Source: a virus (taxonomy: Duplodnaviria; Heunggongvirae; Uroviricota; Caudoviricetes). From it: a DNA stretch of 64,000 bases. Numbering within the stretch: the first letter of the stretch is position 1; each line of letters begins with the position of its first letter. The stretch lies in the IMG/VR virus record IMGVR_UViG_3300005095_000172, positions 1 to 64,000 of that record; one strand, 5' to 3'. A program made the translations under genes and the position numbers. The notes under the pieces were generated by a model that made no database searches, was not told the DNA's origin, and saw only the letters and a program-made list of their open reading frames with translations. Of the stretch, positions 1-64,000 are shown in pieces.

Positions 1-55
1 TTTTTTTTTCAACTTGTTTTTAGATTGATCTTTAACTTGATCTTCACCTTCTTTT

Positions 56-307
56 TTATCCACCCCGATAATTTTTTCCGATGATACCATATCTACCAAC
101 GAAAGGTCTTTTATCCAATAACTTTAAAAATTCTTTCCTTTGTCCATGATCATCTAAATGAATATACTCTGGGTTGTGAATAGAATTATAAAATGGAAAC
201 TCCAAATTATTTGTTTCGTAAAAATCTCGTATTTTACCCCAAAATCCTGTTTCAGGGATTTCTTCCATATGATTAAAAGATTCCCAATCATTTACTTTAG
301 ATATCAA
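56..307 (-). CDS. hypothetical protein (TTG start in ORF track; the frame is open further upstream)
   Basis: ORF track; tightly packed on the minus strand; no recognisable motifs. Confidence 0.3.
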   Translation of the reverse strand: MISKVNDWESFNHMEEIPETGFWGKIRDFYETNNLEFPFYNSIHNPEYIHLDDHGQRKEFLKLLDKRPFVGRYGIIGKNYRGG

Positions 308-502
308 CCATCTAGAAAAATTTGATGTGGTGTTATCTAAGAAATAGCCATTGTATCCGTTATTTTGAATGATGTTTTTTGTTTCTTGTGATATGTAATC
401 ACTGATAATGAAAAAATCTATCGGAAATTCTTCATCAAAAAATCATCGTTATTGAATCTTGCGATGATATATTTTCTTTCGTTCTTATTTTCCTTACTCA
501 TT

Positions 503-1720
503 TCACTTATTCTCTCCTTTGTAAGAATTAATGTATTCAATAGCATCGAATTCATTCAAAGTCGGTACAAGGAAAGTTTTCATCATGTTCATGAAAACTT
601 TCTCAGGGATAAATTTCCCTTCTTGTAGAAGTCGCTGATTATTTCTGAAATCCAGTGATGACTCACCAACGATGAATATTTTTGAAACTTTGAAATATTC
701 TTTAGGTAGATTATTAATCCACTTTCCTCTTGACTTTTTAGACATATTAGTCATGTCAATTACTATATTTTCTCTATTTTGAACTGCTTTTCGGAATTCG
801 TCTCTGACATAAGTGTCAATCACTTTCTGATCGTTATCATCTAACTGACTCCAAATTTCAGAATAAGAACCTTCAATTTTGTATTTTTTAGCGTATCTCA
901 TCAGCATATCGTCTCTTGATATTACTTTGAATTCACCTTTTTTATTATTAATGTATGTGGTCTTTCCAGAACAAGGTAAGCCAACCAAAATTTCAATGTA
1001 AGGATTTTCAGTTGAATTTCTTCCAGTTATGAATTCTGCTTTAAAGTACTTTTTAAAAGTTTCTTCTCCATATAAAGTACTACCAAGTTCAGGACCAGTG
1101 TCTCCTCTTGAACCAGCTCCTTTTTTATAGAATCTACCAAGTGAATCATTTCTACTTTGCTTAACAAAGTTCTTATAATGCTCATATTGTGGAAACATTT
1201 TAACAATTTCTTCTGGCTTGAATTCTTTCCCGTCTTTAATTCTATTGAAAAGAACACTGTGTAGAGAAATTATTTTAAGAATCTGGTTCATCTCACATTC
1301 ATCGATCACATTCATCGCAACCAATTCAGAAAGAGGGTCGATGGCTTTCCAAAACGAGACTCCATCGTGTCCTCTAAAATGTACCTTTTCCTTAGCTGAA
1401 GTTTCGATATTTGGCCCATTTCTTTCTTCACCATTAAATGAAGGTTTCTTTTCTCCGGCTGGGATTACTCCTCTGGCTGCAGGTTTTCCAACATCATGAA
1501 GTAATGCAGATAATTTTACGATTTTATTGTCGTTTCTTGCTTCTTGGCAAACCATCATAGTGTGTGCCCAAACAGAACCCTCAAGGTGATATGGATTTGG
1601 TTCCGTAGTTTTTACAGCATGGTCAGAGTCTTTCATAGCATCGGCTAATTCTTTAAAGTTCACTTGGAACCAAAAAATCAACTCTTCCATTGTAGGGTTA
1701 TTTTTATCTATAAATTCCAC
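503..1720 (-). CDS. HD-domain phosphohydrolase fused to a Pnk-like P-loop polynucleotide 5'-kinase (RNA/DNA end-healing enzyme)
   Basis: N-terminal 'HTMMV..LLHDVGK' HD motif. C-terminal 'LVGLPCSGKTTYI' Walker A plus 'ISRDDM' matches the T4 Pnk kinase domain ('GCPGSGKST..NRDDY'). GTG start. A promoter element lies upstream. Confidence 0.7.
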   Translation of the reverse strand: MEFIDKNNPTMEELIFWFQVNFKELADAMKDSDHAVKTTEPNPYHLEGSVWAHTMMVCQEARNDNKIVKLSALLHDVGKPAARGVIPAGEKKPSFNGEERNGPNIETSAKEKVHFRGHDGVSFWKAIDPLSELVAMNVIDECEMNQILKIISLHSVLFNRIKDGKEFKPEEIVKMFPQYEHYKNFVKQSRNDSLGRFYKKGAGSRGDTGPELGSTLYGEETFKKYFKAEFITGRNSTENPYIEILVGLPCSGKTTYINNKKGEFKVISRDDMLMRYAKKYKIEGSYSEIWSQLDDNDQKVIDTYVRDEFRKAVQNRENIVIDMTNMSKKSRGKWINNLPKEYFKVSKIFIVGESSLDFRNNQRLLQEGKFIPEKVFMNMMKTFLVPTLNEFDAIEYINSYKGENK

Positions 1721-1726
1721 ATTCTT

Positions 1727-1768
1727 CCTTTATTTTAACTTCTATATTATAGCTAAAGTTAGCTTAAA
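1727..1768 (-). promoter_or_regulatory. Copy of a conserved ~45-nt promoter element. Minus-strand sense: AGCTAACTTTAGCT palindrome, then TATAAT, then ~20 nt, then AAAGAAAGG RBS, then ATG.
   Basis: One of about 20 near-identical copies, each at fixed spacing before a minus-strand start codon. Confidence 0.6.
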
Positions 1769-1783
1769 CTAAGATAAATTAGT

Positions 1784-2284
1784 TTACACAAAAGTTTTTT
1801 GAATTAATTCACCAGTAGGTTCATAAATTTCTTTAATATGAACGGCTCCTAAATCTCCATTTTCTTGCTGATATGTGAAGTCAATCAATCCATTTTCATA
1901 AACTTGAAAGATACCGTATTCAGTGATGGCCTTATCTTTTTGTGTGTCGATGATACTTTCTTCACTTATACCTAGTTTTTCCATTAAATCATAGATTTCA
2001 CTAAGTTCTCTTTTACTTTTTTGAAAAACTTTCTTCTCTAGTTCACGGAAATACTCATCTTGTGTCTGGTATTTTTCATACACGAATTTTCTGATATCAG
2101 AAGGAGACAACGGTTCGTTCATTTCGATCATTTTCAAGTTTTCACTTTCATCTAGGAATCCATTATCTTCTGATGTGATGAAACAAGTATCTACGAATGT
2201 AGTTGTTAACAGAGCATTCGCTCTATCTATAACACTTGATACTCTTTCTTCTGGTGATTTTTTAATTGTTGCTACTACTTTCAT
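1784..2284 (-). CDS. hypothetical protein
   Basis: ORF track; 166 aa; acidic. Confidence 0.45.
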   Translation of the reverse strand: MKVVATIKKSPEERVSSVIDRANALLTTTFVDTCFITSEDNGFLDESENLKMIEMNEPLSPSDIRKFVYEKYQTQDEYFRELEKKVFQKSKRELSEIYDLMEKLGISEESIIDTQKDKAITEYGIFQVYENGLIDFTYQQENGDLGAVHIKEIYEPTGELIQKTFV

Positions 2285-2293
2285 TTTTCTTCC

Positions 2294-2455
2294 TTATAGA
2301 GTTTCTCTGAATTCTTTTACGATTTGAGTAATTTCCTTGGTTGTATAACCATGGTCTGGGAATTTCACTTTGATGTAATTTTTTAAATCACTCGCTTTGG
2401 TCTTACCAGACATTGCCATTGCTTCTCTTAGTTTTTGTTCAGAAACTGTTTTCAT
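2294..2455 (-). CDS. small hypothetical protein (53 aa; not in the ORF track, which omits ORFs under 60 aa)
   Basis: ATG at 2453-2455 with the conserved promoter/RBS element directly upstream; reads MKTVSEQKLREAMAMSGKTKASDL... Confidence 0.35.
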   Translation of the reverse strand: MKTVSEQKLREAMAMSGKTKASDLKNYIKVKFPDHGYTTKEITQIVKEFRETL

Positions 2456-2461
2456 TTTAGT

Positions 2462-2504
2462 CCTTTCTTTTTAACTTCTATATTATAGCTAAAGTTAGCT
2501 TAAA
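2462..2504 (-). promoter_or_regulatory. conserved promoter element copy
   Basis: Consensus match 'cctttctttttaacttctatattatagctaaagttagcttaaag'. Confidence 0.6.
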
Positions 2505-2533
2505 GAGAAATAAACTGATAAAATATTCTATCA

Positions 2534-3013
2534 TTAGATCATTTCTTCATAAATGACTTCAAAATTGTTTTCAGGGTCTAGAAGTTTTACATAACAAACC
2601 TTTTCTTCCCTACCGATAAACCCAGCATAAGATTGTTCTATTAGCCCAGAACTCAGTAATTTAAAGTCTCCTGGGCCATAAGCTGACCTAACTCTAAAAA
2701 CACCTTCAGATACTTCTGAAACGTCTTCTAAAGAATATCCTCTTATCTTGAAAAGTTCAATGATTTGTTCTGGGAATAATTCGTCCAAGATAGTTTTCTT
2801 GAACTCTTCATTTTGTCCAGTAAGTGATTGAATATGTTCTACATTAAAGAGAAATCTCATAGTAGCTTCCTCTTTTTCTTTAGGCACATCAGTTACTGTC
2901 AATTGGCTTATATTTGTCAAAAGTTCTTTTTCTGCGAACTCAACTACTTCTTTGAAGCTAATGATCTTAACATTACCTGAACCGTTTCTAAATTCTAGAG
3001 TAAAAGTTTTCAT
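2534..3013 (-). CDS. hypothetical protein
   Basis: ORF track; preceded by a promoter element copy. Confidence 0.45.
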   Translation of the reverse strand: MKTFTLEFRNGSGNVKIISFKEVVEFAEKELLTNISQLTVTDVPKEKEEATMRFLFNVEHIQSLTGQNEEFKKTILDELFPEQIIELFKIRGYSLEDVSEVSEGVFRVRSAYGPGDFKLLSSGLIEQSYAGFIGREEKVCYVKLLDPENNFEVIYEEMI

Positions 3014-3020
3014 TTTTAAG

Positions 3021-3064
3021 CCTTTCTTTTTAACTTCTTTATTATAGTGTGTTTTAGCTTAAAG
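3021..3064 (-). promoter_or_regulatory. conserved promoter element copy (palindrome degenerate)
   Basis: Partial consensus match. Confidence 0.45.
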
Positions 3065-3251
3065 TTTGGTTAAATTTAGAAATTTTATTTTCCCAAATCA
3101 ATTTCATTAAATCCTCTATTAGTTTTTCAGCTTCCTTTTCACTGATTTTCATAACTTGTATCTGTTCATTTCTTCCTAAATAAAATGAAATTGAAAAGTT
3201 CCCATCTTTGTCAGGACCGCTTGGTGATGTAATTTTTGAATAATGAGTCAT
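3054..3251 (-). CDS. hypothetical protein
   Basis: ORF track. Confidence 0.35.
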   Translation of the reverse strand: MTHYSKITSPSGPDKDGNFSISFYLGRNEQIQVMKISEKEAEKLIEDLMKLIWENKISKFNQTLS

Positions 3252-3333
3252 GCTTTATACTACTCCATTTAGCTTATGATACGCTTAAAATATTTGATAC
3301 TTAAATATTGAGTATTTGAATTAAGGAGAAATC

Positions 3334-3597
3334 ATGTTAAAGGAAATTCTTGAAGAATTGAACGCTGATGTTGAAGAAAAGAAGATGACGCCAACAGAGA
3401 AAAAGGCAGCGGCAAAGTACGCAAAAACACCTCAAGCAAAAAAGGCGACAAAACTTAAAGCTAAGTGTATGGCGAAATTTGGTGATAAAGTTAGAGCTTC
3501 TGGTGGTAAACTAACTTGTAAAGCAGACGGTACTGTCGGTAAAGGTATGGATAAAGCTACTAAGAAAGCTATGATGAAAGCGAGAAAGAAGCACTAA
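3334..3597 (+). CDS. Lys/Ala-rich basic protein, histone H1 / Hc1-like (putative DNA-binding or condensing protein)
   Basis: Only well-supported plus-strand gene. Strong RBS 'taaggagaaatcATG'. Low-complexity 'KKAAAKYAKTPQAKKATKLKAK' composition. Followed by a bidirectional hairpin. Confidence 0.55.
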   Translation: MLKEILEELNADVEEKKMTPTEKKAAAKYAKTPQAKKATKLKAKCMAKFGDKVRASGGKLTCKADGTVGKGMDKATKKAMMKARKKH

Positions 3598-3607
3598 GTT
3601 TAAATTT

Positions 3608-3644
3608 GATTCAGGAAGTAAGTTTGAAACAGAATTCCTGAATC
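3608..3644. terminator. bidirectional hairpin between convergent genes (perfect 10-bp stem gattcaggaa/ttcctgaatc, 17-nt loop)
   Basis: Seen in the sequence. Lies 11 nt after the plus-gene stop and 8 nt after the minus-gene stop. U-tracts are weak. Confidence 0.45.
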
Positions 3645-3651
3645 AGTTACT

Positions 3652-4080
3652 TTAAGAAATGCTCATGTCTAAAATGATAATTTCTCCAGAAGGAGTCTGG
3701 TTTATGAAAGTCGTTACATTCAATTCACCCTTATCTATTGTTCCAGGTGTGTTTATCGTTTCGTCACAAACTACTCTATAATCATCAATACAGTTCTGGG
3801 ATTTAGCAAACTCTAAAACTCTTTCAAAACTACTTCTAACTTCCGCTCTAAGTGATTCATCGTTCATTTCAAATTGTACTTTACTCATGTAATTCGAAAG
3901 ATCAGATTTGATTTCATTTAAGCATTTTCTTACATTCGCACGTTCAAATAGGTTACAGGAAGTTTCTTGTGGATAATTTTCAACTACATTTTCGTTTGCT
4001 TCAAGACCAAATGCTACCAATAACGCAGTTGGGACATATAATTTCAGGAATAATCTTCTTGTTTTGTTGAATTCAGTCAT
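3652..4080 (-). CDS. hypothetical secreted/membrane-anchored protein
   Basis: N-terminal hydrophobic segment 'RRLFLKLYVPTALLVAFGL'. Confidence 0.4.
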   Translation of the reverse strand: MTEFNKTRRLFLKLYVPTALLVAFGLEANENVVENYPQETSCNLFERANVRKCLNEIKSDLSNYMSKVQFEMNDESLRAEVRSSFERVLEFAKSQNCIDDYRVVCDETINTPGTIDKGELNVTTFINQTPSGEIIILDMSIS

Positions 4081-4319
4081 CTTTTCTTTACCTCTAATTT
4101 ACCATCTTTATACCCATAAGACATTAGTGTTTTTGTATTTTTACCACATTTGGGGCACATAAATCTTGTATGGTTAAAAATAGAAGAGTTGTCATACACA
4201 GCTTCGCAATCATCGCAATAAGTACACTCTTTCCACTCAGTATCATTTGGAGTAAGAGTTTTCATGTACATGACAAAAAGACCGCCAATAAATCCTAATA
4301 TAAAAGTTAAAGGGCACAT
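4077..4319 (-). CDS. membrane-anchored zinc-ribbon protein
   Basis: N-terminal TM helix; CxxC...CxxC ('CTYCDDC...CPKCG'). Confidence 0.4.
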   Translation of the reverse strand: MCPLTFILGFIGGLFVMYMKTLTPNDTEWKECTYCDDCEAVYDNSSIFNHTRFMCPKCGKNTKTLMSYGYKDGKLEVKKR

Positions 4320-4422
4320 TTTAAACTTCCATCAATGCAATAAAAACGCATTTTTTGTAGGTTTTTGACCTTTCTATTAATGTACTTGTTTCACCACTTA
4401 ATGTGCTTCCTAAAATAATCAT

Positions 4423-4632
4423 CTAACACCCTTTCTTAATTTTATTTGCTTGTTCTTTAGAAATCGTTCTTAATAGATAAATTGAATTTGCGTCCATAGT
4501 TCTATTTTTATAAAGCTTAATGTCCCCGTCAATCTCTTTATCTTCAAATTCAGTTTCGATGAGACACTTTACTCCGTATTCATCAAAATCTTCGATGTAA
4601 TCAATATCCCTTAGAATAAAGTTGTAATCCAT
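4423..4632 (-). CDS. hypothetical protein
   Basis: ORF track; promoter element upstream. Confidence 0.4.
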   Translation of the reverse strand: MDYNFILRDIDYIEDFDEYGVKCLIETEFEDKEIDGDIKLYKNRTMDANSIYLLRTISKEQANKIKKGC

Positions 4633-4638
4633 TTTAGT

Positions 4639-4682
4639 CCTTTCTTTTAAAGTTCTGTATCATAGCTAAAGTTAGCTTAAAG
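4639..4682 (-). promoter_or_regulatory. conserved promoter element copy
   Basis: Consensus match. Confidence 0.55.
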
Positions 4683-4691
4683 AGAATATAT

Positions 4692-4898
4692 CTACAAGAA
4701 TTTATGCACTTTCCATTTTTCTTCTACTACCTTAGTTGCAAAAACCATGTCTACTTCCATAGCTATCCTATGTAGCCAAAATACAACAGTTTCATTTCTC
4801 TTTTCCACAAAATATTTCAGTATTTCAAAATCACCGTTAAGGATCATGTTGGAAATACAAGTTGGAGTGATTTGAGTTTTATCTATGTTGATATACAT
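4692..4898 (-). CDS. hypothetical protein
   Basis: ORF track. Confidence 0.35.
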   Translation of the reverse strand: MYINIDKTQITPTCISNMILNGDFEILKYFVEKRNETVVFWLHRIAMEVDMVFATKVVEEKWKVHKFL

Positions 4899-5055
4899 AT
4901 CTCTGTTTGTCCCTTTAAATGTCGTGAAACTTTTTTCTTAAGTATAGTTTCAAATATTCTTCTATATTCTTAGCACCTACTGGATTTGCGCTATGAACAT
5001 TGAACCTAAAGTGTCTTGGAATTTCTATTACTCCATCTAAATCAGCTTCAACTAT

Positions 5056-5241
5056 CTATTTTACTAAGTCATACCCAGTAAGTTCTTTAACTCCTGGTTC
5101 TATACCAAGGTCATGGTCAAACGAAATATAGTCAGGGAAATCATTGTTAAGTAAGAACAAGACTGCTTCATCATAGCTTCTTACTACTATAAATGATTCC
5201 TCTTTAGGAGTTCTGATGTCGTCTAAGTAAAGTTTAGTCAT
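5056..5241 (-). CDS. hypothetical protein
   Basis: ORF track. Confidence 0.35.
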   Translation of the reverse strand: MTKLYLDDIRTPKEESFIVVRSYDEAVLFLLNNDFPDYISFDHDLGIEPGVKELTGYDLVK

Positions 5242-5242
5242 T

Positions 5243-5440
5243 TTAGTTCTTTCTATTTTTTACTATGCTTCTTAGAAAATCAATTTTTTGATTCACACCA
5301 ATGTCGTTCATATCCCATTTATATCCATGTTCTTTAGCATAAACCACCAAATCTTGAAAAGTGATTCTTGAAATTTCGTTAGGGAATTCACCAACTACCG
5401 CTCGTGAAATTAGTTCACTTATGACTTCTTGCTTATTCAT
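5243..5440 (-). CDS. hypothetical protein
   Basis: ORF track; promoter element upstream. Confidence 0.4.
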   Translation of the reverse strand: MNKQEVISELISRAVVGEFPNEISRITFQDLVVYAKEHGYKWDMNDIGVNQKIDFLRSIVKNRKN

Positions 5441-5445
5441 TATTT

Positions 5446-5493
5446 CCTTTCTTTTCTTTTTAACTTCTATATTATAGCTAAAGTTAGCTTAAA
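5446..5493 (-). promoter_or_regulatory. conserved promoter element copy
   Basis: Consensus match. Confidence 0.6.
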
Positions 5494-5710
5494 GAGAAAT
5501 AAAGTCTTTGTAATCTACAACTTGAATATCATTAGAATGAGTTTTTTGAGATTCAGCGTAAAAGAGAAGCTCATTAGTTTCACTTAATTGTTCGTCAATC
5601 TTTAAGATCATATCTACAAGCATTCGTTCTCTTGTTACTTTATAATCTCTCTTCAGTATTTGAATGAGATTCCTCTTTAAACTTTCTGTCGCAGAACTAT
5701 CTTGAACCAT
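5489..5710 (-). CDS. hypothetical protein
   Basis: ORF track. Confidence 0.35.
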   Translation of the reverse strand: MVQDSSATESLKRNLIQILKRDYKVTRERMLVDMILKIDEQLSETNELLFYAESQKTHSNDIQVVDYKDFISL

Positions 5711-5750
5711 CTCTATCAGTTCTTTATATCATATATGTTCATTTTTATCC

Positions 5751-6866
5751 TTATTCAATTTCGCCCAACAACTTTCTAGCTTGTTCTAGTTTAGAAGTTT
5801 CTTTGATAATTCTTTCCTTAATCATCTTCTCCATTTTTTCTGGAGAACTAGGATAGTCATAAAGACACTTCATAACAATACCAAAGTCTTGAGTTTTTGA
5901 ATGCTCAATAGCGAAAGATTTTCTATCGTTAAAATCAAAGAACTTGTTTCTAAGTTCAACGGCTTTTTGAACTCTATGGTTATAGTATTTTTCAATTTTC
6001 TCGATAATTCCCTCAATTCTTACTCTTTCTTCAGAACCTTGCTCAAGTTCAGCTAAAACATCATCAATTTCTTCATTTAGTATCAAGTCAATCAATGTGT
6101 TTTCCTTACTAAGATCATCTAGAAGACCGTGTCTTTCAATGTACCAATCTGTTTTTACTTTGATGAATTGACCGTCTTTGAATTTTACTACATATCCTTC
6201 AATATTTTCTTCAGAAGCCTTTCTCTCAATAATTTCATCTAAAGTCAAATCAAATGTTTCGGCAGCAGGAATTGACATTTCTTTCGCAAACTTTTTTACA
6301 TCATCTGTAGAATAGTATTCACCAGTTTCTTTATCCCGAACTTGAAGTAATCTAAGTTCAGTTCTTTCATAAGTTAGGACAATCTTATTTCTTGGAGAAA
6401 CCAATTCAAAAAGAAAAACTTTATCTAAATTGGCATCTAAGACATCTTGAATAAAACTTGTGAAAAGAATAGTACTAACCATTTTTGTTTGGTCATTGTC
6501 AAATGACATCTTTGTCTTTGGAACAAATTTTCCATTAGGTAGTCTAACGAATGAAATTAATGAACCATCTTCTTTGAAAGAAACTGAGTCAATTTCTTTA
6601 TCTTTCACGACTCCATATTGTACTGTTTCACCTTGGTTCAGGTTCAGGAACTTTGTCAACATAGGAGTTCTTTCCCAAACATCTTCATTTTTAAGGAAAG
6701 TTAAACCCCTCAATTCCCACGCATCATTTTCAATGAAGTCATTTTCAAACGCTAATCTGTAATTGAACAAAGCGTATTCGTACCCTTGGACAGTACCACT
6801 TTGAACATAAAATGCCTCTGAATTTTCGGTAATTTTAAGTGCTTCTTCATAAGTAGGTAATTTCAT
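5751..6866 (-). CDS. rnlA: RNA ligase 1 (T4 RnlA family)
   Basis: Nucleotidyltransferase motif I 'FKEDGSLIS' is identical in pattern to T4 Rnl1 'TKEDGSLVS'. N-terminal 'ELRGLTFL'/'FLNLNQGE' resemble T4 'ECRGIMFE'/'FFNLNENP'. Confidence 0.8.
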   Translation of the reverse strand: MKLPTYEEALKITENSEAFYVQSGTVQGYEYALFNYRLAFENDFIENDAWELRGLTFLKNEDVWERTPMLTKFLNLNQGETVQYGVVKDKEIDSVSFKEDGSLISFVRLPNGKFVPKTKMSFDNDQTKMVSTILFTSFIQDVLDANLDKVFLFELVSPRNKIVLTYERTELRLLQVRDKETGEYYSTDDVKKFAKEMSIPAAETFDLTLDEIIERKASEENIEGYVVKFKDGQFIKVKTDWYIERHGLLDDLSKENTLIDLILNEEIDDVLAELEQGSEERVRIEGIIEKIEKYYNHRVQKAVELRNKFFDFNDRKSFAIEHSKTQDFGIVMKCLYDYPSSPEKMEKMIKERIIKETSKLEQARKLLGEIE

Positions 6867-6876
6867 TTCTTTCCTT

Positions 6877-7389
6877 TTAAAATTGAATGATTTTCTTGAA
6901 CCAATTATTTGTTTTTTCTTTGAAACCCTTAAGTTCTTTTTCTAGTTCTTTATTTCTTTCCTTAAGATTTTGAATTTTCTTGAATTCTTTGTATGTGGTC
7001 GGATTACATTTTTCTAAAGAAATCATATCGTGTAAGTTATCGTGACATTTTATACATAACACTACTCCATTAGATTCATCATAGGCTAAGTTTTGATAGT
7101 ATGACTTAGGATAGATATGATGTGCTTGAAACCCACCTTTAGGATTCTTCACTCCACATACATCACACCCATTACCGTTCTTCTTAACTCTATCAGCCCA
7201 ATTTCGAAGCCTGCCTTTAGAAAGTGTTGGGTTAAGTTCCCGTTCTAATTGCTTAATTTCCCAATTTAGTTTCTTGACCTCACCATTCAGTTCTGAAATC
7301 CTTTCCTTTGCTTTTCGGTTAATCTCAAGTGTTTCATTATGGGTTTTTATAGTAGTTAGTCCGATTTTAGAAAGAATGGAAAACTTCAT
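6877..7389 (-). CDS. HNH endonuclease (free-standing homing-endonuclease-like) with coiled-coil
   Basis: 'CDVCG...HHIYPKS...CIKCHDNLH' HNH zinc-finger motif. Confidence 0.7.
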   Translation of the reverse strand: MKFSILSKIGLTTIKTHNETLEINRKAKERISELNGEVKKLNWEIKQLERELNPTLSKGRLRNWADRVKKNGNGCDVCGVKNPKGGFQAHHIYPKSYYQNLAYDESNGVVLCIKCHDNLHDMISLEKCNPTTYKEFKKIQNLKERNKELEKELKGFKEKTNNWFKKIIQF

Positions 7390-7634
7390 TTTTCAAACAC
7401 CTCATCTATATCTACCCAATATGAAATAGTATCAGCTGTTTCGAACCTAACTTCGTCTTCTTCTATACCGAAAGACCTGACTAACATAGTTCTAGAAACA
7501 CAATCAGCATCGAAATCTAGTTTCACTGATTTTTCGAAGGTATGTATATCAAACTCATCGAATCTAATCATAAATTCTTCGGTGAAATTTGTAAGTTTTC
7601 CCATTAGTTCTTTAAAAGTGAATGAAGTTTTCAT
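7386..7634 (-). CDS. hypothetical protein (its promoter is disrupted by the IS insertion)
   Basis: ORF track. It keeps the conserved RBS-ATG half of the promoter element, but the -10/palindrome half now sits on the far side of the IS. Confidence 0.4.
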   Translation of the reverse strand: MKTSFTFKELMGKLTNFTEEFMIRFDEFDIHTFEKSVKLDFDADCVSRTMLVRSFGIEEDEVRFETADTISYWVDIDEVFEK

Positions 7635-7640
7635 TTTAAG

Positions 7641-7652
7641 CCTTTCTTTTTA
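7641..7652 (-). promoter_or_regulatory. RBS-proximal remnant of a promoter element copy, cut off by the IS607 insertion
   Basis: Matches the consensus only up to 'cctttcttttta'. Confidence 0.45.
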
Positions 7653-7827
7653 TATGTTATATGATACTCTCCAAATATAAAGTAATTGTAAGTAATTAAT
7701 CTTTATATAAACTTAAACAAGCGTTTAAATCCAGAGTTCCTAATTCATCGACCTTGCTATAAATAGTCTTATTTGGTCTCCAAAGGCTTAATTTTATAGT
7801 GTTTCTGGGTATCCCTCAGTAGCACTT

Positions 7828-8991
7828 TTAGTTTTCTTTGAGTAACTCTAATCCTCTTCTAAGGATGTTTAGAGCAGCATTTATATCTCTATCTTCTTCA
7901 AAACCACAATGTTCACAATTATATATGCGTTCTGATAATTTCAGTTCATCTTTAACACAACCACACCTTGAACATGTCTTTGAAGAAGGATAGAATGTTT
8001 CTATTTGTACTACACTAACTTGGTTTTCGTTAGCTTTGTATAGAAGTTTGGTGACTAAATCACCCCAAGCAACATCTTGTATCGCTTTAGAAAGTCTTCT
8101 ATTTTTCATCATGTTCTTAACTTGAAGACTTTCTAAAGCAATGAAATCATAAATATTCACGAGTTTTCTTGTAATTTTATGGTTTCTATCATCTCTTTGA
8201 TTTTTGATTTTACGGTGTATCTTTTGTACTTTCTTCTTAGATTTTATTCTATTCTTAGAACCTTTCTTTCTTCTTGAAAGTTCTTTCTGAGCTTGTTTAA
8301 GCTTCTTAGAACTTTTATGAGTAAGTTTAGAATTCCCTATTTTCTCTCCATTAGAAGTTATCACTATGTCTTTTATCCCTAGATCAATACCAACTGGTTT
8401 ACTTTGTCCTTTGACTTTGAAAGAAGATATTTCAACTTTGAAAGTAATTGAGATAAAATATAAATCTCCTTCTTTAACGATTGTATAACCAGTAACTTTC
8501 TCTGGTAAATCCCAATTAGTCTTGTGTTTTTTGAATTTAATTAAATGGTCTTCTTTCGAATAAGGAGATGACTTTCCTTTTGGAATGACTATCTTGTTAT
8601 CATTGAATTTAACTCTTAACCCAGCATACATATTAATACTCTGAGTCATATTCTTCCTTGATTTGAATTTAGGATACCCACCATTTCTATAGAACCCTTG
8701 GAATCCTTTATAAAGGTTAGCTAATGAAGCTTGTAAGTAGTCATTAGCTGAACGATACAGAAAAGAGTGAGTTTGTTTAAGTTCTGTTAGAGATTTTCCT
8801 AATTGAGTTTGATTAGGGATATTTGGATAATCTTCGTTTTTAGAATAATGGCCAAATTTGAAATCTTTTATTTCTGATAAGATTTGGTTATAAACAAATC
8901 TTTGTTGACCGAATAATTCATATAGTAGAGCTTTTTGTTTAGCTGAAGGAAGGAGTCTATATTTATTAGTTCTGATGATACTTCTTGACAT
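7828..8991 (-). CDS. tnpB: TnpB (IS605/IS607 OrfB; RuvC-like RNA-guided nuclease family)
   Basis: C-terminal 'CSRCGCV...YNCEHCGFEEDRDINAALNI' RuvC-III/zinc-finger signature, typical length, basic K/R-rich central region. Confidence 0.85.
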   Translation of the reverse strand: MSRSIIRTNKYRLLPSAKQKALLYELFGQQRFVYNQILSEIKDFKFGHYSKNEDYPNIPNQTQLGKSLTELKQTHSFLYRSANDYLQASLANLYKGFQGFYRNGGYPKFKSRKNMTQSINMYAGLRVKFNDNKIVIPKGKSSPYSKEDHLIKFKKHKTNWDLPEKVTGYTIVKEGDLYFISITFKVEISSFKVKGQSKPVGIDLGIKDIVITSNGEKIGNSKLTHKSSKKLKQAQKELSRRKKGSKNRIKSKKKVQKIHRKIKNQRDDRNHKITRKLVNIYDFIALESLQVKNMMKNRRLSKAIQDVAWGDLVTKLLYKANENQVSVVQIETFYPSSKTCSRCGCVKDELKLSERIYNCEHCGFEEDRDINAALNILRRGLELLKEN

Positions 8992-9032
8992 AAACCCTCC
9001 TTATTTTAACTTATTATAGTTATTTAATACTC

Positions 9033-9623
9033 TTAAGTAGATTTTAGAAGAGTTTCTGTAGATTTTAATATTTTTCTTCTATTACTATACATTTTCATAC
9101 TAAAATGATGAATGATAGAAATTAAATCTTCAGTTAATTCTTGTTGAAAATCTTCTTCTTTAGAAGAATTCAACACAACTATTTCTACTCCAAACATTTC
9201 AAAGAAAGTTTCAAAATACCCAAACCCAAATCTCGTAAGTCTGTCTTTATATGAAATGTAAATTTTTGAAATTTTACCATCTTGTATATCTTTTAGTAGA
9301 GAATTCAACCCCTTTCTATTTTCATTCATGCCAGAAGCTATGTCGCTATATACATTTTCTGGAACAACTCCAGTACTAACCATGAATTCTCTAATTATCT
9401 TTTCTTGTCTGATTAAATCGTCTTTTTGTTTCGTGTTTGAAACTCTCGTGTATATCACACATTGTCTTTCTTTTTGTTCTTTTTCAGTGAAAACGTCTTC
9501 ATACATGAATTTCCTAGAAGATAATTCGATGTATTTTACTTTACCGTTTCTTCTCCAATTATTCAGAGTCTGAGTGGTTATTTTGTACTTTTCTTTCATT
9601 TCTTTAGCTGATAGATAACCCAT
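9033..9623 (-). CDS. tnpA: IS607-type TnpA serine recombinase (MerR-like HTH + resolvase catalytic domain)
   Basis: 'VIYTRVSNTKQKDDL' catalytic-Ser motif; N-terminal HTH 'ITTQTLNNWRRNGK'; lies immediately upstream of tnpB. Confidence 0.8.
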   Translation of the reverse strand: MGYLSAKEMKEKYKITTQTLNNWRRNGKVKYIELSSRKFMYEDVFTEKEQKERQCVIYTRVSNTKQKDDLIRQEKIIREFMVSTGVVPENVYSDIASGMNENRKGLNSLLKDIQDGKISKIYISYKDRLTRFGFGYFETFFEMFGVEIVVLNSSKEEDFQQELTEDLISIIHHFSMKMYSNRRKILKSTETLLKST

Positions 9624-9689
9624 TTTCCATTCCTTTAATTAAGTTTAAATTAAAGCTATTTAATTATAATAAAATATTGGAATAGAAAG

Positions 9690-9715
9690 TTATTATAACT
9701 AAAGTTAGCTTAAAG
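9690..9715 (-). promoter_or_regulatory. distal (TATAAT + palindrome) remnant of the same promoter copy, now facing tnpA
   Basis: 'ttattataactaaagttagcttaaag' with no cognate RBS/ATG at the usual spacing. Confidence 0.45.
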
Positions 9716-9800
9716 AAAGATAAATATGTGATTTTATATTTTATTTTTGAAAGATTTTGTTGATATTTAGAAAGAGTTTTTGAAGTAAGGAATGAAAGAG

Positions 9801-10160
9801 CTAGTAATCCCAGCTCTTTTCCCATTTTAATGGTTTTGTTTTTAACGAGTCTTTGGTCAGTCGTTGATACATTCTTTTATACGCATTTGCTTCTTTTGAA
9901 TTACCTGATTCTAATGCTTCTTTGTAAAGACCAAACGCTTCTGAAATATTGTGTGCGTCACACTCTTTTTCTCTATTTTTGAATGCGTCTTGAATACTAG
10001 AAATAAAAACCTTTTCATAGTGACTAGCACCATAGCCATTAGATTCCCCGTAGATATCGTATTTTCTTCTAAGGAAAGTGAGTAAGTTTTCTTTCGAGGT
10101 AAGATGTCTAACAGACATTAACCTCTCACTCATTGTTTCAAGAAGCTCTGAATCAGTCAT
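9801..10160 (-). CDS. hypothetical protein
   Basis: ORF track. Confidence 0.4.
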   Translation of the reverse strand: MTDSELLETMSERLMSVRHLTSKENLLTFLRRKYDIYGESNGYGASHYEKVFISSIQDAFKNREKECDAHNISEAFGLYKEALESGNSKEANAYKRMYQRLTKDSLKTKPLKWEKSWDY

Positions 10161-10458
10161 CTTTAACCTTTGCTTCAGCTCTCATTTTCCTGACATCTCC
10201 CATAAGTTCCATTTCTTCTTCTCTTTTTGGTGGTTCGGTCACCATATCCATTTTTGAAGTATCTTCGATTCCTACAGAAAACTTCCCTTTTGCATCAGTA
10301 AAATCAGCGTTTTTTTGGATAGAACCCTTGAAGTTACAAAAATGTAGAGTTGCTCCTTTAAAGTTACAACCAGATAGATTTGCGTCTCTGAAGTTCGAAT
10401 ATGAAAGGTCTTTTCCTGAAAAGTCTTTCCCTGATAAATCTTGTCCTCTAAAATTCAT
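10153..10458 (-). CDS. pentapeptide-repeat protein (start moved to MNFRG with RBS AAAGGAG)
   Basis: Tandem A(D/N)LSG-type pentapeptides: 'FRGQDLSGKDFSGKDLSYSNFRDANLSGCNFKGATLHFCNFKGS'. Confidence 0.6.
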   Translation of the reverse strand: MNFRGQDLSGKDFSGKDLSYSNFRDANLSGCNFKGATLHFCNFKGSIQKNADFTDAKGKFSVGIEDTSKMDMVTEPPKREEEMELMGDVRKMRAEAKVKDD

Positions 10459-10483
10459 GATTTCTCCTTTTGAATGGTTTCTT

Positions 10484-11413
10484 TTATTTAACTGGCACTT
10501 GAATGAATGGAGAAGACTTATCCCCAAGCATTACTTTAGGCTTAACTCCATCCCATCTATCAATTTCAGCTTTCTCATTTTCAAGTTGTTTATATGAAAG
10601 TACTTCTGGAGTCAGCGATTCAGCAATCATTTTGTTAGCCTTAGCGATGGCTGTAGCCTCGATTAATCTGGAATCTGCGATCCCTTGTGCATTAACTCTT
10701 TTCGCTTCTGCTTCACCTCTTTCCTTAGCTACCCTTTGCTTGGCTTCTGCTTCAGTTCTTTTAATTTCAAGTTCTTTTCTAGCAACTTCTTCATTCATTT
10801 GTTGCTTAGCCATAATTGACTTTTTCAACTGTGGGGGAATATAGATGTTCTGAATAGACGCTGCTGACACCTTAACACACCCTTCCCCAAAGATGCTATT
10901 GAACTTCTTATTGAGATTTTCCTTAATCTTCACCGAGTACGCATCACGCTTTTCGTTCAGGTCGTACACCGTTGCCGTACCAATTACACCCCTTGAGACC
11001 GAACGAACTTTCGGGATAACGATTTTCTCATCCCATACCCCGTCAACACCATAGTGTTTTCTGATATCAGACGCACAAGTTTTGCTCAGGCTGTAGTTCA
11101 GTACCATATCCAACGGCACTTCCATAGACTCACGGGTCAAGATGGTCAAGTGAGTATCATAGATGATCTCGTGACTGTCCTCTTTCTTAGCCGTTTGGTT
11201 GTTCATAATCAAGGCTTTGACCTTAGTATTATAGACATCGATATCCGTCAGCGGATTCAGCGAGAAATGGAAGCCCTCGTGCAACGCTTCATTCTGTACC
11301 TCACCATTTACAACTTCTACCCCAGCTTCACCTGAGTCAATAGTCGTCATATAACACCCACTCATCATAAAAGGCATTGCTGCCATCAATCCAATTTTAA
11401 TCATTCGTTTCAT
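10484..11413 (-). CDS. SPFH/band-7 (prohibitin/HflK-like) lipoprotein with a C-terminal coiled-coil
   Basis: Lipobox 'MMSGC'. SPFH-like core. 'EIKRTEAEAKQRVAKERGEAEAKR' coiled-coil. Start placed at MKRMIK, which has an AAGGAAG RBS. Confidence 0.55.
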   Translation of the reverse strand: MKRMIKIGLMAAMPFMMSGCYMTTIDSGEAGVEVVNGEVQNEALHEGFHFSLNPLTDIDVYNTKVKALIMNNQTAKKEDSHEIIYDTHLTILTRESMEVPLDMVLNYSLSKTCASDIRKHYGVDGVWDEKIVIPKVRSVSRGVIGTATVYDLNEKRDAYSVKIKENLNKKFNSIFGEGCVKVSAASIQNIYIPPQLKKSIMAKQQMNEEVARKELEIKRTEAEAKQRVAKERGEAEAKRVNAQGIADSRLIEATAIAKANKMIAESLTPEVLSYKQLENEKAEIDRWDGVKPKVMLGDKSSPFIQVPVK

Positions 11414-11430
11414 TTTTCTTCCTTTTATTT

Positions 11431-11901
11431 TTATGAAAACAGCCCGTATCCGAACTGAACATTTAGGTCGCCCCACCATCCATTTATTGCTGGAATTTTA
11501 TTTTTCTCTTCTTTATAACAAAGATCAGGGAGTGATATCTTTACGAATTCCCACCAAAGCCCCTCGAAATCATCAACCCAGCGATCACCGTCTTCATCTG
11601 GTTCCCCTATATATTTATAAAGGGTATCTTCATCAATGTACTTTCTTAGCTCATTAAATGCCTCTTCACTGATATAAGAATCTTCATAATCAGTACAAAT
11701 CCTATACAATTTATCTTCTGGGTATTTTCGTTCCACACCAGTAAAATCATCGTTGTGATTAAAAGACACACCAGTAGTCTTACAAGATTGCTTATAAGCT
11801 TCTTGCACATCTTCAAGCGTATGATTCACATCATAAACAACTTCTCGGGATTTTCCGTGTCCGTCATCAGACCAGTCACCGAGCACTAATTTCATCAACA
11901 T
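11431..11901 (-). CDS. hypothetical protein (GC-richer island)
   Basis: ORF track; 'GDWSDDGHGKS' motif of unclear meaning. Confidence 0.45.
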   Translation of the reverse strand: MLMKLVLGDWSDDGHGKSREVVYDVNHTLEDVQEAYKQSCKTTGVSFNHNDDFTGVERKYPEDKLYRICTDYEDSYISEEAFNELRKYIDEDTLYKYIGEPDEDGDRWVDDFEGLWWEFVKISLPDLCYKEEKNKIPAINGWWGDLNVQFGYGLFS

Positions 11902-11905
11902 GTGT

Positions 11906-11940
11906 TTCCTTTCTTTTATTATAGTTTCATTAGCTTAAAA
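11906..11940 (-). promoter_or_regulatory. degenerate promoter element copy
   Basis: Partial consensus. Confidence 0.35.
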
Positions 11941-11945
11941 GCAAC

Positions 11946-12173
11946 TTAATATTCTGACTTCTGTTTTCTTGAATTCACAAAGTACGCAAAGACAATCAAC
12001 CAGAAGATATTCATAGTGAACCGTTTCATTCCCGTATCAGACAAGCCAAACGGTAAGGCAAACGAGAATAACACAAACAACATACCGAACATCGATACGA
12101 TGAAGTGAATCATGCTGCCATCACCATCTAAAATTGCCCTTACAGGATTGAGATTTCTAAAAAAGTTTCTCAT
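11946..12173 (-). CDS. small membrane protein
   Basis: Two predicted TM helices. Confidence 0.4.
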   Translation of the reverse strand: MRNFFRNLNPVRAILDGDGSMIHFIVSMFGMLFVLFSFALPFGLSDTGMKRFTMNIFWLIVFAYFVNSRKQKSEY

Positions 12174-12382
12174 TATTCGCCTTTGTACCTAAAAAACCAA
12201 CGCTTAGTTCTAAGCCACATAGACTCCTGAACCATATACATACTTGCAGCCAAGCTCTTGAAGCCGAGCATATCAGCGATCCATCCAATGAAGAACGAAC
12301 CAGCCACAATTAAAAGCATTACGCTAAAAAGCATTACTAAGCCAAGTAAGATGGCTTGAATTAGTTTAATTAGTATTATCAT
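12173..12382 (-). CDS. small membrane protein
   Basis: Hydrophobic; ATGA-type coupling with the neighbouring gene. Confidence 0.4.
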   Translation of the reverse strand: MIILIKLIQAILLGLVMLFSVMLLIVAGSFFIGWIADMLGFKSLAASMYMVQESMWLRTKRWFFRYKGE

Positions 12383-12590
12383 TTTTCTTCTCCAAATATT
12401 CAGTGATAGTTTTGTTCATCAAGTACTCAAGAACAAAGAAATCCTCGAAACTTAAATTGTATTTATCTTGTATATTAGTTCCGTATCCTTTATCATCAGT
12501 TGGACCACTTACACTAAAATACATAAATGAACCAGTATCAAATTCAGCACTCACTGAACAAACTTCATTCGAAATCATCTTACACCTCAC
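12366..12590 (-). CDS. hypothetical protein
   Basis: ORF track. Confidence 0.35.
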   Translation of the reverse strand: MRCKMISNEVCSVSAEFDTGSFMYFSVSGPTDDKGYGTNIQDKYNLSFEDFFVLEYLMNKTITEYLEKKNDNTN

Positions 12591-13143
12591 AATCTTTATA
12601 TGTTAAAGTTCTAAGAGTCCCCCAGTCAATAGTTCCGTTCTTGAATAGTTCCAATAAAGTACAGTCTGGCGTTCTGACATCCCAGCTACAAATATCGCCA
12701 TGAGGAATCAACAACTTAGAGATGAAGTTCCTTTTAATTACACTGAGTTGTCTTTCTTGGATTTTTTCGAATGAGGTAGGTTCTAGCCAAGAAGCTTTAT
12801 AACAAATAGATTCCAAGTAACATGAATATTCATCCACGTAAATATTACTATCCATTTCTACTCTAAATGTTCTTTTACCTTCGTGGTCTTTATATCTTTC
12901 CATGAATTCATTCAAGACGATGACTGTTTCTTCTACATCATCGTCATAAAGATCATTTGAAAACATTTCTTTTTGTTCGAATAAATTCACACCAATGTAG
13001 TCAGCCCATTCTGGGACACTTGTCTTATCATCTTCATTGAGTTTTTCAACTAAAGATTTAATTGCGTTCTCAAGTTCAGTGAACTTATCTTCTAGTTCTT
13101 CAGGAGTTAGCGTTTCTGCTCTTTCAATTTTAAATTCTTTCAT
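12580..13143 (-). CDS. hypothetical protein
   Basis: ORF track; promoter element upstream. Confidence 0.45.
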   Translation of the reverse strand: MKEFKIERAETLTPEELEDKFTELENAIKSLVEKLNEDDKTSVPEWADYIGVNLFEQKEMFSNDLYDDDVEETVIVLNEFMERYKDHEGKRTFRVEMDSNIYVDEYSCYLESICYKASWLEPTSFEKIQERQLSVIKRNFISKLLIPHGDICSWDVRTPDCTLLELFKNGTIDWGTLRTLTYKDCEV

Positions 13144-13150
13144 TTTTTAG

Positions 13151-13197
13151 CCTTTCTAATTTTGATATAATTGATTATACCTAAAATTACCTTAAAG
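13151..13197 (-). promoter_or_regulatory. degenerate promoter element copy
   Basis: Partial consensus. Confidence 0.35.
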
Positions 13198-13227
13198 TCT
13201 GGTTAAGTTTTTACCAGTGGAAATATC

Positions 13228-13596
13228 TTACTCCCAAAACGGTTCAGCTTTTGTAATAAAAACCCTATCTCCAAATTTGTATATATCTTCTACGCAATTT
13301 TCTGGTGAATCAGTGAATCCTATTAAGAAAAGATTGAACCCATCACATTCTTCATCATGAACAGTTTCACCTTCTAAAAACGGAGATTCTAACCAAGCAA
13401 TATACACATATTGCTTAAACATCTTTTTAGTATCAATATCTTCGATAATATAGTTTCTATTCTTCCCATAGTGTTTTTCTAGAGTTTCTGGGAGTAAATC
13501 AATTATGGTTTCGTTCACTTCCCTAATAGAGTTCATCGTGAACCATCCACCGTATGTTGAGTCACACAGAAAATTAGTTATTTTGTAATCCCTCAT
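13228..13596 (-). CDS. hypothetical protein
   Basis: ORF track. Confidence 0.45.
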   Translation of the reverse strand: MRDYKITNFLCDSTYGGWFTMNSIREVNETIIDLLPETLEKHYGKNRNYIIEDIDTKKMFKQYVYIAWLESPFLEGETVHDEECDGFNLFLIGFTDSPENCVEDIYKFGDRVFITKAEPFWE

Positions 13597-13928
13597 TACG
13601 AATCCAACATTTTAGAAAGTAGAACTTCAGATGAACCACTACCTTGTTCAATCGCACCAGCGATTGCGAGTTTCATTCCTAAATCGTCCTTTCTCATATC
13701 AAGATGTTTAGAAAGATAGTTATAAAGTTCCTTTGAATCTTTAAGATTTTCAATTCCAGTTAGTTCTGATAAAATCAATCTAGAAGTCATATTCATCGAA
13801 GCTACCATTCCGAATAAAAGAGCAGAGTCAAGAAAAGAAACATCAGCACTTTTTGTTTCGAATTTTTCTTTATTCAAATTCTCCATCATTTCCATTAGTT
13901 CATAGTAATCTATGTATTCAGTTTTCAT
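13596..13928 (-). CDS. hypothetical protein
   Basis: ORF track. Confidence 0.45.
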   Translation of the reverse strand: MKTEYIDYYELMEMMENLNKEKFETKSADVSFLDSALLFGMVASMNMTSRLILSELTGIENLKDSKELYNYLSKHLDMRKDDLGMKLAIAGAIEQGSGSSEVLLSKMLDS

Positions 13929-14298
13929 TATTTTCCTTTACTATTCCCAAAAGGTTATCTATTGTATTAACTAGGTCTTCAACATAAACATCATTCTTAG
14001 AAGATATCGTTTTCTTAAGTTCAACATCATCGCCATTTAGAAGTTTATCCTTAACTTTCTTAGTAATATTTCTTTTCTTATAAACTTCAATGTCATAAAG
14101 ATCATTCCCGTTTAGAGAAATTTTCACATATCCAATTCCTTTAAAAGCAGGAACATTCCTAACGGAAAACTGTAAAGCACCAAGTTCCTTTTCTGTTTCT
14201 GGGAATCCTAAGAAGTCTTTCGCTCCCCAAGAAATTAGTGCAAGTTTGTCCAAAACTTTAATTTGATATTGGATAGTTTTTGCTACTTCTATTGACAC
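13918..14298 (-). CDS. hypothetical protein
   Basis: ORF track; promoter element upstream. Confidence 0.45.
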   Translation of the reverse strand: MSIEVAKTIQYQIKVLDKLALISWGAKDFLGFPETEKELGALQFSVRNVPAFKGIGYVKISLNGNDLYDIEVYKKRNITKKVKDKLLNGDDVELKKTISSKNDVYVEDLVNTIDNLLGIVKENNEN

Positions 14299-14303
14299 GT
14301 TGT

Positions 14304-14346
14304 CTCCTTTTGTTATGTTTAATTATAGCTAAAGATAGCTTAAAAG
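14304..14346 (-). promoter_or_regulatory. promoter element copy
   Basis: 'aattatagctaaagatagcttaaaag'. Confidence 0.45.
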
Positions 14347-14721
14347 AAGTTTAAGAGAAACGACTGATATTCAGTTCTCTTAAGATTTTTTCTTTTTCCC
14401 CATTTTAAATCTTGTATAGATTTACTGAGTCTTTCCTTTACTTCTTTTCTTGTGGAAAGCGCATAAAGTGAAGACAACTTTTTATCGATAGCTTCTAATT
14501 GTTTAGTTAGAATTTCATTCCTATTCACAATTTAGAAACCTTAACTGATATATACGCTAGGAATGAAATGATAGTAATTTGTACTAGAAGCATTTCTGCT
14601 TGTAGAAGATGTGGTGATACTAAGAAGTCTATATTTCCTGATTGAATAAATTCTTTAGCTCTTTCTATTGCAGGGATATCCATAATAATTCTCCGAAAGT
14701 GATTTAAACTATTTAAGTGAA

Positions 14722-15390
14722 TTATGAAATTTTCCCTAATTTCACATTTCCTTCAGAAACATATACTCCTCTCATTGGGATATAAAGTTCTGGAGCTTCC
14801 ATTACTCTATAATGAATTCCTACTGTTTCACAACTTTCAAAGTCATTTTTATCTTCTACTATATCATAGATATTGTCTATGAATATATCTTTTTCTAGAA
14901 TTGACTCTCCGTATTTATCAACTAGCCATTGTAAAAAATCTTCAAGAGTTTTGAATTTTTCCTTGACTAAAATGAATGGAGGTTCTAATCCTTCTTTTAA
15001 AAATCCTAAAGTGAAATCACTTGAGATGAAAATACCGTTTGAAGTGTTACAATCTTCTATAAGGGAACTTCTGTCGTCAGTGAATTTTGGTTTCACTCTG
15101 TAGTTTTCACTTCCTGGATACATAATAAAATTTGGTTCATAGTCGTGTTTCCAATCGAACCAGGCATTTGAGTTTTCATCATACCATTGTATTGTTCTTC
15201 CTAAATTAAATGCCTTTCTAACTTCAGCGTATTCATCATCTACAATGTAATGGTATTCATTGATGTTTTTATTGATGATGAATTCATCAACTAATCGCCA
15301 GACCGTAGAACCTTCTATCCTTTTCCAGATTCTAGGGTGTCCTTGTTTCACCCAAGAACCAATTTCGTTTATAAGTTTATTGTTGTTCAT
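14722..15390 (-). CDS. hypothetical protein
   Basis: ORF track. Confidence 0.45.
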   Translation of the reverse strand: MNNNKLINEIGSWVKQGHPRIWKRIEGSTVWRLVDEFIINKNINEYHYIVDDEYAEVRKAFNLGRTIQWYDENSNAWFDWKHDYEPNFIMYPGSENYRVKPKFTDDRSSLIEDCNTSNGIFISSDFTLGFLKEGLEPPFILVKEKFKTLEDFLQWLVDKYGESILEKDIFIDNIYDIVEDKNDFESCETVGIHYRVMEAPELYIPMRGVYVSEGNVKLGKIS

Positions 15391-15419
15391 GTAATCCCTC
15401 CACAGGATTTAGTAAAGTT

Positions 15420-16157
15420 TCACAGTCTTCGTTTAATTTTAAATTCATCATAGTCAGTAAAAATCAACCTTACTGGATCACCTTCACTAACTTTTATCTC
15501 AGAAACTCCTTGAACAACATGATTGCTTCCGTCCACCCAAAGGGTTATGGGAGTTCTACTTTTGGCTTTTATGAACATATCTCGTGGCGGAATAACATAC
15601 TCTATGTTTCTATTTGTTTTATCTCCAGTGATACTCCAAAGATTAGAAGAAAGAGGGAGGATAACTCCTCCATTATTCTTGTTGATTCCTGTGGAACCTT
15701 GAGGTGTACTGATTATCAATCCACCTCCTTTGAATTTTGAGAAAATTTCATCTTTCTCAGTTACATCAAAATCAATCCAGGAGTTCATGTCTCCGCCTAC
15801 CATCACTTCATTGAACGCTTGGAATATTTCAGAGACTTGAATTTCTTTGGTTTCATTCACTGAAGCCATATCTCTAACTTCTTTAGAATATGTAACTTCT
15901 ACCTTAATAGACTTAAACTCTACTATTGTTGAATCTTCTATTTCAAATTCTTTTCTTGGACTATTCATTAGAAACCCAACAGTACCAGCATTAATTCCAT
16001 AGAATGGTTTTTGAAAATGTCTATAGAGATTAATCGCCCTTAGAAGTGTCCCATCACCGCCTTTAGCCACGACAACATTTTCATATAACCTAATATATTT
16101 ATTTTCGTCGTACCTATCTTTTATTTCTTCTAGTAATTCTCCAAAATTAGAAAACAT
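15420..16157 (-). CDS. nadK: NAD+ kinase (NadK/PpnK family)
   Basis: 'GGDGTLL' and 'GINAGTVGFL' motifs; 'STPQGSTGIN' resembles the NadK 'TPTGSTAYS' motif. Confidence 0.65.
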   Translation of the reverse strand: MFSNFGELLEEIKDRYDENKYIRLYENVVVAKGGDGTLLRAINLYRHFQKPFYGINAGTVGFLMNSPRKEFEIEDSTIVEFKSIKVEVTYSKEVRDMASVNETKEIQVSEIFQAFNEVMVGGDMNSWIDFDVTEKDEIFSKFKGGGLIISTPQGSTGINKNNGGVILPLSSNLWSITGDKTNRNIEYVIPPRDMFIKAKSRTPITLWVDGSNHVVQGVSEIKVSEGDPVRLIFTDYDEFKIKRRL

Positions 16158-16423
16158 TATCTACCTTCCGAGTTCATTTTACAATATTCTTTTAAAGCTC
16201 TAGACAGACTAGGAAATGTAGTATTGTCCTTCATATACAATTTCACCGAGTCTTGTTTAGTAGAAATGAATAATTTTTCTATAAAGTCTTGATATGAGTA
16301 GTTTCTATGAAGAGAGTCATGTACTACTTCTTTATTTTCATCATCAAGTATAGCGAACCCATCACGAGTAAGAATGTATGAAAACTTCTCTGGGAAGCAG
16401 TTGTCAAATTCTTCTTTTGACAT
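16157..16423 (-). CDS. hypothetical protein, paralog of 17058-17330
   Basis: 'CFPEKFSYILTRDGFAILDDENKEV' versus 'CFPKSLSYILFLDGFMVLDEERKEI'. Confidence 0.4.
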   Translation of the reverse strand: MSKEEFDNCFPEKFSYILTRDGFAILDDENKEVVHDSLHRNYSYQDFIEKLFISTKQDSVKLYMKDNTTFPSLSRALKEYCKMNSEGR

Positions 16424-16450
16424 AAAAACCCCTTTTTATAAATTTACGAA

Positions 16451-16702
16451 TCATGAATGATACCATTTTACATAATCTGATCTTGTTCTCAAAGTGAGTT
16501 CTTGGAGTTCAATTTTTTCTACGAGACCATGCTCATCATAGTACATGTCTGTTTCTTCATTGTACGTCAATTTTCCTGGAATGGGGGTTTTGGAAGCATT
16601 CATCATTTCACAAATTACACACCCACCAGTTTCTCCATTTCTGAATTTCACTAGAGGAAGATCATCATTACCGCAAATTTCACACAATTCATTTTGTAAC
16701 AC
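16451..16702 (-). CDS. Cys-rich zinc-ribbon protein, paralog of 16787-17074
   Basis: 'CEICGNDD...GGCVICE' versus 'CEICGKND...CLACACAG'. Confidence 0.4.
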   Translation of the reverse strand: MLQNELCEICGNDDLPLVKFRNGETGGCVICEMMNASKTPIPGKLTYNEETDMYYDEHGLVEKIELQELTLRTRSDYVKWYHS

Positions 16703-16786
16703 GATTTCTCCTTAAATTAATTCCCGAGGTTTCAAGCCTTTTTAAAACAGACTTTTCACTAGATTGTTTATATAATTCTTTCTTTT

Positions 16787-17074
16787 TCATTCATTATTTT
16801 CAAGCCAATCTTTATATTCTTTTCTTGATTTGAAGCTGTTTTCTCCTACTTTGAAAGTAAATAGGTTGTCACTTTCATCATAGTAACAATCATCATTAGA
16901 ATTATAAGTGATGTAACCACCAAAAACTTCTTTCATACCAGAAGGTTCTGCTCCAGCACAAGCACAAGCAAGGCAATAATTGAAAGTTCCACCACCGAGA
17001 GAACTTGACATCACCAAACATTCTATGTCATTTTTACCGCAGATTTCACATCTTCTATTATTGGTTTCTACCAT
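16787..17074 (-). CDS. Cys-rich zinc-ribbon protein (paralog)
   Basis: See 16451-16702. Confidence 0.4.
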   Translation of the reverse strand: MVETNNRRCEICGKNDIECLVMSSSLGGGTFNYCLACACAGAEPSGMKEVFGGYITYNSNDDCYYDESDNLFTFKVGENSFKSRKEYKDWLENNE

Positions 17075-17330
17075 CTTTGTTCCTATTACAATATTCCAAT
17101 AGTGCTTCTGTCAATTCTCCAGGATTGTTCTTTATATTCCAAAGTACATCTTCTTGATAGCTCTTTATAAATGTTTCCGTTTCTTCGAATGAAATCTCAA
17201 AGTCCCCAATGGAATTCACTAAGATTTCTTTCCTTTCTTCGTCTAAGACCATAAATCCGTCTAAGAAAAGTATGTAAGACAAAGATTTTGGAAAACATTT
17301 TTTCAATTCGATATCGAATCTAGTTTTCAT
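17058..17330 (-). CDS. hypothetical protein (paralog of 16157-16423)
   Basis: See 16157-16423. Confidence 0.4.
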   Translation of the reverse strand: MKTRFDIELKKCFPKSLSYILFLDGFMVLDEERKEILVNSIGDFEISFEETETFIKSYQEDVLWNIKNNPGELTEALLEYCNRNKDGRNQ

Positions 17331-17599
17331 CTTTCAACTCCACCATTTCTGGGTAAATGTATAGATCATTTATATACTCATTACTACTTTCAATGTAAAT
17401 ATCACCGTCTATATCTACAAAAGCAATACTCATCTCTGGTTTGTGTTTCTCTACGAAATCGAAATAATCCGCAAAGGAAGCAGTAACGGCTCCTGCATTT
17501 TCTCTCTCTCTCTTCAGTAATTCTTTTATCGATTTCAAATGCGTTGTCTTTCAATACAATTTCTTTTCCGATATTTCTTGTTGCTTTTTCTGAAGTCAT
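17320..17599 (-). pseudogene. gene split by a frame change inside a (GA)6-7 dinucleotide repeat (about 95 aa if restored)
   Basis: The ATG with promoter element sits at 17597-17599. The N-terminal frame degenerates after the repeat at 17501-17513, while the +1 frame continues with protein-like sequence. Confidence 0.4.
17501..17513. repeat. (TC)6-7 / (GA)6-7 dinucleotide microsatellite inside a coding region
   Basis: Seen in the sequence: 'tctctctctctct'. Confidence 0.8.
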
Positions 17600-17605
17600 T
17601 TTAGT

Positions 17606-17648
17606 CCTTTCTTTTTAACTTCTATATTATAGCTAAAATAGTCTTAAA
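17606..17648 (-). promoter_or_regulatory. promoter element copy
   Basis: Consensus match. Confidence 0.55.
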
Positions 17649-17654
17649 AACAAA

Positions 17655-17897
17655 TTAAATGAATTTATCGAATTCAGGAAAATTAATTGGTCCTACTATA
17701 ATCCATTTTTTAAATGCATCGGCATCTTTTGAGTTAGCCCATATTCTATTACCTAAATATTTCGTGGTTGGAGTTTCAGTCCCAAATGCTTGTTCGATAG
17801 AAGCATCAAATGTATCATCTTTTGGGCAACAAAAATAGTATCTTCCTGGTTCTATTTCTTCTGGCGTAGTAATCCTTTTCATTTTCTTTCCTCGCAA
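17655..17897 (-). CDS. hypothetical protein
   Basis: ORF track. Confidence 0.4.
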   Translation of the reverse strand: MRGKKMKRITTPEEIEPGRYYFCCPKDDTFDASIEQAFGTETPTTKYLGNRIWANSKDADAFKKWIIVGPINFPEFDKFI

Positions 17898-18118
17898 TTT
17901 TGTGGTTTTAAAGTTTTAGGATTGATATAGACTGATAATCTTCTTTTCCCGTAAAGGTAAACCACATTTTCAATGCAAATCTTTCTATACCAAAAACCTT
18001 GATGTGGTCGTTCAATACTTCTTGTTTTAGAAAAATCCTCATTACTTTCTGTGAGTTCGCACCCACTAAAACTCAAAGAAATAATGATCCCTATCATAGC
18101 CATTGAAATCTTTTTCAT
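17879..18118 (-). CDS. small lipoprotein
   Basis: Signal/lipobox 'ISLSFSGC'. Confidence 0.4.
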   Translation of the reverse strand: MKKISMAMIGIIISLSFSGCELTESNEDFSKTRSIERPHQGFWYRKICIENVVYLYGKRRLSVYINPKTLKPQNCEERK

Positions 18119-18855
18119 TTTTTATTCCTTTGGTGTTTTCCGCAAGAACACCAACCTTTTTCAATTAGTGCCCAAAAATTTCTACCGTCCATCAAGTGTT
18201 TAAATTCACAAAAGTCACTTCTGATATCTCTGGCATTAGCATCAATGTGTATATCACTTCTATCAACAAATTCAACTTCTTTCATCTTAAATCCATTATA
18301 ATCAAATATTATAGTATAGAACTCATTAAAGTATTCTCGTTCATTACAGTAGAAATAGTCATATCTATCTTCTTCTTTATTGTAATAGTAAAGAGTAACC
18401 TCATCCAAAGTATTAGCTATTTTAAGTACTGAGTCTTCTATTTCTTTGAACCAAATGTCCCAATCTTCATTATCGTGAGAATGTACGAAGAAACACTCAC
18501 TTGGATAAACTTGCCTTATAAGTTCAATTCTTTCGTTAAAGCTTAGAGGGTTCTTTTCTGGACATTCACCATTGTCATCTCCAAGTACAACAATAGGTAC
18601 TTTCCCATCAAGAAGAATCTCATTAATGATGTGTTGGTGACCAAAGTGGAATGGTTGAAACCTTCCTATAACCATTCCGTATTCTACATTTCTCGGTTTT
18701 ACCTCTGATGTTACGGCAAATTCAAGGTAATTCATTTCATACTTCGGATACATATTTTGAAGAGAAGAATACAACACGCTTTCATCTACATTCCCGTGAA
18801 GTTCTTTCAGTACCCTGAAATCATTCCTAATTTTGTTTATTGTATAAGTAGTCAT
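18115..18855 (-). CDS. nicotinamide-mononucleotide adenylyltransferase (NadM/NatV-type NMNAT) with a C-terminal extension
   Basis: 'GMVIGRFQPFHFGHQHII' (H/T)xGH nucleotidyltransferase motif characteristic of NMNATs; adjacent to nadV. Confidence 0.65.
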   Translation of the reverse strand: MTTYTINKIRNDFRVLKELHGNVDESVLYSSLQNMYPKYEMNYLEFAVTSEVKPRNVEYGMVIGRFQPFHFGHQHIINEILLDGKVPIVVLGDDNGECPEKNPLSFNERIELIRQVYPSECFFVHSHDNEDWDIWFKEIEDSVLKIANTLDEVTLYYYNKEEDRYDYFYCNEREYFNEFYTIIFDYNGFKMKEVEFVDRSDIHIDANARDIRSDFCEFKHLMDGRNFWALIEKGWCSCGKHQRNKK

Positions 18856-18879
18856 TGTCTCTTCCCTTTCAGAGATGCC

Positions 18880-20319
18880 TTATCTTGACATCTCTCTTAC
18901 TGCTGTAAGTGTAGTAAGTTTCACTTCCCCATTTTCATAGATTGTTTCTAGGCAATCTTGAATTACTCTATCATCGACTTTCAAGTATCTATCATCAGTG
19001 AAATATTCATCAGTTTCTTTGTTGTACCAAAGTGTCAGTTCACCTTTTTTAGACTTTTTGTTCGGGGCGGTAATAGGGTCTTTGAACACATCTCTTTGTA
19101 CAAGGTATGGCTCCCAGACACTATTTCCTTCACCGTCTTCGATAGGACTTCCTTCATCTACGATAATACTTGAACATTTAAGAGCCCAACCTTGGGTGTC
19201 TCTATTATGAGATTGCATCAACCAACCACCAGAACCAAAGGCGATATTAGAAGAAGCGTAACCTCTTTCTTTAAGAACTTCAAGCATTTCTTTGATAGTT
19301 TCTTCATTAATACCATCACCCCAGATAATTCCGTACTTAGTAAACTCTTTATAACCTTTAGAATTAATTGTGAATTTAACTTCATTCTTTTCCATAATAT
19401 CAAGAGTTTTATTAATCACTTCTACTGGATTTCCTGAGTCTGGTCGAATAACAAACTTAGGGTACTCTTCACTTTCAATCTTTTCTTTGAACTCACCTGA
19501 TGTTACAGCATCAACCGTTTTAAAGTAATTGTAAGAATCACAAACTGCTGCTACAATAACTGAAGTTTTGTTGACTTCAATGTGGTTCATAATTATCTTG
19601 AGTTCATTTTCTTTAAGCCAAGATGTAGTCGTACTGTGCTCCGTAGCAGGGATTGAGTACCCAGCGTCTTCTTCATCATAGAATTCAAATGCGTATCTAA
19701 GAGAATTGAAGTTATCAGTTCCCATAAACTGTGTTAGATGAGCTACACCACCAATCCCTGCTGATTCCACTGAACTCGAACCTCTGTCTCCGAAGTTGTG
19801 GAACTGGAACTGTACGTCAAATACATCATCTGATGAAGTTTCCTTCCAGTACTTTTCAAGAAGTTCTCTGATATAGTAGCTTCTTGTGGCAATATTTGAT
19901 GTGTACCAAACCTTAAGGAAAAGAGTTTCAAGGAAACCTGCTACCCAAGGAACTTTCTCATCTGTTGATTCAATGCTGAATAGAATATTTCCAGTAGGAA
20001 TTACAGAACCTTCTTTAACAGCTCTGATTTTTACTGGAATATACCCGTTGTATTCATTTACAATATACTCCCAACCTTCTTTATTGAAAGGGATACCGTG
20101 CCCAGAAGCAAATTTTTCTGCTTGGTTTACATCATCCATTGTTACTGGATTCATAAGGTACTTCAAGATAAAGTACTGAATTCCAAAGAAAACCGTTTTT
20201 GGATATACTTTACCGCTTCTTGCTTCTGCGTACACAAACATTTGCTTCATATTTTCTGGGTATTGTTTCCAGTGACTGTATTTGTAAGAGTCACTCAACA
20301 TAATTACATTTTCTTTCAT
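18880..20319 (-). CDS. nadV: nicotinamide phosphoribosyltransferase (NadV/NAMPT)
   Basis: 479 aa; N-terminal 'SDSYKYSHWKQYP' and overall NAMPT-like sequence. Confidence 0.8.
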   Translation of the reverse strand: MKENVIMLSDSYKYSHWKQYPENMKQMFVYAEARSGKVYPKTVFFGIQYFILKYLMNPVTMDDVNQAEKFASGHGIPFNKEGWEYIVNEYNGYIPVKIRAVKEGSVIPTGNILFSIESTDEKVPWVAGFLETLFLKVWYTSNIATRSYYIRELLEKYWKETSSDDVFDVQFQFHNFGDRGSSSVESAGIGGVAHLTQFMGTDNFNSLRYAFEFYDEEDAGYSIPATEHSTTTSWLKENELKIIMNHIEVNKTSVIVAAVCDSYNYFKTVDAVTSGEFKEKIESEEYPKFVIRPDSGNPVEVINKTLDIMEKNEVKFTINSKGYKEFTKYGIIWGDGINEETIKEMLEVLKERGYASSNIAFGSGGWLMQSHNRDTQGWALKCSSIIVDEGSPIEDGEGNSVWEPYLVQRDVFKDPITAPNKKSKKGELTLWYNKETDEYFTDDRYLKVDDRVIQDCLETIYENGEVKLTTLTAVREMSR

Positions 20320-20330
20320 TTTATTCCCTT

Positions 20331-20639
20331 TTATTGATTTCTAATGATGAGTCTATTCTCATCACACAAACTTAAACTATTAGATTTCCTTATTAACCTT
20401 TTTATGTATTCAGCGGTACTTATAGGTTTCACATCAATAATCTTTACTATATCATTATAGAACTTCATCTTTAAGATTTCTCTTTGTACTAATTCCAAAC
20501 AATTTGAAGACGATATGGTATAATGGTCAACTGAAATTTCAACATTTAACCCAAACATTTTTGTGAATATAATGTAGTTCGGAATATCCTGGCCATTCCG
20601 ATTATTCGGTTGAGCAAATGTAAAAGAAACCACACTCAT
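20331..20639 (-). CDS. hypothetical protein
   Basis: ORF track. Confidence 0.4.
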   Translation of the reverse strand: MSVVSFTFAQPNNRNGQDIPNYIIFTKMFGLNVEISVDHYTISSSNCLELVQREILKMKFYNDIVKIIDVKPISTAEYIKRLIRKSNSLSLCDENRLIIRNQ

Positions 20640-20656
20640 AAAAACTAAAAAGGAAT

Positions 20657-20986
20657 TTATAGTACTTCATTTTGTACCTCTTGAATACTTTTTAAGTTTA
20701 TCGGGTAATCCTTCAACGACTGAACTCCTCTTTCCGTGATGGAGTATTCTTTTGTGTCATAGTTGAGTTCTATAAGCCCTGATTCTCTATAAATCTGCAT
20801 ATTGTCGGAATAATAACCTCGAAGTTCTTTCCTATTTCCTTTTTTACCAAGTACTTTAGTGACTATTTCATATTTTGAACTTGGTCCGTGTTTATGTAAA
20901 TAGTCTAAAATTTTTATTAGTTTAGTTGGTTTGCCATTGATAGTTCTTGAAGCCGTTGCTTTAGCTCTTCTCATTCTATAATACAT
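20657..20986 (-). CDS. hypothetical protein (possible winged-helix DNA-binding protein)
   Basis: Basic N-terminus; promoter element upstream. Confidence 0.35.
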   Translation of the reverse strand: MYYRMRRAKATASRTINGKPTKLIKILDYLHKHGPSSKYEIVTKVLGKKGNRKELRGYYSDNMQIYRESGLIELNYDTKEYSITERGVQSLKDYPINLKSIQEVQNEVL

Positions 20987-20991
20987 CTGTG

Positions 20992-21036
20992 TCCTTTCTA
21001 AGTTTATATGATATGATAGCTAATTTTAGCTTAAAA
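20992..21036 (-). promoter_or_regulatory. degenerate promoter element copy
   Basis: Partial consensus. Confidence 0.35.
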
Positions 21037-21061
21037 GTGAATTAATTCCTATAATTAATTT

Positions 21062-21436
21062 TTAAAGTAATTCTTCAAGGTCACTTTCATCTAAGGAGAA
21101 TATCCTACTTAAGAAGCCTCTTTTTCTCTCATCTAGTTTTAGGTTAGTAAGGTCTTCTTGACTTTCTTTTGAGAATTCTATGTATAAGTATTCCTTATCA
21201 GTAGATATAATATCTTCTACTTTTACTTTATATCTTTTTGCGCTTTCATCTTCAGAAACTTCCAACTCATAACTTACTGGAACTTCTCCAACACCATTAT
21301 AGATGTCTTCTAATCTTTGTTTAGCTTCTTGCGGGACTTCTATTCCAACAATTTCACAAGAAGATTTGATGTTCTCAAGTACTTTCAATTCTTCTAAGAA
21401 ATTCTTCCCGCAATAAATTCTAGTTTGTAGTGCCAA
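21062..21436 (-). CDS. hypothetical protein
   Basis: ORF track. Confidence 0.4.
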   Translation of the reverse strand: MALQTRIYCGKNFLEELKVLENIKSSCEIVGIEVPQEAKQRLEDIYNGVGEVPVSYELEVSEDESAKRYKVKVEDIISTDKEYLYIEFSKESQEDLTNLKLDERKRGFLSRIFSLDESDLEELL

Positions 21437-21509
21437 CTGAACTCCTTACTCATATTTGTTGTATTTTACTCTTAGTTTACTATTCTATACTTTAAGACAA
21501 CTTAAATTT

Positions 21510-21881
21510 TTACTCTACTGTCACAACTACATTATCTTTCACCACTATTCTATGGTTATCCCCAATTCCATATTTCCCATTGTTTATAATCTTTGCTGCC
21601 CCTAGATATTCTGGTAGCATTTTCTTATGTATCTCAGATATATCAATCCCAAGCACTCTTTCTATATATCTTAATGTAGCGTGTTCGCTTATGATAAGTT
21701 CTTTTGAAGTGTGTTTAAGTTTTTCGATTTCTTTCTTTAAGGAATCATTCCTTTTTCTTTCTTCTTTTAAAGATTTCCTGACTTCTTGAATTTGAGATTC
21801 GAAATTTGAGATTTTAGCGTTGGATTCAGCTAATCGTGTTTCTAATGATTTGAGAGTTGTGTGTTTTGCTTTGTTGTTCAT
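21510..21881 (-). CDS. coiled-coil protein
   Basis: Heptad-rich N-terminal half. Confidence 0.4.
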   Translation of the reverse strand: MNNKAKHTTLKSLETRLAESNAKISNFESQIQEVRKSLKEERKRNDSLKKEIEKLKHTSKELIISEHATLRYIERVLGIDISEIHKKMLPEYLGAAKIINNGKYGIGDNHRIVVKDNVVVTVE

Positions 21882-21928
21882 AGTAAATCCTTTTGATGAA
21901 TTATACTATAAACAAACTTAAATGTTTC

Positions 21929-22054
21929 TTATTTTCTAATGTCTTCTTTGGAGAATATCATATATAGAATTATCATTATTAAGATTACTACCACACCGCT
22001 GTCTTGAGAAGCGTGTGCTATTTGAGTCGTGTTGTTTACGTCAGGTTTACCCAT
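21929..22054 (-). CDS. small single-TM protein (about 41 aa; not in the ORF track)
   Basis: RBS 'AAGGAAATA' + ATG; hydrophobic 'VVVILIMIILYMIF'. Confidence 0.3.
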   Translation of the reverse strand: MGKPDVNNTTQIAHASQDSGVVVILIMIILYMIFSKEDIRK

Positions 22055-22063
22055 TATATTTCC

Positions 22064-22693
22064 TTAAGATAATTTTAAAATCCCATTATCATTCCAAAGT
22101 GCTCCAGAAATACCAGGATTAAAATCAGGAACAAAAAACCTTTGTTTTTCTTTAAAATCTTTTACTGTAAGTACTTGATTGTCTTTTGTTGGAGAATATC
22201 CTTCTGGTAATTCGTCATATTGCTTAATTCCTCCTATATTCTCTAATGATGTTTCAATCGGAATGAGGTCTTCATTTATTGAAACATCTTCATTGTCTTC
22301 AGAAGAGTAATCTTGTGCCATATCGTTTGAGTATTTACCAAGATAAGGAAAATCGTTTTTATTATGGTAATTGAGTTCTAAAGAATCATATACTTCTATC
22401 CTAGAAGCTCCGTCAAATAATGAAAATACGTCTCCTTGCTTAAAGAAAAGCTTACTTTGTGGATAGAAAACGATGTATCTCATAGCATCTGGTTCTTGTT
22501 CAGACGGGAAATCTTTAACAGAATAAACTATTTGTTCTATGTCTATGAGTTCTTTATCTAACCAAATTATTTCATTATTTATGAAAATTCCTATCTCTTT
22601 AGTATCGGTGGAAATGACTATTTCTCCTTCTTTCAGAATTTCATTTTCTAAAGTAGTTTTAAATCCAGTCTTTAATATAATCCCAGTATTCAT
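22064..22693 (-). CDS. putative tail-fiber / receptor-binding-like protein (paralogous to the next gene)
   Basis: Shares the C-terminal motif 'GALWNDNGILKLS' with 'GAIWNDNGTLRIQ' in 22704-23819. Confidence 0.3.
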   Translation of the reverse strand: MNTGIILKTGFKTTLENEILKEGEIVISTDTKEIGIFINNEIIWLDKELIDIEQIVYSVKDFPSEQEPDAMRYIVFYPQSKLFFKQGDVFSLFDGASRIEVYDSLELNYHNKNDFPYLGKYSNDMAQDYSSEDNEDVSINEDLIPIETSLENIGGIKQYDELPEGYSPTKDNQVLTVKDFKEKQRFFVPDFNPGISGALWNDNGILKLS

Positions 22694-22703
22694 CTATCTC
22701 TCC

Positions 22704-23819
22704 TTATTCATCACAACAATAATCACAAACTCTACTTGTATCAGCTCCACTAGGGATATTCAAGTAATTCAATGGACACTCAGGTAGTTTGTGGCAATAA
22801 CCCCAAGCACCATAAAAGTTAGTCCCTGAACTAACATCAAGTTGAGGGAATGAGGTTAATGATGTACAATTATACCAAGCCCAACTAAAGTCAGTTATCT
22901 TACTTTCATCTTCAGCACTCACTACAAATTCTGTCATATTAGTACAATAATAGAACAAAAGACGATAACTTGATCTATTCCCGTATCTTATAATCTCACC
23001 TTTGGTTACTTTATCTCGATTACTTGTTGGATAAACACTATCATTCGTAATAACATCTATGTACCCGTTAGTCACTGGTCTAGTAATACCATCACTCCTC
23101 CAACCAAGTTCTTCAGTGGTGTAGTATCTCATTACACCTTCACATTTCTGAATTCTCAAAGTTCCATTGTCATTCCAGATGGCTCCGCACTCTTCAGGTT
23201 CTTCTGTTGGTGGAAAATAATAAATAGATTTAGAAGTTCCCAAAGTCACTAAGTTGTTTTCATCTCCACCAATATAATCTTCATCCATTTCTCCATTTTC
23301 AAGAAGCATCCCGTTTTCATTCTTCATGAAATTAGAGTATTGATTCAAATATTCTTTAGGAATAATAGATTCATCACCAATGTTTTTCCAGTCACCTTGA
23401 AGAACACTGTCGTACGCATCTTTGTTTAATTTCACACCACCGCTTCTAGTGATGTACCCATCGTAGTTCACTTTTGGTTCAAAGTAGTCAAATATTTTAG
23501 ATTTTTGATATGTGTTAAGATTAGACATAGGTCTAAAAACCCAACCATTATTGGTCTTGTAGAATTCAGAGTACGCATAGTCACCAGATTCTTTAGTACA
23601 AATCCATAAATCTCCTGGTTCTCCATCTAGAGAAGTAGGTACATTTGGGCTTACAATAACTCTTTCATCGACCCAATCTGGTTTCAAAAGCGGAAATGTA
23701 GCTAATCTATTTCCGTGATAAGTGTGTAGTGAGAGTTCATCAGGATTAAGGATAATTTCCCCAATAGGGATATTAGTAGGTATATCTGATGATTTATAGA
23801 GGATAATTCCTGTTTCCAT
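22704..23819 (-). CDS. putative tail-fiber / receptor-binding-like protein with a Cys-rich C-terminus
   Basis: See above; 'CDYCCDE' tail. Confidence 0.3.
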   Translation of the reverse strand: METGIILYKSSDIPTNIPIGEIILNPDELSLHTYHGNRLATFPLLKPDWVDERVIVSPNVPTSLDGEPGDLWICTKESGDYAYSEFYKTNNGWVFRPMSNLNTYQKSKIFDYFEPKVNYDGYITRSGGVKLNKDAYDSVLQGDWKNIGDESIIPKEYLNQYSNFMKNENGMLLENGEMDEDYIGGDENNLVTLGTSKSIYYFPPTEEPEECGAIWNDNGTLRIQKCEGVMRYYTTEELGWRSDGITRPVTNGYIDVITNDSVYPTSNRDKVTKGEIIRYGNRSSYRLLFYYCTNMTEFVVSAEDESKITDFSWAWYNCTSLTSFPQLDVSSGTNFYGAWGYCHKLPECPLNYLNIPSGADTSRVCDYCCDE

Positions 23820-23886
23820 TTAAACTACCTTTTTGAATATTTAATGGTCATTCAGTGTCTAGATAGTTTAAATGTATTGGGAGTTT

Positions 23887-24189
23887 TTATTCTTCGTTAA
23901 TAATTCTTAATGCTTCTTCTTGTGACAAACCATCTTCAGTCAATGCAGCAAATCTAAGAGATTTGAAGATATCAACGACTACATCGTCATTTGTCATTTC
24001 TACGTCTTCTGGAAGACTACTAATCACTTCTTTTGCTACAGTAAGGACTCCAACTGTGATTTCAGCCAATGCTTGGGTTAAGTTTTCTGAGTCGATTTCT
24101 ACGGAACTTCCTTCAATTTTAATCATAATTCCTCCTAATCTTTTAGTGAAGCGAATACAATTTTCGCAGCAATCCAAATTGATTTCCAA
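23887..24189 (-). CDS. hypothetical acidic protein
   Basis: ORF track. Confidence 0.35.
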   Translation of the reverse strand: MEINLDCCENCIRFTKRLGGIMIKIEGSSVEIDSENLTQALAEITVGVLTVAKEVISSLPEDVEMTNDDVVVDIFKSLRFAALTEDGLSQEEALRIINEE

Positions 24190-24725
24190 TCATTGTTATC
24201 CATCAATTCTTCATCATTCAACCAAATAACTTTATTGTGGTAAAATTCGTCTGGGTCTTTCAAATCTTGAGCTTCATTTTTAATATCAGCTTCAGTTTTT
24301 CCTGGTGTTTTATCAGTTACATCAACCAAGAACCCAACACAAGATTGATTCATTTGAGTAGAAACCAAAGTTGCGCCAACACATACGACATTTTCATCAT
24401 CTACTTCATACCCAGCTTCTTCCTTAACTTCAATAATACAAATTTCTTCCGGAGATTTATCCATATCGATACTACCACCGAATGCAGTGAGCATCATGGC
24501 TTTGTCTTCAAATAGCTCATCCATTGGAGGTTTAGATTCGAAGATTAGCCCCCATCTATCTTTTCTATTTGCATCAAAGAGGATAAACGCAATAGAATCT
24601 CTACCTCCTCTTTCAGCATAGTAGTAATGTCCCCTAGCTTTCTTTACTGTCATGAACGGGTTTCCGTCTGGTGTAGTTTCTTCTGAAGCCCAGACAACTT
24701 CTGGTGTGTAATCATTATTTTCCAT
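24135..24725 (-). CDS. Nudix hydrolase (likely ADP-ribose / NAD-related pyrophosphatase)
   Basis: Nudix box 'GGSIDMDKSPEEICIIEVKEEAGY' (Gx5Ex7REUxEExGU). Confidence 0.7.
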   Translation of the reverse strand: MENNDYTPEVVWASEETTPDGNPFMTVKKARGHYYYAERGGRDSIAFILFDANRKDRWGLIFESKPPMDELFEDKAMMLTAFGGSIDMDKSPEEICIIEVKEEAGYEVDDENVVCVGATLVSTQMNQSCVGFLVDVTDKTPGKTEADIKNEAQDLKDPDEFYHNKVIWLNDEELMDNNDWKSIWIAAKIVFASLKD

Positions 24726-25189
24726 TATGGTTCCTTTAAAAATTTCTTAGTGAGTTTCCCAGAATACTCATCTTGTTTAAGTGCTTCTGGATAATTCTGC
24801 ATTACTTCTGTGTAAGAAGAGTATTTTTCTTCAGTGATTCCGTACTTTTTAATCCCATCTTCGTCAAAATAAGGGTACACCCACTGATATTCTGGTTCTG
24901 AAGTGAAGGAATATTCTAGATGGGACGCATTATAAAAGAAATCATAATCTTCCACAAGAATTTTTTCTTCTCCTACGATAACCCATACATTTTCTCCTTC
25001 TAAATATGCAATCTTAAACTCACATAATCTATCATTTGAATTTATGATGATATCATATGTACAAAAACCACATTGCTTTTCAACCCAACTTCCTGAATCT
25101 AGAACTATCAGGCTACATTGTCTTCCACCATCAATCCAATTTTGGTATTCAAGCTTTAGGTGCGCTTTTAGATATTCATGAGTTTTCAT
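24725..25189 (-). CDS. hypothetical protein
   Basis: ORF track. Confidence 0.4.
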   Translation of the reverse strand: MKTHEYLKAHLKLEYQNWIDGGRQCSLIVLDSGSWVEKQCGFCTYDIIINSNDRLCEFKIAYLEGENVWVIVGEEKILVEDYDFFYNASHLEYSFTSEPEYQWVYPYFDEDGIKKYGITEEKYSSYTEVMQNYPEALKQDEYSGKLTKKFLKEP

Positions 25190-25413
25190 TTCTTGTTCTC
25201 GAATTCTTTGATTATTTCATTGGTTGTATTAGCGTCAGAAATTACAACAATTCCTTTCCTCACTTCCATAACAGTATCGAAAGTGTCAGTCTTTACTGTC
25301 ATGCTTTCTCCGTTTTGGTATGTAATTATGACTAAAGTGATTACAGTCACTAAAGCAAGAAAAATTAAATCCAAAAGCACACTCATAAATTTCATATTAT
25401 CTCCTATTTTCAA
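25186..25413 (-). CDS. small membrane protein
   Basis: TM helix. Confidence 0.35.
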   Translation of the reverse strand: MKIGDNMKFMSVLLDLIFLALVTVITLVIITYQNGESMTVKTDTFDTVMEVRKGIVVISDANTTNEIIKEFENKK

Positions 25414-25657
25414 TTATTTGGTAGTTCCCGCAAAATGTGTAGCGTCTATTATTTTTAGTATTTTCATCATAAAATGTCACACAATTCCCATTTATTGAGA
25501 AATCATTAGTGAATTTCCAAGAACCTTCCGTAGTGATTGAATATCTATATAACTTTCTCTTATCTTCAGCACATCCGCTCACGAAGATACTGAAAATTAT
25601 CATGAAAGTAAATGCCAAGTTTCGCTTAAAATAGATCATATTGAACGTCCTCAACAA
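25397..25657 (-). CDS. small lipoprotein
   Basis: 'IFSIFVSGC' lipobox. Confidence 0.35.
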   Translation of the reverse strand: MLRTFNMIYFKRNLAFTFMIIFSIFVSGCAEDKRKLYRYSITTEGSWKFTNDFSINGNCVTFYDENTKNNRRYTFCGNYQIIENRR

Positions 25658-25910
25658 TGGATTTCACTTCATCTTCTCCAAACTCTTCAATCATATCTTC
25701 TATGTGTACTTTCAGCTTCTTAGTCATTTTCGATTTCTTTTCAACTTCTACTCTTTCTCTAAGAAGCTTAATTGCATGCCCAATTTCTTGTTCATCATTG
25801 AACTTACCATCTACTTCATATTCATTGTCCATTTCTGAATAGTCAGTATAAACACCTAACTTAAGCGTACCGTCTTTTCTTAAATAGATCGTTGGGTCTT
25901 GTCCTAACAC
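25626..25910 (-). CDS. hypothetical protein
   Basis: ORF track. Confidence 0.35.
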   Translation of the reverse strand: MLGQDPTIYLRKDGTLKLGVYTDYSEMDNEYEVDGKFNDEQEIGHAIKLLRERVEVEKKSKMTKKLKVHIEDMIEEFGEDEVKSIVEDVQYDLF

Positions 25911-26035
25911 AACATAATATGAGTACTCGTAACTACGTGGTGGAGTATCAATTACTAAAGTATATTGGCCAACTACAATTTCTCTTCGCTTACTTTCTTG
26001 TAGTTCTCCTGAAATACCATGAATTTCATTTATAT

Positions 26036-26575
26036 TTATCCTTTAATCTCTTCTTTCATATAAACACCATCTACATCCTTGATGAACCAAGACTCGTTAT
26101 CATTAGACACGATATATTTTGTATATTCACTATCGTGTACTTTAGCAGCATAGTAATCTTTACCTTTCATCACCGAAGGTTGTTCTTTGAAAAGTTCTTC
26201 AAGAAAAGATGCTAACTTTCTTTCTTCAGATTGCTTCAAATCTCCTTTAGAACCTTTCTTATACTGAGGAATTCCTCCATTTACCATCACTCCACCATCA
26301 TCAAGGAGCTTATATCTGTAATTTCCGTGAAATTCGTCTTTTATACTCAAACCCCACCCAGTATATCTTGAATCATCTAAATTATACTTTTTAGCGTCAA
26401 GAGCACTACTTCTTACCAGTTGAGCCATCTTGAACTCAGGATCATGACCAATATTTCTAGAAAAATCATCATTAAAATCCAATAGCCATTCAAGCGTTGC
26501 TTCTGGATATCCGTCGAAGTGTTTATAAAGTTCTAGATCTAAATCTGATACTCTAATTACTGCTGATGTTCCCAT
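26036..26575 (-). CDS. hypothetical protein
   Basis: ORF track; promoter element upstream. Confidence 0.45.
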   Translation of the reverse strand: MGTSAVIRVSDLDLELYKHFDGYPEATLEWLLDFNDDFSRNIGHDPEFKMAQLVRSSALDAKKYNLDDSRYTGWGLSIKDEFHGNYRYKLLDDGGVMVNGGIPQYKKGSKGDLKQSEERKLASFLEELFKEQPSVMKGKDYYAAKVHDSEYTKYIVSNDNESWFIKDVDGVYMKEEIKG

Positions 26576-26582
26576 TTCATTC

Positions 26583-26626
26583 CTTTCTTTTTAACTTCTA
26601 TATTATAACTGAAATTATCTTAAAGA
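26583..26626 (-). promoter_or_regulatory. promoter element copy
   Basis: Consensus match. Confidence 0.5.
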
Positions 26627-26630
26627 CTGC

Positions 26631-27491
26631 TTAAATTTTATATTCACTACAACTTTCTGACATATTCATAGTTTCTTTCTTCTTATAGCAAAATACAGTA
26701 GAAGGACTCATGTCTTCAGCAAACTTACAAGTACTGCAAGAATTTAAGTTTTTGAAAATGAATCTTTTCAAAAACTCTTCATAATTCATAAATTCACATC
26801 CCTTATATGAATAAGTTGGGTATGTCCACATATAACACCAATTATAAGCGTCATCATTATCGAAAACAGTATATTTTGGTAACTTAAGAATCCCTGCATT
26901 TACTCTTCTATGGCTATCTACCAAAGTATTTTCTGCATCCTCCTCACTTAATTTTCTCATTTCAGTGCCACCATAACAAATTTTCATGACTAATTTAATT
27001 TTACCCGCTGTATCACAACCAGTAACTGCCAATCCTCTAATATTAGAATTATTTCCATGATCATAGAATTCAGTTACAAATTCCTCAAAAGTGATCTCTC
27101 TACAATTTTCTAAATTATAAGGGAAACTCCAGAAACCGTATCCTTCTCCATTATCAAAAAGAATGTATTCTGATGGTCTCATGATAGAATTTTGATCTTC
27201 AAGCATCTTCTCTGAGAACATTTCGTGTATTTCCATTCTAAGAACTTTCATTACAAATTCATATTTGTATCTATCATCTATGCCTTTGATAGCAAGATTT
27301 CTTTTAGACATATCTTCTTCAACCATACCGGAGTAAATCACAAACTCCTTTCCATCTTTCATTTTCACCCAATAAAAATCATTATCTAAAGAAAATGGGG
27401 AGACACAAAACTCTTCTCCTTTATACTTTTCAATAAGTTTAATTGGTAAAGTTGTGATAAAATCACCAGAATTGGTTCTGTCTTTGACCAT
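26631..27491 (-). CDS. hypothetical protein
   Basis: ORF track. Confidence 0.45.
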   Translation of the reverse strand: MVKDRTNSGDFITTLPIKLIEKYKGEEFCVSPFSLDNDFYWVKMKDGKEFVIYSGMVEEDMSKRNLAIKGIDDRYKYEFVMKVLRMEIHEMFSEKMLEDQNSIMRPSEYILFDNGEGYGFWSFPYNLENCREITFEEFVTEFYDHGNNSNIRGLAVTGCDTAGKIKLVMKICYGGTEMRKLSEEDAENTLVDSHRRVNAGILKLPKYTVFDNDDAYNWCYMWTYPTYSYKGCEFMNYEEFLKRFIFKNLNSCSTCKFAEDMSPSTVFCYKKKETMNMSESCSEYKI

Positions 27492-27542
27492 TTTTCTTTG
27501 TATTTCTTCAGCGTTCTTTTTAATATAAATGCCTTATTGTAA

Positions 27543-28410
27543 TCAACTTTCAAGATATTTACCCTCCACTATATTTTCAACTTCTTTAAAATCAGCTTTA
27601 TTAACAGTCACAACAGCGATTCTTGTTCTGGGTACCAATTCATTATATCTAAAAGTTTCTCCGTTCTTTTGGAACCGCCCTTCAGATTGAACAAGTACTT
27701 CTTCTCTCTTCACAAACCTACCGAATTTTTCTCCTGGAGTTGTTTCAGAGAACCAATCCTTACCAGTTTTATTTTTGCAATGTTCAATCTGTTCTTGAGA
27801 TGTTTTATTTTGCAGTTCTTTATGAGAACAATAAGTCTGGGCAAAAACATTTTTTGAATTCTTTTCGGGATCTCTTACTCTCCACAAAAATGAATTTACA
27901 ACTTCACTCTCATCCTCAACTCCATAAACTCTAGCATCAAAATAAGCTAAGTTGAGTTTGTGTCTAAACTTCTCCGTGAGTCCTTGAGCTTCAAGAACTT
28001 CTTTTAGTCCTTCATTGAACTTCACGGAACAGTACGCAGCAAAAAGTGAAGCAATCTTTTGAACCCTACCATTATAAATATGTTGGTAGTCCTTACGAAG
28101 TTCCTTCTCAAACCCAGTTTCCTCTTTCAACTCAACTTTCCTTAGCTGAGTAAGAGAAGGGATATAAAGTGTGATCTCGTCACTCTGAGTGTAACCAGTG
28201 TAAGCGTTGAATTCCTCCACTAACTTCACCGTACAATAATTCATAGCAGCAATAAGCACTCTATCAAAAGGCTTTCAAATCCCTTAGTGAATTTTGAAAT
28301 CCATGACCGTCTAACCTAACGATGATATGGTTATCTACAGGAACTCTTTTTTCGTATTGTGCTTCATATCCCTTTAATCTATCACCAAGAGCTGGGCTTG
28401 TATCTTTCAT
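27543..28410 (-). CDS. Thg1-like protein (tRNA-His guanylyltransferase / 3'-5' nucleotidyltransferase family), interrupted by a +1 frame change at UUU_UGA
   Basis: N-terminal 48-aa ORF (28264-28410) 'VPVDNHIIVRLDGHGF' matches Thg1 'VVRIDGKKFH'. The downstream ORF (27543-28259, GTG start) 'QSDEITLYI', 'AYFDARV', 'FLWRVRD' matches Thg1 'ESDEYSFIL', 'PSFDGRV', 'YLRWRQ'. Confidence 0.55.
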
Positions 28411-28802
28411 TTCCATTCCTTATATTTCATAGTATTGTATTTCCATAGATAGAAAAATTTATTGTATCTTTTCTTTAAAACATCAATCTTAACAAAAAGC
28501 CATACCAACCACCTAAATGAACCAAGAAGAACTCCGAAGTAAAATACCACCAAAACACTACCAATTAAAGTAGTAATCATAATTTTTGGAATTTCATACA
28601 ATTCACTGAACTTACCATAAATAAATTCATATGGTTCTCCTGAGAGAACTCCATCTGGATTTAAAAACTCATAATCTAAAGCCGACCAGTCGTGTTCACT
28701 AAAATCTAAAAGCGCAATTAACCCGTTCATAAATCCTGTGATAAGAGATACAAAGAACACTCCTTCCAATATGATAAGTAAGAACTCAAATTCTTCATTC
28801 AT
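28407..28802 (-). CDS. membrane protein
   Basis: Multiple TM helices. Confidence 0.4.
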   Translation of the reverse strand: MNEEFEFLLIILEGVFFVSLITGFMNGLIALLDFSEHDWSALDYEFLNPDGVLSGEPYEFIYGKFSELYEIPKIMITTLIGSVLVVFYFGVLLGSFRWLVWLFVKIDVLKKRYNKFFYLWKYNTMKYKEWK

Positions 28803-28804
28803 TT

Positions 28805-29158
28805 TTATTTCCTTTCTGTGTAATTCTCAAATATATTTCCAACAACTTTCACGTCTTTAAGAATATCATAAGCTTCATCTCCGAAAATACTTTCGTAAAT
28901 TCCTATAAATTTACCTTTCATAAAACCTACTCTAAGAATCATTCCGTTGCTGTATTCTATGATGTCTCCTTCATAGATTTCCTTTCCAGAGTAATCTTTC
29001 ATTCCAGTGTATTGACAAATTTCAACTTTGTCAGAACTCCTTTTAACCAATCCACTATCTATTTGGAATTCAACAAATACTGTCCTAAAATGAATGGTGA
29101 CAACTTCATAAATTTTATTCGTTAGTCTATCATAGACTCTGAATTTTAGTTCTTTCAT
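28805..29158 (-). CDS. hypothetical protein
   Basis: ORF track. Confidence 0.4.
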   Translation of the reverse strand: MKELKFRVYDRLTNKIYEVVTIHFRTVFVEFQIDSGLVKRSSDKVEICQYTGMKDYSGKEIYEGDIIEYSNGMILRVGFMKGKFIGIYESIFGDEAYDILKDVKVVGNIFENYTERK

Positions 29159-29430
29159 TATATTCCTTTCATGTAAATAGTTGAAACAAGGTCATCTACG
29201 ATGTTTTCAAATGTTTCATCTTCAATTTCATCTACAGTACTTCCAAGATAAGATTTGTTCAGAGTTTCAATGGTCCAATCATTTACAGCATCGTGAAATA
29301 CTACCTTACCGTCTTCTTTAATGATGTATTCAGTTGGACTGAACTCGATGATTTCTTTATCTTGAAGAAATTCTATTACGTCTTTTCTAGTGACTTCAAC
29401 GCCCTTTCTTTGTAGTTCTGAGTATGTCAT
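29158..29430 (-). CDS. hypothetical protein
   Basis: ORF track; promoter element upstream. Confidence 0.4.
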   Translation of the reverse strand: MTYSELQRKGVEVTRKDVIEFLQDKEIIEFSPTEYIIKEDGKVVFHDAVNDWTIETLNKSYLGSTVDEIEDETFENIVDDLVSTIYMKGI

Positions 29431-29436
29431 TTTAAG

Positions 29437-29480
29437 CCTTTCTTTTTAACTGTTATATTATAGCTAAAGTTAGCTTAAAG
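29437..29480 (-). promoter_or_regulatory. promoter element copy
   Basis: Consensus match. Confidence 0.6.
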
Positions 29481-29485
29481 ACAAA

Positions 29486-29992
29486 TTAATTTACCTTAAA
29501 ATAATCCTTTATTTTATCAAACTCCACGAACTCGTAATTGTGTTTTTCGGGACATACATCAAAATATCTATCATCGTAAAGGAATTTCTTGTGAAGATGA
29601 CCGTGGATTACCCCGTGCCTGTTCCTAATTTCAGAAGGGTGAATAGGGCAATGTGAAACCCAGAAGTTCTTATAGGAGTAAAATGGTAGTTGGATTTCAA
29701 TTTTTGAATTTTGTTCTTTATTGAGTTGAACCTCATCATAGAGTTTTAAGCTATCGTGATTTCCCATAATAACTTTTATTCTACACTTCACATTCCTAAG
29801 CCTTTTGATGTACTCATCGTACCTTGGGTTCTCAAAGATGAAGTCACCAAGTACATGAAGAATATCTCTTTTTCCAAGCGACTCAATTTTTTGAATCCAG
29901 TATTCATCGTGTTCTTCAGGTGATTTGAAGTTGTTTCTGTACTTAGTAATGACTTTATGTCCTATATGAAGGTCAGATGTAAATAAATTCAT
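29486..29992 (-). CDS. calcineurin-like metallophosphoesterase
   Basis: 'DLHIGH', 'GDFIF', 'GNHD', 'HGHLH' metallophosphoesterase (MPP) motifs. Confidence 0.65.
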   Translation of the reverse strand: MNLFTSDLHIGHKVITKYRNNFKSPEEHDEYWIQKIESLGKRDILHVLGDFIFENPRYDEYIKRLRNVKCRIKVIMGNHDSLKLYDEVQLNKEQNSKIEIQLPFYSYKNFWVSHCPIHPSEIRNRHGVIHGHLHKKFLYDDRYFDVCPEKHNYEFVEFDKIKDYFKVN

Positions 29993-30246
29993 TTTCTTTG
30001 TAGTTCCTGTTTTAGTAATTGAAAAGCTTCATCAATATCTTAGATATACACTTCATTTATATGCTCTTCATTCTCAATATACTTATATATCTTCATATGA
30101 ATTATGAATTTTATATAGACGGATAACTCATAGCGATAGTTATATAACCATCATTGAATTCAAGTTTATTCAACTTTCTCCTATGTTTAATATACCATAT
30201 TCCTTTTGTATTTTGTGTAATGAATGTGTCAATTAAAATTTCTTGT

Positions 30247-30755
30247 TTAAAGTTCATTAGCAAATTCTACCACTATGCGTATCACTACCAGATATCTCAA
30301 TTTTGAACTCAACCTCTTCTGGCTCGAAGTCGAGAAATCACCATAGCTGTCCATGCCGTTTCCTGTTGTGATAACTTTTCCATCATCCATCGTGACCTCG
30401 ATTGTGTAGTTGTGTCCATCAAAACTTATCTCAGTCGTTTCGCCTTCATTTGGCGGGATAAACGATGTTGTGTATCCACGAAATTCTGCGATCATGCTAC
30501 ACATCCACCATCATTATCAATAATTTCTCCATTTATTTTACTTATCAATTCTCCAGCTTTCTCAAGTTTAGCTTTTGCACCAGACTTATCAAAATCTTCC
30601 TCTACATAATTATGTCGCGCACAAAAATTTGATGTTTCACCATTATATCCATAATATGTTAGTCTACAATCGTTATAATATAATAAAAAATTTCCACTAT
30701 ACCCAATCTCTTCTGCAACAACGCCAGTTTCAGCGTATAGTTTTTTTCTTGACAT
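30247..30755 (-). pseudogene. decayed gene(s) in a GC-richer (~45%) island; several adjacent frames each carry protein-like segments
   Basis: ORFs 30492-30755 and 30247-30504 overlap in different frames. A third frame encodes 'DFEPEEVEFKIEISGSDTHSGRIC'. Composition differs from the flanking DNA. Confidence 0.35.
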
Positions 30756-30809
30756 ATGCTGTGTATTCTACGGATTGATGAACAGCATTAATAAACTTCT
30801 CTTTTCTTG

Positions 30810-31235
30810 TCATTGGTTATCCTTTAGTAGTTTATAGATTGTGTCTATACTTCTCTTTAGTAACTGATACCGATTTTCCAGTTCCGTTACATCTTCCTTA
30901 ATACTTGAATTAAGAATTTTCTTATCCAATTCTCGTTTTTCTTCGATAATATCTTTTGCTTTGAGTTCAAGTACATCCAGTAATTCTTTTGAAACTCCTG
31001 AAATTCCCATAAATAAAATGCCGTGGTACTCAATGAATGCTGAGTATTCTACATTTACATCTTCCTCTACACTTCTTGAATTTTCATTATAAACTAGACC
31101 TTTACAAGTAGCTTCCTCTTTAATAGAATCCCAGTCTGTTAGCGACATACCATTCATTGTGTTTATGTCTGTCAGATGGTCCAATGTGATAGTTATAAGA
31201 TCTTTATGTTCTGATATAAATTTTAAAGTAATCAT
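30810..31235 (-). CDS. hypothetical protein
   Basis: ORF track. Confidence 0.4.
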   Translation of the reverse strand: MITLKFISEHKDLITITLDHLTDINTMNGMSLTDWDSIKEEATCKGLVYNENSRSVEEDVNVEYSAFIEYHGILFMGISGVSKELLDVLELKAKDIIEEKRELDKKILNSSIKEDVTELENRYQLLKRSIDTIYKLLKDNQ

Positions 31236-31414
31236 TGATTATCCTTGTCAATCGTTCCGTCATTTTGAACCGCCCAACTAGCAGGTTCCATTTCCAACCC
31301 ATCGTAGATTTCCCAATCTTCTGGTTCTACGAAAGTATAACACAAATTCATTTCTCCATCTTCTTTTAGATAAACTCTTACTCCATTTTTACTTATCAGT
31401 TTCTTACCATCCAA
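31232..31414 (-). CDS. hypothetical protein (TTG start)
   Basis: ORF track. Confidence 0.3.
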   Translation of the reverse strand: MDGKKLISKNGVRVYLKEDGEMNLCYTFVEPEDWEIYDGLEMEPASWAVQNDGTIDKDNQ

Positions 31415-31626
31415 AAGTGCTTCATGTCAATCTCTTTGCGTTTCATCATTTATCCTTTTCTGTGAAGTTTTCTTCGATAAAATCAACTACTTTTGATAGA
31501 CCTTCTTTACCCATATGAAGACTGACTGTATATTCTTCCATAATGTTTAGGATTTTTCGTAAATCTCTTTATTTTTAACAGACACCATTTCTTTTCTTTT
31601 TCACCAACTTCAATTTTCGTTTTAAT

Positions 31627-31667
31627 CCTTTCTTTAACTTCTATATTATAGCTAAAGCAACCTTAAA
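31627..31667 (-). promoter_or_regulatory. promoter element copy (ACG where the start ATG would be)
   Basis: Consensus match. Confidence 0.45.
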
Positions 31668-31678
31668 TCAAAATAAAA

Positions 31679-32200
31679 TTATCTTCCATTTTTTAAATCG
31701 GTTACTATTTCATCCAGATACTTAAACATACTAGAACCACTACTGAATTTCATAATAGAAAGTGTTGCTTTAGCAGTCACATTGGGGATTTTTTGTAATC
31801 TTTCATCAAAAGAATCTATGTAACTTCCCCTTTTTAGAATAGCGAACTCATCACCACCAATCCTGAATAGATTAGAATCCTCAAAAAGAGATTTGATACT
31901 AAGAGAAACATCAATAATCATTTCATCACCAGCATCATAGCCTTTTGTTCTGTTGATATCATGTAGTCCATTAATATCAATAATCGCTAAGATGAAGTGG
32001 TGATTGAAAGTTTCGTACTCATACCAAAATTCAGATAACCTTTCTTGAAAGTCTGCTCTACCCATGAAATTTGTTAAGTAGTCGTACTTATATTTTCTTA
32101 TAGTAGAATCCTTCTCATGAATTTCTTTTTCAAGTCTTTCTATTCTTATTTTGAGTTTTTGAATTTCTATATCATTTGGATTGTTTAATTCTTTATTCAT
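31679..32200 (-). CDS. GGDEF-domain diguanylate cyclase (stand-alone, with an N-terminal coiled-coil)
   Basis: 'DYLTNFMGR' (DxLTGLxNR), 'IIDINGLHDINRTKGYDAGDE', 'RIGGDEFAIL' intact GGDEF active site. Confidence 0.7.
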   Translation of the reverse strand: MNKELNNPNDIEIQKLKIRIERLEKEIHEKDSTIRKYKYDYLTNFMGRADFQERLSEFWYEYETFNHHFILAIIDINGLHDINRTKGYDAGDEMIIDVSLSIKSLFEDSNLFRIGGDEFAILKRGSYIDSFDERLQKIPNVTAKATLSIMKFSSGSSMFKYLDEIVTDLKNGR

Positions 32201-32438
32201 TTTCTAATTCCTTGGTATATAAGGTTTCTACACATCCATTGGGCTGTCAAGTTTATACCTAACAATACTAATTGTCCCCGAATCAAGAGAAGTGTTATGA
32301 GTTTTATTGAACATTTCCTTTGCCTTCTCTAATGAGCTAAAAACACCTAAAATATCTTGGAAAGAATCTTATTCATCCATAATGGCTAAGAAAACAAATT
32401 TCATTGGAGGTAGTTTCACAAGTATATTCTATCATGAC

Positions 32439-32705
32439 TCACCTTTCATAAAGTAGAATTAAGATATTATTCACTATTTCAATCACTGTCACGAATATGA
32501 AAATCGTTGCTAAAGATACTGTTGCCATTACCGCAAGGACACTAACTCCATTTATAAAAGCGTAGACTACTGAAGTTGCTTCTATAATTTGTATGTTCGC
32601 TGAGCTAAACCCATAACCAAAAAGGATGAACATACCAATGATAGCGAAGATCAAAAATAAAATCCCCAAATCTTCCAATAAGCATCTCTTATAATTCTTT
32701 TTCAT
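32439..32705 (-). CDS. membrane protein
   Basis: Hydrophobic. Confidence 0.4.
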   Translation of the reverse strand: MKKNYKRCLLEDLGILFLIFAIIGMFILFGYGFSSANIQIIEATSVVYAFINGVSVLAVMATVSLATIFIFVTVIEIVNNILILLYER

Positions 32706-32714
32706 AACTACCTC

Positions 32715-32942
32715 TTATCTTTTATACTTTATGGTACATCTATTGTCGTCGATGAAGTACACAATTTTCAATTCTTCTGTGTTGAAGTGAAATATTCTTT
32801 CTTCCTCTATATTTTCTTTAAGAATGGTCATTTTAACCAACACATCAGAAATTATCTCATTTGGTAGTTCTAAAGAAACTAAATCTTCCATGAGTTCTGC
32901 TTCATCTTGAATTTCTAGAACTGCTTGTAAACTTTTTATCAT
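32715..32942 (-). CDS. hypothetical protein
   Basis: ORF track. Confidence 0.35.
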   Translation of the reverse strand: MIKSLQAVLEIQDEAELMEDLVSLELPNEIISDVLVKMTILKENIEEERIFHFNTEELKIVYFIDDNRCTIKYKR

Positions 32943-33307
32943 TGTGAATCCTTTTTGTTCCTAGATTTACGATAATGGTAGTCATAATGATCGGGGTTAT
33001 CTAAACTTAAAATTTTAGAATTTTCAAAAGTATACCATTCTGGATTTCTTGCTTTTATATATTCTTCTATACTGTCCCAACCATTTTCTTCCCAAGTACC
33101 TATGAAATCTGTTTCATAGTAGTGAGAACTTATTGTAGTTCTCACCCCAACTTTCTCTCCTGATTTAATTCTTTCAATAATTGGTTCGAATTTTATATCT
33201 TCTAATTTATCCAATAGCGTACTAATTTCAGCATTTATCGGTTCTTCAAATTTTTTAAGTTTAGTCCTCAGTTCTTCTATTCTTTCTTCAATTTCTTTTT
33301 GTTTCAT
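32939..33307 (-). CDS. hypothetical protein
   Basis: ORF track. Confidence 0.4.
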   Translation of the reverse strand: MKQKEIEERIEELRTKLKKFEEPINAEISTLLDKLEDIKFEPIIERIKSGEKVGVRTTISSHYYETDFIGTWEENGWDSIEEYIKARNPEWYTFENSKILSLDNPDHYDYHYRKSRNKKDSQ

Positions 33308-33347
33308 AGTTCTTCCCCTGAATATATTTCTCTATAAGTGATCTCCA

Positions 33348-34061
33348 TTACCCATTCCTTACCATTTTCTCAATTTTATACACCTGTGTGCTATAAGTCT
33401 TAATAGGTTTCCCTCTTTTATCACGCATAACGCCATAGTATCTTAGAAGAGCACTTTCCTCTTTGGAAGCCGTATGCTTGAGTTGTTTTCTTTCGTGAGT
33501 GTAGATACTAAGAATAAGTGCTGCCGCTTTGATGTTCCCTTCTACTGAAAACAAATCTTGTCTTTTCTTAATACCAATTTCAGCGAGTTCATACTTCCAA
33601 ATCTCGAAGATAACTCCGCCCAAACCAACAGCAGTCACATGAGCACTCTTATAAGATACCCAATTTTTCTTAGTAGGAACTTTAACATAAACAGGAGCGT
33701 GTTTTGCTCCAGGATTTAGACTTGACTCTTTAGCCAAAACGGCAGTCAGTGTTACTGGGTCAATATTAAATTCCTTAGCGTACCTCAACACACTTGAAAC
33801 GATTTTTCTCTTTGTTCCTTCTGGGGTTGGGTATACATCAACCAATCTTTGTACAACCATTATGTCTTTTATAGCGTTAGAATTAACGCTTTTGGTCGTT
33901 CTTTCCCTTTTCTCCTTTTGGCCAATGGTTGGTGTGCCCTCTTCACATTTTTGAATTAAAGCATCCATTTCTTTAATAGAGCCTGAGTGGAAATCTATTT
34001 CTTCACAAGCCCCTCCAATTAGTAAACTTGATAAGATAGTCACGATAATAGGAAATTTCAT
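33348..34061 (-). CDS. SLT-domain lytic transglycosylase-like lipoprotein (cell-wall hydrolase)
   Basis: Lipobox 'LLIGGAC'; 'LAKESSLNPGAKH' resembles the SLT catalytic 'ES..NP.A' motif. Confidence 0.5.
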   Translation of the reverse strand: MKFPIIVTILSSLLIGGACEEIDFHSGSIKEMDALIQKCEEGTPTIGQKEKRERTTKSVNSNAIKDIMVVQRLVDVYPTPEGTKRKIVSSVLRYAKEFNIDPVTLTAVLAKESSLNPGAKHAPVYVKVPTKKNWVSYKSAHVTAVGLGGVIFEIWKYELAEIGIKKRQDLFSVEGNIKAAALILSIYTHERKQLKHTASKEESALLRYYGVMRDKRGKPIKTYSTQVYKIEKMVRNG

Positions 34062-34066
34062 TCTGA

Positions 34067-34110
34067 GCCTTTCTTTTTAACTGTTATATTATAGCTAAAG
34101 TTAGCTTAAA
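34067..34110 (-). promoter_or_regulatory. promoter element copy
   Basis: Consensus match. Confidence 0.6.
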
Positions 34111-34123
34111 GGAAAATAAAACA

Positions 34124-34405
34124 TCATTCTTTACATTCAACCGTAAAAATTATTTTAGAAGCTTCAATGATGATAATCATATTAACAAAGAAAAGTAGAA
34201 TACAAACCATTGCAAATAACATTGAACCCATATCAAACATCATAGTGTCAAACCAACCATCTGAATTCTTCCCGAACTCAACCCCTAAAACATTCAAGAG
34301 TTTACCAATCACGAATGATGAGCCAAGTACGATAATTCCTATGAGAAACCCGTAGAAAACATCTTTACCAGTTTTAGTTACTTTTATTTTACATTTTGGT
34401 GTCAT
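34124..34405 (-). CDS. membrane protein
   Basis: 2-3 TM helices. Confidence 0.4.
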   Translation of the reverse strand: MTPKCKIKVTKTGKDVFYGFLIGIIVLGSSFVIGKLLNVLGVEFGKNSDGWFDTMMFDMGSMLFAMVCILLFFVNMIIIIEASKIIFTVECKE

Positions 34406-34652
34406 TAGATTCCCTTTCGTAGTCTTCCATTATGATGTACTCAACAAGTAGTTCTTGTTCACCACAAAGCATTACTTGTAGGACTGTAATTGGAATATCG
34501 CTATAAGTAGCGTTAAAACCAAACATATTCTTGGCAGCAGGTGAGTTCATGTGGAAACGAATGAATCTACTAAGTGGATGACTCTTTACTAAAGTTCCTC
34601 TTACAGAATTAAATTTCATTGAGTTGTGTGTGTTGTTTTGTGTATCAAACAT
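34389..34652 (-). CDS. hypothetical protein
   Basis: ORF track. Confidence 0.35.
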   Translation of the reverse strand: MFDTQNNTHNSMKFNSVRGTLVKSHPLSRFIRFHMNSPAAKNMFGFNATYSDIPITVLQVMLCGEQELLVEYIIMEDYERESNDTKM

Positions 34653-35412
34653 CTAAAAATCCTTTTATTTCAAAACTAAAACCAACTTCTGACAATGCTT
34701 CAGCTTGGTTTGTGTATAGAGTACTAATGTACTTTTCAAACTTTCTTAGTGTTTGAATTTTCTCATCATCAATTTTAGTAGTTTGAATGATAAGAATAAG
34801 TTTTCCATACTCTTTAATCAAATCATTAATAAACTTCAAAGTGATCTTTTCACTTTTGATGTAATCCCACGCATAGATAATGTTTATGTCATCTATATAA
34901 CTAGCCCCTAACTCTTTAAGAATACCAATAATCACTCTTTCTTCAAGTACTGTGTCATTTTCAATAAGAAGTATGTTTGATTTTCTCTTTGAAGGATTCA
35001 AGAATTGACCAAATAATTTATCTTTGAAATCTGATACTTCTTCCCATTCACCTTCAACATCTGAAAGAAAATCGGTATCACTGTTCCACCCACCCATATC
35101 ATTGATGTTGATACACTTTCCTTCTGTTAGGTATTGAACTTGTAATATATCTCGTTCATTAAGAAGTTCATCAAGTTTTTCAGTTGCTCCCAACAATGAA
35201 TAGTTATGAATTTGAGTAAGAGCTTTCAGCAATCCACCTTCTGATGTTTTTGATTTATTGTGGGTAATTGATCTTTCGTCTTCTTTCATGATAAGAGATA
35301 TAATGGTTCTCAATTCACTTTCGACTAAAGGAGTTCTTTCATGCTTGAAGATGAAGTAGTCATCTAATGTGGTTATCCTATACCAAGGATATTTAGAATG
35401 TCTTAGTATCAT
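34645..35412 (-). CDS. hypothetical protein with a C-terminal CheY-like (possibly degenerate receiver) segment
   Basis: 'ILLIENDTVLEERVIIGILKELG' resembles the start of a receiver domain with Asp replaced by Asn. Confidence 0.3.
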   Translation of the reverse strand: MILRHSKYPWYRITTLDDYFIFKHERTPLVESELRTIISLIMKEDERSITHNKSKTSEGGLLKALTQIHNYSLLGATEKLDELLNERDILQVQYLTEGKCININDMGGWNSDTDFLSDVEGEWEEVSDFKDKLFGQFLNPSKRKSNILLIENDTVLEERVIIGILKELGASYIDDINIIYAWDYIKSEKITLKFINDLIKEYGKLILIIQTTKIDDEKIQTLRKFEKYISTLYTNQAEALSEVGFSFEIKGFLDV

Positions 35413-35413
35413 T

Positions 35414-35728
35414 TTAGCCCTTTATGGAAATGTTCTCATCAATTTCAATGAGTTGGTCAAGTAGGTCATAATCAATATAGAATAAACCGTCTTCTTCAAT
35501 TAAGATCGCACCCTTTGAATCAAGGGAACTAATGATACCAGCAATTTGTTTTTCAGTGAAGGTTTCTTTAAAGTCTTTAGGCGAAGCCCAAGAGTAATTG
35601 TCGTCTTTCAGATCAGAAACAGAATTAGCCCCGCACTGTTCGTTACTCATTTTGAATTGATGAGCTAAGAATTCGGTTTCTTTTTCAGTGAACCCGAGTT
35701 TCTTAAGTGATTCATTGAGAGTTTTCAT
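35414..35728 (-). CDS. hypothetical protein
   Basis: ORF track. Confidence 0.4.
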   Translation of the reverse strand: MKTLNESLKKLGFTEKETEFLAHQFKMSNEQCGANSVSDLKDDNYSWASPKDFKETFTEKQIAGIISSLDSKGAILIEEDGLFYIDYDLLDQLIEIDENISIKG

Positions 35729-35730
35729 TT

Positions 35731-36033
35731 TTAAGCCTTGAACGAAATAGTAACGAACTCAATGAATGCCCAAACATACATAGTCAATCTAGTCAGAGTA
35801 ATGACAATGGTTGGAAAGTTATTTGTTAGCATAGATTGTGCTGCTTCAATGTTTCCCAATGAAATGGCAAGTTGGAATATCGGGTTATTTTTCTTTTGCT
35901 CGTACACATAAGCGTCCCAAATCATTTCAGCAACGAGTAAAACAACAAGTCCAACAAAAGCATAGATATTTTGGGTGTACCAAAATAGTACAAGAGCAGT
36001 TACATTTAACGCAGTAGATAGTTTAATTTTCAT
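35731..36033 (-). CDS. membrane protein
   Basis: TM helices; promoter element upstream. Confidence 0.4.
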   Translation of the reverse strand: MKIKLSTALNVTALVLFWYTQNIYAFVGLVVLLVAEMIWDAYVYEQKKNNPIFQLAISLGNIEAAQSMLTNNFPTIVITLTRLTMYVWAFIEFVTISFKA

Positions 36034-36039
36034 ATTAGT

Positions 36040-36082
36040 CCTTTCTTTTAACTTCTATATTATAGCTAAAGTTAGCTTAAAG
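36040..36082 (-). promoter_or_regulatory. promoter element copy
   Basis: Consensus match. Confidence 0.6.
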
Positions 36083-36124
36083 GGAAATAAAACGGGAAAA
36101 TTAATCAAAAATAAACTTCTAAAA

Positions 36125-36316
36125 TTAATCTCTGCTTTCCAATGAAAAGAAGACCATGATGGCGAACCAAGCGATGGTTCCGTTTATAATTGAAGTCTGA
36201 GTTTCAAGCGTGAGGTCGAGAGAACCAGAAGTAATCGAGATTTGGGTTAGTATCCCTTTTACTACAGTGATAGCTCCTAAGATTAGTAGCGTAAGTACAA
36301 TATATTTTTGTTTCAT
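36125..36316 (-). CDS. small membrane protein
   Basis: Two TM helices. Confidence 0.35.
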   Translation of the reverse strand: MKQKYIVLTLLILGAITVVKGILTQISITSGSLDLTLETQTSIINGTIAWFAIMVFFSLESRD

Positions 36317-36371
36317 TTTTAAACCCTTATTTTAATTCTTGTTTTTAGTTCTTTATGATAAATGAAGACTT

Positions 36372-36668
36372 TTATTTTATCACCTTTACATCAATGATTT
36401 CATACCCATCATCGATAAATCTATCAAGGATGTCTGCTCCAGAAAAGTCTTTAAACTTACCTTTGTCCATCCCTTCTTTACTATATCCTTCCCAACTGTC
36501 ACCTCTATTGGGATTACCAAAATTCCAATGTTCCCATTTAGAACCTTTTTTCACAAACTTGAATCTATTTTCAATGTCAATAAGTTCGAATTCTTTAGCG
36601 TTGATAAGATCATCTCTCTTACTCATAACTCTTTTTAAATATTGGTCTTTGATTGTCTCTCTAATCAT
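36372..36668 (-). CDS. hypothetical protein
   Basis: ORF track. Confidence 0.4.
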   Translation of the reverse strand: MIRETIKDQYLKRVMSKRDDLINAKEFELIDIENRFKFVKKGSKWEHWNFGNPNRGDSWEGYSKEGMDKGKFKDFSGADILDRFIDDGYEIIDVKVIK

Positions 36669-36773
36669 TTATGTTTCCTTAATCTTTACAGTAAAGCGTA
36701 GTTACAGAGATTGTAATAATTATGAATAATAAAGAAATAAAATCACCTAATGAAATCATTTATATTCCTGTAT

Positions 36774-37133
36774 CTATTCATAAAGAACTTCTCTTAGTTG
36801 TTTTCCAAGTCTTGGGGATTTCAGTTTAGCCAAAGCCTTCTTTTCAATTACCTCAGCTTGTCTCTTCGTAGTTCCGATAACTTTTGCCACATCATCTGGG
36901 TAGAACTTTCCACTTACTCTTTTTATATTTAAAGTTTTTCTCGACTTTTCTTCTAAGTCCATTCTATCTTGGATAATTTTGATTCTTAGAACTAATTTCA
37001 ACTCTTTTATTTTCATTAGTTTTAGTTCATCTGGTAAGTCAGATTTTTCGACCTTTTCTATTTCTTTCTTTATGTCTTCAGTTGACATATTAATTTGTTC
37101 TTTAGTTAGGTATTCATCACCCTTTCTTCTCAT
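36774..37133 (-). CDS. sigma-70 region-4-like HTH protein (putative phage transcription factor)
   Basis: 'DVAKVIGTTKRQAEVIEKKALAKLKSP' versus sigma region 4.2 '[27 protein letters not shown]'. Confidence 0.5.
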   Translation of the reverse strand: MRRKGDEYLTKEQINMSTEDIKKEIEKVEKSDLPDELKLMKIKELKLVLRIKIIQDRMDLEEKSRKTLNIKRVSGKFYPDDVAKVIGTTKRQAEVIEKKALAKLKSPRLGKQLREVLYE

Positions 37134-37226
37134 TTCATTTCCTATAGAATTAATTTAGTTTGTTTCTTCAATCTATATGGATTAGACGATGACCTATAAT
37201 ATAGGTAACATTAGCTATTCAATAGG

Positions 37227-37493
37227 TTATCTAGGTACTGGGCCAGAAGTAATTTCGAGTAGATTATTCACCATTTCAATGTATTTAACATCTTTTGTTT
37301 GATTGAACATTTCTCCAATTAGAGAAATAAGTTCATTGATTCTTGGTGGGTAGAGAGATTTACCGATAAGTTGGAAAGTGACATTTTCGAACTCTAGTTC
37401 TTGTGCCTTCTCTTTATCGATTGGAAATAGAAGCATCTCCGTCGGGGTGTTTTGGTATAAGTTTTTATATAAGTTTAGTACAACGTCCATCAT
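37227..37493 (-). CDS. hypothetical protein
   Basis: ORF track; promoter element upstream. Confidence 0.4.
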   Translation of the reverse strand: MMDVVLNLYKNLYQNTPTEMLLFPIDKEKAQELEFENVTFQLIGKSLYPPRINELISLIGEMFNQTKDVKYIEMVNNLLEITSGPVPR

Positions 37494-37496
37494 TTA

Positions 37497-37542
37497 ACCT
37501 TTATTTTTTAAGATAAGTAATTATAGCTAAAGTAATCTTAAA
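37497..37542 (-). promoter_or_regulatory. degenerate promoter element copy
   Basis: Partial consensus. Confidence 0.35.
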
Positions 37543-37565
37543 GTAAGGTTAAATGATGAATTATA

Positions 37566-38024
37566 TTAATAATATGTTAATTTATCTGTTTCTGTATCGT
37601 AGACGAAAAAAGTCAAACCACAAGTGTAGTATTCCCTTCCACCAGGAGTGGTTTCTTTATGGGAATTTAAAAATTCTGTCACTTCTTCATCTATAAGAAT
37701 ATCTGAAGTGTCTATTTTTATTTCATCGTAAGACAATCTTTTCTTAACTATTGGCTCTGGTTCAGGTTCTTCGTGTTCACCGTTATCACCGTCCTTTGTC
37801 CTTTCGTGAGGTTCTATGACATCTTCATGAGCGTTGATACCCCAGTGTATCAACGCATACATATCTGGGATCATCTTATTGAATTGTTCAGCTAGTATTT
37901 CTTGGTTAGTTTCAAATTCAAAACTTGTATCGTATGAATTTTCCATCCCCATCCTTAGCATTTGCATAAAGAAATACGCAGACTGGAAATATTCATTGTT
38001 TTGTATTTTTAACCCTATTAACAC
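37566..38024 (-). CDS. hypothetical protein
   Basis: ORF track. Confidence 0.4.
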   Translation of the reverse strand: MLIGLKIQNNEYFQSAYFFMQMLRMGMENSYDTSFEFETNQEILAEQFNKMIPDMYALIHWGINAHEDVIEPHERTKDGDNGEHEEPEPEPIVKKRLSYDEIKIDTSDILIDEEVTEFLNSHKETTPGGREYYTCGLTFFVYDTETDKLTYY

Positions 38025-38034
38025 AAGAATCTCC

Positions 38035-38334
38035 TTAGATAGTCATTGCAATGCTATCCATGATATCGTCATTGCTCATTAGTTTTTCCTTAATTTCGTT
38101 TTCTAGTTCAAGGTCTTCTTTCGGAGTTTTCATTTCTCTTTTAATTTCTTTAATTGCTCCATCGATTTCTTTTACTAATACGCCATTATCTTTTGCTTCT
38201 GCTTTAATTTGTTTGATGTCATCTTGAATTGCTTTCATTTCAATTTGGCAACCAATGATTGCCTTCGCATAATCAAAAACATCCATAGTTTCTTCTGCTT
38301 TATCAATTTGTTCTACTTCTTCAAAAATGTCCAT
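38035..38334 (-). CDS. coiled-coil protein
   Basis: ORF track. Confidence 0.4.
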   Translation of the reverse strand: MDIFEEVEQIDKAEETMDVFDYAKAIIGCQIEMKAIQDDIKQIKAEAKDNGVLVKEIDGAIKEIKREMKTPKEDLELENEIKEKLMSNDDIMDSIAMTI

Positions 38335-38344
38335 TATGTTCTCC

Positions 38345-38812
38345 TTAAATTTCAGTTATTTGGGTGAATAACTCACCAATCTCTAATCTATCATCATCAA
38401 AATCATCTTCATTTTCATAATTCCAGAAAATGAATTTACTAATTTCCACTGGTTCGTTTTCTTTATAGGAAGTGACTGAAAAGTTTAAATTAAAAATGAT
38501 TTTTAGTTCATCGTCTTTAATACTTAATGAAGTCACTGCTTCTCTATTTACTAAGTTTGTATTTTCTTCGTGTTCAGAAATGAAGAAATTCAGTCTAAAG
38601 TACGGAATGGATTTTATTTCTTTAAACGCAGATAAAGCGTCTTCTTCAGTCTCATAAGAAAAATAATGATAATCTGGTGTCCACCTACCGAATAAGTGAA
38701 TATTGTTCATGAAATTGAAAACAATCCTTTTCCTCATTAAATCCAAAGAAATGACTGAAATATTATTAAGGAAAATGAACTTATCAGATTCCTTTTGTTT
38801 AATAGTTTTCAT
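38345..38812 (-). CDS. hypothetical protein
   Basis: ORF track. Confidence 0.4.
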   Translation of the reverse strand: MKTIKQKESDKFIFLNNISVISLDLMRKRIVFNFMNNIHLFGRWTPDYHYFSYETEEDALSAFKEIKSIPYFRLNFFISEHEENTNLVNREAVTSLSIKDDELKIIFNLNFSVTSYKENEPVEISKFIFWNYENEDDFDDDRLEIGELFTQITEI

Positions 38813-38821
38813 TCTCTTTCC

Positions 38822-39043
38822 TTAGAAGAACTTAACCACAATGAATAGTGCCCATAGTAAAGAAAACACAGTGATGGTGTTTAGTAGAGATTCTTTGCTT
38901 GGTTTGTAAACCAAAGCAGAAATGAATGAAGCAGTAGAGTGGATAAGGGTAGTAAAATACAAAAATAGCACTAACCAAATTCCACTTTCTTTTAAGATTT
39001 CCACAAGATTCAATCCCTGAAACCAATTTGTTATAAATTCCAT
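38822..39043 (-). CDS. small membrane protein
   Basis: Two TM helices. Confidence 0.35.
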   Translation of the reverse strand: MEFITNWFQGLNLVEILKESGIWLVLFLYFTTLIHSTASFISALVYKPSKESLLNTITVFSLLWALFIVVKFF

Positions 39044-39118
39044 TTTAATTCCTTTATATTTGTTATATCTTATAATTAGTAGTTTAAAGAAACCTTAAGG
39101 GATTAGTTCCCCTTAAGA

Positions 39119-40582
39119 TTAAGCATATTCTCTTACGAGCCTATCCCAGTCATTCATTCCTGCCTTTTTAATGGCAATCGCAGCGACTACTGCTCTCATA
39201 GTAAGTTGTTGCTCTCCAGAAGCAAGTTGCTCTAGAATTTCAACTTTATCGTCTAAACTGATATCAGGTTCAATGTATGGTAAAATCGATCTAATTCTAT
39301 TTACGATATCTTCTCTTTTTAGCTGAAGGTCCATGAAGAACGATCTAGACTTAATAGCACTTAGGTTAGGGTCTTTGTCGAACTTAGAACCAGGAAGATT
39401 TGAGATAAAAATAATTCTTGATGTGAAGTCAAATTTACTTGGAAGTTTAATCTTAGTCCCTACATCTTCAGGTTTATTTATCAATGCATCTTCAAGGTCT
39501 GCTAAGTATTTGATTCTTTCTTCGTCACCCATAAGCTCTAAGTTCACTGTTGTTCTACTTGGCCAAGAAACTTGTCTAACTTTATATGTATCAATCGCTG
39601 ATTTTAAAATGTTCACTGCGTCTTTATCAGAGAATGCTGAGTCAGAGTCATCATAAACAATCACCATATCGTCTCTATTAGCAAATAAGTCCATATACAA
39701 CCCAAATGGAGAAAGTTTAGCACCCTTTCTATGTCTCCACCTTGCATTTGGACCTTCTGGTGAACCAAGAACTTCTTTCATAGTCTTTTCAACATGAAAG
39801 GGGTTTCCTATCCCTGCTTGTCCAACTACTAAAAGCCCATTTGCGCCACCAGTCGCAACGATTTTCGTAAGTTTTTCGATATCGTCGAATACTACTTCTG
39901 GGTCAGAATATTTTACTTCTGAAAGTTTCTTTTCAGCTTTAGTGAAAATTTCTTCTGTAGAGTTTTTCTCAGTTTGGTTCTTTGTAACTTTGAAACCTCT
40001 GTATTCATCTTCATTCCAAACTCCAGCTTCTTTCATTTTACTGACATATTTAGAGTATGAGTCTACTTCTGGGTCATAATCAACGCCTTTAGAAGTTCCG
40101 AATGCAATCATTTTCTTAGGAGGTCTATTGGAAGCACTAATACTTTCATCTATAGACTCATTGATTCCACCACTAAGAATAACTTCTTTAAGTTCTCCAA
40201 CAACATCAACAATATTCAACCAATCTTCTAGTTTAATAGTTAATGTTGGAGTGTCCCATCTTTTCTTCCCGTCTTTCGGGTCCCAGAAATCAACAATATT
40301 GATTTGATATTTAGATTTCTTTGCTTTTTTCAACCAACCAAACCTAATCATTTGACCGTTTTTGTTGATGTATTTAAACCCTTTCCCTTCTCCTAAACCT
40401 TTCTTTTTGAAAGATTCTTTACCTAACGAACCGCCTAAAAGTTTAAATTCAGCTCCCAGAGCATTTCCCATTACTACTGCAAGTAAATCTGAAACTTTTT
40501 TGAGTTTTGATTCACTGAAAGAAGCTTCATTTAATATTCCTTCATTTAACCCGACTTGTTCGATAATTTTCCTAATTTCCAT
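39119..40582 (-). CDS. P-loop/AAA-like NTPase-fold protein with an atypical Walker A
   Basis: 'LLVVGQAGIGNPF' (GxxxxG but N in place of K), 'MVIVYDDSD' Walker-B-like, 'IIFISNLPG' sensor-1-like. Confidence 0.35.
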   Translation of the reverse strand: MEIRKIIEQVGLNEGILNEASFSESKLKKVSDLLAVVMGNALGAEFKLLGGSLGKESFKKKGLGEGKGFKYINKNGQMIRFGWLKKAKKSKYQINIVDFWDPKDGKKRWDTPTLTIKLEDWLNIVDVVGELKEVILSGGINESIDESISASNRPPKKMIAFGTSKGVDYDPEVDSYSKYVSKMKEAGVWNEDEYRGFKVTKNQTEKNSTEEIFTKAEKKLSEVKYSDPEVVFDDIEKLTKIVATGGANGLLVVGQAGIGNPFHVEKTMKEVLGSPEGPNARWRHRKGAKLSPFGLYMDLFANRDDMVIVYDDSDSAFSDKDAVNILKSAIDTYKVRQVSWPSRTTVNLELMGDEERIKYLADLEDALINKPEDVGTKIKLPSKFDFTSRIIFISNLPGSKFDKDPNLSAIKSRSFFMDLQLKREDIVNRIRSILPYIEPDISLDDKVEILEQLASGEQQLTMRAVVAAIAIKKAGMNDWDRLVREYA

Positions 40583-40818
40583 TAAGATTCTCCTTGAATT
40601 TGCTTATACATCTTGTATTTAATCTTAGGTTGTTCAGAAGGCTTTCCGAAAAGTTTCATATTCAAAATTGTTGCTGCGACCTGCTTTCCACCCATTTTCT
40701 TAACGATTTTTTGAAATTCTTTAATGATTTGAGGATTATTTCTAACGAATACTTCAGCTTCTTCTTTTCCAGTTCTTCCTGGTTTTCCGACAGCTGACTC
40801 TGTAAGTTTCACTTTCAT
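40582..40818 (-). CDS. hypothetical basic protein
   Basis: ORF track. Confidence 0.35.
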   Translation of the reverse strand: MKVKLTESAVGKPGRTGKEEAEVFVRNNPQIIKEFQKIVKKMGGKQVAATILNMKLFGKPSEQPKIKYKMYKQIQGES

Positions 40819-40850
40819 GTCTAACTCCTGTATAGTTTGTACTATTTAAG

Positions 40851-41855
40851 TCATTTCTTCAATTTTAACTTAAGAATTCCTTTTGAACCAGAGTACACGT
40901 TAGAAGCTATGATATACGCAAAACTCTTTCCACAGTTGTTCTTCAGCCATTCGTTAGCGTCCTTTTCTTTAATTTCTCTTGGCCAGATAAAGACTTTGTG
41001 TCCCTTTTCCAGTAATTCAAGTGATTTCTCTCTAGAAGTATTGTCTTTGAATTGATTATCGAAACAAAAAATTACGTCTTTTACTTCAGATATCCTTTCT
41101 TCATTCAAGTCAGCACCAAGTGCAGCACAAATTCTATCTCTTGGAAGACCTGAACTCAACGCATCAAAGACAGATTCGAATAGGAAAACCGATTTATCTC
41201 TATCTATAGAGAACCAATTCCAAACCTTATACCCTGAATTTTCTTCTGGGATATAAGTATAAAATCTCTTATCTTTAATTGCTCTAGCTTGAAATCCATA
41301 AACTTTGTTGTCTTTTTCTTTATACCAAAGGGGAATTACGATAGAATCTCGTATAGGTAAGTATTTCTCATCTATTTTAATGTCTTCCTTTGAATAAAAA
41401 ATCCCTTCTTCATCTATACAACGTCCATTTAGGTACTTCTTTGCTTCTTCTGAACTTTCTGCCTTTATGAATTTTTCTGGGAATTCAAAGGTGCTTACCA
41501 CTTTCTTCTTATAAGAATAATCTATATCTGGAGAAATGAGTTCGTCTTTATTTTGAAATTTGTTTTTGAGAGAGTTGAAACTCGTTTCTCTTTTTTCCTT
41601 TCTGTATTGTTCAAATAGGACAGAATTGACTTCTTTTAGAAATGTGTACATACTTCCAGAGAAACTACAATTGAAACAATGAACGACATCATTTTCATAA
41701 GAAGATTTTCTATAAAGATGAAGACGTTTTTGTCTTTCATCTTTCTGAGAGTCTCCGCAAATTATACATTTTGCAGAGATATCATTTTCACTTTCTTTGC
41801 CAATGTCTGATCCAACAGCAAATTTGAAATATTTTACATTTATTGGATCTAACAC
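40851..41855 (-). CDS. DNA primase (T4 gp61-like: zinc ribbon + TOPRIM)
   Basis: 'CIICGDSQKDERQKRLHLY...VHCFNCSFSG' zinc-binding domain; TOPRIM-like 'VFLFESVFDALS'; lies in a replication gene neighbourhood. Confidence 0.65.
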   Translation of the reverse strand: MLDPINVKYFKFAVGSDIGKESENDISAKCIICGDSQKDERQKRLHLYRKSSYENDVVHCFNCSFSGSMYTFLKEVNSVLFEQYRKEKRETSFNSLKNKFQNKDELISPDIDYSYKKKVVSTFEFPEKFIKAESSEEAKKYLNGRCIDEEGIFYSKEDIKIDEKYLPIRDSIVIPLWYKEKDNKVYGFQARAIKDKRFYTYIPEENSGYKVWNWFSIDRDKSVFLFESVFDALSSGLPRDRICAALGADLNEERISEVKDVIFCFDNQFKDNTSREKSLELLEKGHKVFIWPREIKEKDANEWLKNNCGKSFAYIIASNVYSGSKGILKLKLKK

Positions 41856-41864
41856 AATTGAACC

Positions 41865-42242
41865 TTATTCTGAATTTTCCTCTGGTGCATCGTCGTCATT
41901 AACACCCATTTCTTCTCTTGCCTCTTGAACTACTTTATCAACAGTTTTAGCGAATTCTAGGAATTTTTCAAGTCCAAGTTCATTGAAAATAGCTTCTACA
42001 AGTTCAGAAACCTTTTCATATGTTTTTTCATTTTTTATTGTCAATACAGTAACCAACATCCCGATATCAAAATTCTGAATTTCTAGTAGAAGATTATAGA
42101 CAGCTTGTCTTAGTTCACTTTCTTGTTCTTCATCAACACCTTCGATTTCTAGTGCGTCAACTACTTCTTTCAAATCTTCTAGTTCGTGGTTAAAAATCAA
42201 TTTCATCATTATTCCTTTTAAAAATATGCTTTGAATACCCAA
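41865..42242 (-). CDS. acidic hypothetical protein
   Basis: ORF track. Confidence 0.4.
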   Translation of the reverse strand: MGIQSIFLKGIMMKLIFNHELEDLKEVVDALEIEGVDEEQESELRQAVYNLLLEIQNFDIGMLVTVLTIKNEKTYEKVSELVEAIFNELGLEKFLEFAKTVDKVVQEAREEMGVNDDDAPEENSE

Positions 42243-42445
42243 ATATCCATTCCATTTTCAAATACAGAAGCTTTGCAATTTATTCCAAGTTTTTCACACT
42301 CTTCTCTGAACTTCTGTATCACCTCTTTATCTTCAATCACCTTAATTACAATGAAATAATCACTGCCTTGGGGAGAGTATGGGTTAGAATCAATAACTCC
42401 AGCATTTTTAAGTGCTTTCTTGAAATTAGAAAGTATCATACCCAT
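42218..42445 (-). CDS. hypothetical protein
   Basis: ORF track. Confidence 0.35.
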   Translation of the reverse strand: MGMILSNFKKALKNAGVIDSNPYSPQGSDYFIVIKVIEDKEVIQKFREECEKLGINCKASVFENGMDIWVFKAYF

Positions 42446-43509
42446 TCCTCCAAGCCAGAATTTCTATTTTCCATTTTCTTTGCTTCCACATAAAAGTCAG
42501 TGATGTTCATCATCTGTTGTTGAAGACTATGTTTGGTTAAGAATTCCATTATACAATTTGGGTCGTATTTGAATTCTATTTCATTGTATGTCTTGATAAT
42601 ATCTTCCCTAATATCTTCTGGAATTTCACTAAACAACACCAACTTCATATTTCTATGAAAGTTTTGTAAGTATAACTTATTTTCCTTAAGATTTTCTTTA
42701 AGGTTTACCAAGAATTTCTTAGCAGTAACTTCCCCAAATGGAGTAGCTTTAAAGATATCCTTTTCATCTTGTACTTCACCCTTTTTGTTTACCTTATAGA
42801 TGCCAAACTCATCATAAAGTTTCTTTGAAATACTAAGTTCATTAAATTCTTGCGGGTCTGTAATGTGGATTTCTTTACCTTTCAAATAAGAGATAAATTT
42901 ATCAGTGAACTGAGTACCTCTTTTAATATGTGGAATTCCATCACTTTCGTCACCACAAAGAATATGTACCATTTTCCATTCTTTCAGTTCCTCTGGAGAC
43001 ATTTTAATAAATTGTTTCTTAATAGGATCATAAAGTTCAGCACCGTATTCCAACACTTGCTTAAAGTCTTTATCACTGGAAACTACTATTACTTCAGATA
43101 CGCCAGAGTATTTCTCTGCCAGTACTCCAATAATATCATCTGCCTCAGCTCTTTCAACTCTAATGACTTTATAAGGGAAACAGTTATCGATAACAGAAAT
43201 GAATTCTTCATTCTTTTCAAAGAATTCTTCAAAATTCACTTCACTTTTATCTCTATCTTTTTTCCTATGGCTTTTATATCCAGAAAAGAATTCCTTTCTC
43301 CAGTTATTCTTATTATCGAGTGCTAATACAATATCTCCATAATCTCCGAACTTTGTAGTGATATGTCTAAGAGATTGGAGCATTAGGTGGTAATACATGG
43401 CAATATAGCCCTGAGTGACATATTGCCCATCAACTTTCCTTGGTCTAGCCTGAGAAATCGCAATATACAGATTTCTCATTGATAGGTGGCTTGTATCTAC
43501 AAGAACCAT
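42436..43509 (-). CDS. rnh: RNase H / 5'-3' flap endonuclease (T4 rnh family)
   Basis: 'LALDNKNNWRKEFFSGYKSHRKK' versus T4 'LCIDNAKSGYWRRDFAYYYKKNR'; 'ERAEADDIIGVL...VSSDKDFKQV' versus T4 'DKYEADDHIAVL...ISSDGDFTQL'. Confidence 0.8.
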   Translation of the reverse strand: MVLVDTSHLSMRNLYIAISQARPRKVDGQYVTQGYIAMYYHLMLQSLRHITTKFGDYGDIVLALDNKNNWRKEFFSGYKSHRKKDRDKSEVNFEEFFEKNEEFISVIDNCFPYKVIRVERAEADDIIGVLAEKYSGVSEVIVVSSDKDFKQVLEYGAELYDPIKKQFIKMSPEELKEWKMVHILCGDESDGIPHIKRGTQFTDKFISYLKGKEIHITDPQEFNELSISKKLYDEFGIYKVNKKGEVQDEKDIFKATPFGEVTAKKFLVNLKENLKENKLYLQNFHRNMKLVLFSEIPEDIREDIIKTYNEIEFKYDPNCIMEFLTKHSLQQQMMNITDFYVEAKKMENRNSGLEEWV

Positions 43510-43531
43510 GAATTATCCTTTAGATTGGCGA

Positions 43532-44572
43532 CTAAAGGTCGTCAATCATTTTTAGGATTTCATCATCGTCCGCAGCAGAAGTGGTTGGTTTGGAAACAGT
43601 TTCCTTTGGAGCAGGAGCAGATTCTTTTGACTCTTCCTTAGTAGACTCTACCTGTGCTGGCTCTGCTTCAGACACTTTCCTAGTTTTAGGAGTATATCCA
43701 CCAGTACTTACTGGTGCTGTCTCACTAGAACTTTCTGATGTAGCTTCTTGACCTCTTGGTCTTTTTGAATATGGTTCAGAAATAATTTTAGATCCAATAG
43801 AAATCAAATATGCTTCTTCAGGAGATTTTTCTAGTGTCCAAGCAATTTTCTTCTTAAGTTCTGCGTATGGTTTGTAATAATCTTCTGAAATGAATTCTGT
43901 CAGGTCGTGACATTTTTCAAGAACAGCTTCATCCATCTCTTCATCAGTTTCAAATGCTCTAGAAGTTACTGTTTCGATAGAAGTATCATCATAGTTGATA
44001 AAACCACCTGCTTTTTTCACTTCTAGAATAATATTCGCACCTTCTTCTGGGTCAAAAAGTTGAATTGGTTTCTTACCAATTTTAAGTTGCTGTTCTGTAG
44101 GTTCTAGTGCTGCCTGGAATTTCTCAAACAATTTTACCCCGTATTTCCAATAGAAAATTTTACCATTATTTTCTGGATTAGCTGGGTCGTTTACCACAAG
44201 GATATTTGAAATGAATTTCACCGAACGACTGAATGTACTTTGCATTTTCTTAGCTTCTTCAGTACCAACATCACCCAATTCATAGTAAATTTCTGAAACA
44301 GGACAATCTAGACCAATACTAGCTGGTGATGGCTCAATGTAATATCTGTATTTGTTAGTTTGTTTATTAAAAATTCTCACTGAGTGTTCAAAGATTCTAA
44401 CTACTGGAGGAGTATCACCACCCTTTCCTGGTAGTAATCTAATGATAGCAGTACCATTATCATCTTCGTCTCTTTGCAGTTTCCATTCTCTAGGGTCGTT
44501 GAAGTCTTCTTTTTTACTATCGACGCCTTTTTGTAGTGTTTGTTTTAGGTTATCCCAATTATATTTTCCCAT
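43532..44572 (-). CDS. single-stranded DNA-binding protein (T4 gp32 family)
   Basis: 'REWKLQRDEDDNGTAIIRLLP' versus T4 '[21 protein letters not shown]'; 'VLVVNDPANPENNGKIFYWKYG' versus '[22 protein letters not shown]'; acidic C-terminal tail. Confidence 0.8.
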   Translation of the reverse strand: MGKYNWDNLKQTLQKGVDSKKEDFNDPREWKLQRDEDDNGTAIIRLLPGKGGDTPPVVRIFEHSVRIFNKQTNKYRYYIEPSPASIGLDCPVSEIYYELGDVGTEEAKKMQSTFSRSVKFISNILVVNDPANPENNGKIFYWKYGVKLFEKFQAALEPTEQQLKIGKKPIQLFDPEEGANIILEVKKAGGFINYDDTSIETVTSRAFETDEEMDEAVLEKCHDLTEFISEDYYKPYAELKKKIAWTLEKSPEEAYLISIGSKIISEPYSKRPRGQEATSESSSETAPVSTGGYTPKTRKVSEAEPAQVESTKEESKESAPAPKETVSKPTTSAADDDEILKMIDDL

Positions 44573-44701
44573 TTCGTTTCTCCGTTTTTCCCGTAAATTT
44601 TCGTTTTATTCAGCTTTCCGTTTTTAAGTTTGTTTTCGTTTATTTCGTCTATGCCATCGTGTTTCCTCCATTATTGAGGTGTGGTTCTATTTAATGCTTC
44701 T
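44573..44701 (-). promoter_or_regulatory. gp32 mRNA leader with repeated AAACGAAAA / AAAACGGA units (candidate autogenous translational operator)
   Basis: 129-nt A-rich leader containing 'aaacgaaaa' twice and 'aaaacgga' twice directly 5' of the GGAG RBS. Confidence 0.4.
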
Positions 44702-45403
44702 CTAAAACAGAGAAGCTACACCAACAATGATTTTGATCGGTTCATCATCAACTTCCCACATTGAAACTCCGTTTCCTGTTGAAGGTGATTTTTTAATAGA
44801 CACTGAGTAATTCTTATCAGGTAGTTTAGAAACATTTTGCATATCAATTTCTACATTAATATCTTCATTAACACTCATTGGGAATTCTGTAACACTTTCG
44901 TCAGACATATTCTTGTTTCTATCCAACTTACACACAGTAATGGTACTATCACCATCTACCTTTCCACTAATAAGCATTGTAGTGGCTTTAGTTAGAGAAG
45001 CAATTTTCTTCATTCTTCCTAGTTCTTCTGAAGAAATTTCAAACGCAATGACTTCTGGTGTACCTGAGATTTTATCAAGAGCAGTTACTGGTATGTCATA
45101 CGATTTCATGGTATCTAGGTCTGAAGTCTGGTATCTTTGATGGTATTTCCCAGATTCAATGCTAATCACTGAACCTTCTTGAGAAATTTCAGGGTCTTTA
45201 TAGAAATCAACAAGAGTCAAAAATTCACTCATATTTTCAAGACCAAATTCTTCAAATTGATCTTCCCCATAATCTTCCATATTGATAAATGCGATTACTG
45301 ATTTATTTTTCTGTAGTACTGATGTCCAAGGGTATCTTAGAATAGCAGCATTTCCAACGGTTGTCAAGCTTTTTAAGCCTTTTCTAGTTTCTTCGTTAAG
45401 CAA
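44702..45403 (-). CDS. putative sliding clamp (T4 gp45-like)
   Basis: Similar size (233 aa versus 228 aa). Weak N-terminal and mid-protein resemblance ('EISSEELGRMKKIAS' versus T4 'EIKAEDLQQLLRVSRG'). Confidence 0.4.
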   Translation of the reverse strand: MLNEETRKGLKSLTTVGNAAILRYPWTSVLQKNKSVIAFINMEDYGEDQFEEFGLENMSEFLTLVDFYKDPEISQEGSVISIESGKYHQRYQTSDLDTMKSYDIPVTALDKISGTPEVIAFEISSEELGRMKKIASLTKATTMLISGKVDGDSTITVCKLDRNKNMSDESVTEFPMSVNEDINVEIDMQNVSKLPDKNYSVSIKKSPSTGNGVSMWEVDDEPIKIIVGVASLF

Positions 45404-45457
45404 TTTAATCTCCTTTGTTTGAATTTTACATTATATATCTTAAAACTTAATGTTCAC

Positions 45458-46069
45458 TTAATTATTTTCTAACCCAAGTTCCTTGAGGGAAACCTTAGTT
45501 TTTAAAAGTTCAGAAATACCAATTAAACACTTTCTAATCTCCTTTTCAGTTTTTGGTTCATCCTTTAAAGTTTGAACTACATCTTCCATTGTTATTCCAA
45601 GATTCCTGAAATACTTTACAGTTTCCAATAAAGATTCCCTATATTCTGGTGGGACATTCCTCTCATCTATTGGGAAATACGAAACTTGGACTCTTCTATA
45701 AGTGCTGTTATTGTCCTTTGGGTCTGTCGCTACAAAACTTTCCGCAAACATAGCAAGTCTAGCTAAATCTTGAAGTTCTATATCATACCTTTCAACTAAT
45801 TTCATAATGATAGCAATGTAGTACCCATTATCAGCTAAGAAGTCAAGATTGTCGAAATAGAAACTTGTAAGTGCTGGTTGAAATGAAATTCCTGGTTTCT
45901 TAGGAAAAACATAAGTTTTTGCGAATAGGTATTTTGTTGTATCGAATTTTACCTTAGACCAGAACCCAGCCCCTATTTCATCTTTTAAAACAATTTCCCA
46001 AACGGCTTGCTGACACTTATTCTCAAAAAATATAATAGGTCTTTGCATTTTTCTTCTTTTAGTTTCCAT
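45458..46069 (-). CDS. hypothetical protein
   Basis: ORF track. Confidence 0.4.
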   Translation of the reverse strand: METKRRKMQRPIIFFENKCQQAVWEIVLKDEIGAGFWSKVKFDTTKYLFAKTYVFPKKPGISFQPALTSFYFDNLDFLADNGYYIAIIMKLVERYDIELQDLARLAMFAESFVATDPKDNNSTYRRVQVSYFPIDERNVPPEYRESLLETVKYFRNLGITMEDVVQTLKDEPKTEKEIRKCLIGISELLKTKVSLKELGLENN

Positions 46070-47170
46070 TTATCCCTCTTCGATATTCACTTCTAATTCT
46101 TTTATCGGGTATCCGTGTTCAAGATATTCATTCAGTCTTTCATAGCTATGTTTCAATACATAATTTTTATTCGTAACTCTTCCAGTTTTTGTTTTTGTAC
46201 TGAAATCATCAATGAAGTCAAAATACCTCATCATATCCTTTTCTTTATGAAGTCTCATTCCTCTTCCGATTGACTGATTAAGTCTAATACTAGATTTAGT
46301 ACTGGCGGCACTGAAGAAATTGTGTAACCTCTTAATGTTCAACCCAGTCGAAACTGTCTGGGCACTTCCAATGATAATCCCGTCTTCTACATTTTCCAAT
46401 AATGCTCTTACTTCATTTCTTGTTTCTCCCTCAATAGAACCTTTAATTAGGTATATATGAAAATCACTAAGAACTCTGATTTTTCTAATGTCATCATCTG
46501 AAAAATGTTTAGACAGATTTCGTTTATCTTTATCTGTCAGTTCCGTAAGAACAAAAAGTTCTTCTGTAGAATTTATTTTTTCTTTTGCTTCCAGTACTCT
46601 CTTAGGAGTAACCTTTTCAAGGATAATAGGTTCTGGGATATTGAATTTATTTGCGAGTATAAGTTTAAGTAATAAATCACCGTGAGATATAGAGTTATAC
46701 ATAACCATAGAGTTCCCGTATTTTTCTGTGGCTTGAATAACCATCTTAGCTATGAAATTATTCCTTGGGATATGTTCTTCTATAAATTTAGTTTCCTTTT
46801 GGTAATTTTTCAAAGCTTTTACTTTTTTCTTATCAGCATCAGAATAGTTCAAGTACACCGTGACAATAGTTACAGGAGTTGCTAACCCTCTTTCAATCAA
46901 TCCTTGAGGAGTAATGATTTTCTTGGATTTACCTAAAGTGGCTGAAAGCGTGAATCTCCCTTCGTAAGTCTTCGGCAAAGTTCCCGTTAGGCCAATCTTA
47001 TAAAGACAATTTCTGGATGCGTTCAGAAGCTTAGTGAGTGACTCTCCTGTTGCGAGATGACAATTAGATACATTTAGTCCATTAGCAAAATAATTATGAT
47101 TATCTTCAACATGGAGATTATAGGTATCACCTTCGTAATGACATGGTTCAATTGAAACTATTTTTGACAT
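46070..47170 (-). CDS. uvsW: UvsW helicase C-terminal fragment preceded by a 36-aa split-intein C-half (IntC)
   Basis: It starts 'MSKIVSIEPCHYEGDTYNLHVEDNHNYFANGLNVSN|CHLATGESL', with its own GGAGG RBS. The IntC block (47063-47170) parallels Npu DnaE IntC. The extein 'CHLATGESLTKLL..CLYKIGLTGTL' matches T4 UvsW 'ECHLATGKSISSII..CMFKFGLSGSL'. Confidence 0.8.
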   Translation of the reverse strand: MSKIVSIEPCHYEGDTYNLHVEDNHNYFANGLNVSNCHLATGESLTKLLNASRNCLYKIGLTGTLPKTYEGRFTLSATLGKSKKIITPQGLIERGLATPVTIVTVYLNYSDADKKKVKALKNYQKETKFIEEHIPRNNFIAKMVIQATEKYGNSMVMYNSISHGDLLLKLILANKFNIPEPIILEKVTPKRVLEAKEKINSTEELFVLTELTDKDKRNLSKHFSDDDIRKIRVLSDFHIYLIKGSIEGETRNEVRALLENVEDGIIIGSAQTVSTGLNIKRLHNFFSAASTKSSIRLNQSIGRGMRLHKEKDMMRYFDFIDDFSTKTKTGRVTNKNYVLKHSYERLNEYLEHGYPIKELEVNIEEG

Positions 47171-47314
47171 ATATATTCCTCCATGGACAAAATCATTTTT
47201 CCTAATGAATTTTTATACCACCTTTTCAATATAGTTTTATTTTCTTTAGAAAATATAGTAATCTTTAAGCTTGTTTTTGAATAGAATGTGATTTGGAAAA
47301 ATTCACCAATTTTC

Positions 47315-47773
47315 TTAAATTCTTCTACTAAAAGAATTAATCGTTCGTTCAATTTTTCTTCTTGTATCCCCATCAATTGACTCCTTCATATTGTAATATT
47401 TTTCTTCAATTTTCCAGATATTCTCATAGAACCAATCGTCATCTATGAAAACATATTCATATCCGTGCGTCTCACACCATTGTTTAGCGAATTTCTCCTT
47501 TACCTTTACTACTTCGTCGCTCATTTCAGATTTAGGTTTAATTTCATAGAGTATTTTTCCAATTTCATCTTCAAAATCTATTATATATGTATGTGAAACC
47601 CCATTATATGAGTACGGGATTCTTGTTTTTTCATACATAAGTGATGGGTTTATCATGAAAAATAAAGCTTCCCAGGAACTCCTGAGAGCAACACCATTCA
47701 CATAACATCGTGATTTAGAATATGAATTCGTGATACAAGGAGTCCACTCACCGTTAGCTATTTTTGTTTTCAT
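47315..47773 (-). CDS. putative PD-(D/E)xK nuclease (candidate homing endonuclease) between the split-intein halves
   Basis: 'HTYIIDFEDEIGKILYEIKP' D...E-x-K signature; sits inside the fractured uvsW locus. Confidence 0.4.
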   Translation of the reverse strand: MKTKIANGEWTPCITNSYSKSRCYVNGVALRSSWEALFFMINPSLMYEKTRIPYSYNGVSHTYIIDFEDEIGKILYEIKPKSEMSDEVVKVKEKFAKQWCETHGYEYVFIDDDWFYENIWKIEEKYYNMKESIDGDTRRKIERTINSFSRRI

Positions 47774-47930
47774 GTATATAGATTGTCTCTCTGCTTTTTC
47801 TTGAGGTCTTCTTTATTCATGGTATGATTTGGATTATTTTCAGTTATGTATTTAGAGTGAAGAGCGTTCTCACATTTTTTATTACAAGTTTTCCTATACG
47901 CACCATATCCATATAAACTGGAGTCTCTCT

Positions 47931-48401
47931 TTAATCTTTTTTGACAAAATGCACAGTTTTCGAGTGGGAAAAATAATCTAATATTTCAGTATTAGTCATT
48001 TCATAAAATTCAGTATGTTCTAGACCAAATTTCAAAAACATTTTCATGTATTTATTTTTTCCTCTAAGCTCCGTACTTTCGTGAAGTTTTGAGTTAGAAT
48101 ACTGTAAAGCAATAATTTCATCTTCTATATTACTTCTTTCAATGGGATATATAACTCTTCCATTTTCATCCCAAATAGCATAATTTAAATCTATATCTGT
48201 AATGTCAAATAAAACTGCAAACTTGAAGAAATAGAAGTTGATATGGTTTTCGTTAATTTTTCCTAAATCTTTTCTAAGGTAAGTTATCTTACCTTTGATC
48301 TTTGATCTTACTGCTTTTGTGTATGGGGTTTTAGTGAGGAAGAGTTTAAGTTCAGTTAGAGAACTAATTCTTTCTATTTCTTTAAATATATTTCTTTTCA
48401 T
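47931..48401 (-). CDS. hypothetical protein between the split-intein halves (possible partner of the nuclease)
   Basis: ATG with GGAG RBS; no recognisable motif. Confidence 0.4.
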   Translation of the reverse strand: MKRNIFKEIERISSLTELKLFLTKTPYTKAVRSKIKGKITYLRKDLGKINENHINFYFFKFAVLFDITDIDLNYAIWDENGRVIYPIERSNIEDEIIALQYSNSKLHESTELRGKNKYMKMFLKFGLEHTEFYEMTNTEILDYFSHSKTVHFVKKD

Positions 48402-48446
48402 CTCATTCTCCGAGTAAAATTTAAGCCATGGCTTGCCTCTATTTAA

Positions 48447-49430
48447 TCAACTTACACTTAAAATGTCATCCCCAACTAATAATTCATCAACTCTTACCCA
48501 ACCCCTTTTTGTGTTTACTTTATGGTTTCCAGTGATAATAAGTTCTTTCCCGTCCTCAGTCTTTAGCTTATACGTCTGTTCTTTTGGAAGATTCTTGTGT
48601 ACTTTTCTTACCTTTTTGTATTCATATTCACCAGAGTTTTCATTTATCGTCAATACTTCTTCACCAACTGAAATCTCACTTATTTTTTTCACCCCATCTT
48701 TTGTCAGTATTGGTGTGTTTGGATGTAAACATTCATCAACTATTACATAATCTAATTGGTCATAGTCGGACTCTTTCATAAGTATTCCCGACTGCCATGT
48801 AGTGACAACCATAGGCTTACTAAATGATTTTTCTTTCCCAGCAAATATCGTGTGAAGCTTTTTATCTGCATCTTCTTCACTCATCCCATAACTAAGGAAA
48901 TCTGAACGCATCTGTTCGGCTAATCCGACATTCGGAACTATCAGTAAACCTTTCTTTCCGTGTCTTTCGAAGAATGACATGATAAGAAAAACAATCAAAC
49001 TTTTTCCTGCCCCAGTAGCCGCTACGATTATTCTTCGTGGATGCTTGAGTACTTCCCTTAATGCGTCAACTTGATAATCATATGGTTCAAATGGGAGATT
49101 TAGTGATTTAATATGTTCTTGGATATCTGCTTCTGAGAAAAATTCTGGTTCAGTCTTAGGAGTGTAAGGTTCGTCTAAGTGGTCTTTATATCTAAGTGAA
49201 ATTGTTTCAGCTAACCCTTTTGGTATTTGCATAGATAAGTCAGATAACACCTTGAAATAGTATTTCTTACCGTCCCATATACCAGATCTGTATTTTGGTG
49301 AAAACTTATACCCATCCACAAAAACACTCAAGTCATCCATTAATTTAGTTCTTAGAACTAAAGCTTCTTCTTCTGAATGAGAATCGAAAGTTATAATAGA
49401 AAAACTTTCATCTTTATCAAAAATCTTCAT
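48447..49430 (-). CDS. uvsW: UvsW helicase N-terminal fragment followed by a 94-aa split-intein N-half (IntN)
   Basis: N-terminus 'DGYKFSPKYRSGIWDGK' matches T4 UvsW 'DGYRFNPRFRYGNWDGR'. Walker A 'ATGAGKS'. 'VIVDE|CLHPNTPILTKDG...ITGNHKVNT...' are intein blocks A/B. The ORF ends at a stop after IntN (48450-48731). Confidence 0.8.
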   Translation of the reverse strand: MKIFDKDESFSIITFDSHSEEEALVLRTKLMDDLSVFVDGYKFSPKYRSGIWDGKKYYFKVLSDLSMQIPKGLAETISLRYKDHLDEPYTPKTEPEFFSEADIQEHIKSLNLPFEPYDYQVDALREVLKHPRRIIVAATGAGKSLIVFLIMSFFERHGKKGLLIVPNVGLAEQMRSDFLSYGMSEEDADKKLHTIFAGKEKSFSKPMVVTTWQSGILMKESDYDQLDYVIVDECLHPNTPILTKDGVKKISEISVGEEVLTINENSGEYEYKKVRKVHKNLPKEQTYKLKTEDGKELIITGNHKVNTKRGWVRVDELLVGDDILSVS

Positions 49431-49491
49431 ATATCCCCTCTTTTGTTTAGGGATATTTTATAAAAAGAAACTTAATATTGACTTAATGTAT

Positions 49492-49767
49492 TCAATAATT
49501 TCCCGTGGCTCCCACGACAACTTGAGTTTTTGGATTAAATGTTCTCGGGATAGGAGAATTTCTTCCTATATTCTTCACAAACTCAATACGATACCCTCTT
49601 TCTTCCATTAGTTCTTTGAATTCATTGAAAGAAGTACTGATTCTACCTGCTCCTGTCTTAGCCCAAGAAACATTTTCCATTAGGCCTTTATCTGAACAAT
49701 CTGTTTTAAATTCAATGAGTTCATAGTAGTATCGTTGATTATCTTCTTTGTAGATAAAAGTTTCCAT
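49492..49767 (-). CDS. hypothetical protein
   Basis: ORF track. Confidence 0.4.
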   Translation of the reverse strand: METFIYKEDNQRYYYELIEFKTDCSDKGLMENVSWAKTGAGRISTSFNEFKELMEERGYRIEFVKNIGRNSPIPRTFNPKTQVVVGATGNY

Positions 49768-49795
49768 TTAAATCCTTTTAAAAGCCATATGTCGA

Positions 49796-50071
49796 TTAAT
49801 GCTTAAAATTAAATTCTAGTCTATTTTCATTTTTAGACCAATATCTTTCTATTATTCCAGTGACTGTTCTGTACACATAACCGTCATCGATGTCAACTAC
49901 ATAAGAATCTGATGGAAAGCGTTTCAACTCCTTTATGACATCTTTTACAGTTGAAACCCCACTTGTGAAATCGTGGTCAATCGTACCATCCTCCTGAATA
50001 ATTATACCAGAGGTAAATTTAATGTTCTTAGGATACTGTTCTAAAATTTCAATTAATTGTTCTGAATTCAT
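49796..50071 (-). CDS. hypothetical protein
   Basis: ORF track; promoter element upstream. Confidence 0.4.
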   Translation of the reverse strand: MNSEQLIEILEQYPKNIKFTSGIIIQEDGTIDHDFTSGVSTVKDVIKELKRFPSDSYVVDIDDGYVYRTVTGIIERYWSKNENRLEFNFKH

Positions 50072-50077
50072 TTTTAG

Positions 50078-50118
50078 CCTTTCTTTTTAACTTCTATATT
50101 ATAACTAAAGTTAGCTTA
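50078..50118 (-). promoter_or_regulatory. promoter element copy
   Basis: Consensus match. Confidence 0.55.
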
Positions 50119-50126
50119 GAATTCCT

Positions 50127-50444
50127 TTAATCCAAAAGTTCAATTTTGGCTCTTTTAATTTTATACCCGTCGAAAGTACCTTTTACATTTATAGTTGAAT
50201 TCAAGTCAATACAAGTTCTTCCAACAAGATGAGTATCGAATTCCAAAATCCCTGAATCAACAAGAACTCTTTGCTTTTGTTCATTCAATGAAGAGAAGTG
50301 TACTCTTACCTTTTTCTTATCTTTTGTCATACCAATCAAAGTATATGTCCATCCGTACATACCGTTCTCAATCTTCATTTGGATAGGCTTAATGTCAATG
50401 TCAACTTTTTGCCCATTTTCAAGGTCAGTCCAATCAAGCATCAT
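50127..50444 (-). CDS. hypothetical protein
   Basis: ORF track. Confidence 0.4.
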   Translation of the reverse strand: MMLDWTDLENGQKVDIDIKPIQMKIENGMYGWTYTLIGMTKDKKKVRVHFSSLNEQKQRVLVDSGILEFDTHLVGRTCIDLNSTINVKGTFDGYKIKRAKIELLD

Positions 50445-50855
50445 AATCCAGACAGCGTTATACTGTCTTTCAGTAAGAGTTCCATTTCTTCAATCATTTC
50501 TTTCATACTTCTCAAGAAAGAGTTATCTTCTGAACCTTGAGCAATAAATTCCATCATTTCAGAATTTGTTTCATAGAACTCTTGTACAAAAGTCTTACCT
50601 CTGGCTTCCTCTTCTTCTAAGCGTAGAACTCTTTTTAGTTCGTCTTCATAAGCTTTGTTTTCAGAATATACTTCAGAAATTGTCTTTCCCATTAGTTTAT
50701 TGGCACAACCACTTCCAACAGAGACAGTTTTATTAGTTTTGTTATTTTTTGATTAGATAAGCGTGTTTGATTCCTCTTCCACAAGTGTCACAACAGAAAG
50801 TTTTATCTGAAGATGATCTTTTCTCGAGGATAGAGAATTTAATAGAGGTTTTCAT
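50441..50855 (-). pseudogene. Cys-containing small protein split by a frame change in an A6 run (37-aa N-terminal piece + 83-aa ORF)
   Basis: The ATG with promoter element is at 50853-50855. The 0-frame stops right after AAA AAA (T-run 50745-50750 on the plus strand), and the +1 frame opens exactly there. Confidence 0.3.
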
Positions 50856-50861
50856 TTTAAG

Positions 50862-50904
50862 CCTTTCTTTTAACTATTATATTATAGCTAAAATTAGCTT
50901 AAAA
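50862..50904 (-). promoter_or_regulatory. promoter element copy
   Basis: Consensus match. Confidence 0.55.
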
Positions 50905-51103
50905 TGAAATTAATTATGGAGTATGTAGTAGTAAGATTAGGAATCTTCTCCATCCCAATCTTTATCTACTTCATCAAAGAATTTCTTTCGATCTTCTTTG
51001 TCTAGTTCAGAAGGAGATTTAACTCCATATTTCTTTAATTTTCCTTTGAAGAATTTTTGATATTCTGTTTCTTCATTCAGTTTTTCTAGAATTTCTTTCA
51101 ACA

Positions 51104-51310
51104 TTATTTCTTTCCTTGCATCTTCTTTAATGCTCTTTCAAGCTCTGTTTTAGCTTTCTCTAAATAACTAAAAATGACTCTGTCTATATCAGATGAACTA
51201 ATTTTAGTATTCATTTTCTTTATGATATCATTGATTTCAGAAAATGTAAGTTCAGCGTCATCAGCCCAACTCGCACTTTCTTTTAAATCTTTAATGGTTT
51301 CTCTTAACAT
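51104..51310 (-). CDS. hypothetical protein
   Basis: ORF track. Confidence 0.35.
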   Translation of the reverse strand: MLRETIKDLKESASWADDAELTFSEINDIIKKMNTKISSSDIDRVIFSYLEKAKTELERALKKMQGKK

Positions 51311-51319
51311 AACTTTAAC

Positions 51320-51559
51320 TTATGCAAATTTATAAGTATGATTACCGCAAAGGTCTAATTCCACACCTTTACCTTTTTTATTTTTGGCATAAATAAAACC
51401 ACCAACGACTCCGCTACCACCATCGACGAAAAATTCTTCTCCGTCATTTCTTTTTAGTACTACTACGCCATCAGAAGTACCAATTTTCTTTGCCAATTCT
51501 CTAGCTTCTGGACAAAGTATTTCATTAGACTGAAGTTTCTCAACAATTTCTCTTAACAT
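51320..51559 (-). CDS. hypothetical protein
   Basis: ORF track. Confidence 0.35.
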   Translation of the reverse strand: MLREIVEKLQSNEILCPEARELAKKIGTSDGVVVLKRNDGEEFFVDGGSGVVGGFIYAKNKKGKGVELDLCGNHTYKFA

Positions 51560-51597
51560 AAAAGTTCCCCTTAGTTTCTTATATTTAAGCTTTATTT

Positions 51598-52074
51598 CTA
51601 ATTAAACTTTCCGCCCTTAAACATCTCCCAATCAATTAGACTCTTTATTGTCCACTTCATAGAGTCAAGACCCTTAAGTACCAATTCTATTTGTTCAAGT
51701 AAATCAGTGACCATTTGAAGTTTTTCTTTAATAGCTATATATTCATTATCCTTTTCAATAAAAGATTTAATTTCAGAATTGGATAGGGAGAAATTGAATT
51801 CATTTTTATAGTACAAGTATCTTTCTTGCCACTTTCTATCCAATTCAAATGAATATTTTGTGTGTTTTTGTTTTATAGTGAAGAATAGCGATTGATAATA
51901 ACCAAGAATTTCTGTATGTTTTCGTAACCTTTCACTTATGTCTTTAATTTCAAATTTAATAAATTCGTTATATCTGTCAAATAATTTTTCAGTATCCATT
52001 CTAGTCCCAAAATCTTCTTTCACCGATAAGTTTATAGACCTCTTTTCTAAGCATTTCTTCCTTATCAACTTCAC
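51598..52074 (-). CDS. hypothetical protein
   Basis: ORF track. Confidence 0.4.
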   Translation of the reverse strand: MKLIRKKCLEKRSINLSVKEDFGTRMDTEKLFDRYNEFIKFEIKDISERLRKHTEILGYYQSLFFTIKQKHTKYSFELDRKWQERYLYYKNEFNFSLSNSEIKSFIEKDNEYIAIKEKLQMVTDLLEQIELVLKGLDSMKWTIKSLIDWEMFKGGKFN

Positions 52075-52447
52075 TCAATTCATCACCAGCTTTCTTTAAT
52101 TCTTTGAATAAAGAAACTATTTCATTTAACAGTGCTTCGTCCTTTTCCCACCCAATATAGTGAGAATGTTTCCAATTTTCAGCTCTATCTTTATAAAGTT
52201 CTTCTATCACATCATCAGCATATGAATAGTCCCACCATCTATGTCTCCAAATAACCTTTCTGTAACGCCAGAAGTTCTTTAATCCTATGATTAAATCATA
52301 TCTAAAAAAGTCTTTAATTTTATGCGCTGTTCTATAAACCCAAAGCTCAATCTTTTCTTTTTTAGACAGCTTAGTTTCATCGAACATTCGTTCCAATTCT
52401 TCTAAATCAATAACTTCAAATTCTTCAAGCTTATTCTTCATATTCAA
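52001..52447 (-). CDS. hypothetical protein
   Basis: ORF track; overlaps its neighbour at the 5' end, so the real start is probably internal. Confidence 0.35.
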   Translation of the reverse strand: MNMKNKLEEFEVIDLEELERMFDETKLSKKEKIELWVYRTAHKIKDFFRYDLIIGLKNFWRYRKVIWRHRWWDYSYADDVIEELYKDRAENWKHSHYIGWEKDEALLNEIVSLFKELKKAGDELSEVDKEEMLRKEVYKLIGERRFWD

Positions 52448-52736
52448 GTTCCTTACAATGTTCGCAAAGCACGCAATCCTCTTCTAGAGTGGGCATTAAT
52501 TCAAAATCAGTTTTGTCTATTCTCCTAATGCCCATTCCGGTTAGTGTCCATTCTATGTCTTCTTTGGGCATATCATCTATGAAGAAAGATTTTCCTTTTA
52601 TGATTCCTTCTACTTGGCAATTTTCACATCTATCCACAGTAACTGGGGTGAATACCCCATTTACTTCGTGGAATTTTCTGACACCAAACCCTATAAGTTT
52701 CTTTAGGACAATTCTATCAGAATAATCAAAATCCAC
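52431..52736 (-). CDS. hypothetical Cys-containing protein
   Basis: 'CENCQ...CVLCEHC'. Confidence 0.35.
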   Translation of the reverse strand: MDFDYSDRIVLKKLIGFGVRKFHEVNGVFTPVTVDRCENCQVEGIIKGKSFFIDDMPKEDIEWTLTGMGIRRIDKTDFELMPTLEEDCVLCEHCKELEYEE

Positions 52737-52805
52737 TATACTTCCTTATGAACTTTCTCCATCACTTCTAATGATGATATCTCCTTCGTATATGAAAAAC
52801 TTCCA

Positions 52806-53861
52806 TCATAACCCAGCTTCTTTATCTAGCCTTTCCATGAACCATTTTCTTGCGATAGTTGAAATGTGTTTATTCACATCTTTTGGTTCAAGACCTCTTT
52901 CTACAAGGACGTCCATTTCTTCTTTCATAACATCGGAAACAACCGCCTTAAGGAACTCTCCTGTTCTCTTAACATCACCCTTTCCACCATTGAGAACATC
53001 GAATGTCTCATTGTACATTTGTTCTAGTCTCCAAGATGGAGTAGCGTAATTAGCAAAGTCAATTTTCTTTTGTTCAAGCTCACTATCCACTTTACTTAGT
53101 TTTTTCACTTTTGAATTAGAATGCTTATCCCCCTTACTCTTAAAGGAAAATCTATTTCCGTCGAACCAACCGACGAACACAATCCCTTCTCCGATACCTG
53201 AAACGCCAAATTTCTTAGCGACAGGACATTCATTTTCTACATATTCGGTGAGTTTCACAATTTCTTCTTGTGCTTTAGAAGGATTTTCAAAATCAATATC
53301 TACTTCGAATGTTTCAAAGTCAAAGATAGAAAAAATTCTAAGTTCAGGATTTTTTACTCTATTGAAAATTACTCTTGGATCCACAGCCCATCTATAATCT
53401 TCCTCATCTTTCATTTTGAATTTAATACCGAACATATAGAATGATTTGTCTAGTTCAGAAATACCGACCCCATTTTGAATTCCATTTCCAGCCCATTCTC
53501 CATAAATACATAATTCTTCAATTTCATCGCCTTTATACATATCATCAAAAACTTCATTCAGCATTGACTCAATGTAATCCCTAATACTTTCTACATAAAA
53601 GGCAAATCCTGCGTTGTCTTTGTCTACGGTGATTACATTTTTCTTAGACTGACACCACATTTCACGCTCTGAATTCATACAAATACTAGCGTTTGTTCCG
53701 TGGAGCTTCACTGTACCTACAAAAGTCACCGTAGGAAGGTCTTTAGAATGGTCATAAACAGCATTTCCGTCTTCATCCACACCTTTGTATCTCGCAACAT
53801 GAGATAGGTCTTTTACCACGTTTCTGAATTGAGCAATGCTCGGCATTTTGATTAGTTTCAT
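52806..53861 (-). CDS. RNA ligase, Rnl2-like (nucleotidyltransferase with KxHGxN motif I)
   Basis: 'VTFVGTVKLHGTNASI' versus T4 Rnl2 'WVAREKIHGTNFSL'. Confidence 0.6.
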   Translation of the reverse strand: MKLIKMPSIAQFRNVVKDLSHVARYKGVDEDGNAVYDHSKDLPTVTFVGTVKLHGTNASICMNSEREMWCQSKKNVITVDKDNAGFAFYVESIRDYIESMLNEVFDDMYKGDEIEELCIYGEWAGNGIQNGVGISELDKSFYMFGIKFKMKDEEDYRWAVDPRVIFNRVKNPELRIFSIFDFETFEVDIDFENPSKAQEEIVKLTEYVENECPVAKKFGVSGIGEGIVFVGWFDGNRFSFKSKGDKHSNSKVKKLSKVDSELEQKKIDFANYATPSWRLEQMYNETFDVLNGGKGDVKRTGEFLKAVVSDVMKEEMDVLVERGLEPKDVNKHISTIARKWFMERLDKEAGL

Positions 53862-53873
53862 TTTTCTTCCTTT

Positions 53874-54128
53874 TTAAAATTGAGAACTTAGTTCGCTGTA
53901 AATTTTCTCAGTTTGTTCGTAATGTGTGTCTAAAAATTCTTCCAATTTCTGAAGATCATGAGTAGTTGCATCTGTTCCAAACAAAGCGTCGATTTCTCTT
54001 AGTAGAGTTTCCATTTCATCTGCTCTTGGGTGTTTAACGATAGAACAAAAGTCTTTGATGTATCTCAAGTTTACTCTAAGGAGTTTTGCGTCATTTATCA
54101 TATCGTGTAATTCATTTATTAGTTTCAT
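53874..54128 (-). CDS. hypothetical protein
   Basis: ORF track. Confidence 0.35.
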   Translation of the reverse strand: MKLINELHDMINDAKLLRVNLRYIKDFCSIVKHPRADEMETLLREIDALFGTDATTHDLQKLEEFLDTHYEQTEKIYSELSSQF

Positions 54129-54137
54129 ACTTTATCC

Positions 54138-54398
54138 TTAGAAAGATTTCTTAATGTATTTTTCGAAAAGCTCTATTTTTGAAATGAATTCACCGTCGGA
54201 ATTCTTTGCTCTTGTATTATAAGAACCAAATGGAACCCAATACACTCCATTGATTTCATACTCAGTTTCCCTGAAAAAATCCCTTACGTCTTTAAAAGTA
54301 ATTGAGTTTAGCATCTTTTCATAGGTTCCATTACCTTTAATTTTGTTTCCACAAATCACGGTATCAATTAGTGTATCGATGATAACTTTTGTTTTCAT
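54138..54398 (-). CDS. hypothetical protein
   Basis: ORF track; promoter element upstream. Confidence 0.4.
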   Translation of the reverse strand: MKTKVIIDTLIDTVICGNKIKGNGTYEKMLNSITFKDVRDFFRETEYEINGVYWVPFGSYNTRAKNSDGEFISKIELFEKYIKKSF

Positions 54399-54403
54399 TT
54401 TAA

Positions 54404-54447
54404 GCCTTTCTTTTCAACTATTATAGTATAACTAAAGTTATCTTAAA
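54404..54447 (-). promoter_or_regulatory. promoter element copy
   Basis: Consensus match. Confidence 0.5.
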
Positions 54448-54454
54448 AAACAAA

Positions 54455-54997
54455 TTAAACAAAAGTGTGTTCGATAAAAGTTCTTATTTTTTCCTTTCCA
54501 TCAAATTCGTTAGTGAATTCATAATCATATTTTCCATCTGAAATAGTTTCCCTTACCCAATTATCAAAATCGTTTTTAGGGTGTTTTGCTTCGCCTTTTA
54601 TAGCTACTATTTGAAATCCATTATCTACACACCAATCATATTCATTTTGTGTTCTGATATCTGAAATCACATAATTGTCGACATGAACTAGACTCATTTC
54701 GTCTGCTAACATTCTAACAAAAAGTTCATTTTCAACATCTCTAAGTTTATTCAGCGACAACCAAATTTCTCTTGGTGTCTTAGTTATCACTTCCCCAGTC
54801 TCTTCGATAAGAAGATTAAGTGGTTTCTCTTTTTCTTCTGGTGGATAGTCTGGTTTCAACCAAGGGTAAATTTTAGCACCGAGTTTTTTCAGTTGGTCTG
54901 AAAAACTGAATCTGACAAACCCATATTCATTCTTCAGAATATCTACTATATAGTCCTTCCCTGAGCCACTGACTCCCATGAATGCAATCTTTACCAT
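54455..54997 (-). CDS. deoxynucleoside monophosphate kinase (T4 gp1-like)
   Basis: 'IAFMGVSGSGKDYIV' versus T4 gp1 'IFLSGVKRSGKDTTA'; similar size. Confidence 0.55.
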   Translation of the reverse strand: MVKIAFMGVSGSGKDYIVDILKNEYGFVRFSFSDQLKKLGAKIYPWLKPDYPPEEKEKPLNLLIEETGEVITKTPREIWLSLNKLRDVENELFVRMLADEMSLVHVDNYVISDIRTQNEYDWCVDNGFQIVAIKGEAKHPKNDFDNWVRETISDGKYDYEFTNEFDGKEKIRTFIEHTFV

Positions 54998-55001
54998 TTA
55001 A

Positions 55002-55262
55002 TCACTCCATGATCTGTTTATAGTGAAATCTAAAATAATCGATATTTATGAACCATAAATCTGCGTTTTCTTTTTCGATATTATCTAAATCTCCAGCCAC
55101 AACACCGACGATTTCATCGTCCTTGAATTTCTTTAAGTATTCCTTATCATGGTTCCCCATAGAAATAGAAGGGTATTTTTTCTTCATTTCTTCTATTTCT
55201 TTCTTATTCACAGTGATTACTTCGCTTTCAGTAGGTTTCTTGATCACTTTAATTCTTTCCAT
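55002..55262 (-). CDS. hypothetical protein
   Basis: ORF track. Confidence 0.35.
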   Translation of the reverse strand: MERIKVIKKPTESEVITVNKKEIEEMKKKYPSISMGNHDKEYLKKFKDDEIVGVVAGDLDNIEKENADLWFINIDYFRFHYKQIME

Positions 55263-55283
55263 AATTATACATTCTCCTTAATT

Positions 55284-55493
55284 TTAACAATGATTTACAT
55301 CTAATGGATCGTTACCTTCCGGTATTTTCACTATAAATCTTTTATTATTGATTTCTCCGTCAGACCAAACTCCGTCAAACAATCTTACCTTATCGACCCT
55401 TAGAATAGACAAATATTCAGTTGGGTCGAATTCTACTCGGATATACTCATTTCCGTTTTTAGCAAATGTGTGTTCGTGAAATACATTACTCAT
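55284..55493 (-). CDS. hypothetical protein
   Basis: ORF track. Confidence 0.35.
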   Translation of the reverse strand: MSNVFHEHTFAKNGNEYIRVEFDPTEYLSILRVDKVRLFDGVWSDGEINNKRFIVKIPEGNDPLDVNHC

Positions 55494-56056
55494 GTGGTTC
55501 TACTTTCCACGATTTCTATAATTTTACTAACAGCGTCTTCACTCATTTCCACCGAATAATAATCAATACCGTATTCTTCTAGAGTTTGTTTAATTTCTTT
55601 GTCTTTCTGTATAGCTTCTTCTAAAGTTTGATTTCTTCCATATTCTTGATACCCATGTTCTTCAAGATTTCTTTCTAAGAAAATATTAATGGTGTGATAA
55701 GATTTCCACATAGAAACTAATAAATTCTTGAATTCTTCTTTTGGTAAGTGCGGGTTGTCTTGTAAATAAACTAAACCAAGGAAAAACGGTCCATCATTTA
55801 CTGTATAATCAACTTGTCCTTCGAGTTTAAACCAAGGATGTGATTGTTTTGCTAAAATCATAACTTGGTCTTTGATTTTAAAATGGTCTTTACTATATGT
55901 TAAATCCTTTGCGTATTCTGGCACATATTCAATGCTATATCCTTCTTTTTTCATTTGATGGAAGACCCCAGTAGAGATAGTGCTTTTTCCCGTTCCTGGT
56001 CCTCCAAACAAGCATATATTCAATAACTTTCTATCTGTTTGCTTCACAATTTTCAC
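55490..56056 (-). CDS. P-loop kinase (AAA_28 / NadR ribosylnicotinamide-kinase-like)
   Basis: Walker A 'LFGGPGTGKSTIS'; small kinase-sized; fits the NAD salvage theme. Confidence 0.4.
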   Translation of the reverse strand: MKIVKQTDRKLLNICLFGGPGTGKSTISTGVFHQMKKEGYSIEYVPEYAKDLTYSKDHFKIKDQVMILAKQSHPWFKLEGQVDYTVNDGPFFLGLVYLQDNPHLPKEEFKNLLVSMWKSYHTINIFLERNLEEHGYQEYGRNQTLEEAIQKDKEIKQTLEEYGIDYYSVEMSEDAVSKIIEIVESRTT

Positions 56057-56237
56057 CTAATTTTATAATTTTTCCTGTTCCAGAGCATCTACTACATATA
56101 TCAGACTCTGGCTCCCCGAATGCTCCGTGCCCGTGTATCACACCAGAACCATTGCAATATTCACAAACATTTACAACAATTATTCCACGTTTTATAAGTT
56201 TAGAAAGTTTCACTTTCTTTTGATTATCTTTACTCAT
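56031..56237 (-). CDS. zinc-ribbon protein
   Basis: 'CEYCNGSG...CSRCSGTG'. Confidence 0.35.
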   Translation of the reverse strand: MSKDNQKKVKLSKLIKRGIIVVNVCEYCNGSGVIHGHGAFGEPESDICSRCSGTGKIIKLGENCEANR

Positions 56238-57042
56238 AATACCAGCCTTCTTCCTTTAGAAGTTCTTTCGCTTCTTCTGTGCTTAGTTCGATTGCTTCTC
56301 CTTTAACATAAGGAGTGTCGATTTTAATGGTGGTTTCACCAGCAAAGCCGTCTTTCTTGAAATATAAAGGTTCAACTTCAAAAGACCTAAGACCAATCAT
56401 AGTTCTTTTATTTGGGACTGATTCAGGCACACCATGAAGACATTTAGTGTTGTCGAAAATTAATACATCACCGACACCTAAATTCAATTCCTTTTCTTCA
56501 CCATTACTGTCAATTATCTTAAGACCACCACCGTCGTTTTCATTTTCTAAGACGATTACCATTACTAATCTAGGAATTAACCCTTCTTCCAACTTAATAT
56601 ATTCTTTATCCCATTCACCTTTGAATATTTCTGCGTCGAAGTGGTAAGGCAGAGAATTGTCATACCCAGATTTATATTTCTGGTAATTCACCAGTACTTT
56701 TGTATCTAGTGGAATTTTATTGTATTCACCATAAAGAAAATTACTAAGAACACCAAAATATAAATACATGAGTTCTTCTACTCCTTGGATTTCAGAAGAC
56801 ATAAGAAACGGGGCAGTGTCAGGGGTTTCTAATGAGACCAATACAGCGTCTCCTCTTCTACCTTTTGTATCTTCTCTTTTTCTAAATAATTTTCTTTCTA
56901 CAAAATCTTCAGAGTATTCATTTTCAATAGAAGGAATTGTCTCTTCTAATAGAATCTTTATTCCAGGTTCTCCAACTCCATTTCTTTCTATATGGAACCC
57001 GCTTTCTTTCAAATTGTTTATTATTTCATTAACATAGCCCAT
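56230..57042 (-). CDS. possible 2OG-Fe(II) oxygenase-fold protein
   Basis: 'LPYHFDAE' (HxD) ... 'KCLHGVP' ... 'GLRSF'; weak. Confidence 0.3.
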   Translation of the reverse strand: MGYVNEIINNLKESGFHIERNGVGEPGIKILLEETIPSIENEYSEDFVERKLFRKREDTKGRRGDAVLVSLETPDTAPFLMSSEIQGVEELMYLYFGVLSNFLYGEYNKIPLDTKVLVNYQKYKSGYDNSLPYHFDAEIFKGEWDKEYIKLEEGLIPRLVMVIVLENENDGGGLKIIDSNGEEKELNLGVGDVLIFDNTKCLHGVPESVPNKRTMIGLRSFEVEPLYFKKDGFAGETTIKIDTPYVKGEAIELSTEEAKELLKEEGWYYE

Positions 57043-57096
57043 TAAATCTTCTCCACTTGGTAGTTCTTAATTACTGAAGGAAATTTCAAGTAGAAA

Positions 57097-57312
57097 CTAC
57101 TCTTTATTTTCCAATAATATAGCTTTCATTTCATCAGGAAGAAGTTCTTCTGGACCTTCTTCAGTGAACTTTAGAAAGATTTCATTTTCTAAAAACTTAG
57201 TTTTCCCATACAAGTTGTTTTCTAGGACTGTAGTATTAATGGGAAACTCTGGTTCCCCACATTCCATACTCACATACACTTCCCCATCAATAGTAATTTC
57301 ATAAATTTCCAT
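57097..57312 (-). CDS. hypothetical protein
   Basis: ORF track. Confidence 0.35.
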   Translation of the reverse strand: MEIYEITIDGEVYVSMECGEPEFPINTTVLENNLYGKTKFLENEIFLKFTEEGPEELLPDEMKAILLENKE

Positions 57313-59384
57313 TACTCAACCTCGATATTGAATTTTCTGAAACTAGATTGCTCAATAGAATAGATGAATTCATCAGAACCACTGATTGGTATAGTTAGGT
57401 TAAAATCAACTTCTGATAATTTACTTTTCTTTTGGCAAATATAAGCTAACACCAAAGAAGCATACTCATATAATAGGTTAGAACCGACAGGAACATGGTA
57501 TTTCTTAAAAATATTATTCACACCTTTGATGTTTTTACCGTAAGAAGGAATTCCTTCTGATATGATCAGTTCACTGTAAAAATCGACAAGTTCTTTAAAG
57601 AAATCGTGTGTATCATCCAAATCAGGGAAGACAATTTCATCATCAGCATTTAATCCAATTTTTTGATGGAGTTTATTTTCAAGAACTTGATACCCTTGAG
57701 CACCATTGAAATCATACAAGTGGAGGTTAGTAACGTGGTGGTTGTAAGAACCAAGAGACACTTCTGGGTCAATCTCGTCTTGGATAGATTGTAGAATCAT
57801 TTCTTGTAGGAATGTCCATTCAAAAATATTTATACTCCCCCAACCCCAAATTACATCACCTGACCGAGACTTAACATTCATATGTAGTCTTTTATCAGGA
57901 GTGACAAAAAAGTCCATGGCCATGTTGCAATTATGAACAATCCAACCACCAGATTTAAGAATAAAATTATGATTATCTTCAACGGTAATATCGAAAACGC
58001 CAACAGATTCTTCCACATATTCTACGCCTATGACCTTAATGAACCCCATTGAAGTGTCTGAATTTTCTTTAATTCTTCTTTCAAATACTTTATGGTCACC
58101 GATTCTATTTTTTAATTGGTGTTTGAAATTCTTCCAAGAACCAAATTTATCAACTATCCTTGTTAAAGAAGGAAATCCCATGGTACCAAGATTTTTATTT
58201 GCGTAATCATAAGAAAGAGTTTCCAATTCTTCTATTCTCTTTTCGAAGATGTCTAAAATTTCTTCTTTCGAAAGTCCTTTAAACATTAGCCCGTGAGAAT
58301 ATCCAGGATTTTGTCTATTGGCTTCGACTTTCTTTTCAATAACCTTCTTATTTCTGCTTGGATTATTTAGTAATTTATGAATTCTATTGTGTTCACTTTC
58401 TGTCAACAGCTCTAAATTTTCCTTAGAATTATCAAAATGATCTCCATTTTTATGATGAACAGTCATCCCTTCTGGAATTTCTCCATAAAAGTATTCAAAT
58501 GAATCTCTATGCCAAGAGGTCAAATTCGAGAATCTCTTATTTTCTCTTAAATTCTTTTTAATCAAACCACCGTTCTCATGAATTGGAGTCGAAAGTATAT
58601 AGTCACCTATTTCGATTTCAGATGCTTTTTTCTGTATTACGGTGTATGGTTGTCTGCTCCTTCCAACAAAAGAATATTCTTTCATATACATAGAATGATC
58701 TTCAGTAACACAAACCTCATCTCCGTTACTTAATGTGATCTTTAAGTATCTACTCACGTCTTTTGTTTTACCAGACCACTCAACTCTTTTTAGTTCCACG
58801 CATTCTGAACTTTCGTTATAAGAGTAAACCAAATCTTCAGTTGTTACTTCAGATATTCTTTTATACCCTGAGTTCGTGAGAATTTCTGTATGAGAAAGGA
58901 AACAAGGTTTGTCCAATGTTTTATCAAGCCCATACACATTCTCCAAACTTTCTTTAGTATCCAAGTTAGGGTCACCAATGTAAAGAGTAGCTCTTCTTGT
59001 ATAAATTCCTTCGTTTCTAAATTGTTCAATCACGTCATCTAATTGATTACCGTTCTTAATTCTTTCAGGATAACCTCCACGCCAATTTTTTCCGTCATCT
59101 GAAAAGTCTTTTGCTCTTGGTAAGAAAAACGATAGATAAGGGTCTATTCCATTGGACCCAGCGAATACCCAAAAAGTTTCTGCGATAGAAGCAAAAATAT
59201 TATTCTTTCTTCCATTCAGTGAAAGGTGTCTAGCCTTTGGATTTTCGATAGTAGAGAAGAAGTTATAGATAGTGTTGATGTCTCCATTCCTTGATTTTGT
59301 TCTATAACCATTGTAGATTAATTCTTCTAACGCTTTCAAGACAGCGTCGTTTATTGTCTTTCCTTCTATAAAGGTAGGCTTCAT
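57312..59384 (-). CDS. thymidylate synthase-family enzyme (ThyA or dNMP hydroxymethylase) carrying an HNH intein at the catalytic Cys
   Basis: Exteins 'IFASIAETFWVFAGSNG' and 'LDKP|C..NMAMDFFV..RSGDVIWGWGSINIFEWTFL' align to the TS 'ELLWF..G', 'PCHxxxQFYV', 'RSxDxxLGxPFN' regions. The intervening 325 aa have intein blocks. Confidence 0.8.
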   Translation of the reverse strand: MKPTFIEGKTINDAVLKALEELIYNGYRTKSRNGDINTIYNFFSTIENPKARHLSLNGRKNNIFASIAETFWVFAGSNGIDPYLSFFLPRAKDFSDDGKNWRGGYPERIKNGNQLDDVIEQFRNEGIYTRRATLYIGDPNLDTKESLENVYGLDKTLDKPCFLSHTEILTNSGYKRISEVTTEDLVYSYNESSECVELKRVEWSGKTKDVSRYLKITLSNGDEVCVTEDHSMYMKEYSFVGRSRQPYTVIQKKASEIEIGDYILSTPIHENGGLIKKNLRENKRFSNLTSWHRDSFEYFYGEIPEGMTVHHKNGDHFDNSKENLELLTESEHNRIHKLLNNPSRNKKVIEKKVEANRQNPGYSHGLMFKGLSKEEILDIFEKRIEELETLSYDYANKNLGTMGFPSLTRIVDKFGSWKNFKHQLKNRIGDHKVFERRIKENSDTSMGFIKVIGVEYVEESVGVFDITVEDNHNFILKSGGWIVHNCNMAMDFFVTPDKRLHMNVKSRSGDVIWGWGSINIFEWTFLQEMILQSIQDEIDPEVSLGSYNHHVTNLHLYDFNGAQGYQVLENKLHQKIGLNADDEIVFPDLDDTHDFFKELVDFYSELIISEGIPSYGKNIKGVNNIFKKYHVPVGSNLLYEYASLVLAYICQKKSKLSEVDFNLTIPISGSDEFIYSIEQSSFRKFNIEVE
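57930..58904 (-). mobile_element. intein (325 aa) with an HNH homing-endonuclease domain, inserted at the TS-family active-site Cys
   Basis: Begins 'CFLSHTEILT', block B 'TEDHSMY', HNH 'HHKNGDHFDN...EHNRIH', ends 'VEDNHNFILKSGGWIVHN' + C. Confidence 0.8.
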
Positions 59385-59448
59385 TCAATTTTCTCCTGTT
59401 TTCATTTATAAAGTTATTTTATTGTATAAAAGTTTTCTTAATTGGAAC

Positions 59449-60549
59449 TTATTTCCAACCCATTTCTTTTGCAAGTTTATATCTTCTTGAAGTGAATGAT
59501 TTAAACTTCAAAATCTCACTTTCATCCACACCATGTTTTCTTAGTTCTGATTTCATTTCTTCATAGACAACTTTCGGTGATCTGAAGAAGTTTTCCTTTG
59601 TTAAGAATTCTCCAACTTTACTTTTGATAAATTTTCTTCTTCTCGTTTCTTCTATGCTGAACTTTTTTCTCTTTTTAGGAAGTACTGAAGTAAAATTCAA
59701 CTTTTCTTGTAGTTCTTCAAATGAATACTTAGGAATTAAGTTTATCATTTTAAAGAATTTCAAGTAATTTGTCTCAGACCTGATTGCCCAAGGTCTCACA
59801 GATTGTTTATAGTCATTGATTGAGTGAGATTGATTAGAATATTCTGAATGAATTATGTTGTGCGCAACTGGGTTAATCATAATCATCCCAAAGAATTCAG
59901 TAAGCTCTTCAACGCATTCTTGTGAAGATAAATCAATATTCCTCAGTAAATCACTAGGGTTCTTTTCTCCCTTAATCACGCTATGTCCATATTGGCTCAC
60001 TTCCATATGATGGAGGTCAAATGTGAATGAATTTTTTGTTGGGGATTTTGTTAAGAACGGGTCAATGTTAGTGAAGAATGGAATACCGCTAATTGGACAT
60101 CGTTGTTCCATGATATTCTTCTTACCAAAATACATACAGGAAAGGACTTCCATATTTTTCAGTCTTCTTTCGTCCCTTGAATTTAATGAAATTTCAGTAC
60201 CGTCATTCAAGACAACTTTATATTTGTCTTTAGAAATTCTCACATACTCTTTGAAGTCTTTTAAAGTGTATTTCGTCTTGAAATACTTATTGTATTTTAA
60301 AATAATTCTCTGAGCATCTTTTCCGACAGCGTTGATATTTGTGGTTCTATTTTCTTTAGAGAAGAGTTTTTGCAAGTCAGTTTCTTTATTCAAAAACTTC
60401 AAAACTGACTTTCTGTTATAAGTATGTAGTGGGTCGTATTTTCCTAATACAATATCCACACTTTCAGTAAGAGTATGTCCTTGGATAAGTTTTTCTTCAA
60501 TTTCTTTTACGATTTTTTCGTCAATAAATTCTGGAATAGAAATCTTCAT
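59449..60549 (-). CDS. putative free-standing HNH-type endonuclease
   Basis: 'FDLHHME...N...NPVAHNIIH' HNH-like His/Asn spacing; large N-terminal region of unknown function. Confidence 0.35.
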   Translation of the reverse strand: MKISIPEFIDEKIVKEIEEKLIQGHTLTESVDIVLGKYDPLHTYNRKSVLKFLNKETDLQKLFSKENRTTNINAVGKDAQRIILKYNKYFKTKYTLKDFKEYVRISKDKYKVVLNDGTEISLNSRDERRLKNMEVLSCMYFGKKNIMEQRCPISGIPFFTNIDPFLTKSPTKNSFTFDLHHMEVSQYGHSVIKGEKNPSDLLRNIDLSSQECVEELTEFFGMIMINPVAHNIIHSEYSNQSHSINDYKQSVRPWAIRSETNYLKFFKMINLIPKYSFEELQEKLNFTSVLPKKRKKFSIEETRRRKFIKSKVGEFLTKENFFRSPKVVYEEMKSELRKHGVDESEILKFKSFTSRRYKLAKEMGWK

Positions 60550-60602
60550 TTATTTCCTTTTTACAAATTGAAGAATTATACTATAATTGACTTAATCTTT
60601 AC

Positions 60603-61538
60603 TTAAAAATTCTCTCCGAGGTCTTCTTCTATAATCACACATTCTTTAAGCATCTTATCTATATTACTTCTTATTTCAGACTTCTTAAGTTTACCGAAAT
60701 GCGTCTTTTTATGTATAGTACCTAGCTTATGATCATATAAAGTGTATTCGTGTTTAGGGAAGGTCACTTCACCTAATTCTTCCAACACTTCATCAGGAGT
60801 CTTCTTAGAGTTCAGTGCTGCGTCCATGATAGCTTCACTCCATCTTAACGCAGATTCCATCTCATTGATTTCTAGTGTGCTAAAGAAATGTCTGAATTCT
60901 ACTGTACCGACATATTTTAATTGAAATAGGTTAATTCCAGTCCTATTGACAAAATGCCAATTATACCCACCATCTTTATTTTTACTTACATATGATTGGA
61001 AATATTCTTCCATAGTTCGTGCTTTCATCATTTTATCAAAGATAGCTTCTGAAATAGGGTGACCATTTTGTTTCTTTCTGAATTTATCGTATTTCTTCGC
61101 TGCTTCGTATGCTGCTCTAGAATATTTTTTCCTAGATGGTTCAACGAATTCTCTAGTAATTTCTAGGATTCTTTCTTGATGTTCAAAGAAATACTTTGTG
61201 ATATCCTTCACCGTTTCCAAATCTTCAGATAATCCAGGTACTCCTACATGAACATGGAAGTCGCAAGTATGGTTAATATTTTTCCTTGGTAGTAGCTCAA
61301 GAATTTCTTTGATATTCTTTACTTGTTCCTCTATTGTATCTGTTGGCGTTACATTAACCTCTCCGCCAAGAGAAACCATTTTCTTAGTATTGTCCACCCC
61401 AAGCCCAGAAGAATTAACTAAAGTGTTCTCTTCCCTATTCCATTGCCCTAGATGACCAAGTTCTATTCTTTGGTCAGTATCGACTAATTCCAGTTCACTA
61501 CCAAATGTGAAGATTTCTTTCGGGTATTTTACAGCCAT
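60603..61538 (-). CDS. putative amidoligase (glutamine-synthetase / GCS2-like carboxylate-amine ligase fold)
   Basis: N-terminal 'FTFGSELELVD' metal-binding ExE strand motif typical of the GS/GCS2 'phage amidoligase' family. Confidence 0.4.
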   Translation of the reverse strand: MAVKYPKEIFTFGSELELVDTDQRIELGHLGQWNREENTLVNSSGLGVDNTKKMVSLGGEVNVTPTDTIEEQVKNIKEILELLPRKNINHTCDFHVHVGVPGLSEDLETVKDITKYFFEHQERILEITREFVEPSRKKYSRAAYEAAKKYDKFRKKQNGHPISEAIFDKMMKARTMEEYFQSYVSKNKDGGYNWHFVNRTGINLFQLKYVGTVEFRHFFSTLEINEMESALRWSEAIMDAALNSKKTPDEVLEELGEVTFPKHEYTLYDHKLGTIHKKTHFGKLKKSEIRSNIDKMLKECVIIEEDLGENF

Positions 61539-62206
61539 TCATCCATCCCAGAATTATTTTCTTCTTCGTTATGAACATAGTCATAGTCAAAATAACTTTT
61601 CACCAGAACTTCTTTAGGGGCTTGCCAATCAATTTGAACTACTCTATCGTTTTCTTTGACTTGTTCCTTAAATGCTTCTCCGCATTTTCTGATAACTTCA
61701 TTATCTTTCCACCCAGGAGAATTTTCAGCCCAATCCAATCCTCTATTCTTTCCGGTTCTTCCGTTGGTTCTTTCAATAAAGTCTTGAATATCGTTATAGT
61801 ATGTATATAGATTGTGTACCTCAGTAGCACCATACTCTCTTAATTTTTCTGGGCCACCTTGAATACTTCTATTGTTGAAATACCCTTCCATGAAAACAGT
61901 TTCTACATCATCATTTTCTGAAAGTTCTTTAATGAAGTTTAGTCTATGTTCCCATTTACTTAGGTATGCTGTATCTAGCGAAACCCATCCATCACGATCT
62001 TTAGTGAACTTACCAAATACAAGCCACCCGTTACTAAACAATAATCCAACTTGTTCGACTTTAGGTTCTTTACCCTTTCTTTCTATTTCATAATAAAATG
62101 GTTCATAGCTAAATTCACTCATCAGATAATCAACTAATACCTTTGTTCTAGTAGATTTTCCAACTCCATTAGAACCCATATAATTAATAACTCTCAATTT
62201 TCCCAT
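61529..62206 (-). CDS. P-loop kinase/NTPase (candidate nucleotide or DNA-base kinase)
   Basis: Walker A 'YMGSNGVGKSTRT'. Confidence 0.45.
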   Translation of the reverse strand: MGKLRVINYMGSNGVGKSTRTKVLVDYLMSEFSYEPFYYEIERKGKEPKVEQVGLLFSNGWLVFGKFTKDRDGWVSLDTAYLSKWEHRLNFIKELSENDDVETVFMEGYFNNRSIQGGPEKLREYGATEVHNLYTYYNDIQDFIERTNGRTGKNRGLDWAENSPGWKDNEVIRKCGEAFKEQVKENDRVVQIDWQAPKEVLVKSYFDYDYVHNEEENNSGMDEWL

Positions 62207-62218
62207 TAGAATCTCCTT

Positions 62219-63211
62219 TTAAACCCATTCTTCAATCGAAGAAGTGTTTAGAATTTTTATTTTATCTTCAAATGGAAATTTAAATTTTTCCTTCTGAATT
62301 CCATCATTATTTACGAACCTTTTATCTAAAAGTTCTTCACGTGCTTCCCAAAGTATAGACCAATCTACTCCGTCGAATCCATTATTTTCTATAGATTTGA
62401 TATCTTCAGCCTGTCTATCTAAGTAATACCCAATATATCTACTATCTCTTTCCCTGAACAACTTTTTATACGCACAAGAAACAGTTTCTATCAAAAATGG
62501 GTCTACTTCCACGCCATCATTAATAAGTTCTTCCTGAAGTCTTTTTGTGTTAGCTTCAAGCCATTCTTTGTCTTCTTTAGAGAATTTATAGACTTTCTTT
62601 TTTCTTTTCCCATCTTCAATATAACGCTCTTTAGTAGCCCATTCGTCTTTTCCGAATGCTTTACATAACCCATGAGTATGACTTTCAGCGTTAGATTCTC
62701 CAAGAAATAAACGGTCTGGCTCTATTTTATAACCAGCTACTTGTTTCAGCATTTGTACCCAATTCCATACACTAAATCTACCAAAGTGGTCTATAGACTT
62801 ATACAATTCTTCCCAAATTGTATTGAAATTACTACTCGCTTCTCCTTTCAATAAATCGTCAAAGAAATCCTTTTGGCTATCACCAACAAGCTTCTTATAA
62901 GAAATGATCGTATCTGGGAGATATTTTCTTTGTTTAAGTTTATCTCGTTGAAACGGACAAAGCTTTTGAACATCTTTCCACCAATTTCTTAGTTTTGTCT
63001 CTCCAACGAGTTCTAAATCTGGGTATTCATTAAAAAGGAGGTATGCTGTAGGAAGATGATAAGTAATGCTATTCAAGAAACAAAACCAAAGAATTTGATC
63101 TTCATTCATTTCCAATCTATCAACAAGATAGTTACTCATCCAAATATTTGGATCTATGTCTTTTACCCTAAGTGAATTTTTATAGAATTCTTTAAAGCTT
63201 TCTTCTCTCAT
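62219..63211 (-). CDS. hypothetical protein (member of the modification-like cluster)
   Basis: ORF track; translationally coupled to the GATase gene. Confidence 0.45.
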   Translation of the reverse strand: MREESFKEFYKNSLRVKDIDPNIWMSNYLVDRLEMNEDQILWFCFLNSITYHLPTAYLLFNEYPDLELVGETKLRNWWKDVQKLCPFQRDKLKQRKYLPDTIISYKKLVGDSQKDFFDDLLKGEASSNFNTIWEELYKSIDHFGRFSVWNWVQMLKQVAGYKIEPDRLFLGESNAESHTHGLCKAFGKDEWATKERYIEDGKRKKKVYKFSKEDKEWLEANTKRLQEELINDGVEVDPFLIETVSCAYKKLFRERDSRYIGYYLDRQAEDIKSIENNGFDGVDWSILWEAREELLDKRFVNNDGIQKEKFKFPFEDKIKILNTSSIEEWV

Positions 63212-63843
63212 CCCATATCCCTATGGATTTTTTCATCTGAATTAGGAAGTACCTTTTCTATACTTTCATCTTTAAACCCAGCTCTTTTTAAGATATTTCT
63301 AGTACTAGCGATAATGTAGCCGTTTTCTAGCGTACCTTTCCATTGTGGTCTAAGACCATTTCTAGAGTTAGATATATTCCCATCTTTATCAAGTGAAACA
63401 ACAGAAACACTACACCCTTTATAGTCTTCATTGTAGTTTCTATTGTTTTTCAAGCAGTTCCAAAGGATTTCTGTATCGTTTCTTGTTTTATAGGAGTATC
63501 TCTTATCCCAATTTTCAGGTCCTTCTTGAGAAATGACTCCATTATGAACTATACAAAATTCATTATCGCCTATTGGTTGATTGAATTTTAAATCAGATGT
63601 ACTATATCTAATGTGTCCTATTAAAGAAAGTTCATCATTTACGATACATTGTTCAAAAGAAAAGTCTTTTAAGAATTCTGAAATGGTGATTGGTTTCGAG
63701 ACTATGCTTATATCTTTCCCATTAAACCAAGCTACGCCAGATGCGTGTTTTCCTCTAATTTCAGTTTCGAGGAAAACTCTTTTAAGGAGTTCAATATCAC
63801 TATTTTTTGGGGAGCTGATTTTAGCTCCTACTACACCGCACAT
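63208..63843 (-). CDS. class II (Ntn) glutamine amidotransferase domain protein
   Basis: N-terminal 'MCGVVG' catalytic-Cys start, as in GlmS/PurF/AsnB GATase domains. Confidence 0.65.
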   Translation of the reverse strand: MCGVVGAKISSPKNSDIELLKRVFLETEIRGKHASGVAWFNGKDISIVSKPITISEFLKDFSFEQCIVNDELSLIGHIRYSTSDLKFNQPIGDNEFCIVHNGVISQEGPENWDKRYSYKTRNDTEILWNCLKNNRNYNEDYKGCSVSVVSLDKDGNISNSRNGLRPQWKGTLENGYIIASTRNILKRAGFKDESIEKVLPNSDEKIHRDMG

Positions 63844-64000
63844 CTATTTTCCGCTTAAATCTGTAATTTCTTTTTCGATATTGTTATTTTCATCCATAAT
63901 CAGAACAGCAGGAACTAATTCATCTGCTTCCATTGGGGTCATTGAACCATATGCGATAACAATAATCTTGTCTCCTGGTTCAACCAACCTTGCCGCAGCA
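63844..64000 (-). CDS. PanD-like pyruvoyl-dependent aspartate alpha-decarboxylase, C-terminal part (truncated by the window edge)
   Basis: '[39 protein letters not shown]' versus E. coli PanD '[39 protein letters not shown]'. Confidence 0.6.

Follow-up and report, generated by a model that had tools for sequence, protein, structure and literature searches.

The gene described here lies on the minus strand of the window (the whole 64,000-nucleotide stretch of viral DNA that was analysed), at 28410..27543, and has about 289 codons once repaired. No single uninterrupted ORF of approximately 240–300 codons is found at this location; its place is taken by two ORFs in different frames, 28416/28410..28264 and 28274..27543. 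The N-terminal fragment (28264..28410, minus strand) reads MKDTSPALGDRLKGYEAQYEKRVPVDNHIIVRLDGHGF in frame 0, continues into an out-of-frame tail, QNSLRDLKAF, and stops at TGA TAG. Its ORF opens at either ATG 28416 or ATG 28410 and closes at the TGA of 28266-28264, with the TAG directly after (...AGG GAT TTG AAA GCC TTT TGA TAG). ATG 28410 is the more likely start: AAGGA stands 6 nt before it, and it overlaps the preceding gene's stop as ATGA. The C-terminal fragment (27543..28274, minus strand) uses the +1 frame, open between 28274 and the stop at 27543, and reads KPFDRVLIAAMNYCTV...TQSDEITL...GRVQK...YFDARV...WRVRD...EGKYLES. The first possible starts within it are GTG 28259 and ATG 28244; the JGI gene call P0001 (233 aa, from the same contig of 140,623 bp) begins at the latter.

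An earlier note had assigned both ORFs to Thg1, and this homology is borne out by profile and structure comparisons. Against Pfam PF04446 (Thg1), the N-terminal piece scores 21.9 bits (profile positions 2-30, residues 12-42), the C-terminal piece 63.5 bits (profile positions 39-127) and the joined protein 88.6 bits (positions 2-127 of 130), with a cut-off of 29.2. The motifs quoted at that time (VRxDGxxF, ESDE, SFDGRV and LRWR) were approximately right, the actual text being VRLDGHGF, TQSDEITL, YFDARV and FLWRVRD. The best match to a solved structure is BtTLP from Bacillus thuringiensis (4KGK, E = 1.8e-21, query residues 7-220); the alignment is gapless across the junction for the repaired protein, and the C-terminal fragment is aligned through residue 189. 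Eukaryotic Thg1 structures match far more weakly (Candida 3WBZ, E = 4.3e-8; yeast 5XOX, E = 8.1e-6), and the window protein is nearer in sequence to the bacterial TLPs than to the eukaryotic, G-1-adding Thg1.

The three catalytic carboxylates are present in invariant columns, in RLDG of the N-terminal fragment and in TQSDEITL of the C-terminal fragment; the catalytic carboxylates are D30, D75 and E76 in BtTLP and D29, D76 and E77 in the human protein (PMC3701042). In BtTLP, T38 stacks on the activating purine nucleotide and K43, the KP lysine, positions ATP for 5'-end activation (PMC3701042). The window protein shares with BtTLP (PDB 4KGK/4KGM) the R-x-D-G motif (R28/D30), the KP lysine (K43), S-D-E (S74/D75/E76), FD-R and WR-xD-xKNS. 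It differs in belonging to a metagenomic clade of proteins of about 290-300 residues, in which an insertion follows the SDE strand and the C-terminal region is different; identity between the two is low, and the window gene is out of frame. The activation segment, F-S-K-F/Y-T-K-G-x-x-K-P-x-D, is spread over three frames and becomes contiguous with the catalytic Asp only after two one-base repairs. The chemistry expected of a TLP is template-dependent 3'-5' nucleotide addition that repairs 5'-truncated tRNAs (PMC3701042, PMC4820378). Judged by these comparisons, the locus clearly holds an interrupted gene for a predicted Thg1-like 3'-5' nucleotidyltransferase of a T4-like phage.

The source is a distant T4-like phage; the window has a G+C content of 32.9%, and its gp32 is closest (39%) to those of Campylobacter phages. 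Rnl1, Rnl2 and a kinase had been named as companions of the TLP, and an Rnl1-like ligase (5751..6866), an Rnl2-like ligase (52806..53861) and a 405-aa P-loop kinase domain protein (503..1720) are all encoded in the window. No tRNA gene, tRNA-His included, was found in the 64 kb, and the literature that we found establishes no substrate for phage TLPs. By inference from the T4 Pnk/Rnl1 paradigm, an RNA repair toolkit would be a reasonable picture.

Several other features of the window were observed. An IS607-like pair (7828..9623, minus strand) adjoins the Rnl1 gene; its members are a serine resolvase (9033..9623) and a TnpB/OrfB_IS605 protein (7828..8991) whose TNB domain is Cas12f-like. A NAD salvage pair (18115..20319, minus strand) encodes NAMPT (479 aa) and then a cytidylyltransferase-like, NMNAT-type protein (246 aa). 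The primase ORF (40851..42257, minus strand; Zn ribbon and Toprim, GTG start 41855) is in the same frame as the preceding 125-codon ORF, with one stop codon between them. The UvsW-type helicase is fractured (46070..49430, minus strand): the ORF at 48447..49430 carries UvsW_N, ResIII/DEAD and the N-terminal half of an intein, the ORF at 46070..47170 carries a C-terminal intein block and then Helicase_C, and separate ORFs lie between these parts, one of which (47315..47773) has a TnsA-like endonuclease domain. This locus has the look of a split intein whose halves are separated by a free-standing endonuclease gene. A 690-aa protein (57312..59384, minus strand) contains a complete intein (Intein_splicing, residues 168-485) that includes an HNH_3 endonuclease domain; the protein has no Pfam match outside the intein. 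Finally, a thymidine hypermodification cluster (60603..63843, minus strand) encodes GATase-like, amino-acid:DNA transferase/aGPT-pyrophosphorylase-like and 5-hmdU DNA kinase-like proteins and an amidoligase; the presence of this cluster suggests hypermodified T in the phage DNA.

The alignment with 26 homologues gives RIDGHKFSKFTKGFxKPFDxILSxAM as the consensus across the junction of the two TLP fragments, and the window sequence splits this consensus over three frames: RLDGHGF (frame 0), SKFTKGFE (-1) and KPFDRVL (+1). Frame 0 reads VRLDGHGF, then QNSLRDLKAF and two stops; the -1 frame reads ..W-I-SKFTKGFE-SLL..; the +1 frame reads KPFDRVLIAAM... directly after a stop. The S-K-F-T-K-G-F-E relic (28274..28297, minus strand), a conserved segment that can be read in the -1 frame only, includes the Thr equivalent to T38 of BtTLP. 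The first lesion (28296..28299, minus strand) is at GGA TTT^CAA, where one base is missing (probably TTTT reduced to TTT) and the family reading passes from frame 0 (..GHGF) to the -1 frame (SKF..). At the second (28273..28275, minus strand), GAA^AG CCT, one base is again missing (probably AAAA reduced to AAA), and the family reading passes from the -1 frame (..GFE) to the +1 frame (KPFD..). Restoring the frame takes one base after GGA TTT (28302-28297, giving TTT TCA) and one in GAA AG (28276-28272, giving GAA AAG). The homologous loci L001 and L005 have CAT AAA TTT TCT ... AAA CCT TTT GAT at the same places. The two lesions are about 23 nt apart, are both single-base losses in short A/T runs and are both located upstream of UUU_UGA (28264..28269, minus strand), the end of the frame-0 ORF and the site at which a +1 slip had been proposed.

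A profile HMM was built from the 26 homologues and three reconstructions of the protein were scored. The two-site repair gave 340.0 bits, a join at AAA_G 313.1 bits and the +1 join at UUU_UGA 308.2 bits, so that the SKFTKGFE segment is worth 27-32 bits in this comparison. As a regular expression, the contiguous motif is found in 111 of 119 homologues and, with small deviations, in 6 more; it is thus uninterrupted in 117/119. Three homologues contain HKFSKFTKGFEKPFD, one residue from the repaired HGFSKFTKGFEKPFD. When all 119 homologues were realigned with it, the repaired protein matched the consensus at each of the 59 columns that are at least 90% conserved (59/59). The +1 product has QNSLRDLKAF in place of SKFTKGFEKPF, is one residue short and loses Ser39 (99% conserved), Thr42 (97%) and Pro48 (100%).

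The geometry that the earlier note had described is confirmed: there are two consecutive ORFs with a short overlap and a UUU_UGA, and tRNA-Phe could re-pair at +1 on U UUU. One +1 shift does not explain the break, as a third (-1) frame holds SKFTKGFE and the +1 join scores 32 bits below the two-site repair. Nor does one extra T in the T4 tract, the other cause that had been suspected. The TTTT is wild type because it belongs to the conserved CCT TTT GAT (Pro-Phe-Asp), identical in the homologues, and the two losses lie upstream of it. The frameshift reading is therefore wrong in both mechanism and position, and the apparent prfB-like site is a by-product of the two upstream one-base losses.

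The site was also compared with prfB itself. The prfB frameshift (CUU UGA C) depends on a Shine-Dalgarno-like element that precedes the shift codon by 3 nt. The window site (GCC UUU UGA U, 28272-28263, minus strand) resembles it in having a shift-prone P-site codon, a UGA next in frame 0 and perfect +1 re-pairing. It differs in having no Shine-Dalgarno-like stimulator 3 nt upstream, no conservation and no autoregulatory logic, and a single +1 shift in the window gene fails to restore the family sequence. The sole Shine-Dalgarno-like string is UAAGG, which ends 12 nt upstream and corresponds to the codons ACU AAG GGA in the ancestral frame; at the prfB spacing there is none. A stretch of 151 nt folds no better than its shuffles (z = 0.09). 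The UUU_UGA shift site is in no homologue among the 119 examined, and the collections searched hold no orthologue of more than 50% identity. We considered whether tRNA-Phe might nevertheless slip at GCC UUU UGA during the pause at the stop, by a leaky or programmed +1 frameshift, to give a full-length ...GHGFQNSLRDLKAF-DRVLIAAM... product. Perfect re-pairing, the stop in the A site and the open +1 frame are all real, and the product would keep the three catalytic carboxylates and, in register with FD, the Lys that corresponds to BtTLP K43. However, it would lack the invariant Pro and the near-invariant Ser and Thr, neither a stimulator at the 3-nt spacing nor a significant RNA structure is present, and the ancestral peptide is intact in the -1 frame. 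We regard this reading as improbable. A family-matching peptide that survives in a frame the +1 mechanism never reads argues against long-term use of the shift, and a programmed frameshift of the prfB kind, as an evolved feature, is rejected. A related scenario, slightly less probable again, is that the lesions are genuine and the accidental UUU_UGA lets some ribosomes slip to +1, so that some full-length, altered TLP would be made; if true, the case would be one of a programmed frameshift observed at its very origin, in a gene for tRNA repair.

Other routes to a functional protein fare no better. A two-piece enzyme would consist of the 48-residue N-terminal peptide, with the first catalytic Asp, and of a C-terminal protein whose translation restarts at GTG 28259 or ATG 28244, the two being held together non-covalently. 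GTG 28259 sits 5 nt past the TGA stop, and translational re-initiation is conceivable there, but neither start has a Shine-Dalgarno sequence before it and no homologue is organised in this way. SKFTKGFEKPF, which contains the equivalents of the activation-site residues T38 and K43 (PMC3701042), would be missing from both pieces, and we consider the arrangement very improbable. Two successive -1 recoding events, ribosomal or transcriptional, would restore the ancestral protein and are the sole route by which SKFTKGFE is translated from the sequence as written. Yet there is no X XXY YYZ slippery heptamer at either lesion (A_TTT_CAA in frame 0, A_TTT_GAA in the -1 frame), a run of only 3 bases is much too short to make transcription slip, downstream structure is absent, and to our knowledge such a pair of events has no precedent; this reading is barely credible. 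All forms of functional rescue taken together are unlikely. Two further candidates were tried and rejected. A bypass of the T4 gene-60 type between the two GGATTT repeats would skip conserved residues, which the intervening bases encode, and its landing frame would be wrong. Reassignment of a stop codon is not consistent with a frame 0 that ends in TGA followed directly by TAG.

The best explanation is that an ordinary phage TLP gene of about 289 codons would have lost its reading frame through two independent deletions of one base each, both in short homopolymers: T4 became T3 at 28299-28297, and A4 became A3 at 28275-28273. Translation from ATG 28410 would then end after about 48 residues, the last 10 of them out of frame. 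The remaining 240 codons, the SDE metal-binding motif included, would have no in-frame upstream start, and no full-length enzyme would be made. As the rest of the gene is perfectly conserved, the damage would be very recent, possibly from one mutational episode. A second copy of the mutated stretch, as expected for a templated or ectopic origin, was sought in the window and none was found within 3 mismatches.

The same pattern could arise if the TLP gene of the phage, with its 289 codons, is intact and the consensus or assembly, locally poor at this point, is one base short in each of two homopolymers. Both lesions are single-base losses in A/T runs, on opposite strands, in a gene that is otherwise flawless (all 59 conserved columns kept), and the ancestral peptide is perfectly preserved in an unused frame. 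Two neutral indels normally come with substitutions at conserved sites, of which we see none, and two lesions within about 23 nt of an 870-nt gene have a chance of about 6% if they are independent. Both points count against a genuine lesion; the missing substitutions and the clustering fit a local consensus error equally well, the clustered pair being what a low-quality patch would leave. The thymidine hypermodification cluster might conceivably disturb sequencing of native DNA at T runs.

Evidence from the remainder of the window points the other way. About 21.8 kb of other family-matched genes are unbroken and cover their profiles, including those for NAMPT, gp32, RNase H, primase, UvsY, Rnl1, Rnl2, TnpB, Band 7 and the 690-aa intein-containing protein. 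A survey of all minus-strand junctions shows gene starts adjoining the preceding stops, as is usual for a compact phage genome. Suspicious small or non-ATG minus-strand ORFs were compared with Pfam and PHROGs, which revealed no split gene, and a general frameshift problem was rejected for the window. Most of the non-ATG starts result from the way ORFs were defined or are true GTG starts; 13921..14322, for example, matches phrog_9437 over almost its full length. The A/T run-length spectrum is indistinguishable from that of the Sanger-era T4 reference (6-to-7 ratio 0.033 versus 0.037 in T4); the sharp drop from 6 to 7 occurs in T4 too, and homopolymer compression was rejected on this ground. Short-read assemblies do not typically err in runs as short as 3-4 bases, which counts against an artefact. 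Since the other genes are unbroken, the starts normal and the run spectrum T4-like, a general error process is argued against and real deletions are slightly favoured. Other metagenomic members of the family (L005; L001-L004) also carry real-looking lesions. We infer a recent and genuine loss, with the bases missing from the genome of the sampled phage and not merely from the consensus, and slightly prefer this reading while giving it no better than a nearly even chance; the consensus artefact is a serious contender, somewhat short of even.

Phages are already known to carry TLP genes. Among 5.8 billion proteins searched, 298 homologues were found at E <= 1e-3, and all those listed carry PF04446; the only close match is P0001, which is the window protein itself, and the next best are metagenome proteins of 45-50% identity. 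By tblastn against phages, 161 phage records match, many of them annotated as Thg1 or tRNA-His guanylyltransferase, with a best identity of 35%. The annotated phage tRNA-His guanylyltransferase genes (jumbo/large phages of Vibrio, Caulobacter, Bacillus, Mycobacterium, Yersinia, Erwinia and Xanthomonas) are of the same family and, like the window gene, are found in large phages that have further genes for RNA repair or tRNAs; they differ in that identity to the window protein is at most 35% and the window phage belongs to a distant T4-like lineage. Near-identical relatives were sought: megablast against phages gave no match, and scans of viral and metagenome contigs for peptide patterns turned up no relative. 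No contig encoding exactly P0001 was found in the collections searched, and its cluster is a singleton.

The damaged metagenomic TLPs P0100 (in L001-L004) and P0116 (in L005) resemble the window gene in that the called proteins start at the same internal Met and the 5' part is disrupted, but their lesions are of other types and are not at the window's sites. In P0100, a poly-A tract right after the ATG is A10 (L001 and L003, 2825-2850) or A12 (equivalent positions of L002 and L004). Both lengths are out of frame with an otherwise intact Thg1 N-terminus, with which A11 would be in frame; the tract is either hypervariable or subject to transcriptional slippage, or reflects uncertainty of the assembler. 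P0116, from a hydrothermal vent metagenome, is a nonsense-mutated Thg1-like gene, with an in-frame TAA (L005:530-560) where its close relative P0051 has Tyr (RMKN*EKEY versus RMKRYEKEY). As neither P0100 nor P0116 has the window's lesions, the family shows no recurrent recoding site. A NUDIX hydrolase gene immediately follows the Thg1-like gene at L001:3761-4192 and L005:1330-1758; the gene downstream of the window TLP (26631..27491) has no Pfam match.

The window TLP matters little as it stands, being a divergent, damaged or mis-sequenced copy of a known phage gene, and its UUU_UGA site does not belong in a catalogue of recoding events. Once repaired, the sequence of 289 residues can serve to represent a metagenomic clade of phage TLPs. 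With a genuine lesion, the phage would at present have no working TLP and would retain its RNA ligase and kinase genes for repair. The occurrence of a TLP with Rnl1, Rnl2 and a kinase in one phage, by their predicted functions, supports the idea of multi-enzyme RNA repair kits in large phages.

Follow-up and report, generated by a model that had tools for sequence, protein, structure and literature searches.

Stalk-borne and stand-alone GGDEF proteins

The bacterial diguanylate cyclases that come closest in build to the protein described here, DgcB from C. crescentus (6TTR), SiaD from P. aeruginosa (7E6G), PadC from Idiomarina (5LLW), DgcR from Leptospira (6ZXB) and WspR (3BRE), carry their GGDEF domain on a helical stalk that runs straight into the DxLT turn. 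These enzymes are controlled by a sensor or a partner (REC, phytochrome, SiaC), and most of them possess an RxxD inhibitory site. The 173-residue phage protein, hereafter the mini GGDEF protein, shows the same junction between stalk and domain and the same catalytic residues, resembles the bacterial enzymes with TMq values of 0.76–0.82 and gives a profile match that covers both stalk and domain; in contrast to them, it has neither an input domain nor an I-site, carries a His in place of the Lys of the F-K motif, and is ~19 residues shorter after helix α-3. An engineered counterpart also exists in the GCN4-WspR fusion (3I5C, about 200 aa), which likewise joins a short parallel zipper to a bare GGDEF domain and is matched by sequence profile (E = 1.9e-16) as well as by fold, although it is artificial and contains the full-length WspR domain rather than a trimmed one. 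The fusion also retains the WspR I-site.

Stand-alone GGDEF proteins of ~150–180 aa have already been annotated in cultured phages, so that the unusualness implied by the initial annotation of this locus was overstated. Those of Pseudomonas Yuavirus PaSz-4 (QAX99436.1, 156 aa) and Bordetella Vojvodinavirus CN1 (APL99421.1, 152 aa) are both labelled ‘diguanylate-cyclase GGDEF domain protein’, and others are found in Bacillus phage SP-15 (183 aa) and phage G (gp350). They share with the mini GGDEF protein a short N-terminal helix, the same shortened C-terminal half and the D, N, GD, R-x-xGDEF and D...K elements, but the identity is only ~28%, their signature reads SGDEF or AGDEF, the canonical Lys is kept and the N-terminal helix is shorter. 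Their genes lie among early or host-interaction genes, with an anti-restriction gene adjoining, and the Yuavirus and Vojvodinavirus carriers are ~60-kb siphoviruses, whereas the mini GGDEF protein belongs to a large T4-like phage. Vojvodinavirus LK3 has an annotated GGDEF diguanylate cyclase gene together with an integrase and a repressor, and its lysogens overproduce biofilm (PMC8471281). In the literature searched, no biochemical study of any phage mini GGDEF protein was found.

Two further groups of cyclases are relevant to the comparison. The Hypr GGDEF proteins (Geobacter GacA and Bdellovibrio Bd0367), which synthesize 3',3'-cGAMP, use the same fold and the homodimeric half-site mechanism proposed below, and differ in having Ser or Thr at the Watson-Crick position occupied by Asp92 in the mini GGDEF protein. 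The mCpol/OptS enzyme of Panoptes is, as the mini GGDEF protein would be, a minimal, sensor-less and stand-alone palm-domain cyclase in phage-host conflict (PMC12657218). However, OptS is host-encoded, largely lacks the GGDEF motif, makes 2',3'-c-di-AMP or 3',2'-cGAMP and has the membrane effector OptE as its partner (PMC12657218), whereas the mini GGDEF protein is a bona fide member of PF00990 with no PADLOC match and no conserved partner.

A trimmed GGDEF domain encoded in a T4-like phage

The gene lies on the minus strand of the window (the whole 64,000-nucleotide stretch that was analysed) at positions 31679..32200, as a complete open reading frame that runs from an ATG through 173 codons to a TAA stop at 31679..31681. 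This confirms the 173-residue GGDEF protein of the initial annotation, in which the strand had been left unstated. Inspection of the sequence places a candidate ribosome-binding site, AAGGA (32209..32213, minus strand), such that it ends 8 nt before the start codon. The region directly upstream of the reading frame yielded no promoter of the sigma-70 type, promoter-like sites around the gene were not above the shuffled expectation, and the 238-nt upstream spacer folded no better than its shuffles (z = +0.8). A gene for an 88-residue protein with three predicted transmembrane segments sits just upstream, and the window additionally contains NAD salvage genes (NAMPT, an NMNAT-like gene and NAD kinase). 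The homologue search returned an identical protein (P0001) on a 140,623-bp JGI contig, and none of 50,697 phage records contained DNA near-identical to the window. The source is an uncultured phage, the gp32 of which has its nearest matches in Campylobacter phages, at only 39% identity. It is a large, T4-like phage, probably of the virulent type: the description ‘lytic phage’ given at the outset agrees with the T4-like gene set, and it is from this gene set that lytic growth is read.

Membership of the 173-residue protein in the GGDEF family is real and far exceeds chance, with scores of 58.1 bits against Pfam PF00990 (E = 1.2e-15, gathering cut-off 23.8 bits) and 45.9 bits against TIGR00254 (cut-off 37.4), and with E values down to 1.9e-35 for the closest homologues. 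The AlphaFold (AF2) model has a pLDDT of 92.4 and displays the order α1-β1-α2-β2-β3-α3-β-α4 within the GGDEF domain. A Foldseek search with this model gave 97 matches in the PDB at E ≤ 0.001, the best 50 of which are all GGDEF-domain proteins (TMq up to 0.82); at the top stand DgcB 6TTR (TMq 0.80), SiaD 7E6G (0.82), PadC 5LLW, DgcR 6ZXB and GCN4-WspR 3I5C.

The Pfam match and the modelled secondary structure delimit the catalytic domain to residues 39–173 (31682..32086, minus strand). The initial annotation had called this domain compact, and the model indeed presents a compact core, but the description needs correcting in that the domain is a trimmed one: residues 38–158, which the Pfam match covers, correspond to profile positions 2–131 of 161, the domain measures ~135 aa against ~160 aa in canonical members, and the alignment with DgcR opens a 19-residue gap after helix α-3. 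The stretch of ~19 residues that is absent is probably a β-hairpin of canonical domains.

Catalytic residues are conserved across divergent relatives

Close inspection of the domain identifies the motif residues D40-Y-L-T43, R48, D75, N83, G91-D92, R113-I-G115-G116-D117-E118-F119, D163 and K170. Residues 75–92 (D75-INGLH80-DIN83-RTKGYDAG91-D92; 31925..31978, minus strand) were delineated by family conservation and by alignment to TpbB DSDRFKEINDRLGHAAGD. In this segment D75, which we take to be the metal-binding Asp at the end of β-1 and the equivalent of PleD D327, falls in the same alignment column as the leading Asp of DSDRFK (TpbB) and DIDKFK (DgcR). The GGDEF signature (residues 115–119, preceded by R113) is encoded on the minus strand at 31844..31858, where the plus strand reads gaactcatcaccacc. 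D163 and K170 belong to a C-terminal helix of the model (residues 155–172; 31685..31738, minus strand) that aligns with ‘kiaDknLyeaKss’ of DgcR and corresponds to the A-D-x-x-L-Y-x-A-K helix that binds phosphate.

We compared these positions in 49 distinct short relatives (146–222 aa, 24–48% identity) encoded on viral or phage-like contigs. D75, N83, R113, G116, D117, E118 and F119 are invariant (49/49), K170 (48/49), G115 (46/49) and D92 (45/49) are nearly so, and D163 is found in 38/49. A further 75 short cluster representatives gave a comparable picture, with R-x-[G/S/Q]GDEF in 68, D...L[H/K]..N in 74 and G-D in 67 of the 75. The retention of catalytic residues across such divergent relatives is what one would expect of an enzyme under selection and not of a degenerate binding domain. 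A degenerate active site, which the initial annotation had named as the result that would speak against it, is not what the alignment reveals, the catalytic residues being kept in 45–49 of the 49 relatives.

The statement that the motifs are intact holds for the GGDEF signature, D75, N83, D92 and K170, but not throughout. The ‘NR’ of DxLT...NR reads G47-R48, and the Lys of the canonical D-x-D-x-F-K is replaced by His80; among the 49 relatives, 34 have His and 13 have Lys at this position, while all four solved cyclases considered (TpbB, MorA, DgcR and TM1788) have Lys. Canonical enzymes contact the phosphates with this F-K Lys and with a Lys and a following Arg of the C-terminal helix; of the latter pair, K170 is present, but the short relatives do not conserve the Arg, and the Arg after K170 presumably stands closer to the Lys than its PleD counterpart, by one residue. 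Any of these features (His80, Gly47, the non-conserved Arg or the missing ~19 residues) could lower or alter activity.

A predicted coiled-coil stalk in constant register with the catalytic domain

The N-terminal part of the protein is modelled as a continuous 31-residue helix over residues 8–38, joined to the GGDEF core (32087..32179, minus strand). The model, the family-wide periodicity and the fold matches together predict that it forms a parallel coiled-coil stalk of ~4 heptads, with I13, L16, I20, L23, I27, K30, I34 and Y37 at the core positions. Across 48 family members, hydrophobic residues recur at −3, −6, −10, −13, −17, −20, −24 and −27 relative to the DxLT Asp, and the Fourier spectrum of stalk hydrophobicity peaks at a period of 3.5, as expected of the coiled coil proposed initially. 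This heptad periodicity keeps a constant register with DxLT throughout the family. By analogy with the stalk cyclases, we infer from it that the protein forms a homodimer through the N-terminal coiled coil, with its half sites juxtaposed.

Apart from the zipper helix and the GGDEF domain the protein contains nothing else, in keeping with the earlier statement that it has no sensor domain. The product-inhibition motif RxxD, expected five residues before GG[D/E]EF, is absent as well: the residues leading into the signature read F-E-D-S-N-L-F-R-I-GGDEF, and RxxD is missing from 44 of the 49 short relatives and from all 75 cluster representatives. Because there is neither an input domain nor an RxxD site, output would be set solely by the dose of the phage protein and by the phosphodiesterases of the host.

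These features point to an unregulated, constitutively dimeric diguanylate cyclase that raises host c-di-GMP, a reading which we consider reasonably probable on the basis of sequence and model. It is supported in that a stand-alone GGDEF domain with a short dimerising helix, an intact active site and no sensor fits every computational test. In the mechanism that we envisage, two copies would be held together by the N-terminal coiled coil, and their half active sites would face each other because the helix enters the DxLT turn in a fixed register. Each half site would bind GTP-Mg2+, with the metal coordinated by Asp75 together with Asp117/Glu118, the guanine read by Asn83 and Asp92, and the phosphates bound by Lys170; the two GTP molecules would then be condensed into 3',3'-c-di-GMP. 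Expression from the phage would increase host c-di-GMP within minutes, and the effects to be expected are those familiar from a high c-di-GMP level, namely a flagellar brake or repressed motility together with altered pili, adhesins and exopolysaccharide. A possible gain for the phage would be that the infected cell is kept among susceptible neighbours, or that receptors are changed and superinfection is excluded.

Relatives occur in phages without a fixed gene neighbourhood

Besides the 49 short relatives, at least 75 short members were present among the best 146 new matches, which are metagenomic representatives of clusters at 50% identity. The window gene belongs to a sizeable clade of such proteins, which resides in large T4-like phages and is separate from the GGDEF proteins annotated in cultured phages. 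The phage contigs of the relatives reach 235 kb, and adjoining genes include DNA ligase, ribonucleotide reductase (RNR), gp32, RNA ligase and NAMPT. When the genomes of 185,579 bacterial and archaeal species were searched with a narrow, motif-limited alignment, only two weak loci were recovered. The group thus appears confined to phages, an assignment that is provisional because the genome scan was limited to the motif.

The flanking genes of 51 loci, when clustered, revealed only loose linkage, with DNA ligase in 10/51 and ribonucleotide reductase in 6–7/51; no conserved partner gene emerged from these loci, and the neighbours in the window are shared with none of them. A Panoptes-like pairing with a membrane effector was considered and rejected, since membrane-protein neighbours (6/42 and 4/42 loci, against a background of 12%) show no enrichment. 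Likewise, no PilZ, EAL or HD-GYP genes were found among the scanned minus-strand ORFs of at least 45 aa in the window (the smallest of which were searched as concatenates), and neither a c-di-GMP riboswitch nor any other Rfam family was detected in the window; the same scan of 11 related loci (140 kb in total) returned two tRNAs only. With no such gene and no riboswitch in the window, the phage itself therefore offers no pointer to a c-di-GMP read-out. PADLOC defence-system models gave no match in the window.

Alternative products and roles

The residues that read the base bear directly on the identity of the product, which might instead be cGAMP, c-di-AMP, linear pppGpG or another oligonucleotide. 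In GGDEF enzymes the guanine is read by an Asn and an Asp, and a Ser at the Watson-Crick position marks the cGAMP-forming Hypr proteins; an Asp at this specificity position drives GTP specificity, to the extent that the substitution S348D converts the enzyme into a pure diguanylate cyclase (PMC6456294). The Watson-Crick face would be read in the mini GGDEF protein by Asp92 and not by Ser, the Asn83/Asp92 pair is kept, a GGDEF signature together with Asp is the canonical combination, and Asp is present in 45 of the 49 relatives (the other four having Asn). As Asp92 represents the canonical GTP-specific state, unlike the Ser of the Hypr enzymes, the different cyclic dinucleotide suggested by the initial annotation is disfavoured, and use of GTP only is predicted, which argues against cGAMP or c-di-AMP. 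A deviating product, for which the Asn-bearing relatives, the substitutions His80 and Gly47, the trimmed C-terminal half and the poorly conserved Arg after Lys170 could speak, is thus very unlikely. The same conservation weighs on the idea of a non-catalytic modulator that binds GTP or c-di-GMP, or pairs with host cyclases through its stalk or GGDEF face and thereby poisons or activates them. There are precedents within the family, as LapD (a c-di-GMP receptor), CsrD (an RNase E specificity factor) and GdpS act as receptors or in other non-cyclase roles, and several such proteins are among the NCBIfam matches. Phages are, moreover, able to act on host cyclases by means of small binding proteins, as illustrated by the YIP peptides that bind YfiN (PMC8085984). 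However, receptor-type GGDEF domains that have degenerated lose their catalytic residues, whereas here these are invariant or nearly invariant in the 49 relatives (D92 in 45/49) and kept in most of the 75, and there is no RxxD site with which to bind c-di-GMP, so that a modulator role appears very doubtful.

A role in counter-defence, in which c-di-GMP or a close analogue floods the cell and disturbs cyclic-nucleotide immunity, would also make use of an active enzyme. The nucleotide could compete at the effector and sensor sites of CBASS or other systems, or could replace Panoptes-type ‘decoy’ nucleotides while phage sponges and nucleases clear the host signals. In its favour, the gene is located in accessory regions where counter-defence functions abound (NAMPT, the NMNAT-like gene and NAD kinase in the window), one relative (L004) adjoins NAMPT, another (L005) is followed ~6 kb downstream by Acb1 and an Acb2/Tad1-hairpin protein, and minimal palm-domain cyclases are known participants in this arms race (PMC12657218). 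Nevertheless, the linkage to Acb genes is restricted to one locus, PADLOC found no match, there is no conserved partner, membrane-protein neighbours are not enriched, and the predicted 3',3'-c-di-GMP differs from the 2',3'-c-di-AMP or 3',2'-cGAMP signal of Panoptes. Bacterial STING-type CBASS effectors, in turn, are activated and not blocked by c-di-GMP. On balance, we regard such interference as unlikely, and the stricter proposal that the protein is a counter-defence device instead of a lifestyle switch, with c-di-GMP (or another dinucleotide in the Asn-variant relatives) jamming or satisfying immune sensors, as quite unlikely; under the latter, guard systems that monitor a constitutive ‘decoy’ nucleotide would, for example, be kept quiet while Acb1 and Acb2 strip the alarm signals. 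If true, this would add a third layer to the cyclic-nucleotide arms race and provide the first phage-made cyclic dinucleotide with a role in immune evasion. Finally, the frequent placement of the relatives' genes between DNA ligase (10/51 loci) and RNR (6–7/51) might suggest a GTP sink or a part in phage nucleotide metabolism, with c-di-GMP incidental, but conservation of neighbours is low, and for the window there is none. Cyclase turnover is also far too slow to affect GTP pools, and squandering GTP would bring no obvious benefit to a phage that is replicating, which makes this role extremely improbable.

Implications for a proposed phage control of host c-di-GMP

Genes of this kind are already known from Yuavirus and Vojvodinavirus, and what is new is a member in a virulent-type T4-like phage. 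If the protein is active as the unregulated diguanylate cyclase favoured here, it would represent the simplest natural design of such an enzyme, a zipper followed by a trimmed catalytic domain that lacks both sensor and feedback, and may find use in synthetic biology as a compact, unregulated generator of c-di-GMP. A lytic phage might profit from high c-di-GMP because it anchors the infected cell, excludes superinfection or interferes with immunity. An active enzyme would further mean that large phages of the virulent type, besides temperate ones, rewire the main lifestyle signal of their host during infection.

A compact GGDEF protein with a conserved active site

The mini GGDEF gene is a 173-codon ORF running from ATG to TAA on the minus strand (31679..32200, from the ORF list and the sequence), with an AAGGA motif read 8 nt upstream of its start codon. 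Its GC content of 30% lies near the window value of 33%, so there is no sign of recent foreign insertion. The product matches the Pfam GGDEF family (PF00990, E 1.2e-15, 58.1 bits, cut-off 23.8) and scores above the cut-off of the NCBIfam GGDEF domain model; in PHROGs it matches solely families that contain GGDEF, have no known function and are described by profiles 274-693 positions long, and the defence-system models of PADLOC gave no match. An identical copy is encoded on a 140,623-bp JGI metagenome contig. With minor corrections, these results confirm the initial annotation of a small GGDEF protein.

The roles of GGDEF active-site residues are known in part from established structural work on PleD. 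We also took them from a published study (PMC6456294) and transferred them by alignment to the solved cyclases TpbB, MorA, DgcR and TM1788. The wide turn comprises D40-x-L-T43 and R48, the aligned metal-binding residue is D75, the aligned guanine-reading residues are N83 and D92, the signature reads R113-x-G-G-D117-E118-F119, and the last helix bears D163 and K170. The motifs had been described as intact, which holds for GGDEF, DxLT, N83/D92 and K170; however, the Asn of the canonical 'NR' is Gly47 (G47-R48) and the Lys of F-K is His80, and the family does not conserve the Arg that canonical enzymes usually have after the C-terminal Lys. The RxxD product-inhibition site is not present in the protein, where the segment before and through the signature reads F-E-D-S-N-L-F-R-I-GGDEF.

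A word-indexed search recovered 15 short homologues (155-209 aa) with 37-54% BLASTP identity, or 31-45% over the full alignment. Scanning IMG/VR with a pattern confirmed 103 relatives, and ORFs re-extracted from the best 80 of these 103 loci gave 49 distinct proteins of 146-222 aa. D75, N83, R113, G116, D117, E118 and F119 are each present in 49/49, K170 and T43 in 48/49, and D92 in 45/49 (Asn in the other 4), while position 80 is His in 34 and Lys in 13 of the 49. Searched exhaustively with an HMM, 1.84 billion cluster representatives gave 112 proteins below 1e-30; 75 of the 146 newly listed matches were at most 225 aa long (median 170 aa), and most of the long proteins among the listed matches had several matched stretches. 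Among the 75 short representatives, R-x-[G/S/Q]GDEF is kept in 68, D...L[H/K]..N in 74 and G-D in 67, with RxxD in none. Keeping catalytic and substrate-binding residues so completely while overall identity falls to 24-48% is the sequence pattern of an active enzyme and is not seen in degenerate receptor-type GGDEF domains. At the position reading the Watson-Crick face, four of the 49 relatives (L017, with its ORF at 970..1425, and L018, L024 and L047, with theirs near position 6000 of the locus) and 5/75 cluster representatives carry Asn instead of Asp (G-N, not G-D), possibly marking a sub-group with altered nucleotide specificity.

The GGDEF domain is joined to a predicted coiled-coil stalk

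A confident AlphaFold2 model built with a 16-sequence family alignment (mean pLDDT 92.4, pTM 0.77) shows an unbroken helix at residues 8-38, followed by alpha1 (48-65), beta1 (69-76), two helices (79-105), the beta2-beta3 hairpin bearing GGDEF (110-124), alpha3 (128-135), one further strand (141-147) and a C-terminal helix (155-172). Across 48 family members, N-terminal hydrophobicity has its maximal Fourier power at period 3.5, with core peaks at -3, -6, -10, -13, -17, -20, -24 and -27 from the DxLT Asp; the N-terminal helix thus has an a/d heptad pattern whose register to the catalytic domain is fixed across the family. Since the N-terminal extension has a median of only 28 residues, there is no room for a sensor, in line with the proposed N-terminal coiled coil and the absence of a sensor domain.

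Foldseek's top matches in the PDB are cyclases that carry their GGDEF domain on a coiled-coil stalk: SiaD (7E6G, TMq 0.82), DgcB (6TTR, 0.80), PadC (5LLW, 0.79), DgcR (6ZXB, 0.76) and an engineered GCN4-zipper-WspR fusion (3I5C, 0.71). By analogy with these proteins, the architecture appears to be the minimal form of a known design, in which a parallel stalk joins two GGDEF half sites. DgcR aligns with the phage family profile from the stalk to the C-terminal Lys, the single large difference being 19 residues after alpha-3 that the phage family lacks and that we take to be the beta-hairpin of canonical domains; the Pfam match ends at profile position 131/161 because these residues are absent.

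The carrier is a large T4-type phage

All plausible genes of the window lie on the minus strand (GC ~32%) and form the gene set of a large T4-type phage, including gp32 single-strand-binding protein, a Dda-like helicase, an exonuclease, UvsW (with an intein), UvsY, two RNA ligases with a PNK-like protein, and a protein with a tail-sheath C-terminal domain. No close DNA relative was found among 50,697 phage records, and the best matches of gp32 are Campylobacter phages (39% identity). The sole recombinase in the window, a small serine resolvase (9033..9623), adjoins a TnpB-like transposase (7828..8991), a minus-strand pair (7828..9623) arranged as in an IS607-type insertion sequence and not as in a lysogeny module; describing the phage as probably lytic is therefore reasonable for the 64 of ~140 kb that it is based on.

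The immediate neighbours of the mini GGDEF gene are small ORFs lacking a family assignment, with an SLT-type transglycosylase 1.1 kb upstream and a calcineurin-like phosphoesterase 1.7 kb downstream. Directly upstream, across a 238-nt spacer, lies an 88-aa protein predicted to have three membrane segments (32439..32705, minus strand); it has no family match, and the pairing is not kept at other loci.

Accessory modules comprise NAD salvage, a Thg1-like enzyme and a thymidine-hypermodification cluster, all on the minus strand. The NAD+ salvage set (15420..20319), consisting of NAMPT (18880..20319), an NMNAT-like cytidylyltransferase-fold protein (18115..18855) and NAD kinase (15420..16157), could plausibly counter NAD-depleting defences. 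The Thg1-like protein (27543..28259; tRNA-His guanylyltransferase family, 3'-5' polymerase) belongs to the same palm superfamily as GGDEF and, together with the RNA ligases (5751..6866 and 52806..53861), the PNK-like protein (503..1720) and a 61-aa cREC_REC ORF (5056..5241), suggests an extensive tRNA/RNA repair kit. The hypermodification cluster (56230..63843) encodes a weakly matching 2OG-Fe(II) oxygenase (56230..57042), a 690-aa thymidylate-synthase-like protein with an HNH endonuclease domain inserted mid-protein (57312..59384), an amidoligase (60603..61538), the 5-hmdU DNA kinase HMUD2 (61529..62206), an amino-acid:DNA transferase/aGPT-pyrophosphorylase (62219..63211) and a glutamine amidotransferase (63208..63843); the phage DNA probably contains hypermodified thymine. 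The UvsW-like ORF (48447..49430) passes from the N-terminal helicase half into an intein splicing domain and a stop, and is followed by a TnsA-like endonuclease ORF (47315..47773) and a 156-aa ORF (region 47315..49430, minus strand), so that the helicase gene looks intein-interrupted or split. An SPFH/Band 7 protein (10484..11479) and a pentapeptide-repeat protein (10153..10527) also lie on the minus strand.

The family looks phage-restricted

Every family locus with readable surroundings has a phage-like context. Among the best 80 of 103 loci, the IMG/VR contigs that carry short members reach 235 kb. Near the gene, L001 (a 73-kb contig) carries DNA ligase, endonuclease VII, ClpP and RNR; L002 and L003 have DNA ligase directly upstream, L002 also encoding adenylosuccinate synthetase, an HD_4 hydrolase and, like the window, a Band 7 protein; L004 carries NAMPT (<1 kb away), RNA ligase, gp32 and a 5'-3' exonuclease; and L005 carries DNA ligase, ClpP and RNR, with Acb1 (anti-CBASS nuclease family) and an Acb2/Tad1-hairpin protein ~6 kb downstream, after ClpP/RNR (8729..9533). 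The HD_4 (RelA/SpoT-type HD) hydrolases of ~175 aa (L002 2177..2698, L004 736..1266) may let these phages also degrade (p)ppGpp-type alarmones, placing a second nucleotide messenger under phage control.

Clustering the flanks of 51 loci revealed no obligatory partner gene and none of the window's own neighbours in common with other loci; DNA ligase lies upstream in 10/51 and RNR subunits downstream in 6-7/51. Neighbours with membrane segments occur at background frequency across the family loci. When one genome from every one of 185,579 bacterial and archaeal species was scanned by motif, only two weak loci came up, one in a Lachnospiraceae MAG and one in Aliarcobacter; within the limits of such a scan the clade therefore looks phage-restricted.

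Proposed activity and alternative roles

The simplest reading of sequence and model is that the protein would be a constitutively dimeric, feedback-free diguanylate cyclase. With no sensor above the stalk, a fixed register and no I-site, the dimer would go on making c-di-GMP from two GTP while the protein persists. The intact catalytic residues, the conserved family and the stalk-cyclase fold matches support this predicted activity, as originally suggested, and the conservation pattern makes a non-catalytic role quite improbable. The accompanying idea of a different cyclic dinucleotide fares less well: Asp92 with the GGDEF signature is, by sequence, the canonical GTP-specific combination, ATP use by Hypr GGDEF enzymes needs Ser at the equivalent position, and their S-to-D mutants turn into pure diguanylate cyclases (PMC6456294), so an alternative product is unlikely for this protein.

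The accessory-region setting, and the recent finding that the nucleotide arms race involves minimal palm-domain cyclases (PMC12657218), would suit a role in counter-defence; we consider this rather unlikely, however, given that the gene has no partner, its predicted product is unlike known decoy signals, and Acb linkage occurs at one locus only (L005). That the protein serves nucleotide pools, for which loose synteny is the sole point in favour, seems very improbable.

As a cyclase, the protein would feed a messenger with quick effects on motility and surface structures. No c-di-GMP riboswitch was found in the window or in 11 related loci, and no PilZ, EAL or HD-GYP protein among the window's minus-strand ORFs of at least 45 aa; the signal is therefore presumably read out by the host itself. 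Obvious candidate benefits would be halting the infected cell among susceptible kin and remodelling receptors against superinfection.

There are earlier cases of phages engaging this pathway: peptides encoded by PB1-like phages bind the cyclase YfiN (PMC8085984), phage N4 reportedly requires a c-di-GMP-dependent glycan as its receptor (PMC8669472), and viral cyclase genes were noted in marine viromes (PMC7785012). Nor are short stand-alone phage GGDEF genes new as annotations. Fold matches in BFVD include a Bacillus phage SP-15 'diguanylate cyclase' (183 aa), phage G gp350 and a Bordetella phage CN1 GGDEF protein (152 aa), and relaxed tblastn found short GGDEF genes throughout Pseudomonas Yuavirus and Bordetella Vojvodinavirus genomes, adjoining an anti-restriction gene and in many records annotated as 'diguanylate-cyclase GGDEF domain protein'. 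Their products have the compact layout and key residues in common with the window protein at ~28% identity, but read SGDEF or AGDEF and keep the canonical Lys, whereas the window protein has GGDEF and His80. A study of the Vojvodinavirus LK3 described hyper-biofilm lysogens and pointed to the GGDEF gene, without biochemistry (PMC8471281). In a literature search that covered mainly journals open without subscription, we found no assay of any phage GGDEF enzyme, which amounts to no more than absence of evidence. The window gene therefore adds a member to a kind that is known yet biochemically uncharacterised. Its added interest lies in its T4-like, probably virulent carrier, in the large and coherent clade to which it belongs, and in its clean design of a zipper joined to a trimmed domain.

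Follow-up and report, generated by a model that had tools for sequence, protein, structure and literature searches.

The uvsW gene of a T4-like phage, contained in a 64,000-nucleotide stretch of viral DNA (IMGVR_UViG_3300005095_000172:1-64000, hereafter the window), is in all likelihood a fractured gene, with a split intein dividing the helicase at its motif II, a homing endonuclease gene (HEG) placed between the two halves and this HEG now decaying; we put the probability of this reading at roughly 0.85. A preliminary description of the same DNA had proposed that a split intein breaks uvsW at the DE/CH site and that the gap holds a free-standing endonuclease gene, and both the colinearity of the encoded protein with UvsW and curated intein models bear this out. 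All features of the locus lie on the minus strand and are listed here from 5' to 3' on that strand.

48732-49430, minus strand: N-extein of UvsW, 233 aa; UvsW_N and RecA-like domain 1 up to motif II ...VIVDE (Pfam UvsW_N, ResIII, DEAD)
48447-48731, minus strand: IntN, 94 aa plus TGA; Cys1 codon at 48729-48731, TGA at 48447-48449 (TIGR01445, Pfam Intein_splicing)
47931-48401, minus strand: HEG fragment 1 (ORF-B), 156 aa; own GGAG ribosome-binding site (RBS) and ATG; aligns to the HEG ORF of the related locus L007
47773-47985, minus strand: HEG fragment 2, 71 codons without a start codon; Zn-ribbon and NUMOD-like linker (frame translation and alignment to L007)
47315-47773, minus strand: HEG fragment 3 (ORF-A), 152 aa; TnsA-like PD-(D/E)xK nuclease domain
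47158-47373, minus strand: small conserved gene, 71 aa; AAGGAG-N7-ATG
47063-47170, minus strand: IntC, 36 aa; own GGAGG RBS, ATG at 47170 (TIGR01443)
46070-47062, minus strand: C-extein of UvsW, 330 aa plus stop; Cys+1 codon at 47060-47062; remainder of domain 1 and Helicase_C

The N-half ORF (48447-49430, minus strand, 327 aa) has a GAGGGG RBS 5' of its ATG at 49430 and runs through UvsW_N and ResIII/DEAD domains to ...YVIVDE, after which the 94-aa N-terminal part of a Hint domain (CLHPNTPILT...DDILSVS) ends in TGA. The C-half ORF (46070-47170, minus strand, 366 aa) begins, as had been described, at a separate start with GGAGG 7 nt 5' of the ATG, and its IntC is followed directly by CHLATGESL; a search for a terminator between the uvsW halves gave no signal above chance. 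Joined conceptually, the exteins form a full-length protein of 563 aa (64.5 kDa) in which Cys+1 restores the DECH box, and recomputation returned exactly this length and mass, as well as the 94 and 36 aa of the intein halves, as originally reported. The spliced product is colinear with T4 UvsW (2OCA, E 1.8e-67), with the N-extein aligned to 2OCA residues 24-~230, DECHLATG identical and gapless across the junction, and an insertion of ~65 aa relative to T4 UvsW (query 369-434). Pfam UvsW_N scores 31.7 against a cut-off of 25.3, the C-extein gives a weak Pfam Helicase_C match and a match to phrog_9690 at 8e-65, and PHROG families are already present for both half-proteins.

The region between the halves had been described as holding two nuclease-like ORFs. 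Both ORFs exist, and that at 47315-47773 is indeed nuclease-like by its Pfam match, but the one at 47931-48401 is the frameshifted N-terminal domain of the same HEG, and a third HEG fragment containing a Zn-ribbon (47773-47985) had been overlooked, as had the 71-aa gene (47158-47373). ORF-B, the Zn-ribbon piece and ORF-A are three fragments of one HEG of ~340-400 aa, since the continuous 266-aa HEG ORF of L007 has its counterpart in the window spread over three successive frames, with a joint E of 3e-37. ORF-B, which aligns to residues 49-131 of the L007 ORF and is its N-terminal domain, with a presumed role in DNA binding, otherwise matches only itself among 5.8 billion proteins and has no phage tblastn match; it ends early after a 1-nt deletion near 47958/47959. 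Fragment 2 continues in the -1 frame relative to ORF-B, aligns to L007 residues 133-195 at 43% and carries a CxxC...CxxxC pattern (ENCAFCQKRL...KTCNKKCENAL...ENNPNH...KEDLKKKQRDN), its Zn-ribbon resembling those of S16 gp114.1, phiR1-RT g167 and the related locus L008. A second 1-nt deletion near 47791/47792 shifts the nuclease domain into another frame, and both deletions lie in or beside short A-runs (of four and five A). The window thus contains, at 47315-48401 on the minus strand, a free-standing, co-oriented HEG that is intact in relatives and fragmented here, the two 1-nt deletions having broken it so that no single intact ORF spans both the DNA-binding and the nuclease domain. An excess of third-position mismatches is retained in the fragments, indicating that the lesions are recent and that some residual activity may persist.

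An alternative that we regard as improbable, albeit the best surviving of those considered, is that the HEG still functions, either as a full-length protein, if ribosomes or the RNA polymerase slip at the A-runs (a -1 slip at AAG-AAA-AAG, for instance), or as separate DNA-binding and nuclease subunits. A -1 shift is what is needed at both breaks, the second break (...CTC AAG AAA AAG CAG...) resembles a slippery site, and a -1 slip there gives a gapless alignment to the L007 HEG; moreover, ORF-B has a good RBS and the substitution pattern of the fragments is still coding-like. However, the first break (TCG AAA ACT) shows no recognisable slippery heptamer, and the putative start of ORF-A has a poor RBS and an ATG corresponding merely to a conserved internal Met of the intact family members. 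The HEG is in one frame in the loci L092, L091 and L008, in S16 and in ~32 IMG/VR loci, and is broken elsewhere in L007 (2-nt and 13-nt deletions), so that the frameshifts, being unconserved among relatives, look like decay and not like a programmed event. HEG remnants and complete HEG losses at other loci point to decay as the common fate.

The intein halves are not chance resemblances, since curated intein models are passed above their cut-offs, with IntN scoring 43.6 bits against TIGR01445 intein_Nterm (cut-off 24.5), IntC 23.0 bits against TIGR01443 intein_Cterm (cut-off 15.6) and Pfam Intein_splicing (PF14890) giving 39.9 against 35.8. When fused, the halves match solved mini-inteins across residues 5-126, the closest being DnaX (7CFV, 2.7e-11) and gp41-1 (6QAZ, 1.4e-8); the parallel to the DnaE IntC is less close than drawn in the preliminary description, the DnaE match being much weaker than those to gp41-1 and the Spl DnaX mini-intein. 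In an alignment of six alleles (alignment A4) the class-1 N-terminal nucleophile, Cys at residue 234 of the N-half after ...VIVDE, is invariant, as are T, G, N and H of block B (ITGNHKV), and the block F motif NHNY.AN, the terminal Asn and Cys+1 at the end of blocks F/G (...DNHNYFANGLNVSN|C). IntC begins MSKIVSIE and ends ...NGLNVSN, so that the penultimate block-G His, common though not universal in class-1 inteins, is absent in the window and replaced by Ser; the same position is Ser in L007 and the Lak megaphages, Ala in the related locus L009 and His in Salmonella phage S16 and Proteus phage PM2. Some inteins splice without a penultimate His, and its absence is compatible with class-1 membership. 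The IntN stop and the IntC RBS and start fall between blocks B and F, the canonical position of HEG insertion, as in a fractured gene. The stop of IntN is at the identical alignment position in L007, S16, PM2 and Lak (alignment A4), and the split point is the same in all five split alleles; in the contiguous mini-intein of L009 it corresponds to ...ALLYS|TKICK..., without loss of any residue. Net charges of the two halves are complementary, +1 for IntN and -4 for IntC.

We envision that the ancestral gene carried a cis-splicing mini-intein in the codons for helicase motif II (DE/CH), and that a free-standing HEG comprising the N-terminal domain, Zn-ribbon and TnsA-like nuclease would have inserted into it, whereby IntN gained a stop at its end and IntC an RBS and start codon of its own. 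The resulting half-proteins of 37.5 and 41.8 kDa would associate via the charge-complementary intein halves and undergo class-1 trans-splicing, by an N-S acyl shift at Cys1, trans-thioesterification to Cys+1 and cyclisation of the terminal Asn, to release the 563-aa UvsW with its DECH box intact. The HEG would later have been disabled by the two single-base deletions, placing the locus in the decay phase of the homing cycle, with the 71-aa gene sitting between HEG and IntC and overlapping both.

Somewhat less probable still than a functional HEG is the possibility that the halves do not splice, in which case uvsW would either be a split pseudogene without function or encode a two-chain helicase that the intein halves hold together purely as non-covalent dimerisation modules. 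UvsW is not strictly essential in T4. This and the Ser in place of the penultimate His would be compatible with a loss of splicing, and in Aeh1 nrdA there is a precedent for a split phage gene that works without it (cited in PMC2677866 and PMC3045599). Against this, split alleles of only 42-60% identity all retain Cys1, the block-B Thr and His, the terminal Asn and Cys+1, which together make up the residues that class-1 splicing requires; no helicase could arise from the contiguous mini-intein form (L009 and 8 other loci) unless it spliced, and an unspliced HINT domain of 130 aa inside the DExH box would be expected to occupy the ATPase active site. Selection argues in the same direction: relative to L007, pN/pS is 0.22-0.35 for the exteins, 0.45 for IntN and 0.26 for IntC (75% identical to the L007 IntC), values that are only rough because synonymous sites are saturated between the two loci, and by this measure exteins and intein halves alike appear to be under purifying selection, strongly so for the exteins. 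It is from the conserved catalytic residues and from selection that trans-splicing of the two halves is inferred.

The fractured uvsW is not rare. The arrangement had been thought to be known mainly from metagenomic data, but the same fractured uvsW is present in the cultured phages S16, STP4-a, CF-SP2 and PM2, unannotated as such, as well as in Lak megaphages and dozens of IMG/VR contigs, so that it is common in public phage sequences; the searchable literature contains no description of a split uvsW. The insertion site recurs in S16, PM2, the Lak megaphages and the majority of 61 non-redundant IMG/VR loci; among these 61, a one-ORF HEG accompanies the split in 33, the split lacks an HEG in 13, 9 are contiguous and 2 retain HEG remnants. 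Intact HEGs measure 341 aa in L092, 271 aa in L008 and 291 aa in both S16 and PM2. Very improbable is an intein of the ordinary contiguous kind, its endonuclease nested inside, that only appears fragmented through sequencing or assembly errors. In favour of such an intein, both breaks in the HEG frame are deletions of 1 nt within or beside A-runs, and IntN and ORF-B share a frame with one TGA and 14 codons between them. However, repairing both deletions would still leave the HEG with a separate RBS, start and stop, five more stops separate its frame from IntC, the IntN stop and Met-IntC start occupy the same alignment positions in L007, S16, PM2, Lak, L008, L091 and L092, the HEG of intact relatives is a free-standing gene that either overlaps its neighbours or is read in a different frame, the L007 lesions are not homopolymer slips, and 17 long ORFs of the window, together 19.9 kb with 371 A/T runs of at least 4, contain 0 frameshifts, a count that is partly circular as these ORFs were picked as intact.

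The 71-aa gene overlaps the 3' end of the HEG, and its stop overlaps the start of the C-half. Its product has no family match in Pfam, PHROGs (at 1e-3) or NCBIfam, and its BFVD matches are uncharacterised small proteins. The predicted fold, alpha-beta3-alpha, suggests a structural similarity to T7 Gp1.2, a dGTPase inhibitor, at 4% identity in the structural alignment; sequence homology to Gp1.2 was not found. Given its position the gene may couple translation into the C-half. Carried along with the selfish element as a passenger, it could encode a protein for host takeover or anti-defence, a dGTPase inhibitor for instance, or equally one required for expression of the IntC half.

The locus is a textbook-quality case of a known phenomenon and extends the range of host genes to uvsW and that of invading endonucleases to a TnsA-like nuclease; the accepted view of split-intein function is unchanged. 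Several diverged natural split-intein pairs, with C-halves of ~36 aa, Cys+1 and a charge polarity that is opposite between two clades, are candidate orthogonal protein-ligation tools, and the intact HEGs (S16 gp114.1, L092) may represent a new specificity class.

Turning to known systems, the nuclease domain of ORF-A shares with the N-terminal nuclease domain of Tn7 TnsA a match to Pfam Tn7_TnsA-like_N (PF08722) of 28.1 bits, above the gathering cut-off of 26.5, together with the E...D...(D/E)xK residues and restriction-endonuclease fold of TnsA-like PD-(D/E)xK enzymes. Across 21 family members E35, E48, D66, E77 and K79 are invariant and no His is, and the E/D/ExK residues align with the catalytic E20/D55/E65-K67 of T7 endonuclease I. 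In contrast to Tn7 there is no transposon here, nor a TnsB, a TnsC or a C-terminal TnsA domain; rather, a Zn-ribbon is joined to the nuclease, which is located inside intein-split phage uvsW, terminase and phoH genes. I-Bth0305I and the other EDxHD (Vsr-like) homing endonucleases (PMC3239194) likewise have an N-terminal DNA-binding region followed by a C-terminal nuclease of restriction-endonuclease fold and likewise occur within fractured genes. They differ in having a NUMOD2/HTH pair where the window family has a Zn-ribbon, and in the EDxHD motif with its His general base (defined in PMC3239194), in place of which the window family has the classical E...D...ExK and no invariant His; there is no sequence-level match between the two groups, and even the family profile gives none to 3R3P or Vsr. 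The searchable literature holds no assay of site-specific cleavage or super-Mendelian inheritance for the TnsA-like family. Only tentatively do we suggest that Zn-ribbon plus TnsA-like nuclease constitutes an undescribed phage HEG lineage, which would join I-Ssp6803I and EDxHD as a third group of restriction-endonuclease fold and would repeatedly have made split inteins out of mini-inteins, in no fewer than three genes (uvsW, terminase large subunit and phoH), and whose cassette in this clade carries a 71-aa passenger with a putative T7 Gp1.2-like fold; that all of these elements hold together is doubtful.

The cyanobacterial DnaE inteins (Npu/Ssp) are, like that of the window, naturally split class-1 inteins with a C-half of ~36 aa, Cys1, Cys+1 and charge-complementary halves, but their halves are at distant loci without an HEG and their similarity to the window intein is weak (7QIL, E 3.5e-4, versus 1e-8 to 1e-11 for gp41-1 and DnaX). 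The charge polarity of the DnaE split intein is opposite to that of the window intein. Much closer are S16 gp114/gp114.1/gp115 (NC_020416), STP4-a, CF-SP2 and PM2, where the DE/CH site and split point are the same as in the window, the intein is homologous (42-45% identity over the alignment A4 segment, short extein flanks included), the HEG is of the same family (34-42% in the nuclease domain) and the background is again a T4-like myovirus; in GenBank the S16-type parts are labelled 'DNA helicase / hypothetical protein / DNA helicase'. Unlike the window, S16 and PM2 have the HEG as one intact 291-aa ORF overlapping both halves, lack the 71-aa gene and retain the penultimate His, and the charge polarity of the halves is reversed (IntN -7, IntC +5, versus +1 and -4).

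Fractured genes were described in ocean metagenomes, at gp41-1, NrdJ-1, IMPDH-1 and other split-intein loci, by Dassa et al. in 2009 (PMC2677866), who proposed a series leading from mini-intein through HEG invasion to HEG loss. The window differs from those loci in that its HEG is neither GIY-YIG nor Vsr-like/EDxHD, is frameshifted and has no TATAAATA-containing hairpin upstream, and in the extra small gene between HEG and IntC; uvsW is also absent from the eight host types listed there. Shared are a phage origin, a DNA-metabolism gene broken at a conserved catalytic motif, a free-standing HEG between the parts with everything co-oriented, and an HEG 3' region that overlaps the downstream gene part. 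Moreover, all stages of the series are found for the uvsW allele (contiguous, split with intact HEG, with frameshifted HEG as in the window and L007, with remnants, and split without HEG), so that the model becomes testable on a single allele family. The window locus belongs to this known class of fractured genes, with a host gene and an HEG lineage additional to those listed in PMC2677866.

The fracture of the uvsW gene is real, and the preliminary description of the locus was right in outline. All of it is encoded on the minus strand, arranged as follows.

48447-49430, minus: N-half ORF, 327 aa; UvsW_N and ResIII/DEAD to ...YVIVDE, then a Hint N-part and a TGA stop
47931-48401, minus: ORF-B, first endonuclease piece
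47773-47985, minus: Zn piece, second endonuclease piece
47315-47773, minus: ORF-A, third endonuclease piece
47158-47373, minus: small ORF, 71 aa, AAGGAG-N7-ATG, within 216 nt upstream of the C-terminal intein half (IntC)
46070-47170, minus: C-half ORF, 366 aa, GGAGG-N7-ATG upstream; MSKIVSIE...NGLNVSN, then CHLATGESL

Recalculated by script, the sizes originally proposed are exact, both for the parts (N-extein 233, IntN 94, IntC 36 and C-extein 330 aa) and for the predicted spliced product (563 aa, 64.5 kDa). The conceptual spliced protein matches the sequence of the T4 UvsW crystal structure (2OCA) with an E value of 1.8e-67, and because the alignment is gapless across the junction (window DYVIVDECHLATGESL, T4 GMMMNDECHLATGKSI) the intein is located within helicase motif II, where splicing would restore the DECH box as had been predicted. 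We infer that the two uvsW halves are joined by protein trans-splicing. The nearby genes for a sliding clamp, a gp32-type SSB, an exonuclease, a primase and an RNA ligase confirm the T4-like replication and recombination context; no near-identical phage was found when megablast was run with this region on 50,697 phage records. The window is apparently itself metagenomic, since the database entries that are 100% identical to ORF-A and ORF-B belong to a single JGI contig of 140,623 bp. Compared with T4 UvsW, ∼65 additional residues separate the two RecA-like domains (...LANKFNIPEPI...IRVLSDF; spliced-product positions 369-434, about the 46,000-46,065 region of the window in the C-extein), an insertion that is kept in the related IMG/VR contig L007.

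Both intein halves are recognized by profile, the N-half by TIGR01445 (intein N-terminal region, 43.6 bits, cut-off 24.5) and the C-half by TIGR01443 (intein C-terminal region, 23.0, cut-off 15.6), with a Pfam Intein_splicing score of 39.9 (cut-off 35.8). When fused, the halves (130 aa) match solved mini-inteins almost end to end, the best being Spl DnaX (7CFV, 2.7e-11), gp41-1 (6QAZ, 1.4e-8) and NrdJ-1 (8UBS, 4e-5); DnaE (7QIL), to which a close parallel had been drawn, is much weaker at 3.5e-4. In an alignment of six alleles (the window, L007, Salmonella phage S16, Proteus phage PM2, Prevotella phage Lak-B2 and the contiguous mini-intein of contig L009) Cys1, the block-B TGNH, the block-F NHNY.A, the terminal Asn, Cys+1 and His+2 are invariant. 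In the window the penultimate intein residue is Ser rather than His, at a position that varies within the family (S, H or A). All five split alleles are divided at the same position, corresponding to ...ALLYS/TKICKIEQ... of L009, so that no part of the intein is missing. Comparison with L007, whose C-half is 76% identical, indicates purifying selection, with pN/pS values of 0.22-0.35 for the exteins, 0.45 for IntN and 0.26 for IntC that are to be read against saturated synonymous sites. The halves carry complementary charges, +1 for IntN and -4 for IntC in the window (48450-48731 and 47063-47170) and +4 and -5 in L007, while in the S16 clade the polarity is reversed (IntN -7, IntC +5; L001 3950-4930 and 5732-6676, L001 being S16). 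This reversal points to co-evolving electrostatic pairing, and the intein halves of the clades are possibly orthogonal pairs.

The gap between the halves had been described as holding two nuclease-like ORFs; it contains one endonuclease in pieces, the middle one of which had been overlooked. ORF-A (47315-47773) matches Pfam Tn7_TnsA-like_N (28.1 versus 26.5), and its similarity to two PHROG endonuclease families is limited to their C-terminal half. Translation in all frames shows that ORF-B and ORF-A flank a third coding piece, which is in another frame, lacks a start codon and reads ENCAFCQKRL...KTCNKKCENAL...ENNPNH...KEDLKKKQRDN, a Zn-ribbon and linker resembling those of S16 gp114.1 and of g167 from Yersinia phage phiR1-RT. 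A continuous 266-aa ORF of L007 aligns to ORF-B, the Zn piece and ORF-A in three successive frames (joint E 3e-37), in the DNA alignment the window lacks one base near 47958/47959 and another near 47791/47792, and intact endonucleases occur as a single ORF of 341 aa in contig L092, with 271 aa in contig L008 and with 291 aa in S16 and PM2. The three pieces are therefore one endonuclease gene. A separate gene or second nuclease at ORF-B was considered and rejected, since L007 identifies ORF-B as the N-terminal domain of the endonuclease; on its own ORF-B has no Pfam, PHROG or NCBIfam match, no tblastn match among phages, no BLASTP similarity to S16 gp114.1 and nothing but itself in a search of 5.8 billion proteins.

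The lesions of L007 lie elsewhere, 2 nt being deleted within the nuclease core and 13 nt close to the end, and as judged from these sequences the gene is a homing endonuclease decaying independently in the two lineages. The frame breaks are unlikely to be sequencing artefacts, given that 17 long ORFs, with 371 A/T runs at least four long among them, are unbroken, and programmed frameshifting, by which the pieces would be read as one protein, is improbable as well. As to the timing of the decay, the fragments keep an excess of third-codon-position mismatches, so the lesions are young compared with the split between the window and L007; a dN/dS test of pseudogenisation was dropped because synonymous sites are saturated, leaving codon-position patterns alone as usable. 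The endonuclease is presumably inactive in the window, having probably homed at uvsW in the past. IntN and ORF-B share a reading frame, separated by one TGA and 14 codons (48402-48449), and after the IntN stop both the window (AAGCCATGGCTT) and L007 (AAGGTCTACCTT, about 4787-4825) have a short palindrome, the two differing in sequence and both able to pair. Folding z-scores for hairpins upstream of the endonuclease or IntC are weak and not significant (-1.4 to +0.25), and no promoters, terminators or T4 late promoters were found above chance.

Also missing from the initial account of the gap is the 71-aa gene at 47158-47373, which overlaps the endonuclease 3' end and whose stop overlaps the C-half ATG; these overlaps suggest translational coupling of the small ORF into the IntC half. 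Searched exhaustively, 1.84 billion representative proteins contain only four relatives, namely itself, two stand-alone proteins (70 and 72 aa) and a fusion in L007, and both stand-alone proteins occupy the identical position in the fractured uvsW loci of contigs L091 and L092. Because small ORF and endonuclease are fused in L007, the former was first taken for a C-terminal extension of the latter. That reading was rejected, the small ORF being a separate overlapping gene in L091 and L092; also against it, the endonuclease family ends ...RKI.N..K..* in S16, Campylobacter phage CPt10, L091, L092 and the window, and the L007 fusion derives from the 13-nt deletion. A resemblance of the small ORF to Gp1.2 is a lead and not a finding.

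Across 21 members of the nuclease family E35, E48, D66, E77 and K79 are invariant (RSSWE...IxDF...YEIKP) and no His is. Searches with the family profile bring up T7 endonuclease I at a weak level, its catalytic residues in register with those of the family, and give no sequence link to I-Bth0305I or Vsr; the enzyme thus belongs among the classical PD-(D/E)xK nucleases, in the TnsA type. With the EDxHD homing endonucleases of fractured genes it has in common a fold superfamily and the order of N-terminal DNA-binding and C-terminal nuclease parts, but it lacks their defining motif. Members also reside within the intein-split terminase large subunit of phiR1-RT and many T4-like phages (junctions IYIDE/CVSKDT... 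and ...NNVESHN/CAFIP), the phoH-like gene of CPt10 and a helicase of Lak megaphages. The phiR1-RT terminase (L005 1887-4736, L005 being this phage) has an atypical early split, with an IntN of ∼40 aa (CVSKDT...NAKE*) and an IntC of ∼107 aa ending ...NNVESHN/CAFIP, a layout annotated in many T4-like phages.

The thymidylate synthase ORF of the window (57312-59384, minus, 690 aa) contains a second, contiguous intein (...LDKP/CFLSHTEIL ... GGWIVHN/CNMAMD; Pfam Intein_splicing 55.7 bits over residues 168-485) with an HNH_3 endonuclease domain nested in-frame at residues 292-334. Inteins with HNH domains are less common than those with LAGLIDADG. In L009 a 472-aa gene beside uvsW (3059-4477), which might at a guess from its sequence be RecA/UvsX-like, apparently has an intein too (...VDTPDGPQYVP ... 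GISSHN/SGKSF). Directly upstream of the uvsW N-half L007 carries a 597-aa endonuclease-like ORF (1997-3790) with repeated NUMOD-like KETNL.RYG motifs, and S16 has gp113, annotated as a homing endonuclease, in the same place (L001 3312-3947). In T4 the gene between inh and uvsW is segE, whose target is uvsW (PMC2988022). The region flanking uvsW on its 5' side resembles a homing-endonuclease hotspot.

The arrangement had been thought to be known mainly from metagenomic data, yet phages S16 (gp114/gp114.1/gp115), STP4-a, CF-SP2, where the halves are annotated uvsW_1 and uvsW_2, and PM2 agree with the window in site, split point and endonuclease family; PHROGs families match both half-proteins end to end. 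A pattern scan of IMG/VR gave 301 relatives, the best 80 of which reduce to 61 non-redundant loci, nearly all with the DE/C site in a UvsW-like host.

Table. Classes among the 61 non-redundant loci (from the best 80 of 301 relatives).
Split, TnsA-like endonuclease as one gap-filling ORF (takes in the L007 contig, actually frameshifted): 33/61
Split, short gap without endonuclease: 13/61
Contiguous mini-intein: 9/61
Endonuclease remnants only: 2/61
Split, ∼1 kb gap without TnsA-like match: 2/61
Lak-like, recoded: 1/61
IntC not within the locus: 1/61

The endonuclease-free split class is genuine, as a stop is present in its loci together with an RBS and a Met-IntC. Contigs L030 and L061 have fractured uvsW genes with gaps of about 0.9-1.1 kb and no TnsA-like nuclease match; there the same intein may harbour an endonuclease of another family. 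The Lak-B2 helicase (L006 2157-4953, L006 being this phage) is fractured likewise, with several TAG codons read through in its endonuclease and IntC, in keeping with the stop-codon recoding that has been reported for Lak phages.

Among searchable papers, subscription journals being outside the search, none relevant was found that joins an intein or split intein to UvsW, or S16 to a split uvsW, and no description of the TnsA-like family as a homing endonuclease was found under TnsA, homing endonuclease and intein. The fractured genes of Dassa 2009 (PMC2677866) have as hosts gp41, IMPDH, DnaE, NrdA, NrdJ, ligase and terminase, with endonucleases that are GIY-YIG or Vsr-like. From these comparisons the present locus is therefore not something new in kind, and fractured uvsW genes are already plentiful in public sequences. 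Within a series that matches the gene-breaking model of Dassa 2009 (PMC2677866), the window stands at an early stage of decay, and its UvsW host and TnsA-like endonuclease, both missing from the listing in that paper, are additions to the fractured-gene class.
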